From: Anthoceros angustus
Lineage: Eukaryota; Plantae; Anthocerotophyta
Assembly (NCBI GenBank): GCA_010909165.1
Contig: VJWM01000135.1
Location: forward strand, 248,001 to 312,000
Direction of reading: 5' to 3'
Length of the DNA: 64,000 nucleotides
Shown: positions 1 through 64,000 of the stretch, in pieces
Numbering within the stretch: the first letter of the stretch is position 1
How the letters are laid out: every line of letters starts with the position of its first letter
Notes under the pieces: generated by a model
The model's input: only the letters and a program-made list of their open reading frames with translations
What the model was told of the DNA's origin: nothing
Databases searched by the model: none
Translations under genes and position numbers: made by a program

Positions 1-635
1 TCCGACGGTGGTGGCCTCGTTGGTGTAGTGGGGGACGAGGAAGGGCATAGTCGGACGGACCCGCATTGCCTCCTTCATTACGCTCTGCAGGTAGGGCAGA
101 TTAGCGATGTCGGATTCTTGCAATTCTCTGTCATTGCCTACCACTTCCTGCCGCTCCTGCATGGCCTTCTCGCGCACGGTCGGATGCCGCAGTATCTCCG
201 ACATGGCCCATTTTGTGGCGAGCGCCACTGTGTCGGATCCGCCTTCCAGCACGTCCTGCCATGAGCGCGCCAGAGAAAGAGGTTTTTCTCTGTCGTAAGG
301 AATTTGGAGCCACAACGGGACCTTGCACAATTACCGCTTCCGCTTACTTGGATCTGTGAGTTGATGATCTCGTCGGTCATGTCCCCGCCACCTTCGAACG
401 TGTCGACGTGGAGCAGCGCAGATACGAATCCCGGGATAAGGTTTCGGGATGCGCCTCCTGGAACTCCCGGTGTTCTTGGATGATTCTGGTGAAGATGATG
501 TCCCTCCCGGCCTTGAGAAGGTACAAGTACTTGTCCAGAAAAGCGAGACATGAAATGGCGTCGCCAATGCCCTTCGTTCTAAGAATCTACATGGATTTGG
601 CCACCATGTGAACCAACTCATGACCCTGCACCTCT
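1..635 (-). pseudogene. Cytochrome P450 (CYP71-clan-like) fragment; runs off the window start
   Basis: Hand translation gives ...IGDAISCLAFLDKY...FTRIIQEHRE...FVSALLH...MTDEIINSQIQ, then a GT-AG intron at 347-256, then DVLEGGSDTVALATKWAMSEILRHP...LPYLQSVMKEAMRVRPTMPFLVPH (I-helix GGxDT, K-helix ExxR). There is an in-frame TAG near 590 and a frameshift near 440. Confidence 0.85.
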
Positions 636-1950
636 CAAGGCTTGATCCGGCAAGCGGTGACGTAGCATGCTCAAAGTACTCCAGTCTCTTGGATTTTCTG
701 CGCTTTATGTTTGGGCTGCCAAATTCCGGTAGATAACTTAGAATATTAGAGTACATTGAGTCTTCATGTGGAGTGTTAGAACCTTGAACAGTGGATAGCA
801 AAGAGAAGAACTATGGTACACATCATGGATGACAACTTTACGTACACTCCATGAACACATGTATACTTGTTCTTTTGTTTTTAATTCAACAACTATGACA
901 AGATCAAACTTGATATCGAATTGTTGGAGATATCCTGCAAATCCTTTTAGATCTCAATTGGTCTTGCCATCAAGACCTCTCAACCCCTAGATGTTGTGCT
1001 TGCAAAGTCCACAGACATATGTCAACCGTTATGACCTGGCTTATAAAATGCACTCGATTTTAATGTGTGCTCTTGTAAGTACCCATCAGACGTGCCCTGT
1101 CCATTGAACGTTCCTCGTGAGTTGGACATCATATAACACCCTGAAGGCAAAGATTTAATCTTAAACTTCTAATTCAGGCAAACCCTAGTACCATATTGCA
1201 ACACCTTCTTCTTCCTCAAAACATGCAACAAAGTTTTCTTTCAAACTCGTTGACTTGACCATCTTATCTAATAAGCTCTTATGACCTTTGGTTATGTACA
1301 TGATGGGCACTCACAATTAGAACCGCTTCTTTCTTTTTCGCTCATCATACACTCCACCATCTATGTTGGGACATACCATATATTAATTCCTTATTAAATA
1401 AATATTAATAAATATTTAAGTTTTAATTCAAGATCCTTAATCCATCTTTACTTAGGCTACTAATACTAGGATATAATTGTTACCCCTTATGAGATTAGTT
1501 TGTCAATATTGTTCTGTCCCTTTTAATGAAAATTTGTGAGCGTGTATTGTTATCCTAAAATATTAAAAATATGCGCTAAAGGTGGGCAATCAATATCAGG
1601 TGATCGAGATCAAATCTAGTTGTTGATACCATGTCACAAAACCTATCCAGATCAAGCCTATGTATCAAGACCATGAAAGCTGACTATATATGTTGTATTT
1701 CACTAAGTAAAATTATATATATCTACTCCATTGTAAGGTTTTTGTATTGTCTAGGTAGCTACTCCTTCTTGGAGAGGTATTTCTTGCCTTCTACTTCCTC
1801 TACAATTTTGTTTGTCAAACTAGAGTGTTGGGAGAGAGAGAGAGGTTGTTATGTTAAGTTTATTGCGATAGAGGTTGGAGGACCTATTGGAAACTACGGA
1901 TTTGGTGGCTGTCGAGAGAGAGAGAAAGGTACGAGAACCTGTGTGAAGCT

Positions 1951-2508
1951 ATGGAGAGAGGTGTGATACAAATAGCGCAGGACCTGTGGGACGCCATTGA
2001 GGCGGTCGAGAGAGATGCACTAGCACTACAGGAGGTGTTGGCAACTATGGGTACCGGTATAGAGGCAGTTGAAAGAGACATGGAGGCTCTCAGGGGAGTG
2101 ACACAGGACATGGAGGCTCTCAGGAGAGTGACACAGGACATGGAGGCTCTCGGGAGAGTGACACAGGCTGGAGCACCCACGAGAAATGAAAATTATGGAT
2201 ATAGAGGCAATCGGGAGAGAGAAAGACAAAGTCTGGAGGACTCGTCCCAAACCATAGACATATGTTTGGTATATGATTTGTCTATATATGTTCTTAAAGA
2301 TGAAGAGAGTGATAATGGAAAAAGTGATCAAGAAGATACTTGTGCAATTTGTCTTGATTCTCTCAACTTGGGTGAAGACATGATTAAAGTCAATATATGT
2401 ACTCATATTTATCATAAGAAATGTTTAGAACCATGGTTGGATATGTGTCTACGGCCAACATGTCCACAATGCAGGCGTGAAATATGTTATAGAGAAGACA
2501 ACACATAA
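1951..2508 (+). CDS. Intronless RING-H2 (C3H2C3) zinc-finger protein, putative E3 ligase, 185 aa
   Basis: Open ORF with CAICLDSL...CTHIYHKKCLEPWL...CPQCR. The N-terminus is coiled-coil-like. Confidence 0.75.
   Translation: MERGVIQIAQDLWDAIEAVERDALALQEVLATMGTGIEAVERDMEALRGVTQDMEALRRVTQDMEALGRVTQAGAPTRNENYGYRGNRERERQSLEDSSQTIDICLVYDLSIYVLKDEESDNGKSDQEDTCAICLDSLNLGEDMIKVNICTHIYHKKCLEPWLDMCLRPTCPQCRREICYREDNT
2077..2166 (+). repeat. 3 x 30-bp in-frame tandem repeat (DMEAL[R/G][G/R]VTQ)
   Basis: The unit gacatggaggctctcaggggagtgacacag occurs at 2077, 2107 and 2137 with 1-2 substitutions. Confidence 0.95.
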
Positions 2509-2546
2509 AGTGGATTGATCCTGAACAATACTCCAACATTGGAGTT

Positions 2547-2610
2547 AACACGATATCTTGTGAAGGGGGTGAATATCCGAACCCCCTTCCGTGAAATGAA
2601 AACCCCCTTA
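2547..2610 (+). repeat. Left TIR plus subterminal GAAGGGGG/ACCCCCTT motifs
   Basis: Exact reverse complement of 14790-14819 over 30 bp, followed by two ACCCCCTT copies. Confidence 0.92.
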
Positions 2611-3106
2611 GCACAACTCACACAGTCCCGAAATACGCGTTTTGGCTCTTTTTAAAAAAAGGTCGACCATGTTCCAACGAGTAGGTATTGAGAAAAACTG
2701 TTATCGCACAACAAAGACATGAAAATGGTGCGAGGGCGCCGGCCGGCCGGCGCCTTTTCATTGATTCTTTGGAACAAGGGAAACTGAAGACATCAATTGC
2801 CTCAATGCAACGGGTCCATAAGTGATTGCGAACTAAGCGAAGCAGCAGATGCACATGACATGAGACCACTAAGCCTACTCCCTAAGGCTAACTTGGGACT
2901 CGTCCGGGGGTAGAGCAAACTCGAATCCATCACAATAGCCAGATTTCGAATGCGCTCCACTTCCTCTTCATCGAAGCTATCGTTCTCCCCCAAGGCCCTA
3001 GTGTCTTTGTTTAGTCTTGTCGTGGGTCGTGGAAGGCTGCCAAACGCTATCCAAGGATTGCTGTCCCTCATCAAAAGTGCTCCAGCTTTGGTCTTGACCT
3101 ATGCGT

Positions 3107-4010
3107 TTAAGGAAACAACTCGAGCTTGTGGAGTCCTTCTCGATACACACCTCCTTTGCCCAGTGCAAGTCCTCTGCGGTGGGCGTCAAATGTCAGTTCT
3201 TCTTCAGCATCAGGCAGAACCTCATGCCCAGAAATCCTTTGTGCAATATATCCTGCACACCTCAAGTCAGCTTCTATAGCAATACAATTCCGTCCGCATA
3301 GTAGAGCCGCCAGTAACGTTGTCCCACTCCCAGAGCATACATCCAAAACCCAATCCCCCTCTCTCGAGAAGGTTCGGATAAGTTTCATCATAAGGCCCAG
3401 AGGCCTCTGGTATGGGCAAACCACCAGCTTGTCTTGGGACATGTACACCTGTTTCTTCACAACCGTATCGTGAGCGATCACAGACCTCCCATTGTTGAAA
3501 GTGCCGTGCATGGCATTGGGCATCATTGGAACTCTATCCCCTGTGAACCCATCTTTCATTCCCCAACCCACTGTGACATATTCCACGGTTTCGAACCCAC
3601 CCCTGTCATTGTTCATGTTGGTCTTGTCCCATACAAATGAGACCAAGCCCCCTTTCTTGCTCCACCGCATGGACTCCCACGGTGTGAGCCTCCTCCACAC
3701 CATGCATGACAATCATTCTCAACTCATCGGAAGTTGTTTTCTTCGCAAAGCTCTGCAAAACAGTGTCCATCATCTGCTTGTCAACTCGTTCGTCCAAGGG
3801 CCCAATTTGAAACCCCCTTGCAACGTCCATCACCAGAAGTGTGTACTTCCGTCCTCTCAGAAATCCTCGCATGTCTACCACATCTCGGCTTTCCACTTGG
3901 TATTGCACTTGTTTATCCGAGGAGGGCACACTGAACACCTCCAATCCTTCCTCAAGGTCCTTGTCCGCTAAAGCACGCTGCTCGTCCTCCAGCCCTTTCC
4001 AATTGTTCAC
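3107..4010 (-). CDS. Beta-class (N4-C/N6-A) DNA amino-methyltransferase domain, frameshifted in this assembly
   Basis: YTLLVMDVARGF occupies the motif IV position, followed by FVWDK and then CPYQRPLGLMMKLIRTFSREGDWVLDVCSGSGTTLLAALLCGRNCIAIEAD (QKP-like motif and SAM-binding motif I). The order IV-TRD-I defines the beta class. Confidence 0.85.
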
Positions 4011-4350
4011 CTCAAAAATAAAATGTTGGAAGGCATCGGAAGTTTGGACAAGACCTCAATGTCCTTCGATTCTTTGCGAACCACAAGTTTGTTAGTCCAA
4101 AGTGGGAAAGAACGAATGGGCGCCGGCGGCGCGCCCTGACCTTGTCTGAGCATGGACAAGAAACTCACCTTTCCAGAAAAGCGCTTTGAAACCGCGGCCC
4201 GTATATGGAATGCAACGGATATTCCTCTCGGACCTCCTCAAATGAAGAGCACCCGGTGCTTGACCATCGCCACTTGTATGACATGAAACTTCTTCCGCGT
4301 GATCTCCTCATCCATGCCCTTCAAATCAATCAGCACCTTTTACATCGCGG

Positions 4351-5130
4351 TCACGAATTTCTTGGCACTCTCCAGTGGTATGCCTTGGAGATTTCCATGG
4401 CTTTGCCAACATGTCCTTGACTTCCATTACAGTGTCCATTTACGCTCCTCAACAGCTTCCCTTTCCCTTTCTTGCTTGTTCCTGCGGTAAATGCTTCTTC
4501 TGCTCGGAGTTCTCCACCTCCCACTTGAGAAAATGGAGTCCACATTGGCCCACACCTTTCCTTCCTGCTTGGCAATGCATAAAATGTGTGTGCGGTTATC
4601 CACTTTGTTCTGCTTATACACATCGTCTTTGCGCCCTTCATCATCCTCAATCAGCCCTAGCACCTTGTACAGATTGTACTTCCATGCCATTGTCATCTGT
4701 ACTCCTTCTCGTTTTGCTATCAATAGCTCATCTCTTAAGTATCGGACCTGCTCAATGAAGTTCATCTTCTTCCGTTTTGTCCGACATAGTGTTGTGATCG
4801 TGGCAAGGACTCGCATTTACGGTATAGTAAGCCCGCAATAGACATGCGCTTCAACATATTGGAACCTCTTCTTCCACGGTGATATATCGCATAGATGTTT
4901 CATGGTCGCATAAGTGTGGTTCCCACCAAGAACCCCCATAACATATTTTTTCGCCCGCCATCTCTTCGGTCCAACTTCTTGAGGTCATTGCACTCACTTG
5001 GATCAATCATACATAATAGTGGCAATACACCCTCCTCTATCCTCCCTTGAAATAACTCGCCAAATAATTGGCCCATGCCTCATCAACCTAGATCTGCGCG
5101 TGTTATGCGGTCGGTCGTAAGTTCTCCAAT
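4351..5130 (-). pseudogene. ParB/Srx-like N-terminal region of the ParB-MTase gene, copy 1 (frameshifted)
   Basis: Near-identical to 6240-7020. Includes YVMGVLGGNHTY and MNFIEQVRYLRDELL. Confidence 0.6.
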
Positions 5131-5373
5131 TTCACTATACTCTCCATGACAACCTTCTTCCGTAAGCTGAATCCCTTAGGCGAGTGAGGGGTGCATCCAT
5201 CATCGCGTCGCGTTCTTCATCTGTCAAAATATGCACGATGGGAATGCCACCAAACACTTCCTCTTGTCTGCCCTTTTGATTTCTTTTTCTTCCTCCCCTC
5301 TCCGTGCTTCCACTCGGGTTTCTTCGCACCTGGAATCCAACACCGCAGCAGGCGCTTGCCTTGAGCGATCACG

Positions 5374-6100
5374 ACCTCCCATTGTTGAAAGTGCCGTGCA
5401 TGGCATTGGGCATCATTGGAACTCTATCCTGTGAACCCATCTTTCATTCCCCAACCCATCGTGACATATTCCACGGTTTCAACCCACCTCATTGTTCATG
5501 TTGGTCTTGTCCCATACAAATGAGACCAAGCCCCTTTCTTGCACCACCTTCGCATGGACTCCGGTGTGAGCCTCCTCCACACCATGCATGACAATCATTC
5601 TCAACTCATCGGAAGTTGTTTTCTCCGCAAAGCTCGCAAAAGGTCCATCATCCGCTTGTCAACACGCTTTGTCCAAGGGCCCAATTTGAAACCCCTTGGA
5701 ACGCTCCATCACCATAAGTGTACGGCGTTCTCGAAATCCACGCATGTCTAAATCTCGGCTTTCCACTTGGTATTGCACTTGTTTATCCGAGGAGGGCACA
5801 CCGAACACCTCCGCCCTCCTCAAGGTCCTTGTCCGCTAAAGCACGCCGTCCTCCACTTTCCAATTGTTCACCTCAAAATAAAATCTGAAAGGCATCCGGA
5901 AGTTTGGACAAGACCTCAATGTCCTTGCTTCGCGAACCACAAGTTTGTTAGTCCAAAGTGGGAAAGAAGAATGGAGGGCGCCGGCGGCGCCCATGACCTT
6001 GCGAGCATGGACAAGAAACTCACCTTTCCAGAAAAGCGCTTTGAAACCATGACGATCTCGTGGAATGCAATGGATATTCCTCTCGGACCTCCTCAAATGA
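5374..6100 (-). pseudogene. Second, 3'-truncated copy of the MTase domain (motif IV region only)
   Basis: Direct duplicate of 3484-4200. It stops at 5374, before motif I. Confidence 0.75.
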
Positions 6101-6239
6101 AGAGCACCCTGTGTGCTTGACCATCGCCACTTGTATGACATGAAACTTCTTCCAAGCGTGATCTCCTCATCCATGCCCTTCAAATCAATCGTGCCGGTTA
6201 ACACCTTTTCCGCATGACGAATTTCTGACCGTGACTCTC

Positions 6240-7536
6240 CAGGTATGCCTTGAACGATTTCCATGGCTTTGCCAACATGTCCTTCATACCATTTGCCCGC
6301 TCCTCGCCCAACTTGCGCTTCCCTTTCCCTTTCTTGCTTGTTCCTCCGGTAGATGCTTCTTCTGCTCGGAGTTCTCCAGCCTCCCACTTGAGAAAATGGA
6401 GTCCACATTGGCCCATACCTTTCCTTCCTTGGCAATGCATAAAATGTGTGCGGTTATCCACTTTGTTCGCTTATACATCGTCTTCGCGCCCTTCATCATC
6501 CTCAATCAGCCCAAGCACCTTGTACAGATTGTACTTCCATGCCATTGTCATCTGTACTCCTTCTCGTTTTGCTATCAATAGCTCATCTCTTAAGTATCGG
6601 ACCTGCTCAATGAAGTTCATCTTCTTCCGTTTGTCCGACATAGTATTGTGATCAGTGGCAAGGACTCGCATTTCTGGTATAGTAAGCCCGCAATAGACAT
6701 GCGCTTCAACATATTGGAACCTCTTCTTCCCTGGTGATATATCGCATAGATGTTTCATGGCTGCATAAGTGTGGTTCCCACCAAGAACCCCCATAACATA
6801 TTTTTTCGCCCGCCATCTCTTCCTGTCCAACTTGCTGAGGTCATTGCACTCACTTGGATCAATCATACATAATAGTGGCAATACACCCTCCTCTATCCTC
6901 CCCTTCGAAATAACTCGCCAAATAATTGGCCCATGCCTCATCAACCTAGATCTGCGCGTGTTATGCGGTCGGTCGTAAGTTCTCCAATTTCACTAGCACT
7001 GTCTCCATGACAACCTTCTTTCCGTAAGCTGAATCCCTTAGGCGAGTGAGGGGGTCTGCATCCATCATCGCGTCTGCAAGGCGTTCTTCATCTGTCAAAA
7101 TATGCACAGTGGGAATGCCACCAAACACTTCCTCTTGTGCCGGCGCCCTTTTTGATTTCTTTTTCTTCCTCCCTGTCTCCGTGCTTCCACTTTCGGGTTT
7201 CTTCGCACCCTCGCTGGAATCCAACACCGCAGCAGGGCGCTTGCCCCTTGAGCCAGTCGGCGGCTGGTCGTCTCTATCTCCTATGGCGAGGAGGGCGCCG
7301 GCCGGCCGGCGCCCTCCGCCTTCTTCCTCCCGTCCATACCCTGTGTCCACCCCCGCACCCACTTCCTCCTCTGTGCCTCCAACGTCAGCACCTCTTCCAC
7401 TGCGGTCCAGTGGAAGGGCTCTTGTGGATGGAGGTATGCCAGGGGCGCCGGCCGGCCGGCGCCCCAGTCCGCTATCTCCTTCCTGGAACTGGATAAACCA
7501 GTTGGGATCCGGAGTGGCCAAGTCCAGAGCCCGCAC
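6240..7536 (-). CDS. ParB/Srx-like domain plus K/G-rich N-terminus of the ParB-MTase gene, copy 2
   Basis: KLENLRPT...ISKGRIEEGVLPLLCMIDPSE...KYVMGVLGGNHTYAAMKHL...EMRVLATDHN resembles the ParB/Srx GxHR-type motif region. The frame continues toward the MTase with no obvious intron. Confidence 0.6.
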
Positions 7537-10326
7537 TCTTCGCCGGCGCCGGCCGGCCGGCGCCCACAGCTACTCGGCATTCACTACATGTGCACACTCA
7601 TAGATGGCCCATGCCAAGCCAAGCTGGGTAAAATTGCCGCATCCCTATCTTCGTCCTGTCCCCGGAGACTTCATCATCGGAATGTCCCAAAGACGTCAGA
7701 ATCGGGCCCTCTTCCTCATCGGATGGGCCAAGTTCGCTCTCAAGGCTGTTGCTCTGCCTCTTCAACCATTCTTTGATGTGCTGCTCACCCTTCTCATCGA
7801 TGCCTCTCTCCTATGATCAATGACTCTCGTATCTTCCACAGATTGCCCTTATAAGGGCCATTCCTACCAAAGGTGGCTGGAAAACAAACAAACAAGTTGA
7901 ATGTTAGTCATCAAAGTCGAGGGTTTTGAAGTCACATGTCGTTGTTGAAACTTACCGTAGTCGGCGCATGCATTCGGAACTCTTCCACTATTGCTCGGTG
8001 CACATTTTTGGCGTTGAATCCTTGAGGTGAGAACATAAGACACCTGTAAACTCGGGGTCTGGATGACGGCATCGAACTCGTATGGCTCGGTGGTGCACAA
8101 TAGCGTGAACTCCGGCTCCCCTCGTTCATGTCCATGGTTGCCCAGATTACCCAGCCAGCCCTTGCTCTCGATTTGGCAAAGCCCCCCGATACCCCATTAT
8201 CCGTAGTTTGAGCAAGGGGTCCATGCTTTGTTCAACCTCCGGTGCGGATCCCGGACTAGCATCCAATCATACACTGACAATAGGGTCTATCGCCACCCGA
8301 TCTGCGGATGTGCAGTCTCTTCATAGCGAATGGCGAATTGGTGCAGCACGGATGCTTTGAAGCCTTGCCTCCTCCTTCCCACTCCTTGCCCTGCCTTGTT
8401 CGCTTGTTTTCCCAAGACATGCTCCGGATTTTGCCGCCTAGGCTATATGGCCCCCACCCTCCAATGTGCGGCGTGCCCTCCCAAACTTCCTTCCATCCTC
8501 TGATCGGAACCTCGTCTGCGATTTAGCGGATGTCTTGTCTTATGCTTGCCTTCGTCGCCTGCTGCGGAGGATCGAATCGCCTCGCCAGTCCTTCTTGCTC
8601 CGCCTTCCGCCGCCATCTTTAAGAATGAACCCGCAGAGCCGACATCACGAATTTGGAAGGCAAACAATTGTTTCACATGGAAGTAGAACGAACCTCACCT
8701 CACTGAGCCGATTGATGCACGAGGAATGCCGGCTCCTGCCTCCCCAACCACAGGCCCACCGTGATAGCTGCAATCCCAAAGCGCTGAGGATTCGTGGAAT
8801 TGTGGACGGACACCTCCTCCAAATCGGGCAACACCACTGCGGTCGACGCTCCTCGTTACTTCCTCAAGTGGAAGTGCTGGCCAGAACGCTCCACTGTGAC
8901 GGCAAGTGGCAAGAGAAAACAAATAGTAATTAGGGTTTCCTCGCCAACTGGTATTTATAGCCCAAAAACATGCCTGAATTAACTTATGCCAGCATATTTC
9001 CATATACCCAGATATAAACCACGGCTGAACCGTAATCCTATTGACTTTGGTGATGGCTGGCCGGGGCACACTCATTGTGGACAATAAAAGCGGAGGACGG
9101 CGCGATATGCCGTTAGATATCTGTATCAGGAACTCCATCATGTTCTTGTTACTCCAGAGGAAAATAATATCCTACCCATCTATGCGCTACACCTATCAAT
9201 AAAGACAATGGCCATCTTCACCATTGTCCTCGTCACTGGAGGTCTCTTCCAAGACACCGCGTGGTTTCAAACGGCAGTGTGGTTTCAATCGACGCTTCTT
9301 ACAAGTTGTGCGCATACCATGTTGCGCCTCACCCACACCCGGCTAGCGAAGAGGTTTGAGTTCGCCCTTTTGGAAGGATTACTTGGTTTTCACCCCTATC
9401 TTGTTTTCGGATTCTGAGTTCAGTTAGTGCATCCGGTTGCGGGATGAACAATGGGAAGAAGGTTTCTCTTCACAATGTCGCGTGTTTCCGTAAAGATGGA
9501 GAAGCGAGTAGACCTGTGCCACCACGTCCCGAACTCGGCATCACCGTCGAGTCGTTTGCCATTCCGAAAGACGTGTTGATAATGAAGGTAGAGGATGATT
9601 TTTCCATATGGGAATGTGGACGCTAGTGTCAGTATGGTTGTGGGATTTTGATGCATTCTTCCGATATTGTTGTTCGGTCTGTAGAAGACGTCGCCGATTC
9701 CGTCATCTCCATGGTGTTCCTCCAACACCTAGGAATTTGCATCGATCTGCGTTGGAGGAAGCCCATCCAAGCGTTCAAGCTTCCCGAATGGCGGCGTTCT
9801 CCCAGATACATCGACGGTTGCACGCCGTGGTTTGTTTCTGAGACTGATTGTCCGCTCACCGGTTGAGGAAGGTCCCATTGGCGACAATGAAGATTCGAGC
9901 GTGTTTCACCACGATGCCATGTTCCTTCCATCCCAAGCCTTTGAGTGAGTCTGAAGGCTCCAACAAGGCGATTGTTATATCACGCAAGAAGAGAAGCTGG
10001 AGTGTCGTTGCAGCGAAGGGGATACAATGTTGCATTTCAAGAAGCCTTGTTGCATAAAAATGTGTTTCTGCGGTTGGGGAAAGCGCGATTTCAACAACGT
10101 ACGCTTTCTTCGCATGGGAGGCAGAACAGAGACATATCTGCTCTTGTTGATCCACTGGATCCCGAGGTGATAGGGCGAAAGTGGTGACACATGTCATGGG
10201 GCGACTCTGTCGCTTGAAGGCTTTTAGAAGAGTACATTGTCTTGGCCAGGAGGTATGAGGAGCTAAAGAGCGAGTCATTCGGAATCACCTTGGGATGGAT
10301 TTGAACCAAACCCAAGGCACGGCGAC

Positions 10327-13300
10327 GTGCGATGGATGCCCTTTCGTGGATGGACAACGCCACGTTTATATGGCGGTGCCAAACTTGGATGTTTTAATCC
10401 GCCCGACACGTATACAAAGTTGGAAATATGGACCTTGTACAAGCGTCGGTCGAAAACTCTAACACTCGCTCGTCAAGTACCCATGGTTCTTGAAATTGTG
10501 GAGAAGCAACTTCCCAGAAAATCCGAAGTCCAACAGTTTTCAACATGCTCGCTTTGTCCATCAAGAGCACTATCAGAACACAATGCACAAGGAAGATCAA
10601 GGTAATTTGCACCAATGTGTCCTCCATGAGGTTGTTCACCGCTATGGATTTGCTTGACTACCCGATGGAGCGGATGTGCTCTTCAATACCACTTGTCATA
10701 TGAGATGCATGTTCTATGTCTTTGTGTTTGGTTTCCAAACAATGCGGCAATTCAAGGTGCCGGCTGCCGCCCGTGAGTGGTTTCCACGACCACGAGGAAG
10801 CCCAAGCGAGAGGCCTGGTTGGAAGGCGCACGGCCAGCAGGTGGAGGGGCGCGGTCGGCGCCTCGGCGCCGCCAAATCGGAAAGCAGGGATTGTGGGGGG
10901 CCGGTGGCGCCCACCACCCCCCTCTCCCCTCTCCCCCCACTTTATCTCGCCATATCCCCATTTGGGATGAGCGTCGTCTGCAAATAAGCATTCTTTGCAT
11001 GTGAGGAAGTTTCCTTGTTAAGGTCGGCGATGTCTGTTCATTTGGAGGGACCAACGGATGCCGTTATTGAGGATTTTCTTATATTTCTGACTAGGACATT
11101 TGTTTGTGGCACAGAGAAATTTCAGGCTGCTTTGGAAGCACACCGCGTGCGCCTCCACCAGGAGCGGGAGAAAATGTCTAAACACAGGAGCAAGAGCTAT
11201 GTGGAGCCACATAAGTATATGCTACTATCCATAGATGGAATGGACCAGAAAAAGACAGAGATTCCTCATCTTCTCCGGTGGCGAAAAACCTCGTAGAGGA
11301 GTGTCGATTTCACCACGTGGTTGGGTGTATGATTCACAACTACGCTGGCGAGAGCCTATTTGCATTATGCGAATTTACGAACGACGCAACCGACGATCAC
11401 CATCATTCGGGGCGTTATACATAATTACGAGGGGTCCGCCAAGAGTTTTGTATGCGCTGGACAACACATGCGGAGAACAAGAACCGGTGCTTTTGCATAT
11501 CGAACATGCTTGTTGATATGGGTACTTTTGAAAAAGTGAAAGTGGGATTCCTTTTGGTCGGGCATACGCATGATCAAATCGACGGATGTTTTCTTGCTTC
11601 TCCAAAAGCTTGAGACATAAAGAGGCTCACACCGCCCGCATTGTCGAGATCTTGATGCATGCGTACACTCCGTCACGGTAAAGATATTGGTGAGTGGGAC
11701 TTTCGGTCATATGTGTGGCCTATTAGACAAGGCCGAGAGGCCTCACTTATGGGGAAGAGATTGAACAACTTATCGTTCCGGCCTGTTTAAAATAACCCGT
11801 GAAGAGAAAGCGGACCGCGGGTTTGTGTGATTATCGAGGCAAGATTTGAAGGCGCCGGCCGGCCGCCTTCCCAACCGAAATGTAACTGTGAGTGTGGATG
11901 GGCGCCGGCCGCCCGCCCGCCCAATCGAGGAGATTGGAGGGGCGGCCGGCGCCCACCACCCCCCCCCTCTCCCCCCACTAGCCATGTATCCCCATTTGGG
12001 ATGAGCGTCGGCAAATAAGCATTCTGCATGTGAGAAGTTTCCTTGTTAAGGCGATGTCTGCTCATTTGGAGGGCCTAACGGATGCCGTTTTGAGGATTTT
12101 TATATTTCGACTAGGACATTTGTTTGTGGCAGAGAAATTTCAGTCGCAGAAGCACACCGCGCGCCTCCACCAGAGCGGAGAAAATGTCCAAACAGAGCAA
12201 GAGCTATGTGGAGCCACATAAGTATATGCTACTATCCATAGATGGAATGGACCAAAAGACAGAGATTCCTCATCTTCTCCGGTAAAAACCTCAGAGGAGT
12301 GTCGATTTCACCACGTGGTTGGGTGTATGATTCACAACTACACGCACAAAGCGAGAGCCTATTTGCATTATGCGAATTTTAACGACGCAACCGACGATCA
12401 CCATCATTCGTGACGTTATACATAATTACGAGGGGTCCGCCAAGAGTTTTGTATCTGAATCGGACAACACATGCGGGAGAACAAGAACACCGCTTTTGCA
12501 TATCCGAACATGCTTGTTGATATGGGTACTTTTGAAAAAGTGAAAGTGGGATTCCTTTTGGTCGGGCATACGCATGATCAAATCGACGATGTTTTCTTGC
12601 TTCTCCAAAAGCTTGAGACATAAAGAGGCTCACACCGCCCGCATTGTCGAGATCTTGATGCATGCGTACACTCGTCACCGTGAGGTAAAGATATTGACCT
12701 GGCGGTACTCCATATGTGTGGCCTATTAGACAAGGCCGAGAGGCCTCACTTATGGAGCTCAGAAGAGATTGAACAACTTATCGCTCCAAAGACCGCTTTA
12801 AAATAACCCGTGAAGAGAAAGCGGACCGCGGTTCGTGATTGCTATCGAGCAAGATTCCACCTCGCCACAATGGGAAGCGGAAGGGGTTTGGAGTTTCGAA
12901 ATTTGTCCTTCCGACACTATATGTTTGCGCCCCTCAACACTGCGGTCAAGGGATAAAAAGGAACACAGTGACATTATCACCAATCGCAGCTGCTGCCCAT
13001 CTTAAGGATGGTCTTTGAACTTAGGCCTTATGTGACATCACAGAGTTTTTATGGTGGGAAGCTTTACGGTTGGACCAAGAGGAGATTCTTGTTATTGTGC
13101 AAAACAACATTGGCCTTGTGCTCTAATCCTTGGAAATGGTACTCAAGATCGGAAGTGGATGCACCAACCTCTCCATGTTCCGGATGTGGCGGTCTTTGGA
13201 GGAGGCATTGCTAAGGGACCTCCACAACGAGATATGTATTTGGGAGCATACCAAACACGGGAGGCAACAACAGAAATGGAACGGTGGAATGGTGATATCG

Positions 13301-14070
13301 CGGAAATAAAGCGAGGGATGTTTGTTGCGTTCCGCGACACGACACGCATAATGCACCCTTTTGGATTGGCAAGGTGCTCATTCAATTGCATTCGCCATGC
13401 CTCACTTCCTTGTTCATTGGTACAGGCGAACAGATCGTCTGAAGGAAGGTACGTAGAAGAATATTTGTCGGAGGGATGCCGCAGCTGCGAGCAATGCAGG
13501 AAAAGGGAGCGAAATCCATCCATCAAAAAATATCCAAAAGGTTTTTGTTCACGAAGCTCATCCTCTATTATGGGTTCACATTGACTACGCGGAGACACTT
13601 ATCGTAGATAAGAAGGCAATCAAAGAGAAGTTCATTGGTACAGGCGAACACACAGATGCGTCTGAAGGAAGGTCGTGAAGAATATTTGTCGGAGGGATGC
13701 CACTGAGCTGCGAGCAATGCAGGAAAAGGGAGGCTATCCATCCATCAAAAAATATCCAAAAGGTTTTTGTTCACGCGTCATCCTCTATTATGGGTTCACA
13801 TTGACTACGGAGACACTTGTACGCTGTAGATAAGAAGGCAATCAAAGAGAAGTTCATTGCGTTGCGAGGCTTCATTCAACCAGTGAGTGAAAGTCCCACC
13901 GAGGATAGTGAAGATGATGGTCATGATGCCGACCAAGATGATGGAGTGGCGTCACGGAGAAGAGTAGAAAGCCCTCGAATGTTGTGTCATCTTGTGGGAT
14001 CTTGGGAGGCTATCGTGTCTCAACAGTTTGCTCACAGACATATGTCTCAAAAGAGTGTAGGCCCATGATA
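10327..14070 (+). pseudogene. Sola-like/DUF7869-type transposase, spliced, frameshifted and partly duplicated
   Basis: TKLEIWTLY...FSTCSLC at about 10420-10560; KYMLLSIDGMDQKKTEIPH at about 11215; DNTCG-ENKN at about 11460; GFLLVGHTHDQID at about 11550-11585; C-terminal RWNGDIAEIKRGMFVAF...VHWY at about 13280-13430. A candidate intron acceptor tttgtggcacag lies near 11115. Confidence 0.75.
10900..12900. repeat. Tandem duplication of about 1.03 kb covering the transposase catalytic core
   Basis: The anchor cccatttgggatgagcgtcg occurs at about 10957 and about 11991. Confidence 0.88.
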
Positions 14071-14744
14071 GAATATTGGTTGTGCCGTTTCTCTATATAC
14101 CTCTGTAGACTTCACATGCTATAGAACTTTCGATGTGCAAGCCATTTCCCTTTACAAGCGGCAGGACATGGAGGAAGTATGGTCGTAGTTAAGGGCTTGG
14201 CATTCCGGCATATTGGCAGGCAACACATGTGTAGCCCGCCGGGCATGTTTGTGTGTGCGATATGACGGCGGGAACCAGTCGGCGCCCACGTTTTCCCGTT
14301 TGCCGATTGTAGTCTTTGGGTCTTAACAAGGTGATTATATTCTTGGGCTCAATTTATGGTGTCACGAAGCCACCCACTCACCCCACATATAGTCTTTGTG
14401 TACACACGAGCAAAAGGCCTGCTACTACCCGCCTTTCCCAATAGGTCACAGCGCGAAGCAGGCGCCGGCCGGCCCCTCAAACATCCTTGGTCCTCGCCAT
14501 GGGTTCGCATCTCATCCACGATCACCGTCCTTTTATGAATGTTAAGGGTTTTTGGCGAGGAAGACCCGGTGATGGCGAGAATGGTCCTTCACATGGGTCT
14601 TATATGCACCCAAAATAGGGTTACCTCTTGCACCTTAACCCCTTTGCAAGAAATGAACCTCATGTCAATGCTTCACAAGAAGTTCACCCTTCTTTTACGC
14701 CTATATTCATTCATACCTCTATAACCACGAGTTGCGGACCCATG

Positions 14745-14819
14745 TCAAACCCCCTTCAGGGGATATTTCCCGTGAAACCCCCTTCGTGAATATTCACCCC
14801 CTTCACAAGATATCGTGTT
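14745..14819 (-). repeat. Right TIR plus subterminal ACCCCCTT motifs
   Basis: Sequence aaacccccttc...gaaacccccttcgtgaatattcacccccttcacaagatatcgtgtt, followed by the AGTT TSD. Confidence 0.92.
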
Positions 14820-15059
14820 AGTTATCCATGTAGCAACTGTGTGAATGCGTGGAGAATGAACCTGGAGGCTACCCGCTCACTCGATTTCAAGCACTTGCTG
14901 ATTATAGGGCGTAGGAACAGGAGATGATAGAGACAATGGTGATTGGTGTGGAGGGCATTATTGCCCTCATCAGCCCGTATGGATGGCCCGAGGTGAAGCC
15001 CAATGGATGTACAAATGAGCGAGGCTATTGAGCCCAATTGCAAGGTGAGCAAAAGGCCA

Positions 15060-15650
15060 ATCAAGGGTCCCTCTCTTTAGTATTTAGCGCTATTTGTGTG
15101 CATCTTAGTAGGCTGATGTGTCCTCCCTTTTGCCATACTTCTCAGCATTTGTTGTTGTTTCATCATTCTGAGGTCCGGTTGTGTTTTTAAAGTATGTCCT
15201 ATCGTGCTTCCTTCAAATGCGTCTGTGTTCTGGGTTACCCACCAGTGAACTTTCATGAATGGTGACTCACATTCAAAATATTTTTGGAGCACTTTCGCAA
15301 TCCAGAAGCGGCGGTTGGCATTGTCATTTTTGCAAGGAGCTGCTATCATATTCCCGACAGCGATCTCTGAAATATCCCCATTCAACCTCTCTCGCTTGCT
15401 TCGGCAGAATCCATTGTTCCGATAGGCTCTACTCTTCAGTGCTTCCTCAATTCTGCTCTTCAAAGAATTATGCGTGAAAGAGAAATCACGCTACGTCCAA
15501 ATGAGAATCGCCCTACTGTGCATCATCCTGAAGCAAGGCCTCCAAGTCCAAGCCCTATGGAGCTTGCAGACAACGGAGAGCCTTTGCAACCAGAAGCAAG
15601 GCAGCAGCCTACTCAGGTTGACAAAAATTTACATGTTCTGCCATCTTCAT
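15060..15650 (-). pseudogene. C-terminal fragment of a related Sola-like transposase (copy 1)
   Basis: RERLNGDISEIAVGNMIA...RRFWIAKV...MKVHWW aligns by eye with RWNGDIAEIKRGMFVAF...VHWY at 13.3 kb. Confidence 0.6.
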
Positions 15651-15779
15651 GATGTACTGACCAAGTGTGATGAGCTGGTGAAGGCGCTGGAGGCGGCGAG
15701 CGCACGAACATACGAGCTGGAAGCACTACTAGCTCGCCGCCTTGATCCTAAAGATCCTAATCACTCCCTGAATGAGGGA

Positions 15780-18700
15780 GAATGCTTGGCTATGTAGAGT
15801 CGCGTCTTCGCCTTTCATCATGTTGTGACGCAAAACACAACTTGACTACTTCTTCTCCCGGGTTTCACCCCGGCCTTCATTGCGAGGAAAAAAAGAGGGC
15901 CTCTTGTCGAGGCCAAACAAAAAGAAAAGTGCTAAAATTCTACCTATGCCTGGACATGCACCAAGCTCACATGTCTGCTCAGGTTGGAGAGAAAATTGGG
16001 GCTGCCTACGGGCTGCCTAGAGGCTGATAAGTCCAGCGAACACTTACACATTACACACATTGCCACAATACGAAAGGGAACAGCGCATACACACACAACA
16101 GTCTTTGCATTCTGACCTCTAGAGTTAGAGCAACAACAAATTGCGTGTGTTCATTGCGTTCCTCCTAAGACTTCGACACAAGCTGCCTTCCTGACCGCCG
16201 CCTTGTGTCTTGTGTTCGCATAATCCGCCTTGCAACCACCTTGCGTCGGCTAGTATACCGACGCACACTCTTAGTGCTTGATCCATCACTGTTTGGATTG
16301 GGTGATCATATGCGCTTTCTCCCACGCTGAAATGCGGTGAGTAAGGAGGAGGAACTTGGCCCTAAGCTTGGCCATTTTTTGCAGGTTATTTCCGACTTTT
16401 CTGTTTAAGGGCATTTTAGTAATTATATCGGTACCAGCAGTTAAACTAATAACAAAACCTACTTGCTAAGCCCTAGCTTCAAGAGTTAGTTCTAGCATCG
16501 ATTTCAAGCACTTGCTGATTATAGGGCGTAGGAACAGGAGATGATAGAGACAATGGTGATTGGTGTGGAGGGCATTATTGCCCTCATCCAACTGTTATGG
16601 ATGGCCCCGAGTGGCTTAATGGATGTACAAATGAGCGAGGCTATTGAGCCCAATTGCAAGGTGAGCAAAAGGCCAATCAAGGGTCCCTCTCTTTAGTATT
16701 TAGCGCTATTTGTGTGCATCTTAGTAGGCTGATGTGTCCTCCCTTTTGCCATACTTCTCAGCATTTGTTGTTGTTTCATCATTCGAGGTCCTGTTTTTAA
16801 AGTATGTCCTATCGTGCTTCCTTCAAATGCGTCTGTTCGGGTTACCCACCTGAACTTTCATGAATGGTGACTCACATTCAAAATATTTTTGGAGCACTTT
16901 CGCAATCCGAGCGGTTGGCATTGTCATTTTGCAAGGAGTCGCCATCATATTCCGACGATCTCAAATATCCCCATTCAACCTCTCTCGCTTGCTTCGGCAG
17001 AATCCATTGTTCCGATAGGCTCTACTCTTCAGTGCTTCCTCAATTCTGCTCTTCAAAGAATTATGCGTGAAAGAGAAATCACGCTCTGTCCAGCGAGAAT
17101 CGCCCTACTGTGCATCATCCTGAAGCAAGGCCTCCAAGTCCAAGCCCTATGGAGCTTGCAGACAACGGAGAGCCTTTGCAACCAGAAGCAAGGCAGCAGC
17201 CTACTCAGGTTGACAAAAATTTACATGTTCTGCCATCTTCATGATGTACTGACCAAGTGTGATGAGTGGTGAAAGTAGGCTGAGCGCCTGAACATACTGT
17301 TTGGAAGCACTACTAGCCTTGATCCTAAAGATCCTAATCACTCCCAGATGAGGGAGAATGCTTGGCTATGTCGTGCGTCTTCATCGTTTGTGTTGACGCA
17401 AAACCAATGCTTATCACTTCTTCCTGGTTTCACCCCGGCCTTGATTGCAGGAAAAGAGGGCCTGTGTCCGAACAACAAAAAGAAAAGTGCTAAAATTCTA
17501 CCTATGCTACCAGACATGCACTCACATGTCTTACTCACTAGTTCGAGAAAATTAAGGGCTGCAGGCGCTTAGAGGCTGATAAGTCCTTGAACACGCATTA
17601 CACACATTGCCACAATGCTGGCAGCGCATACACACACAACAGTCTTTGCATTCTGACCTAGAAGTTCGACAACAACAAATTGCGTGTGTTCATTGCGTTC
17701 CTCCTAGACGACAAGCGCCTTCCTGACCGCCGCCGGTCTTGTGCCTTGCAACCACCTTGCGTCGTGATACCGATGGGCACACTCTTAGTGCGGCATCCTG
17801 GGATTGGGTGATCATATCGCTTTCTCCCACGCTGTGAGAGGAGACTGGCAAGCTTGGCCATTTTTCAGGTTATTTCCGACTTTTCTGTTTAAGGCATTTT
17901 AGTAATTATATCGGTACCAGCAGTTAAACTAATAACAAAACCTACTTGCTAAGCCCTAGCTTCAAGAGTTAGTTCTAGCATCGCCACGTCCCGTCGTGCG
18001 TCTTTGTATTTATACGCTTCCACAGGGGAGTTAGGAAATAAGTAGGGTTTCTGTTTTTTAGGATTGAAGGATAAATAAAGGCTAAAGGAGGAATAAATTG
18101 GGGTAGCGCTTGACGAGGTGAGGCTCAGGTAGCACTCCGGACTCGAGTGAACAACAATGACCCGTGCCACTATAACAAGTCTCGGACTACCCGGAGAATG
18201 CTTGGCTATGTCGCATGCCTCATTGCCCAAGAAAACCAAGAACATGCTTGCTCACACTTCTTCCTGGTTTCACCGGCCTTCACCGCATGAAGAGGGCCTG
18301 CTATCCAGGCCAAACAAAAAGAAAAGTGCTAAAATTCTACCTATGCCTGGCCCAGACATGCACCACATGCCTGTGATGCTCACTCCGTGTAGAGGCGGGG
18401 CCCCACATGCCGCTCCTAGAGGCTGATAAGTCCTCTGAACACGCACATTACACACATTGCCATTAATGCGAGCAGACACACACAAGGTCTTTGCATTCTG
18501 ACCAGAAGTTCGACAACAACAAATTGCGTGTGTTCATTGCGTTCCTCCTAGGGACTTTGACACCGCCTTCCATGCCCGCCGCCGGTCTTGTGCTCGCACT
18601 TGCAACCACCTTGCGTCGGCTAGTATACCGACGCACACTCTTAGTGCTTGATCCATCACTGTTTGGATTGGGTGATCATATGCGCTTTCTCCCACGCTGA

Positions 18701-19730
18701 AATGCGGTGAGTAAGGAGGAGGAACTTGGCCCTAAGCTTGGCCATTTTTTGCAGGTTATTTCCGACTTTTCTGTTTAAGGGCATTTTAGTAATTATATCG
18801 GTACCAGCAGTTAAACTAATAACAAAACCTACTTGCTAAGCCCTAGCTTCAAGAGTTAGTTCTAGCATCGATTTCACGTCCCATTTCGGCCACCGTGCGT
18901 CTTTGTATTTATACGCTTCCACAGGGGAGTTAGGAAATAAGTAGGGTTTCTGTTTTTTAGGATTGAAGGATAAATAAAGGCTAAAGGAGGAATAAATTGG
19001 GGTAGCGCTTGACGAGGTGAGGCTCAGGTAGCACTCCGGACTCGAGTGAACAACAATGACCCGTGCCACTATAACAAGTCTCGGACTACCCGGAGAATGC
19101 TTAGCTATGTCGTGCGTCTTCATCGTTTGTGTTGACGCAAAACCAATGCTTATCACTTCTTCCTGGTTTCACCCCGGCCTTGATTGCAGGAAAAGAGGGC
19201 CTGTGTCCGAACAACAAAAAGAAAAGTGCTAAAATTCTACCTATGCTACCAGACATGCACTCACATGTCTTACTCACTAGTTCGAGAAAATTAAGGGCTG
19301 CAGGCGCTTAGAGGCTGATAAGTCCTTGAACACGCATTACACACATTGCCACAATGCTGGCAGCGCATACACACACAAGTCTTTGCATTCTGACCTAGAA
19401 GTTCGACAACAACAAATTGCGTGTGTTCATTGCGTTCCTCCTAGACGACAAGCGCCTTCCTGACCGCCGCCGGTCTTGTGCCTTGCAACCACCTTGCGTC
19501 GTGATACCGATGGGCACACTCTTAGTGCGGCATCCTGGGATTGGGTGATCATATCGCTTTCTCCCACGCTGTGAGAGGAGACTGGCAAGCTTGGCCATTT
19601 TTCAGGTTATTTCCGACTTTTCTGTTTAAGGCATTTTAGTAATTATATCGGTACCAGCAGTTAAACTAATAACAAAACCTACTTGCTAAGCCCTAGCTTC
19701 AAGAGTTAGTTCTAGCATCGCCACGTCCCG
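15780..19730. repeat. Four copies of an unclassified repeat of about 0.65-0.7 kb, probably an LTR (about 15780-16500, 17360-17980, 18190-18870, 19090-19730)
   Basis: Shared blocks gagaatgcttggctatg, gaaaagtgctaaaattctacctatg and gcaggttatttccgact...gagttagttctagcatc. Parts also occur at 37460-37600 and 45148-45652. Confidence 0.8.
16680..17250 (-). pseudogene. C-terminal fragment of a related Sola-like transposase (copy 2)
   Basis: Direct duplicate of 15060-15650, part of a duplication of about 1.62 kb (14880-16500 / 16500-17980). Confidence 0.55.
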
Positions 19731-20081
19731 TCGTGCGTCTTTGTATATCTTACGGGAGTTAGGAAATAAGTAGGGTTTCTGTTTTTTAGGATTGAAGGAT
19801 AAATAAGGCGGAAGGAGGAATAAATTGGGGTAGCGCTTGACGAGGCTCAGGTATACTCCGGACTCGAGTGAACAACGGACCTTGCACTATATGACTGACT
19901 ACGCCGAATGTGGATAAGTCCGAACCCACCCCTGTGTCAAAATAGGATAAGTACGCCGGTAACCTAGGAGTGGAGGCGTGAATACACCTTATAACGGCCT
20001 CTCGGCAAGGTTCTGGTCCCAGCCTCATCGCATGCCCGACCTCCACTCGGGGCCGTCCACGCATATACCGCCTCAGCAAAA

Positions 20082-23000
20082 TGTGGCGAGACTTTTCTTG
20101 ATGGCGGTGACGCGCACAATCCGTGTCGTTGTGGGAAGAAGTCCGTTCCCAAAGGAATGATAGGCCCGTTTAGCGTTTGGTGATTCTTACCGTCCTTAGC
20201 GCTCGTTCGGTCTCAACTCACACATACTCCTAACTACTAGCGTTCACCGTCTGAGGCCGGTATGGCCAAGCGTTTGAGACCCGTTCGCGTCCGTATCGTT
20301 CACATACATCCTCACGCATCGTCCTTTCCTCTCTCCTCTCACGCTACACTCTTGATCTTAGAAAAAGGCCAGATTCTGTGATCCGGACCTCCTCGTCGTT
20401 CGCGGGCCTCTCGTCCGGGCTCTACACCCTCCGGAGTTCCTCCGGCTCACGCGTTCGTCCGTTCGGTGTCGGACGCGGCTCGGGCGAGCACGGATCACGG
20501 TCACCCCTTCACACACCACAGCGCGTTAAGTCGTCACGGGACCTTGATCAATCTCCCGGGCATTGCGCTTTCGGTGACTCGGGACTCACGTTAGCAAGAA
20601 GACTCACAAAGTGCGCAGAGCGGCATCAACACCAAGAAAGATGCTTTACTAGGCGACCTCGGCCCTCTTATCTGCGCCCAAGGTGGCGTCTTTATTACAC
20701 CCCTATTACGTGATAGCCATTTCGGTATACCTAATCGGCCGCCTACCACCTATCCCCCTATCTCCTTGGCCGGTGGTGGGAAGGTCACAGGCCCCCTCGG
20801 AATGGGTGGTCAATCCCCGTCAGCGGTTGTGGTGCACCCAATCGGATGATCCGTGGCGGGCCCCTCCTCTCCCGGAATCACATCGGGTTGGGCTCTGGCG
20901 TGATCGACAACCGCCGTTACCACGGCGTCATCCTCCCTGGCCTCCACAGGTCCTTGGCCGGTGGGGCCACCAGCTCTCCCCTAAGCGTAAGTCGAAGGGG
21001 CTCCTCCTTCTTGCCGGCCGGTCCTCGAGGTCTGTCTCGACTCCGAACTTGAGTCCTTATTCGGTCCGGCTAGGTCAGGCCTTGTCTGGGTCCGGACCTC
21101 GGTCGGTTATTAGGTCGGACTTGAGTCCGGACTTATTCAGTCCGGACTTGATCCTCCCCTGGGTCCGGACAAAGTCGGACTCACGCCCACCGGGTTTCCT
21201 CCCTCACGGGACTCCTCCGTGGCTCTCCCTCGAAGTCCTCCTGTTCCCGATCGCCCGGTGACTCCCGTTGGCCCCTCCTTCCATGGTGAGGTGCGGGGTG
21301 CTTACCTCGATCGCATCCGCTCCTCGTTCTGCTCCTCCGGTTGCTCCTCTCCGCTCCGTCATCTCCAAGCAGGGCCACTAGGGTCCTGTCTTTGTCCCGT
21401 GGCCTTCATCTCCTTGAGCCTTCCGGTCCGTCCGTTTCGTGACGTCGAGGCTTCTCGCCGGGAGCTCGGCGTGGTAATAGGCAAAGTCAGATCGACTTGT
21501 TGAATTGCCTCTTCCACGTGTGCGGGCACCGATACTCCTCCGCCATAAGTGTTGGGGAGGCGTCTTTGCCGGCTTGTTGGGCCACCTCTCTGCCCAGTTG
21601 TGGTGGGGCCGTGTATCACGCGAGGCTACAAGGCGGCCTCGGTCACCTCCTGCATGCATGTTGCTCACTGCTCCGGCTCCGTCGTTTCCTCTCCATTGAC
21701 TTACCGCCATAGCGCGGCGTTCCCTTCCGCCTTTCGGTGGACCGGCGGCTTCTTTTACCTTCCGTGCTCGCGCTCCTCGTTCATTCGGCCTTTAGCTCGA
21801 CTCCCTCTCAGTGATCGGATACCTCTCCAGGCGGACTTCCTCCGGCTCATACATGGCAGCAGCGTCCAACTCCTTGGATAGTCGCGATTTTCCTCCGTCT
21901 TGAGGCCGGGAGGACTCCGCCTTTCCTTTGCCCCTCGAGGTCGTGGATTCTCTCGTTGAGAATCACTGCTGCTCCGGCGCATCTTGGGTTGTAGCTCAGC
22001 GTGTCCTTCATCCTCCATCTGCTGCCGCCTCCTTCTACCTCCTGCGGTGTACTCGGAGATCCCCTATCTCCCGTCTTGGCCTCCACTCCATAGCCTTTGT
22101 CACGGCCTTGAGTTAGCCTCGGTACTGTGACTCTCTCCACGGTTCGATCACGTGCATGGTGATCCGGTCGCTCTTTGTGACTTGACTCCTTCGCCGCCTT
22201 TACAGGCCTCGCCCACTTGGCCTCTGGGGCCGCCTCCGCGGTCCCAGCTCTCTCTGCTTGTGCCGGGCCTCTTCCGCCTCTGCTGCGCTTCCCTCTTCGC
22301 TGCAAGGTCCTCCGCCCGCTTGGCCTCTGAGCTTGCTTGTGACGGTGAAGAACCTTAACCAGTCTGTGAACCGCGGGCCTCGCGCTCCGCCACCGGCGTT
22401 TCCCTTCCTCGATCCGGCGAGGACTCCGCCTTTCCTTTGCCCCTCGGCCTTCACTTGCTCTTGGGTTCCACCATCCTCCTCGGGTGGCCTCCACTTCACA
22501 GGTCTTCTCCATTGTACCACGAGACCCCAAAGCATTCCGTCCATGGCGGTAGCAGGACTCGCCGTGTTTCTTCCACGGCCGCGTGAGAGGCCCCCACAAA
22601 GTCCGTAGTGGGGCCGGCATTTCTCGATCCGAGGACCTCCATACCCTTGATCCGGAGTAAGTCGGGGGGTTCTCGGACCTAATCGGGACCCTCGGGTCAC
22701 AGTGGTGGTCAGTCTCACCCTCTTGGCCCTCTTGGCCTCTAACTCCTTTGTGCCCTCTTTCTCACAGGGCTCGGAGGAGGTGAGGGGTCGGGAGCAAGCT
22801 CTTTTGCCCCTTCACAGCCGGGGCAGGCCCGGCTCGGGGTGGGGTGCGCGGTGACCTCCTGCTCCTTGGGCCACGTCCCTTTGCCCCTCCTTACGCCTCT
22901 TGACCTCTTGCCACTCAGGTGGCGGGGTAAGAATCTCGGCACCTCGAGGTCTTTGCGTTGGTAAGCGGCACCGTCTTCCGCCTCTTGACTCCCGGGTTCG

Positions 23001-25741
23001 TCGGGGCTCGGCCGTCGTGGTTGTTGGCTGTTGTTGCAGCCGGTGCGGCCGCCAGCGCCCTCCGGCATCGCTCCCTCCGTGCGGTGCTCGGAGGGCACCA
23101 AAAGGAGGAAGGGGAATCGCCTCCCAAACTTCCACAGGTGGTGAGGGGTTCGCTCAGGGCGTATGGAGTCAGGAATCCTCGATCGTCCTCCTCCAGTCGC
23201 TTGGTCTTGAAGGGCGACCCCCACCTCAGGCGCCCTTGCACGCTCTGCCAGGGGCCTCCGGCCCCGCCGGGCGCCCGCTCAAGCTCTCCTCCTTGAGGGC
23301 TCGAAATGTCCCCATACATGAATCGGTATGGGGTCGATGGCGAGGCTTCTCGCTCCTTAGCTTGCGTGCCTCTGGCCGGGCGAAGATAATCCTTCCCGGT
23401 CGCTCTCTTCCCATTGGGCGCATGCGAGAATAGCGAGTTATCACCAAGGTGATCCACCTTGGTGGCGAGTTCAATGGACAATGATCCGGGCTACCGCCCT
23501 TACTCGGTATCGGCGGATCGGATATCAACCATCCGTTGGTTGTCGCTGCGTTCGAGCCTCGGCGCGCCTGGCCCTATCTTCCCTTCGCCTTAAGGGGCTC
23601 GGCACGCCCCTTCTTCCTCCTTGCGGTTGTAGGCCATCCTCGGGACCTCAAGGTCCATCGCCTCGAGTCCTCCGGAGGTTCTTGGATCGGACCTCCTTGT
23701 TGATCGCCCGGCATCTTCGGGCAAACTCCGGACTAGAGTAGCGTTGTCAAAGGTCCGACCATTTGGAACACGTCCGGATGCCACTCCTGCACCAATTCCA
23801 CTTCCTCCGGCCCGGGGCCCGAAGTCCGGATAGCGGGTCACAATGTTGCGCTCCACGGTCCATGGCTCCCAGACTTCCGTCGGCTTTTGGGTGCCATTGC
23901 TTTCTCCTCCTCTTGTTCTTTGTGGCTGCGGAGTCCGTGGCACGATGTTCCTCCTTCGCGCGTTGTTGCTCCAACCTTGACGGTGCGCCGCTCTGGTGGC
24001 GCCCAAAAATGGCCGAGCCGGATTGCGGGCGCAAGGATGAGGATTGCGGAGGCTGCGCGGTGACCTCCTGCTCCTTGGGCCACGTCCCTTTGCCCCTCCT
24101 TACGCCTCTTGACCTCTTGCCACTCAGGTGGGCGGGGTAAGAATCTCGGCACCTTCGAGGTCTTTGCGTTGGTAAGCGGCACCGTCTTCGCCTCTTGACT
24201 CCGTTGAGTTCGTCGGGGCTCGGCGGCCGTCGTGGTTGTTGGCTGTTACTGCGGTGCGGGGCCATGCGCCGCCCTCATCGGCTCCCTCTGCTGCTCGGAG
24301 GGCACCAAAAGGAGGAAGGGGAATCGCCTCCCAAACTTCCACAGGTGGTGAGGGGTTCGCTCAGGGCGTATGGAGTCATCCTCCCGGTCGTCCTCCTCCG
24401 AGTCGCTTGGTCTTGAAGGGCGACCCCCACCTCAGGCGCCCTTGCACGCTCTACTTGCCAGCGGGGCCTCCATTCCGGGCGCCCGTTCAAGCTCTCCTCC
24501 TTGAGCTCGAAATGTCCCCATACATGAATCGTATGGGGTCGGCGATAAGGGGCTTCGCTCCTTAGCTTGCGTGCCTCGGAACAGGCGAAGATAATCCTTC
24601 CCAGTCGCTCTCTTCCCCATGGGCGCATGCGAGAATACCAGCGAGTTATCACCAAGGTGATCCACCTTGGTGGCGAGTTCAATGGACAATGATCCGGGCT
24701 ACCGCCTTACTCGGCTCCGGCGGATCGGATATCAACCATCCGTTGGTTGTCCTGCGTTCGAGCCTCTCAACGCCGCCCGTGGCGGCCCTATCTTCCGCCT
24801 TAGGGGCTCGCACCACGCCCCTTCTTCCTCCTTGGGCGGTTGTAGGCCATCCTCGGGACCTCAAGGTCCATCGCCTCGGGTCCTCCGGAGGTTCTTGGAT
24901 CGGACCTCCTTGTTGATCGCCCGGCATCTTCGGGCAAACTCCGGACTAGAGTAGCGTTGTCAAAGGTCCGACCATTTGGAACACGTCCGGATGCCACTCC
25001 TGCACCAATTCCACTTCCTCCGGCCCGGGGCCCGAAGTCCGGATAGCGGGTCACAATGTTGCGCTCCACGGTCCATGGCTCCCAGACTTCCGTCGGCTTT
25101 TGGGTGCCATTGCTTTCTCCTCCTCTTGTTCTTGGCTGCGGAGTCCGTGGCACGATGTTCCTCCTTCGCGCGTTGTTGCTCCAACCTTGACGGTGCGCCG
25201 CTCTGGTGGCGCCCAAAAATGGCCGAGCCGGATTGCGGGCGCAAGGATGAGGATTGCGGAGGCTGCGCGGACCTCCCTCCTTGGCGCTTGTGGAAATGCT
25301 GGCGGAAGGCGCCTCTTCGTTGTCCATGCGCGAGTGCATGGCTTACTCGACCCTCGCTTCGCTTACTGCGGCCGCCGCGCGCGGCCGCGGGCGTGAATAC
25401 ACCTTATAACGGCCTCGGCAGGTTCAGTCTGACCTCTGCATGCCCGACCTCCACTCGGGGCCGTCCGTGGCGCCGCCTCGTCATCCTCACGCCTCCTCCT
25501 AGGTTACTTTCCACAGGCGTACTTATCCTATTTTGACACAGGTGGGTTCGGACTTATCCGTTACTCCGTGGTCGGAGCTTGCCATAGTAGTGCAGGGGTC
25601 CGTTGTTCACTCAGTCGGAGTATACTCGGAGCCTCGTCCGGCGCTACCCCAATTTATTCCTCCTTTTCCGCCTTATTTATCCTTCAATCCTAAAAAGCGA
25701 AACCCTACTTATTTCTTAACTCCCGAAGTGCATAGCCCACA
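20082..25741 (-). repeat. 3' LTR, about 5.66 kb, with an internal tandem duplication of about 1.21 kb
   Basis: The duplication anchor gcgcggtgacctcctgctccttggg occurs at about 22846 and about 24056. Confidence 0.85.
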
Positions 25742-25789
25742 TACTCCCTTCTCATCATTGGCGTCTCGCCAACACTAAGCATGATACTT

Positions 25790-28700
25790 CTTCACCCACC
25801 CGTTTCAGTGGGCAGCTCTCCATCTAGGCCGTGTGGACGGACCCGTTGTCATATACTTGCACCACTTGATACGGACCCATCCATCTCGGTGAAGTTTGCA
25901 CGGAAAATGCATGTCGACTATCATAAAGGAGGCGGGTCCCTTCCTTTACATACTCGATTCCATGATCGGCGATCGTGCCAAATCTTTATTGGTTTTGCAC
26001 CATGCATCTTGGTGAGCTTCTTCCACATCCTCCTGTGTCTTTGCACAAACCCCAAGAGTCGCTCGTGGCTTTCCTCTTATCAGTCTCCCTTCCATCATTA
26101 CTCGAAAAGTGGGCACTTCAAACTCTCGGCATTACGGAGAGTGTGGTAGGTCAAGTAAGGGTCCGTTGTGTGGTCACCTTCTGCTGTCCGGGCATACGGT
26201 GCGGATGGCGACTTGGTATCGATCATGGGCGTAGTTCCTGTGAGTTTATTGATCCTGCGGATGAGCCCATTTGTCTTCTCTGTCACCCATTGGCCTTAGG
26301 ATTGTAGGGTGCCGTCTTGCGATGATTGATGCGAAATACTCCGTCATGGCGGCCACCACATCATTAAGGAAATGGGTTCCCCTATCACTTACCAAGCTAC
26401 GGCGGACATCCGTCGGGGTTATGATGTTCTCGTCACAGAATTTGGCCACGGTATTTGCGAGTCCGTTCTTGTCGCCAGCCTCTACCCACAGTGCGGTGGT
26501 CGTTGCCACGGGATGTATCTCCTTGTGTGTGTCTTGTCGTGGGCGTATGGGTCCAACAAAGTCAATACCCCACTTTTGAAGGTGCGGTGCCAATATCGGT
26601 ACTAGCGGCCCAGTGTCGTCGGGGTTGGCTTTCCGTCCGACAAGCATCACACTTCTTCTAAGCGGTGGGTGTCCCCATACATTGTTGGCCACCGGTATCC
26701 GCTTCAAAATCTTTTGGTGGTGACTGTCTTTGCGTAGTGTCCACCCCAATCCTTCGTGCATTCCCTTGACGGAGCTCCTCTCTGCGGTTGCAAGTACCTT
26801 CGTTCTACTCGTCAGGCCCTAATTTGAACACACACCGTTGTACATTACGAAGGGTCGAGCATAGTGCACGAATGCCTCCCTCATCACAGTGATTTTGAAG
26901 CTCCATTCCCAGTACCGCTCTATTTCTTCGTGGGTCGGACGGCGGCGGACCCTCCCTTCTCATACGCTAAGGCTGCAGTTCTCGTAGCTTGGGGTTCGTT
27001 TGGGCTCCTCGGTTGTACTTTTCTGCGGCAACCAATGTCTCATCCAGGAGCATCTTCACGATCTCTCAACACACTCTGTTTTCAATCGTGACGAAATGCA
27101 TTTTGGTCTTGCCTCCCTTGTCTTGTTTCCACTTGACGTGAACTCCTGCGGCAACAATATCCACCTTGCTATCCGTCCGGACGGTCCGTCTTATTCACCG
27201 GATGCTTGACGCAAAGTGGTCTACATAGAACACAAACTCCTTTGGGTAGTAGGTAGTGTCGAATTTCTTGGACATATACCATACCCGGTGCTTGGCTCTG
27301 TAGTTGTGTATTTTCGTTCGCGTGGGTGGTCCCGGTAGTATCACGGGATAATCCCGCTTGTCGTCCTTACGGCTCGGCACTACTCCGATAGCAAGCGGAC
27401 ACATCTACATACACATGAAATTTCTTGCTCGATCCGGTCCTCTTAGGAACCGGTCGCTTACCAAGGTGTTACGTAAATCCGAAGGCCTCCTCTCGCTCCT
27501 GACGGTCCAAACCTCCTCCTTCATGATGGTTACATCAACTTAGCGCCCTCTTAGCAAAGTCCTTAATAAACGGTAGTATCCCACCATTCCGAAACCTCTC
27601 GGCTCCTTTAGGTTCGTGTGGAGGCGGATGACCGGACCTTGTCTGGTCCACCTCGATTCCAGCCGACACCGATGTCGATTCCTCCGTCATTCCAAAGTAG
27701 CATTTCTCGGGTGTAGGCTCAATTGGAGTCTCGGCGCTCAAGCACCTTCTTAGATGCCCAAGGTGTTTGTCCTGCTCCCCATGCACACAAAATCATCCGG
27801 GAATATCTCCATGAAGTCCCTCGAAGTCACGGAAGGCGTTGGTCACCATACGCATGAGCGACCACAGGCGCTCGGTCATCCCAAAGGCACTTCTCTTGTA
27901 GGCAAGCGTACCCCACTCCGTAGTGAAGGTCGTCTTGTCGGTCAAACTCCCTTAGGTGCAATTGGTTATATCCGGAGTAGCCATCCGAGGAAGGAGTAAG
28001 TAGTCAATCCGACCACCTTGTCCAAAATGTCGTCTCTGAATGGCATCGGAAGTGGTCCTTCTCGTTCTGGCGTTGAGCTTCCTCAATCTTGGCATACCGA
28101 ATTTGTCTGGTTTCTTGGGAACCACCACAATCGCGACCCACTTTGTTGGCGATGGGGAAAATGATGTCTGCCTCCGGTACTTATCAAGGACCTCCTTCAC
28201 CTTGATCGAATACTTGGGGTTGAGCTTGTATTGTCGGATTCGGTGGCACGCTCCGGCTTCAAATCGATCTTATGCTCCCACTTCTTGAATGCCCTTCATG
28301 TCCGTGACCTTGAGGCGAACACCTCATAAAACTCCCCAGGTTGCTTTAGTCCTTCCTTGGTCCGGAGGCATGCCTTTCTTAAACTTGAGAATTTGCTGGC
28401 GGACCTCCACTTCTTCCACGTCGTCCGGGTTCACCGTCTCCGTTCCGTCTTTGCCTGCGTCAAACCCCTCGTCCTCCTCTCGGGGATCGTCCTCTCGCAT
28501 CCCCATTCTCGAAGAGCTCGTCGGAGGTGAATCGTGTTACTCCTTGATGTCGCTTTTCCTTGGTCCGACTCTTGTTGTCTCCCCTTGTCTTTGGTCCGAC
28601 TCCTCTTCACTTCCTTCCTCCGGCCCGTTGTGGCGTTTACTCAAAACAATCAACCACTTCGCCAAAGGCATCCGGTAGTCCATCTCCTCCTCGGACCGGC

Positions 28701-31318
28701 GGATCTTGGCGAAAGTCGCCTCCTCGGAACTATCTTGTTTCGCCGTGGAGTCCTCCATTTAGTATACCCCGGTAGTGCTCACGGTTTCCCCACAATAGGT
28801 GTCCTTGCTCCGGTGATAGCAACCTCCCTTCTCGCACCTTAGGGTCCCAGTCCACCGGCTTGAAGTGAATCTCCTTCCTTCCAAAGTGTAGCGTGCAGGC
28901 CAACCCACCATGGCCTGACAACACCTCATACCCTAATGGTCCGGCGGTTTGATCACAACAAAATCCGGTTTGTAGGGTGCGCGGCTATGGTGGCCAAGAC
29001 TCGGTTAACTCCCCGCGGATCTCTTCTTGACATATACGCCATTCTCGAGTCTTCGTTGAGGTTGAAGGATGTGAAGCCCAATTTTCGTGCCGTGGTGTGA
29101 TGAGGTTGACTCGGACCCGTGTCCAACGGTACATCCTTGATGATACATCCAATCTCCACTTGTACCACTGGCCCACAGGTCGTATGGGACACCACCCTCA
29201 CTTCCTTGTGCTACCCTTCACGGCTTTGGTGCTCAGTGGGTTTCCCTAACGGCCAGCGGACCTCTTGCGGTATTTGGGTTATCCCTCGGTGTCGAAAGGA
29301 CACAGTCTGGCGATTCATCATCGGTCGCCACATTAAAGGCGAGGCTTCTACCCCAATCGAGGATCCTGCTGCTGCGTCCTCATCCTCTCCCGGTCACGTG
29401 TTACGGTATTCTCCGGATGCTTGCGCATTTCCTCCTGCAACATCTCGGTCACCTCCGGACTACGTCCGTGGAAGCTAACGTCGCCGTCGCGGGAGGCGTT
29501 CCTTCTCCACATCTGTCGGAGAACTTCCTTGGGTAATCCCTCGGCGGCTGCCGTCAGCCCTCCTTCATCGGTCGGATCCTCTGCTGGTATTTGGTTTGAT
29601 TGCCTTCCTCGGCGTCGTGGCGCTTCCTCGATCTTGTTCTTCTTCAATGGCGCCTTTCTCGTCGCTCCTTCCTTTCTGAGTAGACACCTCAAGATTTCCG
29701 CCCGACTCCCTTCCTTCGACACCCCCGTACCTTCTTGTTCTTTTCCATCTCGCGTACCTCACAGGGAATCTCTTCCCACTCCATGGAGCATCTTGACTTG
29801 CCGTCAGGTCTTAGGAGGTGGCGTTGGTGGTCGGTTCTCCGCTTGGTGTGGCATATCGTACCGTCCTTGTGCGGGGTTGGGACATAGCGTCTTGCACATA
29901 TGCCCGGCCTTGCGATCGCCACCGCTCGAAGTCCCCATTACCACCTCGTTGGAGTGCGGACACGCGTTGGAGTAATGGCGAGATTCCCGCGGTTCCAGAC
30001 CACGGCCGTCGGAGGATACGAAGGGCTCCCATGCGGTCTTTGCATCGGTGGGGCCCGTTGTTAGCGGACCTCCGGTTGGCGGATACATGGTTTTGGGATA
30101 TCGCGGCCCGGAGGGGCTTCACATGCACGATAGGCCTCTTCCCATTGCTCCTCGGCCTCCTCCTCGTATTCGTAGTCCACTTGATGCACGGCCTTGAGGC
30201 GGTTGGACTTCGAATGGCCGTGTTCTTGGCACACGGCACACAGATGCGTTCGCCGTGGTCGGTGTTTTCCGCGCTCTCGGTCCTTAACACAGTTTATCGC
30301 GGTCCTCTACTCTCTTTATCACTTTTCCGGTCCTCCGGACTGCTACCTCCTTTGAGGGTCGGGTCGGTGGAGCTTCTCGGACGGTCTTTGGTGTCACCAC
30401 CTCCTTCTTACCACCACTTCTTTTTAGCGGGGCTTTCTTGCTCTTCTTCTTGCGGGATACTCTTCCTCGCTAGAGACCTCGTCTCTTCTTGGACTGCTCC
30501 TCCTCCGAAGACACCTCGATTGGTCTTCCTCCTCCTCACGAAGACTCTTCCTCCTCGATCTGAACCCGTTTCTTCTTCTTCTTCTTGCCTCCTTGAGCGG
30601 TTCTTTATCCTCGATGTAGCGATTCCTCGTAGTTTTCGGCCGCTCGACGCCTTGCCACGTCCTTCTCGGCGGCGGGGCGTGCACAGCCATGGGTTTGGCT
30701 AGACCGGCCGCGAACCACCGTCCGCTTGCATCGTGGTATGGGTTGGATGCGATCCTCGGGGCATAGAACCGCTCGATGTCTGAGCCCGGCTTCTCCTTCT
30801 TCCTCGCTTGATTTTCCAACTTTGATAATACATACCCCTCTGGTGATCCTCGAAACCGTTCTAGAAGGCATTTTCAAAGCTTCAAGCGAGGCGGGTGGGG
30901 CATTCTCCGGTGGTCGGTACTTTCTCCGATACCATTGAGCGGTTGTCCTCGGAGAACCCCTTGGAAAATTTGGATGAGTGTCGACTCCCTCTCCGTTGAA
31001 GTTGGCTTTGGACACGAAGTCCTCCACAAAGGTCTCGCATCCGCTCCTTCTTCCCTCCGAATATGGAGTCGCTTGTTTGGTCGGTAGGGGCCATGGCTGC
31101 GCCATCGATGGGTTAGGCGTGGGCTGTCCTACCTTCTTCCGTTGGCGTCCCTCGTACCCGTACTCGTCTTGGTCAATTCGACCACGTTCTCCCTCCTCGA
31201 TCGGCGGTGCTCTCTCGTTGGGTTTGGCGTCTCTCCCTCTCACGGCTCGGAGAGCGCGAGTGACCACGTCCGATCCTCCCGGCAGTTCACTCTTGGCCGT
31301 CGCTCGACCGCCACGCAT
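25790..31318 (-). pseudogene. gag-pol of the long-LTR Gypsy element
   Basis: gag FNGEGVDTH...AQWY at about 31000; protease VPLDTGPS at about 29130; RT WVAIVVVPKK...EIFPDDF at about 28140-27790; RNase H FVFYVDH at about 27230; integrase KWGIDFVGPI and LVSDRGTHFLN at about 26580-26370. Confidence 0.85.
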
Positions 31319-31382
31319 TCACTTACCTTCTCTTCCTAAGGGGCACTGCGGCACCACGATTTCATTCCCGGCAGCGCCAAAA

Positions 31383-34300
31383 TGTGGCGTGACTTTTCTT
31401 GATGGCGGCCGGGCGCACAATCCGTGTCGTTGTAGGAAGAAGTCCGTTCCCAAAGGGAATGATAGGCCCGTTTACGCGTTTGGTGATTCTTACCGTCCTT
31501 AGCGCTCGTTCGGTCTCACACACATACTCTAACTACTCACGCGTTCACCGTCTGAGGCCGGTATGGCCAAGCGTTTGAGACCCGTTCGCGTCCGTATCGT
31601 TCACATACATCCTTCACGCATCCGGTCCTTTCCTCTCTCCCTCACGCTACACTCTTGATCTTAGAAAAGGCGCGGTTCTGTGATCCGGACCTCCTCCGTC
31701 GTTCGGCCTCTCCGTCCGGGCTCTACCCTCCGGAGTTCCTCCGGCTCACGCGTTCAGTCCGTTCGGTGTCGGACGCGGCTCGGACGACACGGATCACGGT
31801 CACCCTTCCACACACACCACAGCGTTAAGTCCGTCACGGGACCTTGATCAATCTCCCGGGTATCCTTTCGGTGACTCGGGACTCACGTTAGCAAGAAGAC
31901 TCACAAAGGTGCAGAGCGGCATCAACACCAAGAGAAAGATGCTTTACTAGGCTCGGCCCTCTTATCTGCGCCCAAGGTGGCGTCTTTATTACACCCCTAT
32001 TACGGCGATAGCCATTTCGGTATACCTAATCGGCCGCCTACCATTATCCCCCTATCTCCTTCGCCGGTGTGGGAAGGTCACAGGCCCGCCTCGGAATGGG
32101 TGGTCAATCCCCGTCACAGCGGTTGTGGTGCACCCAATCGGATGATCCGTGAGGCGGGCCCCTCCTCTCCCGGAATCACATCGGGTTGGGCTCTGGCGTG
32201 ATGGTGCCGTTACCACGGCGTCATCCTCCCTGGCCTCCACAGGTCCTTGGCGGTGGGGCCACCGCTATCGGCTCCCCTAAGCGTAAGTCGAAGGGGCTCC
32301 TCCTTCTTGCCCGGCCGGTCCTCGAGGTCTGTCTCGACTCACGAACTTGAGTCGGCTTATTCACAGGTCGGCTAGGTCCGACCTTGTCTGGTCCGGACCT
32401 CGGGGTCGGTTGTCGGGTCGGACTTGAGTCGGACTTATTAGGTCGGACTTGAGTCCGGACTTAGGTCCGGACTTGGTCGGACTTATTCAGTCCGGACTTG
32501 ATCGGCCTCCCCTGAGGTCGGACAAAGTCGGACTCACGCCCAGGTTTCCTCCCTCACGGGACTCCTCGTGGCTCTCCCTCGAAGTCCTCCGGCTGTTCCC
32601 GATCGCCCGTGACTCCCGTTGGCCCCTCCTTCCATGGTGAGGTGCGGGGTGCTTACCTCGATCGCATCCGCTCCTCGTTCTGCTCCTCGGTTGCTCCTCT
32701 CCGCTCCGTCATCTCAAGCAGGGCCACTAGGGTCCCTGTCTTTGTCCCGTGGCCTTCATCTCCTTGAGCCTTCCGGTCCGTCCGTCTGCGGCGTCGAGAG
32801 GCTTCTCGCCTTGGGGGCTCGGTGGTAATAGGCAAAGTCAGATCGACTTGTTGGTGCCTCTTCCACGTGTGCGGGCACCGATACTCCCTCGCCATAAGTG
32901 TTAGGGGCTGGGCGTCTTTGCCGGCTTGTTGGGCCACCTCTCCTGCCCGGTTGTGTGGGCAGCGTATCACGAGGCTACAAGGCGGCCTCGGTCACCTCCT
33001 GCAGTGCTGTTGCTCCACTTGCTCCGGCTCCGTCGTTTCCTTCCATTGACTTACCGCCATAGCGCGGCGTTCCCTTCCGCCTTTCTCGGTGGACGGCGGC
33101 TTCTTTTACGCTTCCGGTGCTCGCGCTCCTCGTTCATTACGGCCTTTAGCTCATGACTCCCTCTCCAGTGAGATACCTCCGTCAGGCTCGGACTTCCTCC
33201 ATCTTACAGCACAGCAGCGTCCAACTCCTTGGATAGTCGCGATTTTCCTCCGTCTTGAGACGGGCCGGGGCACTCTGTTTGTGCTCGAGTCGTGGATTCT
33301 CTCGTTGAGAATCACTGCTGCTCAAGCGCATCTTGGGTTGTAGCTCGGCGTGTCCTTCTTGTCCTCCATCTGCTGCCGCCTCCTTCTACCTCCTGCTGTA
33401 CTCGGAGATCCCTATCTCCCGAGTGGCCCTTACTGCTCCATAGCCTTTGTCGGCCTTGAGTTAACCTCGGTGCACTGTGACTCTCTCCACGGTTCCGATC
33501 ACGTGCATGTGATCCGGTCGCTCTTCCGCGGCTTGACTCCTTCGCCGCCTTTGCAGGCCTCGCCCTTGGCCCTCTGGGGCCGCCTCCGCCAGTCCAGCTC
33601 TCTGCTTGTGCCGGGCCTCTTCCGCCTCTGCTGCGCTTCCCCTCTTCGCTGCAAGGTCCTCCGCTTGGGCCTCTGAGCTTGCTTGTTGTGCCTGGTGAAG
33701 AACCTTAACCTCTGCTGAACCGGGCCTCGCTCCGCCACCGGCGTTTCCCTTCCTCGATCCGGCGAGGGACTCCGCCTTTCCTTTGCCCTCGGCCTTCACT
33801 TGCTCTTGGGTTCCACCATCCTCCTCGGGTGGCCTCCACTTCACAGGTCTTCTCCATGTACCAGAGACCCCAAAGCATTCCGTCCATGGTGGCAGACTCG
33901 CCGTGTTTCTTCCACGGCCGCGAGTGAGGCCCCACAAAGTCCGTAGTGGGAGCCGGCATTTCTCGATCCGCCAAGGACCTCCATACCGATCCGGAGTAAG
34001 TCGGGGGTTCTCGGACCTAATCGGGACCCTCGGGTCACAGTGGTGGTCAGTCTCACCCTCTTTGGCCCTCTTGGCCTCTAACTCCTTTGTGCCCTCTTTC
34101 TCACAGGGCTCGGAGGAGGTGAGGGGTCGGGAGCAAGCTCTTTTGCCCCTTCACAGCCGGGGGCAGGGGCCGGCTCGAGGTGGGCTGCGCGGTGACCTCC
34201 TGCTCCTTGGGCCACGTCCTTCGCCCTCCTTACGCCTCTTGACCTCTTGCCACTCCGTGGGCGGGGTAAGTCTGGCACCGAGGTCTTTGCGTTGGTAAGC

Positions 34301-37300
34301 GGCACCGTCTTCCGCCTCTTGGCTCCCGTTGAGTTCGTCGGGGCTCGGCGGTCGTGGTTGTTGGTGTTGTACTCGGTGCGGGCCGCGCCCTCCGGCATCG
34401 GCTCCCTCATGCGGCTCGGAGGGCACCAAAAGGAGGAAGGGAATCGCCTCCCAAACTTCCACAGGTGGTGAGGGGTTCGCTCAGACGTAGTCAGGAATCC
34501 TCGATCGTCCTCCTCCAGTCCTTGGTCTTGAAGGGCGACCCCCACCTCAGGCGCCCTTGCACGCTCTACTTGGCGGGGCCTCCGGCCCCTTCGGGCCCTC
34601 AAGCTCTCCCTCCTTGAGCTCGAAATGTCCCCATACATGAATCGGTATGGGGTCGTCGGCCGCGAGGCTTCTCGCTCCTTAGCGTGCCTCTGGTGAGGCG
34701 AAGATAATCCTTCCCAGTCCGCTCTCTTCCCATTGGGCGCATGCAGAATACCAGCGAGTTATCACCAAGGTGATCCACCTTGGTGGCGAGTTCAATGGAC
34801 AATGATCCGGGCTACCGCCCTTACTCGGTATCCGGCGGATCGGATATCAACCATCCGTTGGTTGTCCGCGTTCGAGCCTCGGCATCGTGGTGGCCCTATC
34901 TTCCCGCCGCCTTAAGGGGCTCGGCACCGCCCCTTCTTCCTCCTTGGGTTGTAGCTCGGCGTGTCCTTCTTGTCCTCCATCTGCTGCCGCCTCTCCTCTA
35001 CTCCTGCGGTGTGCTCGGAGATCCTCTATCTCCCGAGTCTTGGCCTCCATCTCCATAGCCTTTGTCGGCCTTGAGTTAACCTCGGTGCCTCGGCTCTCTC
35101 TCTCCACCGGTTCCGATCACGTCTGTAGTGATCCGGTCGCTCTTCTTGCGGCTTGACTCCTTCGCCGCCTTTACAGGCCTCGCCCACTTGGCCTCCATCT
35201 GCGCCCTCCAGTCCCGAGCTCTCTGCTTGTGCCGGGCCTCTTCCGCCTCTGCTGCGCTTCCCTCTTCGCACCAAGGTCCTCCGCCGCGCTTGGGCCTCCC
35301 AGGCTTGCTTGCCTGTTGAAGAACCTTAACCCGGTCTGTGAACCGGGCCTCGCTCTCCACCGGCGTTTCCCTTCCTCGATCCGGCGAGGGACTCCGCCTT
35401 TCCTTTGCCCTCGGCCGCCTTCACTTGCTCTTGGGTTCCACCATCCTCCTCGGGTGGCCTCCACTTCAGGTCTTCTCTGTACCACGAGACCCCAAAGCAT
35501 TCCGTCCATAGTAGCAGGACTTCCGTGTTTCTTCCACGGCCAGTGAGGCCCCCAGTCCGTAGTGGGAGCCGGCATTTCTCGTCCGCCAAGGACCTCCATA
35601 CCGATCCGGAGTAAGTCGGGTTCTCGGACCTAATCGGGACCCTCGGGTCACGAGTGGTGAGTCGAGTCTCACCCTCTTTGGCCCTCTTGGCCTCTAACTC
35701 CTTTGTGCCCTCTTTCTCACAGGGCTCGGAGGAGGTGAGGGGTCGGGAGCAAGCTCTTTTGCCCCTTCACAGCCGGGGGCAGGCCGGCTCGAGGGGTGGG
35801 CTGCGCGGTGACCTCTCCTGCTCCTTGGGCCACGTCCCTTTACGCCCTCCTTACGCCTCTTGACCTCTTGCCACTCAGGTGGCGGGGTAAGTCTGCACCA
35901 CGAGGTCTTTGCGTTGGCGCGGCACCGTCTTCCGCCTCTTGGCTCCCGGTTCGTCGGGGCTCGGTCGTGGTTGTTGGCTGTTACGCCGGTCGGGCCGCGC
36001 CCTCGGCATCGGCTCCCTCACTCGCTCGGAGGGCACCAAAAGGAGGAAGGGAATCGCCTCCCAAACTTCCACAGGTGGTGAGGGGTTCGCTCACGTATGG
36101 AGTCAGGAATCCTCGGTCGTCCTCCTCCGAGTCCGCTTGGTCTTGAAGGGCGACCCCCACCTCAGGCGCCCTTGCACGCTCTACTTGGCGGGCCTCCGGC
36201 CCCTTCCGGCCCGCTCAAGCTCTCCCTCCTTGAGAAATGTCCCCATACATGAATCGGTATGGGGTCACCGATGGCGAGGCTTCGCTCCTTAGCGTGCCTC
36301 TGGCCCAGGCAGGCGAAGATAATCCTTCCCAGTCCGCTCTCTTCCCATTGGGCGCATGCGAGAATACCAGCGGTTATCACCAAGGTGATCCACCTTGGTG
36401 GCGTTCAATGGACAATGATCCGGGCTACCGCCCTTACTCGGCGGATCGGATATCAACCATCCGTTGGTTGTCCGCTGCGTTCGAGCCTCGGCGCGGCGTG
36501 GTGGCCCTATCTTCCGCCTTAAGGGGCTCGCCCCTTCTTCCTCCTTGGGCGGTTGTAGGCCATCCTCGGGACCTCAAGGTCCATCGCCTCGAGTCCTCCG
36601 GAGGTTCTTGGATCGGACCTCCTTGTTGATCGCCGCCCGGCATCTTCGGGCAAACTCCGGACTAGGTAGCGTTGTCAAGGTCCAGACCATTTGGAACACG
36701 TCGGATGCCACTCTGCACCAATTCCCTGCTTCCTCCGGCCGGGGCCCGAAGTCCGGATAGCGCGGGTCACAATGTTGCGCTCCACGGTCCATGGCTCCCA
36801 GACTTCCGTCGGCTTTTGGGTGCCATTGCTTTCTCCTCCTCTTGTTCTTTGTAGGCTGCTGGAGTCCGTGGCACGATGTTCCTCGCCGCCCGTTCTTGCT
36901 CCAACCTTGATGCGCCACGCTCTGTGGCGCCCAAAAAAAGCGCGAGCGGATTGCGGGCGCAAGGCTGTGAGGATGCGGAGGCTGGCAAATGACCTCCCTC
37001 CTTGGCGCGCTTGTGGAAATGCTGGCGGAAGGCGCCTCTTCGTTGTCCGTAGCGCGAGTGCATGGCTTACTCGACCCTCGCTTGCTTACTGCGGCCTTAC
37101 GCGCCGCGCGCGCGGGCGTGAATACTGCCTGCGGCCTCAGCAGGTTACGGTCTGACCTCATGCCCGACCTCCACTCGGGGCCGTCCACGTGGCGCCGCCT
37201 CGTCATCCTCACGCCTCGCTCCTGGGTTACTTTCCTGGCGTACTTATCCTATTTTGACACTGGGTGGGTTCGGACTTATCCGTTACTCGTGGTCGGAGCT

Positions 37301-37455
37301 TGCCATAGTGTGCGGGTCCGTTGTTCCTCCAGTCGGAGTATACTCGAGCCTCGTCCGGCGCTACCCCAATTTATTCCTCCTTTTCCTTATTTATCCTTCA
37401 ATCCTAAAAAAGCGAAACCCTACTTATTTCCTAACTCCCGGAAGTGCATATTACA
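31383..37455 (-). repeat. 5' LTR, about 6.07 kb, with an internal tandem duplication of about 1.61 kb
   Basis: Colinear with 20082-25741. The duplication anchor gttgtagctcggcgtgtccttc occurs at about 33337 and about 34947. Confidence 0.85.
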
Positions 37456-37814
37456 GTCTTAAGCCAATTTGTCGGCCTTGTATTTTCAAAACCCGACTTG
37501 CTCACACTTCTTCACAGTTTCACCGGCCTTGTTGCAAGGGAAAAGAGGGGCTGTCGAGGCCAAACAAAAGAAAAGTGCTAAAATTCTACCTATACCCCGG
37601 TGATGGGAAGGAAACAATCGAAAAAAGAAAGAAACAAGGCATCAGCGTCTGAAACAAATGCCACATGGAACCAAGAATGAGGCCAGCAAGAATCCTAGAA
37701 CTCTGCGGCCGCATTCACAATGGAAAGCAGGTGCGTCTAGCAAACAAAAGGTCACACAATTCCATCACACCGGTAACATCACATGGGTAAAATCAAGCAG
37801 TCATCACGAGCATT

Positions 37815-37950
37815 TCCGGCACACTTTGCACAATACGAGTTGCTCGAGAACGACTGCGGCGGAGGGTAAGGCAAAACAAATGAAAACCCCATTGCATCCG
37901 TCACGGAAGCATAAGCTCCTCATCATATCCTCCCACAAACGCACGGGTAG
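37815..37950 (-). CDS. PHD finger at the integrase C-terminus (frameshifted)
   Basis: Three-frame reconstruction gives DYPCVCG / GYDEELML / DGCNG / FHLFCLT / YCAKC, a C4-H-C3 pattern. Confidence 0.7.
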
Positions 37951-40789
37951 TCGCGGTGGAATCCAATTGTTATCACGTGGGTCCAAATTAGGTAAGTGGC
38001 GGGCGCACGGTTCTTGGTATGGTGCCGCAATAGTCCTACCATCGAGCCACGCAAAATCGGCACTCCATTGGGCCTAACTTCGCACCCTCGGCACATGTCT
38101 GCTGCTAGATGTCAAGGTGTCCACAGTTTGCCTTTGCAAGTATCGAAATCCCCAATCTGGAATTTCTTGACTTGGGCTGAATGACCACTGGTGTCGCATC
38201 AGTAAGGAATCCGGTCTTGAGCTATGTTGAGGTTGGCCATAGCCATTGGCATAACTGCCGAAATAGTGCCGCTCCCCAATCACTCGAGCCCATGGCGGGA
38301 TCATCAAGGCATACCACCTCCTGCATCTTCTTAGCTATTGTACTCGTGACCGGCTCACGACCAAAAGCAAGTAAGGGAGAAGTGTGCCAAGGCGCATGTT
38401 TACTCATGCGGTAGCCCATAGCGATGTAGGCGGCATGAGGTCCCAATCCTCCTTTTCCACGCTGCAAGCATAACTTTCAGCCCTTTTTGATGGTGCGGAC
38501 CATCCTTTCGACCGGCCATCGGCTGAGGATGGTCCCCTAGTCCGCACTGTGATCGATAAGCGCAACATCTAAAAGGTCACGAAATTCCCTCTAAACTCGA
38601 GCCACAGTCGTCGGGCACTCGGCACTACCGGCTAAGCACGTGTGCAAAAATGCAGGGCGTGCTTGAGGACTTATCGATAGAGCCACAACCTCCACCCATT
38701 TGGAGAAATGCTCCATCATGACAAGTATGTAGACATTGCCTCTCGGCGTCCTAGTCAATTCTCCAATGAGGTCGCAGGACCGGTGAAAGAACAAGCCCAT
38801 GATGGGCGAGGGTGGAGAACGGTCTTTGCATAGTAAAGGAGGCCTTGACTCGGTCACAAGGCTCACGAGCCACATTCTGCTTTTGGTTGTGCATCCCATA
38901 CCAATAAAAATGAGGTGTGAGCGGTAAGTCCGCTTCACACCAAAGTGACCATGTCGTGCACCACGACGTGTCAGTCGACCCTATCACGGTGGTGGCACCA
39001 AGCGCTCGACACCATTGCCCGACTTGCGAATCATGTAGCCATCACGCCAATAGTCTTTATTCGACCGACTGCTGCCTGTTCTTTTCCTGGGTCGGGCCTC
39101 GTCCATACGCCGTGCAAATCAAGAGCATTCACATCTTCCCAAATGTCCTTTGCATTAGGGTTTGAAGCAAACACAATCATCCAAGGCGGTCATGGCAACA
39201 AGGGCTGTTGCCGGCATGACATCGGCACCAATCTCCTCCTCATGGTCCCCTAGCCTCGGTGACATCACTGCACGTCCGGATTTCTAGATAGCATGTGCAT
39301 TTTGGTGTGTCACTCGGCTGCTCCACAAGGAAGTCATAATCTTGAAGTATCATGGCCCGTGAGCCGACTTCCCACTCAATTTTGTGTTAGTCATCAGCCA
39401 TTTCAATGGTGATGATCGATCACTAACAAGCTGACCATACAAATATGGGCGGAGTGGCAACGGCCCAAGCAGGCACTCCCCTCATAGCTGCATGGTGGCC
39501 TCCGCTCGGTTATTACTCCTCGAGGCATAGCGATCACGCGCTCCTTGCCCCGCTCATCCTCTTGTGCAAGCACCGCCCAAGTCCCGAACGGCTCAATCGG
39601 TGTGTAACACAAATGGCTTGCTAAAATCGGCCTAGCCATGAGGTGACCTGGTCAATTGCTCCTTCAACATGTCAAAAGCTTGCGCCAACTCATCCATGCC
39701 CATTCCACGTCTTTCCTCAACATGTCATTCAAGGGTTTCGCAATTGGTGAAATTCGAATGTAAACCATAATAGTTGCATAACCCAAGAAAGGCACGCAAG
39801 GTGACACGTTGGTGGGCTCCTTCACTGCAGGATATGTACCTTGGCTGAGTGGGGCATCACCCGTTAGCACGATTAGTGACCTAAATATGCCACGTGTTCA
39901 TTCCAAATTCACATTTGGACGGGTGACATGTGAGCTCTGCCTTCCTTAGCCTCTGAACAGCTCCTCTAAGTGTGCCGGTGATCCTCAAAGGCGATCTTGT
40001 GAACCGGCCGTCGTCGATATAGCACAACAAGTTGGCACATCCGGTAAAACGGATCCATCACCGAAAAGTGGCGGGTGCGTTCTTGAACCGAATGGCATCA
40101 CCAGCCATTCCACGGTATTGGGACCCGTGAAGCGCGGTCTTCTTGATGTCCTCTTACGGAATCGGTTAAAAACCCGAAGGTCCAAAGTAGAGAAGAAGAG
40201 GCGTAATCTTGTCAAATATCTCCTCGGGGTCGGCATTGGGTACCGATCCTGCGTGTGACGGCATTGATGGGACGATAGTCCCCACATCCGTTCTCCGTCC
40301 ACCCTTGGCATCCTTCTTTGCGGCATGACGATTCTTTGCGGACATAATCATTCTTTGGATAGCCGGATAAGCCACCTTCAAGAAGCTCACACACTAGCAT
40401 CGACCATCTCCCTCCGTCTTGCTCAACTGTGGCGCGGTAGATGGGCTCACTGGTCGAGTTGATCCGAAATCTGATCACATTGCGGCGCTTGAGGTCCTTC
40501 ATGGTAAAAAGCGATCCGATACTTGAGCGGGAGAGTGTGGATGCGTGTCTTACATCGTCATCCATCCCCATGCGCCACGGAAAGTCTCGGCATTTAGCTT
40601 AGGCTTTGCGGGACTGGATCATCTAGCTCTCTGGTGGAGGCGAAAAAGCAAGGGACGCCACGGACACACTCCACCCCACGCATCCGGCCCGAAGGCATGT
40701 ATGCATATCCGAGAAAAGGGAGATGAAGCTGCTGGACACATCTTGGCGATGGGCTCGTACCATATGCGCCAGCGTGGGTGAAAAGCCAA

Positions 40790-41645
40790 GCACTCACTAA
40801 CCACGTGAGTGCGTGAACATCCATGGCTCGCCTAGAAACACGCTTCTTGTTGGTGGTGTAACCGTAGAGGCTGGCATAGAATGGGAAAGCCCATAATGCG
40901 TTCGCTCCGGCCAGTGGGTTCCTCCCACTGCTGCGTGTTAATTCAGCAGCCCCTCGGCCCTATAATGAACACGGAAAGCTAACGGTGTGGCGGCTGCGAG
41001 GCGGCGGTGTGTTGGTTTTGAACCAAGGCGCCGCTCACGGCGTAACAAGCACGGCTGGTGATGATCCTCCGGCCGATTGAAGCTGCAAGGACGGGTCCCT
41101 GTGTGCCACGCAGCAGTCTCGCGGGGCGGACCAAGTTGGTCGATAATTCCTCCGGTGAGCAAAGCGCCCACAGGCCGCATCTAACGGGATGGGAGGCCCG
41201 GCATAATCTTGAACCAGCCATGTCCTGCACATGTGCTCTGCTCAAATTGCGCGGTGTATTCTCAAGGAGGTAAGCACCGCGGGTTGTATTCTTGAGCCCA
41301 TGTGAGGACTGATGTAGATCCACAGCGACCACGCGTGCATCTTGTAGACCACTCCATGCCCGGCTTGGGAGAACCCACAGCATTCCCAACAATCACCATA
41401 TCCACATTTCCCAAGGCACGAATGTGGCCTTCTTGAATGTAACGGACATCCTGCGGTAGGCGGTGAAAAGCATGATAGGCCTCCAAGGCGATTCTTTGTG
41501 GAAAACGCTCATGCGCCCTTGCGGCTGAACTGCGATCGTCTTTGTGACATCATTGTCACAATACGTATCGGCATGTGACGATCCGGTCATCAAGAGAGCC
41601 TCGGCCCGATGAGATCCGCCAAAGAGTTCTACCACCGTCAGTCCC
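40790..41645 (-). CDS. C5-cytosine DNA methyltransferase domain inside pol (frameshifted)
   Basis: Motif I VVELFGG (41635-41615); LPQDV; motif IV VDMVI.GWECCGFSQAG (catalytic Cys codon 41382-41380); GLQDAR; motif VI YLLENT (EN at 41263-41258); motif VIII LDAA..AHRR..TNL; motif IX ERIMGFP (about 40900); motif X LG.AMD (about 40825). The motifs are in canonical order and spacing. Confidence 0.88.
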
Positions 41646-44600
41646 AGACGATGGCGCCCATGTAATCACATTGTGATCCTCGATCTTGAGTGGGCTGGTT
41701 AACACTGAATCAACAAGTGCATCACTGGCACTCTGTCTCTTACATCTTTCAGCGTGAGCACCTGGATGATCGGGTTGTGCAAGGGCATGTTGCAAGCTGT
41801 GAGATCCATGGGAAGAATGGCGTCATCGGCTTCAAGATTGTGCATCGCTTTGGTTAGCATCTTGGACTAGCTTCCTGACATTGCAGGGGCTCCTTGCTAG
41901 CATGGCACACCACTAACGTGACGATCTCTGTGGCCGCTGCAAGTCAAGGGAATATGTGCTAGCCGTCCTCCTGCTGCCCGGTCGGAGATGAAACTGCTCG
42001 TCAATTATCCACTCCTCGCCGGTGGGAAAAGAAACTCCATCTAGCGCGGTGTAGTTTGTGGCCGTGGTCACCAAGCACGGAGACATGGTCATGGCATCCG
42101 ATGAGCCTGGATTCAATGTGATGTGCACAGGCTCCGAAGTCTCGCCACACACAGGCTCCACAGCCCCAGAGGCTGTGCGGATGTTCCATGGGGATTTGCG
42201 AAGTGCTTCTCCCTGCAAACCAAGCCGTCTTTGCCGGCTGCCTATAATATGGTGGCGCGATCCAACACCACCACAGGTGCAGTAGTTGTGATGACCCGTC
42301 CCTCTCGGTTGTCTACCACTGCGTTACTCACTCGCATTCGCAGCCTGTTGGTAGTGGATGCGTGGATATCAAACTGGAAATTGATCATGCGGGTCATTTG
42401 CAATGGAAGCATCCACGGGCTCCACTGAATTTACTAACGGTGATCCGGAAAGGAACAAGTCCCCGGACTGCAAATCTCCGGCACGAGCAGCGGGTGACTT
42501 CCTGTATCTGCAGATTCTTTGGAGACGTTCCCCATGCCCATGTCCCGCAAGGACATTAATGGTGCTGCAACAACCGTCTTTGCCCTGCTCATGTGTGACC
42601 AAAGGGGCATCATGTACAATTGCCCTAAGCGAGGGCTGCCTCATCTCTGTCTGCATTGGCTCTGTCTTTGTCACCGGAGTGAAGATGTATCCACCTGCGT
42701 AATGGGATGGCGGTTCAGTGTGAGGCATAAAGGATTGAGGCATTGCTGCCCTTGCTCCTCAGCTGGTGATGGGCCCCGCATTTGCTAACACGATGTCCGA
42801 GCCAAGAGATTAATGGCATGCCCAACCCATGTAGGTGGCACATCTTCCCTTAGCTTGTCACGAGGCAGCTCATCAACACCTCATGTGGGTGTCCATAATC
42901 TTCTCCATTGTTTCGCCACCGGCTCTGCGACCTGCGAGCTTAGCTCCACCAGCTTTACTGAGGCTGGTTGTAAGCGTGCCCACCTGTGCTGCCAAGGCAG
43001 CCACCGTGGCCTCCAGCGACGTCATCTTGTCCGCGTTTGCTGCAACCTTGGCTTTCGCTTTCTCCCTCTGTTGCTTGCTCTTAGAGTCCCCAGCTGCAGG
43101 AGTTGCTCCTGCTGTCTTGATGCTAGCTGTAGCATCTCCAGCTGATGCCGACTTCTGGTATCTCCTCTCGGGGTGAAGTTGAAAGCACACGGTGCTCACA
43201 TGACCATTCTTTTGACAATGAGTGCAAAAGAGGCCTTCAGGTGGGCACTTGCAATTGTGAGATGTGCTCGGGCGCCACAATGGTTGCACATGGTGGTGTA
43301 GCGTGGTGCGATCACTTCATTGCTCCTTGGTTGGCTTAGGCGGTGTAGTCCTTGAAGAAGTTCCCCGTGACCTTGCTTGAAAACATGCCTTGATAATGGT
43401 GGAAGGCCTTGGAATGCTTGGAGGAGAAGGCAGTAAGCAATCTCTTTCTTCTCCGCTTCCTCATGTACTGCTGCAAAGTATAGGCATCGCCATACTTATC
43501 CACAAGTGAGGACAACGTGGAAATGAAACGGTGATCACCCTCAAAAGTGAGGAATTTCTCCACGCTTCTTGGTGCAGTGAGCATGCAGGTCCCATCTCGC
43601 AGCTTTTGCGACCTCGGAAACACATGGGTCTCCCTTTCCCGTGCAAAGCTTGACTCATAATCTTCTCGGGAGTCTTGAGTGGAAAAGCCTTCTCGAGGAT
43701 CTTCATGAACTCTTCCACAGGTTGGCATATTTGGGGGTGTGTATGAATTCATCAATCCCTGCGTGGTTTGTCCTCTCTGGCCGTGAGAGGAGGCATCACG
43801 GTGGGTGGCGGCAAATGGCGGCGATGCTGCGATATACTGGTGTCACTTGACCCACTTGGCATTGTAGGCCATCTGCGGTGCCCTTGGAATAATGGATTGG
43901 ACGGCCGTAGTTGAGGTCACGCTTGGTGGGCTTCATACAAATCCGGGGCCTCATCGACCATGTATCTTGATAGTATTCGAACATGTAGAGGTGGTTATCG
44001 CGGCCCATGTTTGAACTTGACCCTACTAATTGCCTCATTGACTGACCTAAAATCCCTCAACGATTGTGTTCTGGCCCGAGAATTTCTCGCCACATTTGGC
44101 CCTCCTTCCATCGTGTCGAATCACGACGGGTCCTCTTGCCTGGGTCTTACATGATAAATGCGGGGCCGAGCCACGAGGAAAGGCCTAATCCCGCCCTCCA
44201 GCGGTGCACTCCCCCACACTGCGGCCCCTGCTCCTCCTTATCAGTCACACCGCACAAGGTGTAAGTGGGGACCAGCTAACCCTAACTGGTGCAAAGGATC
44301 CTTGTCCGGGCTCCTGTGCTGGTAGGTCCTCTAAGGACAAATCTTGCGTGGTGCCCTTCTCCTTCTCACGAAAACCACAGGCGCGTCCCTCGTTCAAGCG
44401 ATGCAGTGGGCTATCTCCCTCTTCACCGGTGGCATGCCCCATGTAATCAAGACGCTGCTGAGTCAAGGAAGCCAGCATCAATTGTCATGCGGAGGAAAAC
44501 CTTAGCTGCGAGAATGAAAACAAACGAACACGCCAATCACCTCGGATCCTCCCTCTGACCTCAAGCTTTTTCGATGCCTCACTCACACGAGAATCCTCAG

Positions 44601-45147
44601 CCTGTTCGACTCACTCCTCGTGCTCGTCTGTACAAGACCCAGCACCTACCCGCAAGAGAAGTGTTGGTGCACATAGCCAAATTCCCCAACTAAAACCCTT
44701 AGTGATCAACTTCTCCCGGGCATTCAGTCCACTGTTTCTCACTCGAAAGTAGACAAAAATGATACCAACGGATTCGTCTCAACGAGGCAAACAAGATGGT
44801 ATGCAAATTGAAAGCAGCCGACTCGTGTGGCGATCGCTATGAGCTCTGGACGGCCGTGGAAACTTGCTGCGGTTGAGACATGGGAGGACTCAAAAATTAT
44901 GAGAGGGCCTTGAGTTGTGCGGCCGCGGGCACACAGCTGGCCTGGAAAATCCCGCCCAGCACCCTTGGTAGTAAAAACAAGTCCTGCAGCAATCTGACCA
45001 TGCACGAAACCCTAGCAAAATGCACACCACGTCAAGCCCATAGCTGAAGCTGGGGTCAAACTGCAGAGCCGTAAGGGTGCAGACTCCTCCTGTGCTCCAG
45101 GCCAAGACAGAATCAAGTTGAATGCTTCTCGAAGCAGTTGTCAAAGT

Positions 45148-45652
45148 AGACAAGCACCAGCGCTCACATGTGCTGATGCTCACTTCCGGTTCAGAAAATT
45201 AAAAGGGGCTGCCCTACACGGGCTGCCTAGAGCTGATAAGTCCCGCGAACACTGCACATTACACACATTGCCACAATCTTTGAGCAGCGCATACACACAG
45301 TCTTTGCATTCTGACCTAGAAATTCGACAACAACAAAATTGCGTGTTCATTAGCGTTCCTCCTAGGGACTTGACAAGCGCCTTCCACAGCCTTGGTCTTG
45401 TGCTCGCAACCGCAACCACCTTGCGTCAGTGATAGGTGCACCACTCTTGGTGCCGGCATCTCTTGGATTGGAGTGATCATGTCCTTTCTCCCACGCGAGT
45501 GTGTGAGAGGGAGACCGCCCAAGCTTGGCCATTTTGCGGGTTATTTCCCGACTTTCTGTTTAAGGGCATTTAGTAATTATCGGTACCAACCAGTTAAACT
45601 AACAAAACCTACTTGCTAAGCCCTAGCTTCTAAGAGTTAGTTCCTAGCATCA
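45148..45652. repeat. Right part of the 0.7-kb LTR-like repeat, ending in ...TAGCATCA
   Basis: Matches about 15950-16500. Confidence 0.75.
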
Positions 45653-46009
45653 GTTTCACGTCAGCTATGGTTAGGGAGCTGGTCTTGCTGGGATACGTTA
45701 TTGAGGTGGACGGGGAAAGGCCAAACAGTCCTGCACATGTGGTCTGGTAAGCAGCGGGAGAGTTAAACATCTGACCTATATTGCAGGAAACCCACGATTT
45801 GACAAATTCCTTGTTCGCTTCATCCACCGGGCGCTTGCTAACGATACTGCTTGCTCGTGACAAGAGGGACGAAAACGGGAAGGTAGTGAGGAAATCTGGA
45901 CTAGCTCCTGGATCTTCTCGACCTACTGAACCCAACTAGAAGCTTAGAGGTGCAGCTTCCTTCCTGTCCATGCAAGTACTTTCTGTCAAGTTGTGCTAGA
46001 GGGAGTAGG

Positions 46010-46250
46010 AATAGTGAACTCCCTAAGCCCTAGGGCTCCAACATGTTTGTAGTATTTTGACTTGGGGAGACCCTTGGTTAATATATCAACTGTGTTGTTA
46101 TCTTTCAACCATTGATCGCGAGTTTGAAATTACTCGTAACATTATATAAATGGTCGCAAATTATAAGAGAATCAAAATGGTGAAGAGAACTACGGCTCAC
46201 TCAAGTTTCTTCCGTTTTGTCGAGCTCATTGAAGGCCGCGACCATTGTAT
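46010..46250 (-). mobile_element. Possible Ty1/Copia RNase H C-terminal relic
   Basis: NTVDILTKGLPKSKYYKHVGALGL resembles the Copia ADIFTKGL...LG ending. This is a single motif only. Confidence 0.35.
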
Positions 46251-47629
46251 TGCGGAGGTCATAGCTCCTTTCAACGCAACGTTAAGGCAACGATTCAAAC
46301 CCATGAAACCCAAAACCCAAGCATGCGTGAACGTCCTCGTAAACCAAAACGGCGAAGGAATGATGCATAGGCTACGACCACAGCTGTTGGATGCTTACGC
46401 AAGTGCTTGATGAGGCAGGAGTTTGGGATTATGAAGATGCCAAGTCCATGGGCAAGAACAATGGTTTTGATGACCCAGAAGTGGAGTGCATATGGAACTT
46501 AGAAGTGGTTATACATGGAGTGTAGGCTCAAGGCCCAGATGAGTTACAGATTGGTCACCATGAGGGACCATTCGCGGCATAGCCGCTTGCATGTGCTCGT
46601 TTTAAAGTTAACCGTTTTTGTCCCAATCGTTGTGGACGCCGCCATGTCGGCATTCTAACACAACCTTCAGTTTTGTTTCTTTCCAAAGTAGAACCATATC
46701 TAGTTTTGATGAATTTATTAAATGGTATCCATGAATACATCACGGAGGGCGCTGGCCGGCCGGCGCCCTAGACAGGCTCTCTATCATGTCAATGGAAAGA
46801 CTGCAGACTCTCTGTTTGTGGATAGAATAACAAGGGTAATGTCATTTTGAAGAATGGGCTAAAACCCTCTTTTAAGGTCAGTGTCGATTTTGTGAAGGAG
46901 GTCCAAAAGCAAAAAAAGGGGGTTCGTATATTAACCTCCTTTCAGAATTATGGTGGAACAAATGTGTAATTTATGAATGATGTTGGATTCAATATCTGCT
47001 GAGGCACCGGATGAGTCACAACGTAGCCCCCGTCATATTCCTCCATTCTAAAGTAGACAGACTCAATTAAACATTGGATTGACGGTGAAAGGTCCATTTT
47101 TTTGGTGGTATAGAAAGTTCGCTAGCAGTTCCCCACAATGTAGTATAAGGCTTGAGTTTTGTGATAGACCGCGCCTACCTGGTCAAGGCGCCTTGATGGG
47201 TCATTGTAGTGGAGGCAACTGGTAAACATTTGGTGTGTAAGTGTATGTGCCCCAGGAATGGGGGTGATATTTTGAACATGACATAAAAAGGCTATTTTCG
47301 GACCGGGCAGTGTTTGGTCAGGAGGGTCCAACCCAAAAAGAGAGGGTTTGTACATTCCCCTTGCAAAATTATTGTGTTTAGTTTGGATTCATGACGACAC
47401 CGGTCGGCCGGCGCCCTGTTTTGGTCTATAGGGGGGGTTACTGCTATAAATTATACCTTTTACCGAATATTTGGACTTATGAAGGGCATGCTGATTTTCA
47501 TAACTAGGCAGTTCCGGCACCTCGAAGAGGGTGTCAAATCCGTCAAGGGGGTTTTGTTTCTACCGAAGGGGGTTTGTATATTCCCCCTCTTGTAAAAGGA
47601 GGTAACAGCTCCTTGGCGCCCAAAGGGTC

Positions 47630-48320
47630 TGTGGCGCTACTTTTGCTGACGGCCAGCCGGGCGTGCACCGGACCCGTGTTGTTGTAATATGGGGTCCGTT
47701 CCCAAGGGAATGATTGTTCCGCTTGCCCACGTTTTTCTACTCGATACACCTCCATTGTCGATGCACGATCACTTATTCACGGTCACCGCACACGACCCTA
47801 CGTGCCCCCTCACGCAGACTTTGGTTAAGAACCCACTCCCGTTACGTCACACTGATTCCTCACCGTATAGGCCCGGTATGGCCAAACGTTTAAGGACCCG
47901 TTCTCGTCCGAAAACTCCTTTCTCCCTTCACTTACCGCACTCACTCCGTCTCTCCTACCACCCTTGTCCGCACCCAAGGTGCCTAGTTGAAGTCACGGTC
48001 GGGTGTGTATATGCTGCAGGCCTCCGTGTCGCGTCCACCAGGTCGTCCCGTCCAGGCTCTACACGCCTTTCTTGGAGTCTGGCTAGCCTCATCTGCTCCG
48101 ATCTGCCGGCCGTCGAGCTCTTGCCCTGAAAGAGCAAGGGTCCCGAGTCCTCCGCACCTGCACTCACCACCACACGTTAGGGTCCGTCACCAGGACCTGG
48201 ATCAGTCTCTCCGGAGTAGTCCGCCCGCTCAGTGACTCGGGACTCTCGTTAACACTCGACACACAAGGGTCTGCAAATGTAACGCGACATCAACCCCAAA
48301 AGAAAGATCGCTTTACTAGA
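47630..48320 (-). mobile_element. Diverged, truncated LTR fragment related to the long-LTR Gypsy family
   Basis: Starts tgtggcgctacttttg, like 31383 and 20082. Shares gtccgttcccaagggaatgat, cggtatggccaa and ...gctttactag with those LTR ends. Confidence 0.75.
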
Positions 48321-48577
48321 ATGACAATCTCCCTCTTATACTACGTCATGAGGGAGCGCTTGTCCACAAGGTCCCCATGGTTTGGTCTACCCCACAAGAC
48401 ATCTTCAGCAAGCTGGTTTCGACCGTGTTCGTGACCACCAAGACTCAACAACAATGCCATCTTCCTTCTCTTCCATCTTCCTTCCTTGACACCCTCACTC
48501 ATAGCTGCACCAGCCGCACCACATCCACACCGCACTGCACCGCACCGCACTGCGTGCACTCAGCTTGCACCGGACCG

Positions 48578-48654
48578 CCCGCACCCGCACCCGCACCCGC
48601 ACCCGCACCCGCACCCGCACCCGCATCCATACCCGCACCCGCACCTACACCTAC
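48578..48654. repeat. (CCCGCA)n hexanucleotide microsatellite
   Basis: About 12 imperfect units, with degenerate CCGCAC units just upstream. Confidence 0.9.
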
Positions 48655-49350
48655 GAGCTTCTACTGGCGTCTGCTTTCAAATCTGAGCCCCCGATCCCAC
48701 TTCACATGACGGCCAGCAATCACTGACCGCCATACAAAAGCTGGATTCAAAATCAAGGGTGCACCAAATTGTGGCAAAAAATAAACCTCTTTATCACCAC
48801 TCATCCCGGTCAATGACCACTTTCTTGCCCGTTTTTCACCTACGAAGGTTAGTTCTCACCTTGCGATTAAATTTTATACTATGATTTTTACATAATAGAT
48901 ATTTTTTAAATTCATTCCCATGTATATAAAACTTTATCGATTTCATATTTTATTAAATATCATCAAATATTCTTTTTTTCATAATTATTTTATCCAAAGT
49001 TCAAAATTTACTTAAGAATAATCAGCTTTAATTTTTACTGGGGAATTGTTTTTCACATTTTCTTTTCCTAGTTCTATAGCCCTCAACACTATCTACAACT
49101 TTGCTTCACAGTGTATAGTGTAAACACAAATCGAAGATCCTCATTTTCAAATCCTTATACTAAAACTATTTACGAAGTTTGTCATTTTATATCTCCTTCA
49201 TGCAAAATCCAATGAAGATGAGACTCGGTCCGTGTACTTCATACTGCTTCTTGAGACTACTCAAAAAAGGGAGTTGGGCCGATGATGCTGCTAGTGGATT
49301 CATTCTATTTTAGATATGATTAATTTATATCTCTGCTGTATGTCAGCCTC

Positions 49351-49355
49351 GCGGG

Positions 49356-49398
<43 letters not shown>

Positions 49399-49423
49399 GC
49401 GTGTTCGATCCACGCTCACCGCA
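49351..49423 (+). tRNA. trnF-GAA: tRNA-Phe (GAA), nuclear plant type
   Basis: GCGGGGATAGCTCAGTTGGGAGAGCGTCAGACTGAAGATCTGAAGGTCGCGTGTTCGATCCACGCTCACCGCA folds as a cloverleaf with A/B boxes and a GAA anticodon. Confidence 0.97.
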
Positions 49424-49923
49424 GTCGCAAGGCCTCTGAGTATGATAAGAATTTGACACACTGATATCATGCCCCTTTTGTGTCACGGTGGCTTGTTGTT
49501 GTGGAGTAGCATGTGGCAGGATGGGGGAGGTGCCGAATCCGAAATTGATGCCAAGGACAAGAAGGACACACAAGACTGGAGTTTGGAGTGTGGTGCGGGC
49601 ATGCATGGCGCCGCGCGCAGAACACAAGACTGCACTGGGTGACTCGTGACTCGGTGCCACTGCCATGCAGGCCATGCAGTTTAGCAGTCTGTCACTGCCC
49701 CACGCCGAGGAGTACTACCCCACCACGACACACGCCCGGCCGAGCGGCCGAATCCAACAACCTAAGACGGGCTTCGCGGGAAGCAGCAAGATCTTGACTT
49801 CCCTTCCATACCCATGAGTATGCGGTGTCTCGAGCGGAGCTGCCGTTAAAGTTGAAGCTGAAGCTGAAGCAGAAGGCAAGCTTGCGACCGCTGTGGTGGT
49901 GCGAGCGGTAGCCGGCAGGCGCC

Positions 49924-51507
49924 ATGGCGGTGGATATGATCAACCTGTTTATGGATGTGGTGTGGCCGCCCACGGCGCTCATGCTGCTGGCCGCGCTCTA
50001 CCCGATGATGTTGTTTATCAGATTCTGGTCCTGGGTGTTCAATTTCATGTTCCCTGAGAATATGCACAACAAGGTGGTGATCATCACGGGAGCTTCGTCT
50101 GGCATCGGCGAGGTGAGTCATCCGCTCCTCACGCTCGACGAAGATGATTGATGGATGCATTGGTTATGCAAGTGAGGTCCGGTGACGGTGTTCCCACGCC
50201 GCGCCTGCAGAAAACGGCCTACGAGTATGCCAAGCGGGGAGCCAAGCTGGTGCTGGCCGCCAGGAGAGAGCACTTGCTGCGGGACGTGGCGGAACGGGCT
50301 CGTCGATACGGCGCTCTGGACGTGCGGATCATTCGCGCGGATGTGAGCAAGCGAGAGGACTGCAAACGGATCATCGACGAGACGATCAACCAATACGGAC
50401 ATTGTAAGTCCCTCCTAGCATAGATACATTCTTGAGGCATTTTTGCCAGCATAACGTTGGAATTGATAGCTCACCTTGCTGCGCATGCATGCGCATGTGC
50501 TGCCGCGCAGTGGATCACTTGGTGAACAACGCTGGAGTGTCGACAGCGTTCCTCGTCCAGGAGTCCAAGCCTCAGGCCTTGCATCATTGTTTTGTGAGTG
50601 TGCACCAGCAACGGCCGGGTCTTGAATTCACGCTTCGTCCTCACTGTTACGTCGCCATCCCGTGAGTTGCCACTCGCAGGAATGATGACTCCTCACTTAT
50701 TGATGCTGACAGGACGTCACGTTCTGGGGGAATGTGCTGTGCACCTACTACGCGCTGCCTCACCTGAGGCGGAGTAAGGGACGAGTGGTGGTGAACGATT
50801 CAGTTTGCTCCTTCGTCCCGTATCCGCGACTCTCGATTTACTGCGTAAGTCAGTGGAGGGGGTTGTGGGAAGATAGACGGGTTCTTGATGAATCAGGCAA
50901 GCTTGAAATTCGCGTGCTGCGCAGGCTTACTGAACTTGTCACGCTATGTGGCGCCTTTCAGGCAGCGAAGGCAGCTCAACTGCAGCTCTACTACACGCTC
51001 ATGGTGGAGCTGGGAAACAGCGTAGGGATCACCATAGTCTGCCCTGGATGGATCGAGAGCCAGATGACGCAGGGCAAGTTCATCAACGCCGACGGTGTGG
51101 AGAAGTGGAATGATCCGAACATCCGCGATGTAAGCTCTGCACAATGCTACGATCTTTTCTTGGCTCGTCAGTGACATGTCTCACAGATCTCTGTGCTTGT
51201 GTGTCAGATGGTGATTGGCCCAGCTCCGGTAGCGTACACGGATGTAGCAGCCAAGGCGATATACCACGGAGCAGTTCACAGGAAACGGTTCGTGACGGTG
51301 CCGCTTTGGTATTACCCGCTGCTGTACTACCGCGTGTTCGCACCGGAGCTCCTGGACTGGTTCCAGCGCCTCTTCTTCCTCGTCCCGGTCACGCAGGACA
51401 AGAAACCTCTGAGCAAGGTGGTGTTGGATGCCACGGGTTTGAAGTCTGTGTTCTACCCGCCCTCCATCCTGCGTCCTCCGCAAGTTACCGGTGGGAAGGC
51501 GGAGTGA
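49924..51507 (+). CDS. HSD: Steroleosin / 11-beta-hydroxysteroid dehydrogenase-like SDR, 6 exons (49924-50112, 50211-50403, 50511-50593, 50713-50844, 50962-51129, 51208-51507)
   Basis: Hydrophobic N-terminal anchor with a proline knot (VVWPPTAL), VVIITGASSGIGE, LVNNAG, DVTFWG and catalytic YCAAK. All introns are GT-AG. Confidence 0.92.
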
Positions 51508-52176
51508 AGGGGAGGAGGTTTTGCAGTTTTGGGACATTCAGATATTCAGGTTGTGCAAGAGCGTTGTGTGTGAAAGTGCGGCGCATTTAGAATCAAACAC
51601 CTGAGATGGATGAGCATTGACAGCTCGTTCATCAGGTGTTATTCATGTACAAAGTGAAATGTTGCAAACAAGTGTTCCAAAAACCGAAGACGAGTCAAAG
51701 ATGACCGAGGGCGGCCAGATTAATCTGGAACGTAATGGCATTATGATCAAGAATTTCTCAGTTGTTTCTGGTGCACGAGGTAATGGGAAATGTACTTGAA
51801 TCGCTAGTTTGATACCTAAACGTATCTTCTGGTATGAACTACTATCCAGGATGCGCGCCCCATGCTGAAAACGTTATCACCGTTGCCAAGATGCAAAACT
51901 TCTGCAACTGATGCTGCAAAATATATTGCCAACATCACACCTCAACAATCTTCCTATCCTCGATGATGTACAAAGGCAGTTTATCTGCCCCATTAACTAC
52001 GAACAACTCATAATGCATTAAATACAGCCGTAATCTACAATCTGATGCACTACAAACTCACCGGAAATGGACATCAATTTTCCATGATCTTGTAGAAGGT
52101 GATAACAATTTCCGACTACTCAACAGATGTACAGAAAATTGCTGACATATTTGAAGCAGGCCTCCACAATTAACAC

Positions 52177-55708
<3,532 letters not shown>

Positions 55709-56887
55709 AGTCCAATTCCACCCCGCCCCAACAGCAGCAGAGAGACCAATTCACAAACCCAGCACCACAATCCTGCTCCCGCCCAGCCCTAACTGCGATT
55801 CAGATGCTGCTTCCAAGAACGTGGCTCCCTTCCCCGGGCAGCCTCCAAGCCGCCCCGACCCACCACCAGAACCTGGCTCCTTCATGGCGCCCAACTCGGG
55901 GCCTCCCTCCAGCTCCCCGCACCCGCACTTCAGCCCAAAACCCAAGTCGGCTCAGCAGGCTCAGTCCCAGCAGGCACCGGCATGCGTGAAGAAGAAAATG
56001 GAGCAGGCACTCATATTCCGACAAGGCACGCAATTGCAAGCTGGGGAGAGCCGGAGCTCGGGAGGAGAAGCATCCGGTTCCGTACCTGGCTGCGCTGCAG
56101 CAGCAGCGAGGCGGTAGGAAGGGGCAGAGGATGATTGCAATCGGTGCGAGGCGGGAGCATGACATTTGAAGCAGCGGGAGTGGTGGAGTCTGCGTGCTGC
56201 CTGATTGCAGCAACAGGGCGACATGGCGGCAATCGGGTCCACGCATTCCCAGAATGATTGGTTTATTTTCATGCAGTGTGCTCCGACAGGGCGGCGGAAA
56301 AGCGGAGGCCCTCACAAACAAAACCACAGACCCACAAAACCACAAAACCACAAAAGGGCCCATCCATCGATGAATTCCCTATGTATGAATACGAGAATAT
56401 TCACATTATCTGCGCACGCTGCGCCTGACCGCAAACCGGTCACACTGCTAACCGGACAACTTGTCGCAGTCAAAGCCCCGTCTCAACGTGCCTTGTTCGT
56501 AACCTCCACCTACTACTACCTACCTTCAGTGGTGCCTCGAGTCCCAACTACTCTTCACGAGACCGGGTCTTGGGAATCGGACCCTTCAAAAACATTACCT
56601 CTCTTTTTTGCTGGTGCTTCTTTTTTGCTTCTTGCCTCTTCCTTTCTGCCTCTTCCTTTCTTCCTCTTCCTTTCTGCCTCTTCCGCTTTCTGCCGCTTCT
56701 GGTCGTGTGGCCACCCATTTTGTCTCTCTGCATATTACACAACAACATGAAGACATCTCAACCAACAACATGAAGTCGATCTCAACCAATTGCATTATAA
56801 CATGTAGTACACCTGGAAAAGCTATGACATTGTGATAGCGGGAAGGGAGGTGGAAGTTCTTGCGCATGGCTAGCTGGATTTGATTGG

Positions 56888-58000
56888 ATGGAGGAAGGGC
56901 TACTTCCTGGGCTACCGGATGATCTTGCTTTGCAATGTATGTTACGGGTACCACGGATTTATCATGTGAGTATGCGGATAGTGAATTCGCACTGGAGGCG
57001 GTTGGTTGGGAGTAGTACATTCTACTCAGAAAGAAAGAAGCTTGATATTTGTTGTGCGTCCATCTTTTTCTTGCCTCAACAAAGCAAGCAAGTGGATGTT
57101 TTGGATTGCATTGAGTTTGATTTGGTGTCCAAAACAAAAGTTAGAAGATGCTTTCGCAATCACTTCATAAGGGAGAGTATCTTTTTAGATGGTCATGGAT
57201 GTGCGTCTGTCGGAAAGTGTGTGCTGGTATTTGGAGGGCAAGAACATGGACCAAAGTACAAAGCTCATGGGCACTTGAATATTTTTGATACCATGACGAC
57301 GCAGTGGACTCGGGGAGCGAGTATGTTGGTTCCTAGAGGAGGTATGGCATGGGGAGTGCTTAAAAACCACTTGGTTGTAGCTGGAGGTTATGGAGGAGAA
57401 GGGATAGGTTCTCGTATTGAAGCAGAGGTTTACAACTTGAATAAGAATGAATGGTGGCCGGTAGCTAGTCTACCCTATATGTTGCTTATTGACTTGTTCT
57501 TTGTCTTGAAGGAGAGACTCTTTGTTAGGGGTTGGATTCGTGAAACTCATTCATCCAAATTGGTTTCATATCATCTTAACTCTAATACTTGGAAAGAAGA
57601 GCCTGAAATGCTTAGATATCTTCAAGGTTCAGCTCCCTTTTGTTTGAACAAAGTTGCAACTACTTCAATCGATAATTCCATCTTTATGTTAGAGGTGAAA
57701 GACTCCACCGTTGAACCACAAGCAGAGACAGAGCCTGTGCTTCTTAATATCATGAAGCTTGATACCAAAGAGAGAAAGTGGAAGAAAATATGCAGGATTT
57801 TGGATGAGGTTATGCATTATGATTGTGAATGCTCGTTCGAGAGAGATGTTCGCTTTCACAGCATGAAAGACAAAGTTGCAGTTTTAGACCACTCTGAAGA
57901 CCAAGATGATATTGAAGTGAAAATAGTTGGACAAAGAGAGGTGCTGAGGGTTTCTATCCTTTGCCCATCGCAGTGGACAACAGCGGTTATTGAGGCTTAA
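56888..58000 (+). CDS. F-box/kelch-repeat protein, intronless, 370 aa
   Basis: LLPGLPDDLALQCMLRVPR F-box, plus kelch repeats VLVFGG...WTRGASMLVPR and LVVAGG...EVYNLNKNEW. Confidence 0.9.
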   Translation: MEEGLLPGLPDDLALQCMLRVPRIYHVSMRIVNSHWRRLVGSSTFYSERKKLDICCASIFFLPQQSKQVDVLDCIEFDLVSKTKVRRCFRNHFIRESIFLDGHGCASVGKCVLVFGGQEHGPKYKAHGHLNIFDTMTTQWTRGASMLVPRGGMAWGVLKNHLVVAGGYGGEGIGSRIEAEVYNLNKNEWWPVASLPYMLLIDLFFVLKERLFVRGWIRETHSSKLVSYHLNSNTWKEEPEMLRYLQGSAPFCLNKVATTSIDNSIFMLEVKDSTVEPQAETEPVLLNIMKLDTKERKWKKICRILDEVMHYDCECSFERDVRFHSMKDKVAVLDHSEDQDDIEVKIVGQREVLRVSILCPSQWTTAVIEA

Positions 58001-61000
58001 AAGGACAATGGAGCCAATTGCTTGCAATACTCCTCCACTCCTTTTTATGTATATCTCTTGGATTTTATCCTTTCATGGGCTTTTGGCTCTCCATTTCCTT
58101 CCAAGTGGCCAAGATACATGAATGCAGAACCGGCCCTGGCCTAACAGGTAACGGGCGGTGACCGTACGGATATGCTCAACAAGATGAAGCTGAAGATTCA
58201 AATCACAAGCGACACGAGGTACAAGTGAATCTCTGGGCTCCAGACTTCCGGTCCATGCGTGTGTACGTGGGCTCTGGAGATTATGGGCAGGGTACATTCC
58301 TTCTTAGCAGCATCTGGAGACGTGGATGGCGGTACCGTATTCGCACGCCTTTAGATCAAATGAAACCACAGGCCCGCAGCGGCTGCTTCCTCTCTTTCCC
58401 ACCCAACGCAGCAGAATCTGCCATGACTTATCTCTCTTACGCGAGCATCAGCCTGAGGTCTCAGCCAGACAACACTTGTGTGCTGATAGCTGGGCGCATG
58501 GCTCTGCCACCTGGCAATTGGGCCACTTGCCGTGTCCGAACAGCAAGAGTCATCAAATCAGATTAGATCAGATCAGATCAGAGGTTGAACGTGCGCTGGG
58601 TTTTGTCAGGCACGCAAGTTTGTCGGAGAGAGGGGGAAGGCAGCGAGCATCCTCGCAAAACAGGAAGACCTTGTGATGCCCCTAAACCCTACCGACAACT
58701 GCAGAGTTTGGGGCACCAGCTCTCCCTTCTCACTGAGAGTTAAGGGTTAAGTAATGGTGCCCCTGAGATAAGTTTTGCAGAGGATGAAATGCTGCTTCGC
58801 CTTCAGATCACGAGATGCAGTGCAACAGAGAAAAAAGATTGCTGCCAGTAACCTACGCACGCAGTGCATGAAGAGTAAAAGCTGTGCGAGATCCTGCACA
58901 GAACCTGGAGCTGCTGGCCATGGTGCTTGTTGGAAAGGTGACGGGAAAAAATTTCCCATCTGAGAAAGCAACCTTCGGACTACATCTGGAGACGTGAGAC
59001 CTTAGCACCGTAAGCATGGTGCGCTGTATGAGGGTGACCTAGTTGAGCAGTAAACAGTCACTTCCTGATGATGAGGGTCCTGTAGACCTACATTGTAGAT
59101 TCTGTCGCTGCTGATAGCAAGCTCTAGATTGCACTGGCACTCTGAAGCTAGCACCAAGTCTGGAAGGAACAGTAACATGACTACAGCTGGTGACACATCC
59201 GCTTACAGCTTTGCTCCCAAGAATTTTGACCTGCCTCTCGTGTCATTTCAATCTCCTAATACTGCCCTTCATGATGGGCTGTATGCCTGCACCAGCGAAC
59301 TTCCTCGGAGTTTTTTGGCATCATGTTGGCGTCATCACTCACGAAAACGTTTCTCAAGGCAATGAAATATTACCTTGCATGCAGTGGCTTTTGCAGGCAC
59401 ACCGAGGTGTCCCCTCCGTCGCAGTCAGGTAGCAGAGCTCACAAGTTGTGTTCTATAACGGCTATCATTATTTGTGTTCTAAAACACCTTCAACAACAAT
59501 CGAAACAAGTGCCATTGAAGCTCCTCTGACCTGGAACATGTCGAACACCATCCTGTGACACCTGACTTAAAAGATCCTTTCTTGGCCATTATAGCGGAGT
59601 GAAGGGACAACAGGTTTAAAGGCTCTTGTGTAACAAGGTACAGACCTACGAAAGGTGCGAACTGGTGTACTTGCATCGGTCATCAGCACTGCAATCATCT
59701 GGACTCGAACATGGAAAGGCCGAGGTGGGCTGGCTTAAGATGTACAGGTTGTGTCGATCATCCCGATCCACATGCAGAACAACTTCGTAGTCTTCTCAGC
59801 ATGATTGACGCCTTCAAGTTTGCAATCCTGAAGCACGGCAGAAGGGTTGGGTGCTTCACTACACTACAAAGTGGGAACTCTGAGAAATGACATTTCATCA
59901 GCATGCCGTTTCACGTTTGCTGGCCCAGGACCCTACATACAAAGTTTCCTGGAATCCTTGCTTTAGACAACTATAGGGGGCCCCGGGGCCACAAAAGCTG
60001 CTACAGCTTAAAGTGAGGAAGGCAATCTAACGAAGTCGATTGCACGCCTTGTGGCCCTTGCAACTGATGAATACATATATGTACATCGCTAGGATATTGT
60101 GACCTCTTAGCAAATACTACCTGAAGGGAATCTCACAGACCTGCCCTTGAAAATCCTTGTTTTTGCTTTGCTTGGCAGAATATATGAGACTTTGTGTATT
60201 ATTATATCTTTTCTTTAAAAATCTCACAAAATGCTCTTTAATTCCTCCCTTATAATGCTCCCTTTTTTTGAAGTATTGGATTTAAAGCCAAAACTCCAAC
60301 GCAAACTATCATATTACAAGATAATTAATAAATTATATTTTAATATATAATAAAAAAGACATGGCTTATGACATTTTGTAATGTAATTTAGACAAGGTGA
60401 TTTTTTAACCTTATATTATACCTAATATCTACTTATAGTTAAATAAAAAGAAGTTAGATTATCCTGCAAACACCTACCTAATACTCGTCATTCTTCTTGT
60501 ACCCTACAATTTTTCTTCTTTTTCTTCTAGGTATAAGTAACATAATCATTATCAACGTGGAGAATCTCGCATTTAGATCTCGCACCTTCTAGGTATAGCT
60601 AAGTATATGTTCATACATATATTATAGATATTTATAGACTCTTGATGTTTTCTATATTATACTAGTATACACTGGCCTATGGGGTTGATTGCCAAGTAGG
60701 AAAGTGAAATGGGTGTGGTCTATGGTGTCGTCCCTGAGTTAGGTCACACTTGACTTTGCTTTGGGGGTTGTGTGCGTGAGACCACTTTTATTGAATTGAA
60801 TACTAGCATAACGTTTTCATTGGCTGTGTATTATATCTTAGCAACAAAATATTTTATCTTAACAATAGGCTATATCAATTGTCCAATGGGTATAGACTAT
60901 GTTTTATCGTGGGCAACATCCTTTCTAGTATGATCTTAGGAGATTAACCAATCGTTATTATATAATTTGAGTATATAAAATATAATTTCTTATTATTTTT

Positions 61001-61149
61001 CTAAACAATTGCAGAACAACCAATCAATAGAGCATTAAAAAACTATTGAAAGTAGATACTAAGATATAAATCCTTGTTTGAAAGTTGATAACTATACTAT
61101 GATAAACATCCTGGTGTGGAAACTGATTTTTTAGTAATAATCAAGAAGA

Positions 61150-64000
61150 ATGAGTCTTCATGTATTAAACAGGAATAGAGTAGACTTTATTAAAAGACGA
61201 GAAGAACTTTAATAGAGTAGACCTGAAGTACGAGGAGGAACAACCCAAAAAGGGCTAATGGTAAAAAGGGAAGTCCTAGTCCCGTCGAATGCCTTTCCCG
61301 TAACTACCTACTGCACCAATGATATCGTGATCAAGGGTGATGAAGGGCCTAGCTGCCACCGGTGCTGAAGAAGCCGCTAGTCCTACGCAAGTAGCTGTCC
61401 TATAAACAGCGTTAGCCAGCGCTTTCTGCAGAGCTATTCCTTAATTAACCTCGAGAAGTCCTTGCCCATAGCCCCATGAGTCTCGAGGGCGAGGGGGATG
61501 AAAACATGGTCGTCTTGCATGGAAGAGTACTTATGAGTCTTGCTGGTTGCGCATCCTTCCGCCGCCCAGCGCGGGGGGATTGATGATGACCTGCTTGCAT
61601 ATGGAATCCCTCGTGGGATCCGTGACAACCATATCAACGATGTAAATTTGCTCTCCCCTGATATAAAAAAGGTCCGCTCTGAGTGACACGCCATTACGCA
61701 ATGTATATGGGCGCTCTCTATACGGAAAAAATCCGCTCTCCTTAGTTATCGAAAACATGACGTCGCGAACGGCATCCTGTGTAGCAATACTTGCCCCCCC
61801 CACGGGATAACACGCCAAATGGGACCCGGAGTTGTCGATGAGAGCTCCACAACTGCACATGGAAAGCGAAGAGGCCAGAAGATGAGCCAAACCGAGGCGG
61901 ACCTTCATCGCGGTCAAAAAGGACGCTGGTGCGATTCAGAACGCCTAAATGCAAGGCCGAGGCAGAAGCGAGGAGCCTGCCCCCTTCCCCGAAGAGGAAT
62001 GCCTGGGAATGGAGGAGTCTAGAAGAAGGGCCCTTTGCGCCTGTAGATATTGCTTCTCCTGGAGAGAGGCTTGAAGGCCACGCATCCCTTCCCTAGAGAA
62101 AGAGGAAAAAGAGGGCATGGCTTCCCTAGCCTCTGAGGAAAGGGAGTCCCTAGCCCGCCTCAGAGAGATCTGCAAGGGAAACTTTAAGGCCCCCTCCTCA
62201 TCACTCGAGACGAAGGCTTCTAGAAGTCTTGCATTAAGAACCGAGAGGCCAAAATTGGGGCAGAGAGGACCCAACTCCCGAGGAAGGCCACCGGAGCCAA
62301 AGCCTCTATGGCCCAGCAAACCAGTGCCTCCAAAGGCTCCTGGCAATGATGTTTGTTTCCGCACCAAGTCACTGTCGGCGCATTCGAAGGTGCCGGGACC
62401 TATGATATCCCCAAGCGCTTGCATAACCTGCCTATCAAAATTTCTCAAGCTTGATAAAAAGGTCAGGGATGGACCAACCGTCCTGGTAAGATAACCTGGT
62501 TGACGCGCGAAGCAGGAAGACAAAATACCAAACGCAACCTGAGGGTCCCCAATTTGTGAAAGGTCCCCAATGTGAGCCTTGTCTTCTTCCAAAGCCGCGT
62601 CCACAAACCCTTGAATAAAGTCAGGGGGACCCAGCGGAATTCCAAGGACTCGAAGCCCTTGCGGAGAAATAATATCCCCCCCTGGATAGTGAAGAGAGGG
62701 TGTATTGCTAGAAGGGGACCACACATTGCACTTATCAACCTTGACCCTTAATCCCATATGCGAGAGCTCCAAGGAGAAGAGATTAAAGACATCTCTCACC
62801 TTGTCCCCTAGCCCGAGGATATGGGTATCGTTAGCGACGAATGGGAAAAGGCACTCACGAACTGCAAAGGCTGTGAAGGACAGCGCCTTGAAATGCGCCA
62901 TGGCGAAGATGGCGCCCTCCAATGGATCCTCTTGCCTTGTGCCCGTCGTCGAGTGGAGAACCGAAACACCTTCCGTAGCTGGACCATGTTGATATATAGT
63001 AGAGATTGGACAGAGAACCGTAGAAGGAGCAAACAAATGGAATGAGGCCTGCCAAGTGCCCACCTGCGTCCCTGAGTTCCGAGAAAATGATAGCCCTGGA
63101 CACAGTGTTGAAGGCATTCTTGACATCCACGTGTAGGGCAACCCAATATGGGTGAGACTTGAGGACCGCCTAGATACCAAAGGCCGCATACTTACAACCG
63201 CCTAGAGTGGCAATCCCAAATTGGTGGGGGCAAAGGTGCTCCCGAAGTTGAATAGCAATGTTGCGGCTGATCAAGCGCAGGAACGCCTCCCTAACAGCAA
63301 CACGGTGCACCCTTGACGTAAGTTTCTCCAAAGCTAGTAACCTGCAAGCCCCCAAGACCTGGGAGATCCTGCGAGGAGCCTTGCCTTTGGCCACAGCCGC
63401 CGCCAGGATGAAAAGCTCTGAAAAACCACTAGAGGGATCCTCTGGGGAGAAATAATCGCGAAGGTGGTCATAAAGTGTCTCAGACAGGCCACTCAAGGAG
63501 AGACGGGGGGTAGTGGAGAGGGCCCGACCAAAGACCGCCCTGTCTAGACAAAAAGGCTCATCGGGCATGAAATCAAAGATATCCTGTGGAATGCTCTCAC
63601 TGGGGGCCGGATGAAGGGCACGGAGCGCGGCAATGGTGTCCTCGGAGGCCGGTGCCACTAGCTCCGAGTGCAGAGCCCTAGCAGCCCACGTGTACTCACC
63701 ATTCCGACCCAACATATGACACCTTCGGAGACGCGCCTTATTAGGGTCCGGACATACCTTATCGACCTTGGCCAACTCCAACCTAAATCTTGCCGCCAAA
63801 AGATCCTCCTCCTGTAGAGCCTCTCAATTCCCTGCCCGAAAGCGGCGGAGGCGGAAAGCCACCTCCCTATGGCATGAAGGGCCGCCCCTAGAGCGCTGAA
63901 GACACCACCTAGGAAGGAAAAGGAAAAGAGTCCAAGCAAGCAGTCCAATGGAAGGCGATACGCAAGGTGAACATCGTTGTGAAGACGCCTCAGGAGCCGC
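61150..64000 (-). mobile_element. RLE-type (CRE/SLACS-like) non-LTR retrotransposon, degraded; runs off the window end
   Basis: RT motifs RLLALEK...VAVREAFLR, HQFGIATLGGC, DVKNAFNT, QEDPL and LGIPLG; zinc-knuckle-like CSCG...HLAC...QDAV; RLE ADL...VDMVV...KTHKY...FIPLALETHGAMG. There is a TAG at 63170 and several frameshifts. Confidence 0.85.

Follow-up and report, generated by a model that had tools for sequence, protein, structure and literature searches.

A decayed, probable Sola1-superfamily DNA transposon with a ParB-like/methyltransferase accessory gene in Anthoceros angustus

The region analyzed here (the window) is a 64,000-nt stretch of Anthoceros angustus DNA, and all coordinates are positions within it. 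A repeat search detected a 31-nt perfect inverted repeat at 2546–2576 and 14790–14820, in which reading of the ends delimited terminal inverted repeats (TIRs) of 30 nt (AACACGATATCTTGTGAAGG), flanked on both sides by the 4-bp target site duplication (TSD) AGTT (Table 1). Exact TIRs and a TSD had been predicted at these positions and are confirmed. The TIR sequence had a single occurrence within the window, and no match arose in 100 shuffles. Other TSDs were also considered: TA, TTA/TAA and TTAA were rejected by eye, being accounted for by the palindromic T/A beside the TIR, and an 8-bp TSD was rejected as a poor fit to the ends. The 12.3-kb interval at 2547–14819, a decayed copy, is very likely to represent one insertion of a cut-and-paste DNA transposon of the Sola1 superfamily that carries a ParB-like plus beta-class N6_N4 methyltransferase gene, a judgement that covers the identity of the element together with that of its two genes. 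This supports the original prediction of a eukaryotic cut-and-paste element bounded by TIRs and a TSD, with a second gene encoding a ParB-like region and then a beta-class N6_N4 methyltransferase.

Table 1. Features of the transposon and of its target site in the window
Feature	Position	Strand	Evidence
Left TSD, AGTT	2543–2546	.	Read directly; same as 14820–14823
Left TIR, 30 nt, AACACGATATCTTGTGAAGGGGGTGAATAT	2547–2576	+	Perfect inverted repeat
Perfect palindrome of 20 nt, GGCGCCGGCCGGCCGGCGCC, subterminal copy	2735–2754	.	Palindrome search
Methyltransferase domain, C-terminal half; PYQRP 3401–3415, motif I GSGTT 3317–3331	3110–3712	-	PF01555, E 1.5e-13; PDB matches TTHA0409, CcrM, RsrI, DpnA, MboIIA
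Tandem duplication 1, copy 1	3471–5366	.	blastn self-comparison, 90.1% identity to 5362–7253
Methyltransferase domain, N-terminal half, other frame; degenerate motif IV MDVARGF 3810–3830	3609–4055	-	tblastn with P0007; family alignment
ParB-like domain, copy 1, split over several frames; GGNH 4916–4927	4430–5131	-	Family HMM matches on four ORF pieces
Tandem duplication 1, copy 2; motif IV reads MERSKGF 5689–5709	5362–7253	.	blastn self-comparison
ParB-like domain, copy 2, single open frame of 172 aa; GGNH 6771–6782, VYCGLT 6681–6698, DHN 6645–6653	6474–6989	-	tblastn with Ginkgo, Chara and L002 proteins; alignments; family fold
Exact 20-nt palindrome, three copies (7294, 7444, 7545), at the 5' end of the ParB-methyltransferase gene or upstream of it	7294–7564	.	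Palindrome search
Possible remnant of transposase N-terminal zinc finger	9955–10602	+	Two collinear non-significant HMM matches, E 0.7–0.8; tblastn E 0.4
Tandem duplication 2, copy A, catalytic core in three frames; IDGMDQ 11231–11248, LDNT 11457–11468, GHTHDQID 11560–11583	10886–11846	+	DUF7869, E 2e-11
Tandem duplication 2, copy B, core repeated; IDGMDQ 12238–12255, GHTHDQID 12564–12587	11928–12856	+	DUF7869, E 3e-13
Transposase C-terminal region (FWIGKV 13359–13376), including tandem duplication 3 (13412–13637 / 13630–13859)	13036–13859	+	tblastn with P0181 residues 338–806, reaching 13515; Tandem Repeats Finder, blastn
Right TIR, 30 nt	14790–14819	-	Perfect inverted repeat with left TIR
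Right TSD, AGTT	14820–14823	.	Read directly

The assignment to Sola1 is based on i) motif identity with the transposase of the Ectocarpus element Sola1-1_Ec32, given as text in a supplement, whose motifs MDGxxQ, VDNxxxENKN and VGHTHxxIDQ are common to the transposase family of the window, ii) TSD length, 4 bp being a Sola1 trait found here (AGTT/AGTT) and in an element of Chara braunii (GCTA/GCTA), and iii) the TIR tips, which read AACACG... in the window, AACACC... in a metagenome element (L002), AACATG... in the Chara element (L003) and AACCG... in Ectocarpus. The AACA... tip and a GTGAA box are common to the TIRs of the window, L002 and Chara.

Two plus-strand pieces matched the Pfam family DUF7869 (PF25273), and all three catalytic motifs are present, each in a different frame. 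The AlphaFold model of the catalytic core of the L002 transposase (pLDDT 92.7) matched IstA, retroviral integrase cores, Sleeping Beauty and TnsB, with the conserved residues D44, D127 and D169 placed where strands 1 and 4 end and the next helix begins. Judged by this model, which is that of the L002 homologue and not of the decayed sequence in the window, the transposase is an RNase H-fold DDD enzyme of the type named DUF7869 by Pfam. The DUF7869 matches, the motifs in the window and the DDD-type model of the homologue together confirm the plus-strand DDD transposase of the original prediction. No significant match to the N-terminal zinc-finger region of the transposase was found in the window by HMM or tblastn search. 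A total of 392 homologues of the transposase were found, across Chara, Cymbomonas and marine invertebrates, a spread usual for a transposon. Literature searches on DUF7869 retrieved no papers.

The predicted beta-class amino-methyltransferase was recovered on the minus strand as a match to PF01555 (N6_N4_Mtase), with 51.6 bits, above the curated cut-off of 26.7. Its motifs follow the order IV, PYQRP, I, which is the order of the beta class (IV first, FxGxG last). The canonical motif IV, (D/N/S)PP(Y/F/W), is absent from the window, where DVAR is read in copy 1 and ERSK in copy 2 of the first tandem duplication. In relatives this motif is DFPY, DIPY or DVPY, with a hydrophobic residue replacing the first Pro, and its Asp is invariant across the family alignment; Riccia, which together with Ginkgo provides the closest methyltransferase relatives, reads DVPYGF where the window has the degenerate motif. 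Metagenome matches to the methyltransferase alignment were limited to distantly related prokaryotic methylases of generic type (22–40% identity) and were set aside. When compared with solved enzymes, the family profile gave its best matches to the N6-adenine enzymes DpnA (3.8e-13), MboIIA, CcrM and RsrI, and on this sequence evidence the accessory enzyme family is most likely a beta-class methyltransferase of the N6-adenine type.

The original prediction had linked this gene to the 4mC enzymes DN4MT1 and N4CMT. If it encoded an N4-cytosine methyltransferase akin to DN4MT1 of Marchantia or N4CMT of bdelloids, transposons of this kind could have been the entry route of 4mC enzymes into plants. 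Such kinship would agree with the common Pfam family (PF01555), the weak matches of the family profile to N4CMT structures (E 1e-7) and the presence of the family in a liverwort. However, DN4MT1 proteins have TSPPY, whereas motif IV of the Sola1 accessory family has Asp instead of Ser and the form D-hydrophobic-P-Y, not (T)SPPY, and the best solved relatives are the N6-adenine enzymes named above. The link is therefore unsupported, and we consider an N4-cytosine enzyme very unlikely.

A different possibility is that in many lineages the accessory protein has lost its catalytic pocket and serves the element as a DNA- or SAM-binding regulator. Motif IV has lost its aromatic residue in Ginkgo (DIPH, DISQ), SRR33208241 contigs (DLPR), some Chara genes (DFPC) and the window (DVAR), while motif I (GSG) and YQKP remain invariant, and such a role has been proposed for the inactive methyltransferase domain of DIRS1 retrotransposons (PMC4738411). 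However, the window copy is a pseudogene anyway, and most Chara copies, L002, ENA P0008 and Riccia retain D-hydrophobic-P-Y, so that we regard such a widespread loss as rather doubtful. Since these copies retain the motif, the ancestral accessory protein looks, from its sequence, catalytically competent.

Upstream of the methyltransferase, the original prediction had placed a low-complexity N-terminus followed by a ParB/Srx-like GGNH region. The order of the ParB-like and methyltransferase parts was borne out, but the supposed N-terminus (6990–7569) showed no homology to relatives and contains three of the 20-nt palindromes; this stretch may be non-coding. The GGNH-bearing domain is common to homologues from Ginkgo, Chara and metagenomes (tblastn E 7e-9 to 8e-14). 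The AlphaFold model of this domain in the metagenome homologue P0011 (pLDDT 84), obtained with an alignment that included the piece from the window but not modelling the decayed window sequence itself, matched ParB, Noc, KorB and Srx structures. In the Foldseek search of the PDB, the top 28 matches were all of the ParB superfamily (best E 7e-4, probability 0.99–1.0), with low TM-scores (about 0.3). In contrast, the Pfam ParB models (ParB_N and HTH_ParB) matched neither the window pieces nor the whole relatives even at E 10, and a weak match of one Ginkgo copy to DUF6551 (E 0.006) was the sole Pfam hint. Sequence and profile searches of the PDB with the domain found nothing, and scans of metagenomes with its alignment and of viral contigs found no relative. 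At the region of the glycine/arginine nucleotide-binding motif of ParB (box II, GxxR) the family has GGGHSREA, while the corresponding sequence in the window and in Riccia is GGNH(T/S), which lacks a neighbouring Arg. A ParB/Srx fold of the N-terminal domain is thus supported by the fold search with the homologue, at modest E-values, but not by the Pfam ParB profiles.

Both genes of the window copy are broken. The first tandem duplication has a period of 1891 bp, its copies differing by 140 substitutions and 41 indel events, and two further tandem duplications lie inside the transposase gene (10886–11846 / 11928–12856 and 13412–13637 / 13630–13859). The 1.89-kb duplication noted in the original prediction is real (90% identity), and the minus-strand gene is divergent from the transposase gene; however, many frameshifts remain, and neither gene is intact even with the duplications removed. 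All three duplications show similar divergence (88–92% identity), which, together with many small indels and a transition/transversion ratio of about 1, might suggest assembly artefacts of a repetitive element. We consider artefacts unlikely, since the copies differ by 8–11% in substitutions, far above consensus error, the duplication junctions are clean, and frameshifts also occur outside the duplicated parts. The window copy is dead, a pseudogene of both genes: it has three tandem duplications, the reading frames of both genes are shifted many times, and motif IV has decayed to DVAR. The element had been proposed to mobilize a bacterial-type methyltransferase; the gene is indeed inside the transposon, but nothing working is mobilized here. 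Since the TIRs are identical and the TSD is intact while the internal duplicates differ by 8–11%, this copy was probably already defective at its last move, using transposase from another copy.

The same divergent pair of transposase and ParB-methyltransferase genes was found in three other loci: 1) L002, a complete element of 8.9 kb, has TIRs, although no clean 4-bp TSD was seen on reading its ends. 2) The Chara braunii element L003 has TIRs at 5143–5170 and 17060–17087 and a GCTA TSD. 3) In the liverwort Riccia sorocarpa (L069) the methyltransferase gene, apparently intact, adjoins the transposase gene; the TIR search found none there, and the TIR of the window is absent from this locus. The predicted location of the methyltransferase inside TIR-bounded copies was thus observed in Chara and the metagenome element, and in Riccia only the proximity to the transposase. 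The accessory gene is multicopy, with at least 13 genes in Chara and at least 5 in Ginkgo.

In principle, a host or horizontally acquired methyltransferase gene could have been captured once, between the TIRs of the window copy only, as in Pack-type elements. Plant DNA transposons do pick up host gene fragments, and of three Chara loci with the methyltransferase, two lack a transposase within 10 kb. However, such a one-off event is contradicted by the recurrence of the divergent pair in L002, Chara L003, Riccia L069 and the published Ectocarpus element, and is extremely unlikely. Since the pair recurs in Chara, L002 and Riccia, the ParB-methyltransferase gene was not captured by chance but belongs to a Sola1 lineage as a conserved accessory. 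The word cargo in the original prediction holds in that the gene is inside the element, but it understates a conserved accessory gene that was already published for Ectocarpus Sola1-1_Ec32 (PMC12477816).

Palindrome arrays occupy the same relative position in L002 and Chara L003 as in the window, the Chara palindrome being a 24-mer (GGAATCGATTACGTAATCGATTCC). Two further occurrences of the 20-nt palindrome lie beyond the element, at 46748 and 47396 of the window.

In intact members of the lineage, the second gene is transcribed away from the transposase gene and encodes a ParB/Srx-fold domain with a helical extension, a linker and then a beta-class N6_N4 methyltransferase, most likely of the N6-adenine type, while the transposase would cut and paste the element. 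The ParB-like module might then bring the methyltransferase to the palindromic repeats beside its own gene, so that the element marks its own DNA, and such a mark might act against silencing by the host or set the timing of transposition. We put this forward as a tentative mechanism. More speculative still is the idea that Sola1/ParB-methyltransferase is an old co-inherited module, spanning brown algae, charophytes and land plants, in which the ParB-like domain loads on palindromes and directs 6mA onto the element, with the 20-nt palindromes of the window as parS-like sites and liverworts such as Riccia still having apparently intact copies. If true, a transposon-encoded self-marking epigenetic system would be active in plants.

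Transposons encoding their own DNA-modifying enzyme are rare, and they are informative on how mobile elements evade silencing by the host or turn it to their use. ParB-methyltransferase accessory genes had previously been reported for elements of brown, green and red algae, and the same module now extends to Sola1-type elements from Chara (a stonewort), Riccia (a liverwort) and the Anthoceros window, with the gene being multicopy in Ginkgo. These land plants, including Riccia with its apparently intact gene, offer material for testing binding and methylation of the element by its own product. The findings also argue against such elements having given rise to the 4mC enzymes known in plants.

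Several known systems share parts of this organization. Marchantia DN4MT1a/b and bdelloid N4CMT are, like the window gene, PF01555-type enzymes of prokaryotic origin in eukaryotes, but they have (T)SPPY, make 4mC, belong to the host and lack both TIRs and a ParB-like domain, whereas the family of the window gene reads D-x-P-Y and lies nearer to the N6-adenine enzymes. Phage and prophage fusions of ParB and N6_N4 methyltransferase (bioRxiv 10.1101/2025.10.10.680097; Iyer et al. 2016, PMC4738411) have the same domain pair in the same order. However, only the methyltransferase part of the family matched phage genes (24–30% identity to generic phage methylases), the ParB-like part had no phage match, and Pfam ParB_N was found in one of 30 long methyltransferase matches outside the family; by this sequence comparison, descent of the fusion from phages as one unit does not appear to be supported. 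Fungal KDZ and Plavaka elements with TET/JBP genes (Iyer et al. 2014, as cited in later work) are likewise cut-and-paste elements whose conserved accessory gene encodes an enzyme of DNA modification, but the enzyme is a 2OG dioxygenase and the transposase is of a different superfamily. The retrotransposons with C5 cytosine methyltransferases of dinoflagellates and charophytes also encode their own DNA methyltransferase but are class I elements with C5-DNMT enzymes (de Mendoza et al. 2018, PMC5890265).

Closer parallels come from algae. Red-algal Plavaka, Zisupton and Mutator elements carry PAG2 and PAG3, for which self-binding and self-modification were proposed (Petroll et al. 2025; bioRxiv 10.1101/2025.02.11.637652). 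Like the window element, they have a PF01555 N6-adenine methylase gene, a gene with a ParB-like domain and inverted-repeat arrays adjoining the latter, but they belong to other superfamilies and have the domains in separate proteins (methylase with SET; ParB-like with 2OG oxygenase), whereas the window element is Sola1 with one fused protein. In Ectocarpus Sola1-1_Ec32, published in 2025, a ParB-like/methyltransferase gene lies opposite the transposase gene (Dinatale et al. 2025, Genome Biol, PMC12477816). The two elements have in common the Sola1 assignment, a 4-bp TSD, AAC... termini and the transposase motifs, and their accessory proteins are likened by description, not by alignment. Sola1-1_Ec32 is autonomous, 21.5 kb long and listed with a TSD of 4 and 282-bp imperfect TIRs (PMC12477816), whereas the window element is a dead 12.3-kb copy with 30-nt TIRs in a plant genome. 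The palindromes beside the gene, together with the presence of the module in land plants, may be what is new.

A repeat search of the window identified a perfect inverted repeat of 31 nt (2546-2576 and 14790-14820), of which no second occurrence was found in the whole 64 kb and which shuffled sequence never yielded. Read directly from the ends, its outermost T/A pair is part of a 4-bp direct repeat, giving 30-nt terminal inverted repeats (TIRs) flanked by an AGTT target site duplication (TSD); these boundaries coincide with those of the original prediction and enclose 12,273 bp. The interior of the element shows no DNA-level recurrence elsewhere in the window.

Features of the element and its surroundings (window coordinates)
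Feature	Position	Detail
Left TSD	2543-2546	AGTT, directly before the left TIR
Left TIR		30 nt, begins AACACGATATC, after the left AGTT
Right TIR	ends at 14819	mirror of the left TIR, then AGTT at 14820-14823
Tandem duplication 1	3471-5366 / 5362-7253	92% identity at aligned bases, 41 indel events
Tandem duplication 2	10886-11846 / 11928-12856	89% identity at aligned bases
Tandem duplication 3	13412-13637 / 13630-13859	92% identity at aligned bases
GGCGCCGGCCGGCCGGCGCC, exact copies	7294, 7444, 7545; 2735	gene 5' end; near left end
GGCGCCGGCCGGCCGGCGCC, degenerate copies	11851, 11901, 11934, 14462	some at junction of tandem duplication 2
GGCGCCGGCCGGCCGGCGCC, outside element	46748; 47396	one mismatch; three mismatches
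Second transposase fragment	15209-15403 (-)	C-terminal; ORF 15077-15463; FWIAKV at 15290-15307
G+C-rich block	20000-37000	57-63% G+C, strongly negative AT skew, internally repeated ORF-like sequence
Integrase-like ORF	26246-26761	inside the G+C-rich block
Microsatellite	48566-48661	(CCCGCA)n, directly upstream of the tRNA gene
tRNA gene (one)	49351-49423 (+)	Rfam, 66 bits
Glutamate-receptor-like gene	52177-55317 (-)	long exons; ANF-receptor and ligand-gated channel type sequence
F-box/Kelch-repeat-like ORF	56888-58000 (+)	single exon, 370 aa
LINE-type reverse transcriptase part, by appearance	61945-63799 (-)	two adjoining long ORFs (414 and 209 aa)

On the minus strand, 3110-3712 matches Pfam N6_N4_Mtase (PF01555; E 1.5e-13) and aligns with solved beta-class enzymes across PYQRP and motif I (VLDVCSGSGTT), with the upstream half of the domain lying in a different frame (3609-4055). 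No close relative of this piece was found among 1.84 billion representative proteins; the best matches were a Ginkgo biloba protein (45% identity), several Chara braunii proteins, and proteins from a JGI metagenome contig and Riccia sorocarpa. Since these same relatives also match the window upstream, at 6474-6989 and its duplicate (E 7e-9 to 8e-14), the N-terminal domain containing GGNH is common to the family. Sequence and profile searches of Pfam and PDB gave it no name. An AlphaFold model of this domain from the metagenome homologue P0011, built on 13 sequences of the family, the window's piece among them, reached pLDDT 84, and the first 28 Foldseek matches in PDB were all ParB, Noc, KorB, sulfiredoxin or PadC (best E 7e-4, probability 0.99-1.0), with low TM-scores (about 0.3), as expected for a superposed two-lobed protein. 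The modelled fold thus supports assignment of the N-terminal domain to ParB/Srx. One Chara protein, P0023 (GBG86584.1, 1825 aa), contains the ParB-like/methyltransferase module twice (ParB-like parts at 79-288 and 1054-1263), either as a tandem element pair fused by annotation or as a real duplication, and recalls the tandem duplication in the window element.

Two plus-strand pieces match Pfam DUF7869, as does the related full-length protein (580 aa; E 3e-50) of L002, the element on the metagenome contig. The 392 homologues of this protein, multicopy in Chara braunii, extend to the green alga Cymbomonas and to oysters, mussels, corals, amphioxus and echinoderms, a distribution that fits a transposase. 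A model of the L002 transposase core from 34 sequences (pLDDT 92.7) matches IstA, retroviral integrase catalytic cores, Sleeping Beauty, TnsB and other RNase H-fold nucleases. Three conserved acidic residues are placed at the end of strand 1 (IDGMDQ), the end of strand 4 (LDN) and the start of the next helix (GHTHEDID). The published transposase of the Ectocarpus element Sola1-1_Ec32 (PMC12477816) has all three motifs, as MMDGANQ, VQVDNTVAENKN and MVGHTHIQIDQIFS, and the element has a 4-bp TSD and AACCG termini. Judged by these motifs, DUF7869 was concluded to be the likely Sola1-type catalytic core.

Four independent loci agree that the methyltransferase gene belongs to the transposon. The L002 contig, 8,915 bp long, holds an entire element, with TIRs (20-47 and 8844-8871) beginning AACACC, the transposase on one strand and a divergently transcribed 789-aa ParB-like/methyltransferase protein on the other. 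In Chara (BFEA01000586, L003), an unannotated transposase, 8204-5663(-), and the methyltransferase gene, 14200-16267(+), are enclosed by TIRs (5143-5170 and 17060-17087) beginning AACATG and flanked by GCTA/GCTA. The liverwort Riccia (L069) has the same pair, with an apparently intact ParB-like/methyltransferase frame at 9152-11698 (+) of CM100794.1 (IGGNHSALA, motif IV DVPYGF, motif I DLCSGSGTT), whose one short break, near 10440-10640, may represent an intron; of the adjacent transposase, about 80 core residues remain before the truncation, and a TIR search at this locus found none. At two further methyltransferase loci of Chara, no transposase lies within 10 kb, and therefore partial or non-autonomous copies also exist. 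The fourth locus is the Ectocarpus element, for which the opposite-strand arrangement is likewise described (PMC12477816). The observation of a TIR-bounded transposon with a divergent ParB-like/methyltransferase gene was confirmed, and the core of its original interpretation was supported.

The proposed link to known eukaryotic 4mC enzymes was not supported. In a family profile search, the N6-adenine enzymes DpnA (3.8e-13), MboIIA, CcrM and RsrI ranked well above the bdelloid N4-cytosine enzyme N4CMT (1.3e-7), and the Marchantia DN4MT1 proteins have TSPPY. The motif IV Asp, YQKP and motif I GSG are invariant across the family; motif IV reads D-(F/I/V/L)-P-Y in Chara, L002, an ENA contig and Riccia, and its aromatic residue is gone in Ginkgo, two SRR33208241 contigs and the window. 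If active, the family enzyme would more probably methylate adenine. In the phage genomes searched, matches were confined to the methyltransferase domain (24-30% identity) and never covered the ParB-like part, and Pfam ParB_N was present in one of 30 long non-family methyltransferase hits.

Intact relatives have in place a DDD transposase, TIRs with a common AACA tip and GTGAA box, a 4-bp TSD and the divergent accessory gene. The ParB-like module would bind the element's repeats and so bring the methyltransferase to them. Arrays of long palindromes lie in the intergenic region directly upstream of the accessory gene in both L003 (10673-10745 and 12359-13039; core GGAATCGATTACGTAATCGATTCC, six copies) and L002 (5676-5941), and the window has an exact 20-nt palindrome, GGCGCCGGCCGGCCGGCGCC, which is all-GC and perfect, with unrelated flanks between copies. 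Their position beside the accessory gene in all three favours such binding, whereas the 20-mers outside the element count against it. In red-algal Plavaka elements, inverted-repeat arrays adjoin the ParB-like gene, and the same idea has been proposed for them (bioRxiv 10.1101/2025.02.11.637652). Given its 20-nt length, insertion of the palindrome within coding sequence would shift the frame.

The window copy is decayed. In transposase core copy A each of the three catalytic motifs has a frame of its own, copy B is frameshifted too, and relatives lack an intron in this region (a single tblastn segment in Chara). In the methyltransferase, the two duplicates of motif IV are DVAR and ERSK, against DVPY in Riccia. 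Both genes are pseudogenes, and the copy is non-functional. None of the 60 TIR bases differ, while the internal duplicates differ by 8-11%; most simply, the duplications would predate the last transposition, the copy having been moved by a transposase from elsewhere. The tandem duplications could possibly be an assembly artefact. Some 400 bp beyond the right TIR, the second DUF7869/Sola1 transposase fragment runs in the opposite orientation; the element may have inserted into or next to an older relative. The flanking genes are of glutamate-receptor-like and F-box/Kelch type, and the G+C-rich block is probably nested LTR retrotransposons.

The value of these observations rests mainly on the comparative picture and not on the window relic. 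The occurrence of the module in charophytes and land plants (here Chara, Riccia, Ginkgo and A. angustus), and the conservation of TIR tips across them, appear to be unreported in the literature searched. Retrotransposons with C5 methyltransferases and fungal KDZ and Plavaka elements, which carry TET/JBP genes, are related cases, as are the red-algal elements, but in these the methylase and ParB-like genes are separate. The closest known case is Sola1-1_Ec32 (PMC12477816), which shares superfamily, TSD length and an opposite-strand ParB-like/methyltransferase gene with the window element.

Follow-up and report, generated by a model that had tools for sequence, protein, structure and literature searches.

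A DNA methyltransferase (DNMT) inside the pol region of a Gypsy retrotransposon, together with split direct repeats in the order A-coding-B-A-B, has been described in KnitGypsy-Dnmt3 of Klebsormidium nitens (de Mendoza et al. 2018, PMC5890265). DNMT-carrying retrotransposons are reported, in the literature searched, from dinoflagellates, from one charophyte alga and in a doubtful Copia case from Aureococcus. The initial annotation of the DNA studied here had pointed to the dinoflagellate and charophyte elements, which PMC5890265 bears out, and it knew of no case in embryophytes; we likewise found no land-plant case in the literature searched.

We analysed a window of 64,000 nucleotides from Anthoceros angustus, to which all the coordinates below refer. 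Its minus-strand segment 45651-37487, taken together with a repeat pair at 19719-19154, is very probably one copy of a Ty3/Gypsy element with a C5-methyltransferase in pol, similar to KnitGypsy-Dnmt3. We liken the two by architecture and layout: the Ty3/Gypsy domain set, the C5-methyltransferase, which here lies putatively within the pol frame, and the DIRS-like A-coding-B-A-B arrangement. The present element differs from KnitGypsy-Dnmt3 by its bryophyte-linked hosts (Anthoceros angustus, Sphagnum samples), by a PHD finger after the integrase, which is unmentioned in the text of PMC5890265, and by the Glu-Cys found in motif IV of the window copy and of one relative (contig L015). The DNMT-in-Gypsy design was already known from the alga, and DNMT retrotransposons from dinoflagellates.

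Other described systems share single traits with this element. SymbioDIRS-Dnmt3 and SymbioLINE-Dnmt of Symbiodinium (PMC5890265) are also DNMT-encoding retrotransposons, and A-coding-B-A-B repeats occur in the DIRS type as well; however, the DIRS type carries a tyrosine recombinase and the LINE type an endonuclease, whereas we find here an integrase of the DDE type, equipped with an H2C2 finger, and a Gypsy-type RT-RNase H. Chromoviruses also bear a chromatin-reader module at the C-terminus of the integrase, but theirs is a chromodomain, while the module found at this place in our element is a PHD finger and not a chromodomain. The arthropod Copia elements with a methyl-CpG-binding domain (PMC6673714) are another instance of a retrotransposon which acquired a component of DNA methylation; that component is a reader, whereas the methyltransferase is a writer and sits in a Gypsy element. 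Finally, the bacterial type II enzyme M.HhaI can be aligned with motifs IV-V of a second relative, contig L025 (SGWESQGFLASGFGKGLNDIRSGLFMDMVRLI), and a profile of such enzymes finds the domain of the window; unlike them, this domain appears to form part of the polyprotein of a eukaryotic retroelement, and its Cys is preceded by Glu instead of Pro.

The methyltransferase domain, with motifs I to X, covers 40780-41669 of the minus strand. The initial annotation had obtained six C5-methyltransferase motifs in order by joining frames, and their positions are confirmed: all of them lie on the minus strand, from 41,635 to 40,795, scattered over three frames. The joining of frames holds insofar as the motifs do fall in three frames; however, the frame shifts about 12-16 times in these 890 nt, which is beyond the joins implied, and there is also one stop. 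The open reading frames of this region had been called uninformative, and its single stop-free pieces are so in the searches that we made with them. Pfam gave no match on those of the methyltransferase, RT and integrase regions of the window and, when relaxed to E <=10, gave just two weak ones, RVT_1 (0.11) and rve (0.1); PF00145 was absent from every stop-free piece (27-172 aa) of the window, L015 and L025, each of which spans a few consecutive motifs at most. Nothing relevant was returned by PDB phmmer for four window pieces, nothing by a phage tblastn with the 137-aa piece or by a homologous-protein search with the 90-aa piece, and no usable match by the ESM Atlas for a window piece. When the 137-aa piece was used for an exhaustive search of representative proteins, the results were limited to a repeat protein (P0001), whose score accumulates across many repeats, and a weak match of 261 aa, and both were rejected as spurious; this search was nearly blind, because the piece holds only about 25 in-frame residues.

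Since single stop-free pieces of the domain matched nothing, the motifs needed the frameshift-aware test which the initial annotation had proposed. We built a profile from 13 C5-methyltransferases of bacteria and phages and aligned it to the DNA in a way that tolerates frameshifts, and the outcome is positive: the core of the domain (motifs II/III to VI, 41489-41218) reaches 34.9 bits. The highest score among 238 further 1-kb tiles, drawn from both strands, is 20.6 bits, and among 300 dinucleotide shuffles it is 24.9 bits (Gumbel p ~3e-6). The flanking motifs I and IX-X also stand out where they are expected (combined p=0.006). Used piece by piece in hmmsearch, the same profile gives no signal on the window, so that the frameshift-aware version alone works.

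The same domain is carried by contigs L015 and L025, which come from Sphagnum-associated or peat-moss tissue metagenomes. A pairwise frameshift-aware alignment of the window to L025 extends over the whole domain (41669-40780) with 114 of 283 residues identical (40%) and 118 bits, where the null maximum in 216 tiles is 29 bits; plain tblastn of the L025 pieces against the window yields a 10-residue match at motif I alone. HMMER recovers the L025 methyltransferase pieces with the 13-enzyme profile (E 5e-10), the clusters closest to these pieces in the ESM Atlas are PF00145 (scores 0.96 and 0.90), and the PDB matches of a 67-aa piece, aligned at motifs IV-V, are M.HhaI in 10 cases out of 10, while PDB phmmer on the N-terminal and C-terminal pieces gave no DNMT. 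Unless the contigs of the relatives are chimeric, it is hardly conceivable that the stretch in the window consists of chance motifs, or that a foreign fragment, be it from a host DNMT pseudogene or from some other element, came to lie in this Gypsy copy. This would agree with single pieces matching nothing in Pfam, in the PDB and in two very large protein searches, but the profile score stands 14 bits over all the other tiles of the window, the domain occupies the same place in two relatives from another host, and the alignment to one of them runs from end to end.

Motif I (SAM binding), VVELFGG at 41615-41635, scores 15.5 bits in its expected interval (p=0.012) and has its counterpart LLELFGGIGTG at the equivalent place in L025, as aligned by HMMER. 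Motif IV, WECCGFSQAG at 41359-41388, is covered by a tblastx HSP to GWECQGFS of L015; it contains the candidate catalytic Cys (codon 41382-41380), with Glu where Pro is canonical, a frame break immediately upstream and GFSQAG after the Cys. The initial annotation had noted that this Cys is retained and that the Q expected next to it is read as C; the change from Q to C is confined to the window copy, and L015 keeps the Q. In the core alignment, motifs V-VI read GLQDARV / SLWIYIS.HMGSRIQPAVL / LLENTPRNL, the last of these being motif VI (41243-41269), where the V of ENV is replaced by T; L015 has VIENTP and L025 has VIKNTP. The motif VIII region, LDAACGRFAHRRNY at 41143-41184, is aligned to NVAQCGSYVQRLRN of L025 and corresponds to LDATQCDSYAHRLRN of L015. 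Its FAHRRNY has p=0.38 against the bacterial profile and is homologous to AHRLRN of L015 and VQRLRN of L025; AHRxRN instead of QxRxR is presumably closer to DNMT3 in look. Motifs IX and X (40795-40903, 14.8 bits, p=0.028) consist of ERIMGFP at 40903-40883 and of FLG/RAMDVHALTWLV at 40838-40795; they are aligned to ERAMGFQI ... LLGRGMDLNSFTWLL of L025 and are kept in both relatives.

The catalytic competence of this methyltransferase is doubtful, judging from its residues, because Pro is changed to Glu in the window and in L015, the catalytic Cys to Ser in L025 (GWESQGF), and ENV to ENT or KNT. One can therefore imagine that the domain is a real methyltransferase relic, catalytically dead or repurposed, for instance as a DNA- or SAM-binding module, and that the element retains it for some purpose unrelated to methylation. 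The Glu-Cys shared by two separate copies in place of the near-universal Pro-Cys, the Glu-Ser of L025, the form of motif VI and the fact that an intact copy was seen in none of those examined all speak for this reading. Against it, two of the three copies do have a candidate catalytic Cys, the single-residue calls are weak because all the examined copies are decayed or noisy, and motifs I, IV, V, VI, IX and X follow each other in order in three diverged copies (window, L015, L025), which points to constraint acting across the entire fold. We consider the loss or replacement of the catalytic function rather unlikely.

The domains which surround the methyltransferase in the window are those of a Ty3/Gypsy element, on the same strand. 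A weak gag-like region (43707-44166) scores no more than 26.5 bits to the gag ORF of L015 and belongs to a collinear tblastx chain with this contig. It is followed by a gag CCHC zinc knuckle (43182-43308; CTHCQKNGHVSTVC in the ORF 42873-43289), which aligns to a piece of L015 with 49.5 bits and 22 identities out of 44, and which is also overlapped by a tblastx HSP at 43253-43182. The C-terminal part of an aspartic protease domain (42230-42004) reaches 48.5 bits to the read-through of L025 (VLLDTSAQ...NATSYDV), the null maximum being 28.0 bits in 146 intervals (p<=0.007). Reverse transcriptase and RNase H (40508-39434) match with 327 bits and 57% identity an ORF of contig L021 which carries RVT_1, RT_RNaseH_2 and RT_RNaseH; a sub-threshold RVT_1 match also falls on the window piece 39884-40057. 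The integrase, with its H2C2 zinc finger and rve core (38980-38231), scores 129 bits and 69% identity to an rve ORF of contig L020 and 118 bits to the integrase of L015, and its piece 38594-38980 matched 27 Gypsy integrases (PF17921, PF09337 or PF00665) with E down to 3.5e-15. A C-terminal extension of the integrase (37809-38419) ends in a PHD finger whose Cys/His pattern is mostly retained; its alignment to the PF00628-bearing ORF of L020 scores 193 bits, with 59% of the residues identical.

These matches uphold the Gypsy identity given by the initial annotation: beside the integrase hits, RT-RNase H, integrase and zinc knuckle all align to Pfam-annotated relatives, in whose ORFs Pfam finds RVT_1 (1e-19), RT_RNaseH (1e-18), Integrase_H2C2, rve and PHD, the PF00628 finger being present in L020, L021, L025 and L028. 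They also agree with the place which it had assigned to the methyltransferase, between the protease and the RT. In L015 and L025 the domains run from the protease through the methyltransferase, RT-RNase H and integrase to the PHD finger; L025 shows the full protease-methyltransferase-RT order, and what L015 retains ahead of the RT is the protease motif followed by the latter portion of the methyltransferase. From gag to integrase the window is collinear with L015 over about 20 tblastx HSPs, motif IV included (sum E 4e-44). We infer from this collinearity that the methyltransferase would lie within a single pol ORF; translation as one polyprotein is deduced in this indirect way because the copies seen have no open methyltransferase or pol frame.

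No LTR pair was found within 37601-45141, and hence we adopted a reading with split repeats. A first terminal repeat A (45160-45651, minus strand) lies upstream of gag in the orientation of the element and is 80% identical to the other A copies, at 19257-19719, 17518-17982, 18415-18880 and 15953-16506. A first terminal repeat B (37487-37596, minus strand) lies downstream of the coding region and is 80-82% identical to the other B copies, at 19154-19244, 18247-18347, 17415-17505 and 15831-15950. The second pair on the minus strand (A 19257-19719, B 19154-19244) completes the succession A-coding-B-...-A-B, and more units follow down to 15831. The junction of A and B is contiguous in four units and is split in the element by the 7.55-kb coding segment. 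We dropped the idea that these 7.55 kb are a plain insertion into an unrelated satellite, as L015 has an equal A-coding-B-A-B layout with clean repeats (A1 1681-1887, B1 9087-9261, A2 9265-9472, B2 9595-9768). What separates the first B copy from the second A copy in the window is a nested GC-rich block of 17 kb (20062-37158; GC 0.52-0.63), made of repeats of 1.6-2.1 kb which are 88-90% alike; this block is flanked by inverted segments (19749-20061 and 37159-37444) and is not part of the element.

In about 2.9 kb of the window copy, the number of frame breaks lies between 19 and 84 according to the penalty applied, and the breaks show no enrichment at homopolymers. In-frame stops amount to about 1 in 981 matched codons of this copy. 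When the repeat copies of the window are compared with each other, gap openings outnumber mismatches (93 vs 78, 65 vs 53, 75 vs 64). Many of the frame breaks may be assembly noise, because these repeats differ by gaps more than by mismatches. There is nevertheless a substantial chance, somewhat below even, that the breaks are real, the copy being old and dead and the family possibly extinct in this genome. The number of breaks itself would point in this direction, as would the 17-kb block nested within the element; host ORFs of the window (479, 370 and 414 aa) are unbroken, and so the assembly is not noisy everywhere. On the other side, such rare stops, together with amino acid identities of 57-69% to the moss relatives (RT, integrase), mean that substitutions are far too few for the number of indels, and an excess of gaps over mismatches is typical of repeats in unpolished long-read sequence. 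The locus is also a warning: the repeats of this assembly hold many small gaps, and this affects the reading of every transposon copy.

Read in order, the element comprises gag (CCHC), aspartic protease, C5 methyltransferase, RT-RNase H, integrase and PHD finger. The methyltransferase would be made within the polyprotein, freed by the protease of the element, and would methylate cytosines de novo on the new DNA copies of the element or on host DNA close by. The PHD finger of the integrase, for its part, could read histone H3 tails and thereby steer integration. In its assembled form the window copy is incapable of these steps, since a break interrupts its frame about every 30-150 nt. It is conceivable, albeit doubtful, that a DNMT-Gypsy lineage with a PHD-tailed integrase, coming from streptophyte algae, persists in no fewer than two lineages of bryophytes, hornworts and Sphagnum mosses, with some copies intact, expressed and writing methylation on insertions or on host chromatin. 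If the family is truly present in hornworts and peat mosses, a transposon bearing the tool usually employed to silence it would have survived the move of plants to land, and tractable bryophytes whose methylomes are known would allow its study; the PHD finger of the integrase and the Glu-Cys catalytic motif would be handles on the use of the enzyme to the element.

The window also contains a host F-box/Kelch gene, whose nearest named homologue is found in the fern Pteridium (48%) and which has two strong homologues only, and no near-identical protein, in 5.8 billion clusters. Were the host a streptophyte alga and not a land plant, the element would add nothing beyond the published Klebsormidium case. 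So few strong homologues in so large a collection would favour an alga; yet the nearest named one comes from a fern, the absence of any near-identical protein from the same clusters also counts against an alga, and it was in samples of peat-moss tissue that the element has its relatives. An algal host is thus quite improbable, and the land-plant host given by the initial annotation is supported, weakly and indirectly, by this fern homologue and by the relatives from Sphagnum metagenomes.

On the minus strand of the window, the initial annotation had pieced C5-methyltransferase motifs together by joining frames. These motifs are found at 41,635-40,795, where three reading frames jointly spell VVELFGG, WECCGFSQAG, LLENTPRNL, LDAACGRFAHRRNY, ERIMGFP and FLG/RAMDVHALTWLV. 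Ten stop-free pieces of this region and ten from the rest of the element had no Pfam match, and window pieces had no match by PDB phmmer, phage tblastn, word-indexed protein search or ESM Atlas; an exhaustive search of 1.84 billion representatives with a window piece returned only a repeat protein, which we judged spurious. As standard tools recognise none of the stop-free pieces, the motif reading required a frameshift-tolerant test.

We used a custom local aligner in which the positions of a profile HMM (built from E. coli Dcm together with a diverse set of twelve C5-methyltransferases from phages) are set against codons, steps of 1, 2, 4 or 5 nt being penalised. Among 240 overlapping 1-kb tiles from both strands of the window, the two lying over the methyltransferase region scored 34.9 and 34.0 bits, against 20.6 for the tile ranked after them and a median of 15.9, and 300 dinucleotide shuffles of the region reached at most 24.9 bits (Gumbel p ~3e-6). 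This frameshift-aware alignment, which the initial annotation had called for, places the region far above the null with the bacterial and phage profile: the methyltransferase observation is confirmed. The aligned core runs from motifs II/III to VI (41489-41218) with four frame changes and reads NVDMVIVG / CCGFSQAGHGV / GLQDARV / SLWIYIS.HMGSRIQPAVL / LLENTPRNL, opposite evDvilgGFPCQdfSvAGkraGfedeRgtLFfevvRiIeelrPkylvlENVkGL in the profile. In separate tests confined to the expected intervals, motif I reached 15.5 bits (p=0.012), motifs IX-X reached 14.8 bits (p=0.028), and motif VIII gave no significant score with the same profile; the combined p for these flanking motifs is 0.006.

The integrase piece at 38594-38980 matches 27 proteins with Integrase_H2C2, zf-H2C2 or rve (E down to 3.5e-15). 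We took the contigs behind the most window-like integrase matches and applied the methyltransferase aligner to each. It gave 56-57 bits for L015 and 36.6 bits for L025, and the full profile gave 48-51 bits for L025, L027 and L028; in each of these four relatives the signal lies directly 5' of RT. With the methyltransferase aligner, only background scores came from the generic Gypsy contigs L016-L019 and from L014, a host contig. For reading through broken genes, every break was marked X, with neither consensus nor repaired frame. The L015 domain reads VDLIISGWECQGFSMTGF*EGLNDIRSGLFTDMVRLI...VIENTP. In L025, the best-preserved relative, motif I reads LLELFGGIGTGLKAL, and further motifs are YVDIDPIA, SGWESQGF, GLNDIRSGLFMDMVRLI, VIKNTP, CGSYVQRLRN and ERERAMGFQ...LLGRGMDLNSFTWLL. 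Short stop-free pieces of L015 and L025 did not match PF00145 in Pfam. The L025 read-through against the profile HMM in plain HMMER scored 25.2 bits (E 5e-10), all ten PDB matches of a 67-aa piece of it were M.HhaI, aligned at motifs IV-V, and in the ESM Atlas both L025 pieces fell among PF00145 clusters (scores 0.96, with 93 of 100 matches, and 0.90).

A tblastx comparison of L015 with the element gave about 20 collinear HSPs from gag through the integrase end, motif IV among them (sum E 4e-44). Pairwise frameshift-aware alignments on the minus strand then gave scores domain by domain: gag zinc knuckle, 43308-43182 (49.5 bits against L015, 22 of 44 residues identical); protease, 42230-42004 (48.5 bits against L025, null maximum 28); methyltransferase, 41669-40780 (118 bits against the L025 read-through, 114 of 283 identical, null maximum 29 over 216 tiles); RT-RNase H, 40508-39434 (327 bits against the L021 ORF, 57% identity); rve core, 38773-38446 (129 bits against L020, 69% identity); and PHD-bearing ORF, 38419-37809 (193 bits against L020, 59% identity). 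ORFs of the relatives carry RVT_1 (1e-19), RT_RNaseH (1e-18), Integrase_H2C2, rve and PHD in Pfam. Together, the alignments and these Pfam domains show the order, in the window and L025, to be gag, PR, methyltransferase, RT, RNase H, integrase and PHD. The methyltransferase does lie between protease and RT, as the initial annotation had it, and its Gypsy assignment holds, given the integrase matches and the RT-RNase H score. The PHD finger it had marked (s1-253493, window 37809-38078) is likewise borne out, the L020 ORF at 59% identity carrying PF00628. The element genuinely belongs to a Gypsy family that has a C5-methyltransferase domain built in and a PHD finger at the tail of its integrase. 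A nested unrelated fragment as source of the methyltransferase is ruled out by the same domain order in the relatives. The PHD module also lies 3' of the integrase in L021, L025 and L028.

L015 keeps the protease motif; its methyltransferase domain begins at motif IV and appears to lack the N-terminal part. At L015:5209-5460, the protease motif VLLDIGAQ stands only ~170 nt ahead of motif IV, and from this short spacing L015 seems to have lost ~600 nt (the linker and motifs I-III, both present in L025).

C5-methyltransferases have (Phe/Pro)-Pro-Cys at the catalytic motif. Motif IV reads Trp-Glu-Cys in both the window and L015, and Trp-Glu-Ser in L025. The Glu in place of Pro looks like a family trait, which makes the putative methyltransferase activity questionable. 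The candidate catalytic Cys is kept in the window and the next Q is a C (WECC), as first read, with a frame break immediately 5' of the motif. Both L015 and L025 have Q at this next position, behind Cys and Ser respectively, so the change to C is specific to the window copy.

This copy is non-functional as assembled. Across ~2.9 kb, 84, 47 or 19 frame changes are needed according to the frameshift penalty; 45 of the 47 seen with the middle penalty are of deletion type, and the element alignments showed no enrichment of frame changes at homopolymers. Natural decay usually brings several substitutions per indel, so decay with so many indels should leave numerous stops and a low identity. The element shows neither; only about one in-frame stop was counted over the 981 matched codons. 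Between repeat copies (21983-37450 and 15953-19719 / 45160-45651), gap openings against mismatches number 93 vs 78, 65 vs 53, 75 vs 64 and 37 vs 32, and the units at 17415-17982 and 19154-19719 are 99.6% identical; small-indel noise thus seems to be spread unevenly over repeats of the Anthoceros angustus assembly. The host ORFs of 479, 370 and 414 aa in the window have no breaks. We lean towards such noise in repeats as the cause of much of the element's breakage.

No LTR pair was found within 37,601-45,141. The coding region is bracketed by a 110-nt segment (B, 37487-37596) and a 490-nt segment (A, 45160-45651), which directly adjoin in four units at 15.8-19.7 kb. In element orientation the order is A, coding, B, a 17-kb nested GC-rich block, A, B, then further units. 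L015 has the clean split layout: A1 1681-1887, coding, B1 9087-9261, A2 9265-9472, B2 9595-9768. The same layout is the DIRS-like split repeat arrangement of KnitGypsy-Dnmt3, from the alga Klebsormidium nitens (de Mendoza et al. 2018, PMC5890265), whose architecture and repeat structure, compared by published description, match the window element. The GC-rich block (20000-37450; GC 0.52-0.63, strongly negative AT skew) sits between repeat B and the second A-B pair, has an inverted segment on either side (19749-20061 and 37159-37444) and holds 1.6-2.1-kb repeats 88-90% alike; TRF found no short-period array in it.

Tissue metagenomes of Sphagnum girgensohnii and S. medium (PMC9584203) are the source of L015 and L020-L024; the samples behind L025, L027 and L028 are presumably peat-moss-associated too. 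The relatives' contigs are 20-44 kb long with ~36-38% GC, and one locus is shared by three samples; they are hence likely moss nuclear DNA. Unbroken RT-RNase H ORFs of 398-475 aa of the element's family occur in the S. medium metagenome (L020:39-1316, L021:195-1622, L022:77-1273), so that younger copies may exist in moss; these contigs stop just 5' of RT, the methyltransferase region being outside their span. The element is found in bryophyte-linked DNA. Our literature search turned up no description of a land-plant retrotransposon that carries a DNMT, and the only cases cited in a 2025 survey (PMC12344493) are those of 2018 from streptophytes and dinoflagellates. Retrotransposons with a built-in DNMT are already known; the bryophyte-linked member is new.

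Host genes in the window are an ANF-receptor (GLR) exon, an F-box/Kelch ORF, an SDR fragment and a RING gene. Exact look-up and homologue search found no near-identical F-box/Kelch protein and two strong homologues only, one 75% identical in the Logan assembly of SRR33208241, with a GLR gene again adjacent, and one 48% identical in the fern Pteridium aquilinum. At 53878-58000 the minus-strand GLR (ANF_receptor) gene adjoins the plus-strand F-box/Kelch gene, and the same pair lies at L014:6094-11134, a 24-kb Logan contig of SRR33208241; this neighbourhood is conserved synteny. Pfam gave no match for two long minus-strand ORFs of 414 and 209 aa at 61945-63799, and on the matching side of L014 there is an 884-aa product at 12430-15084.
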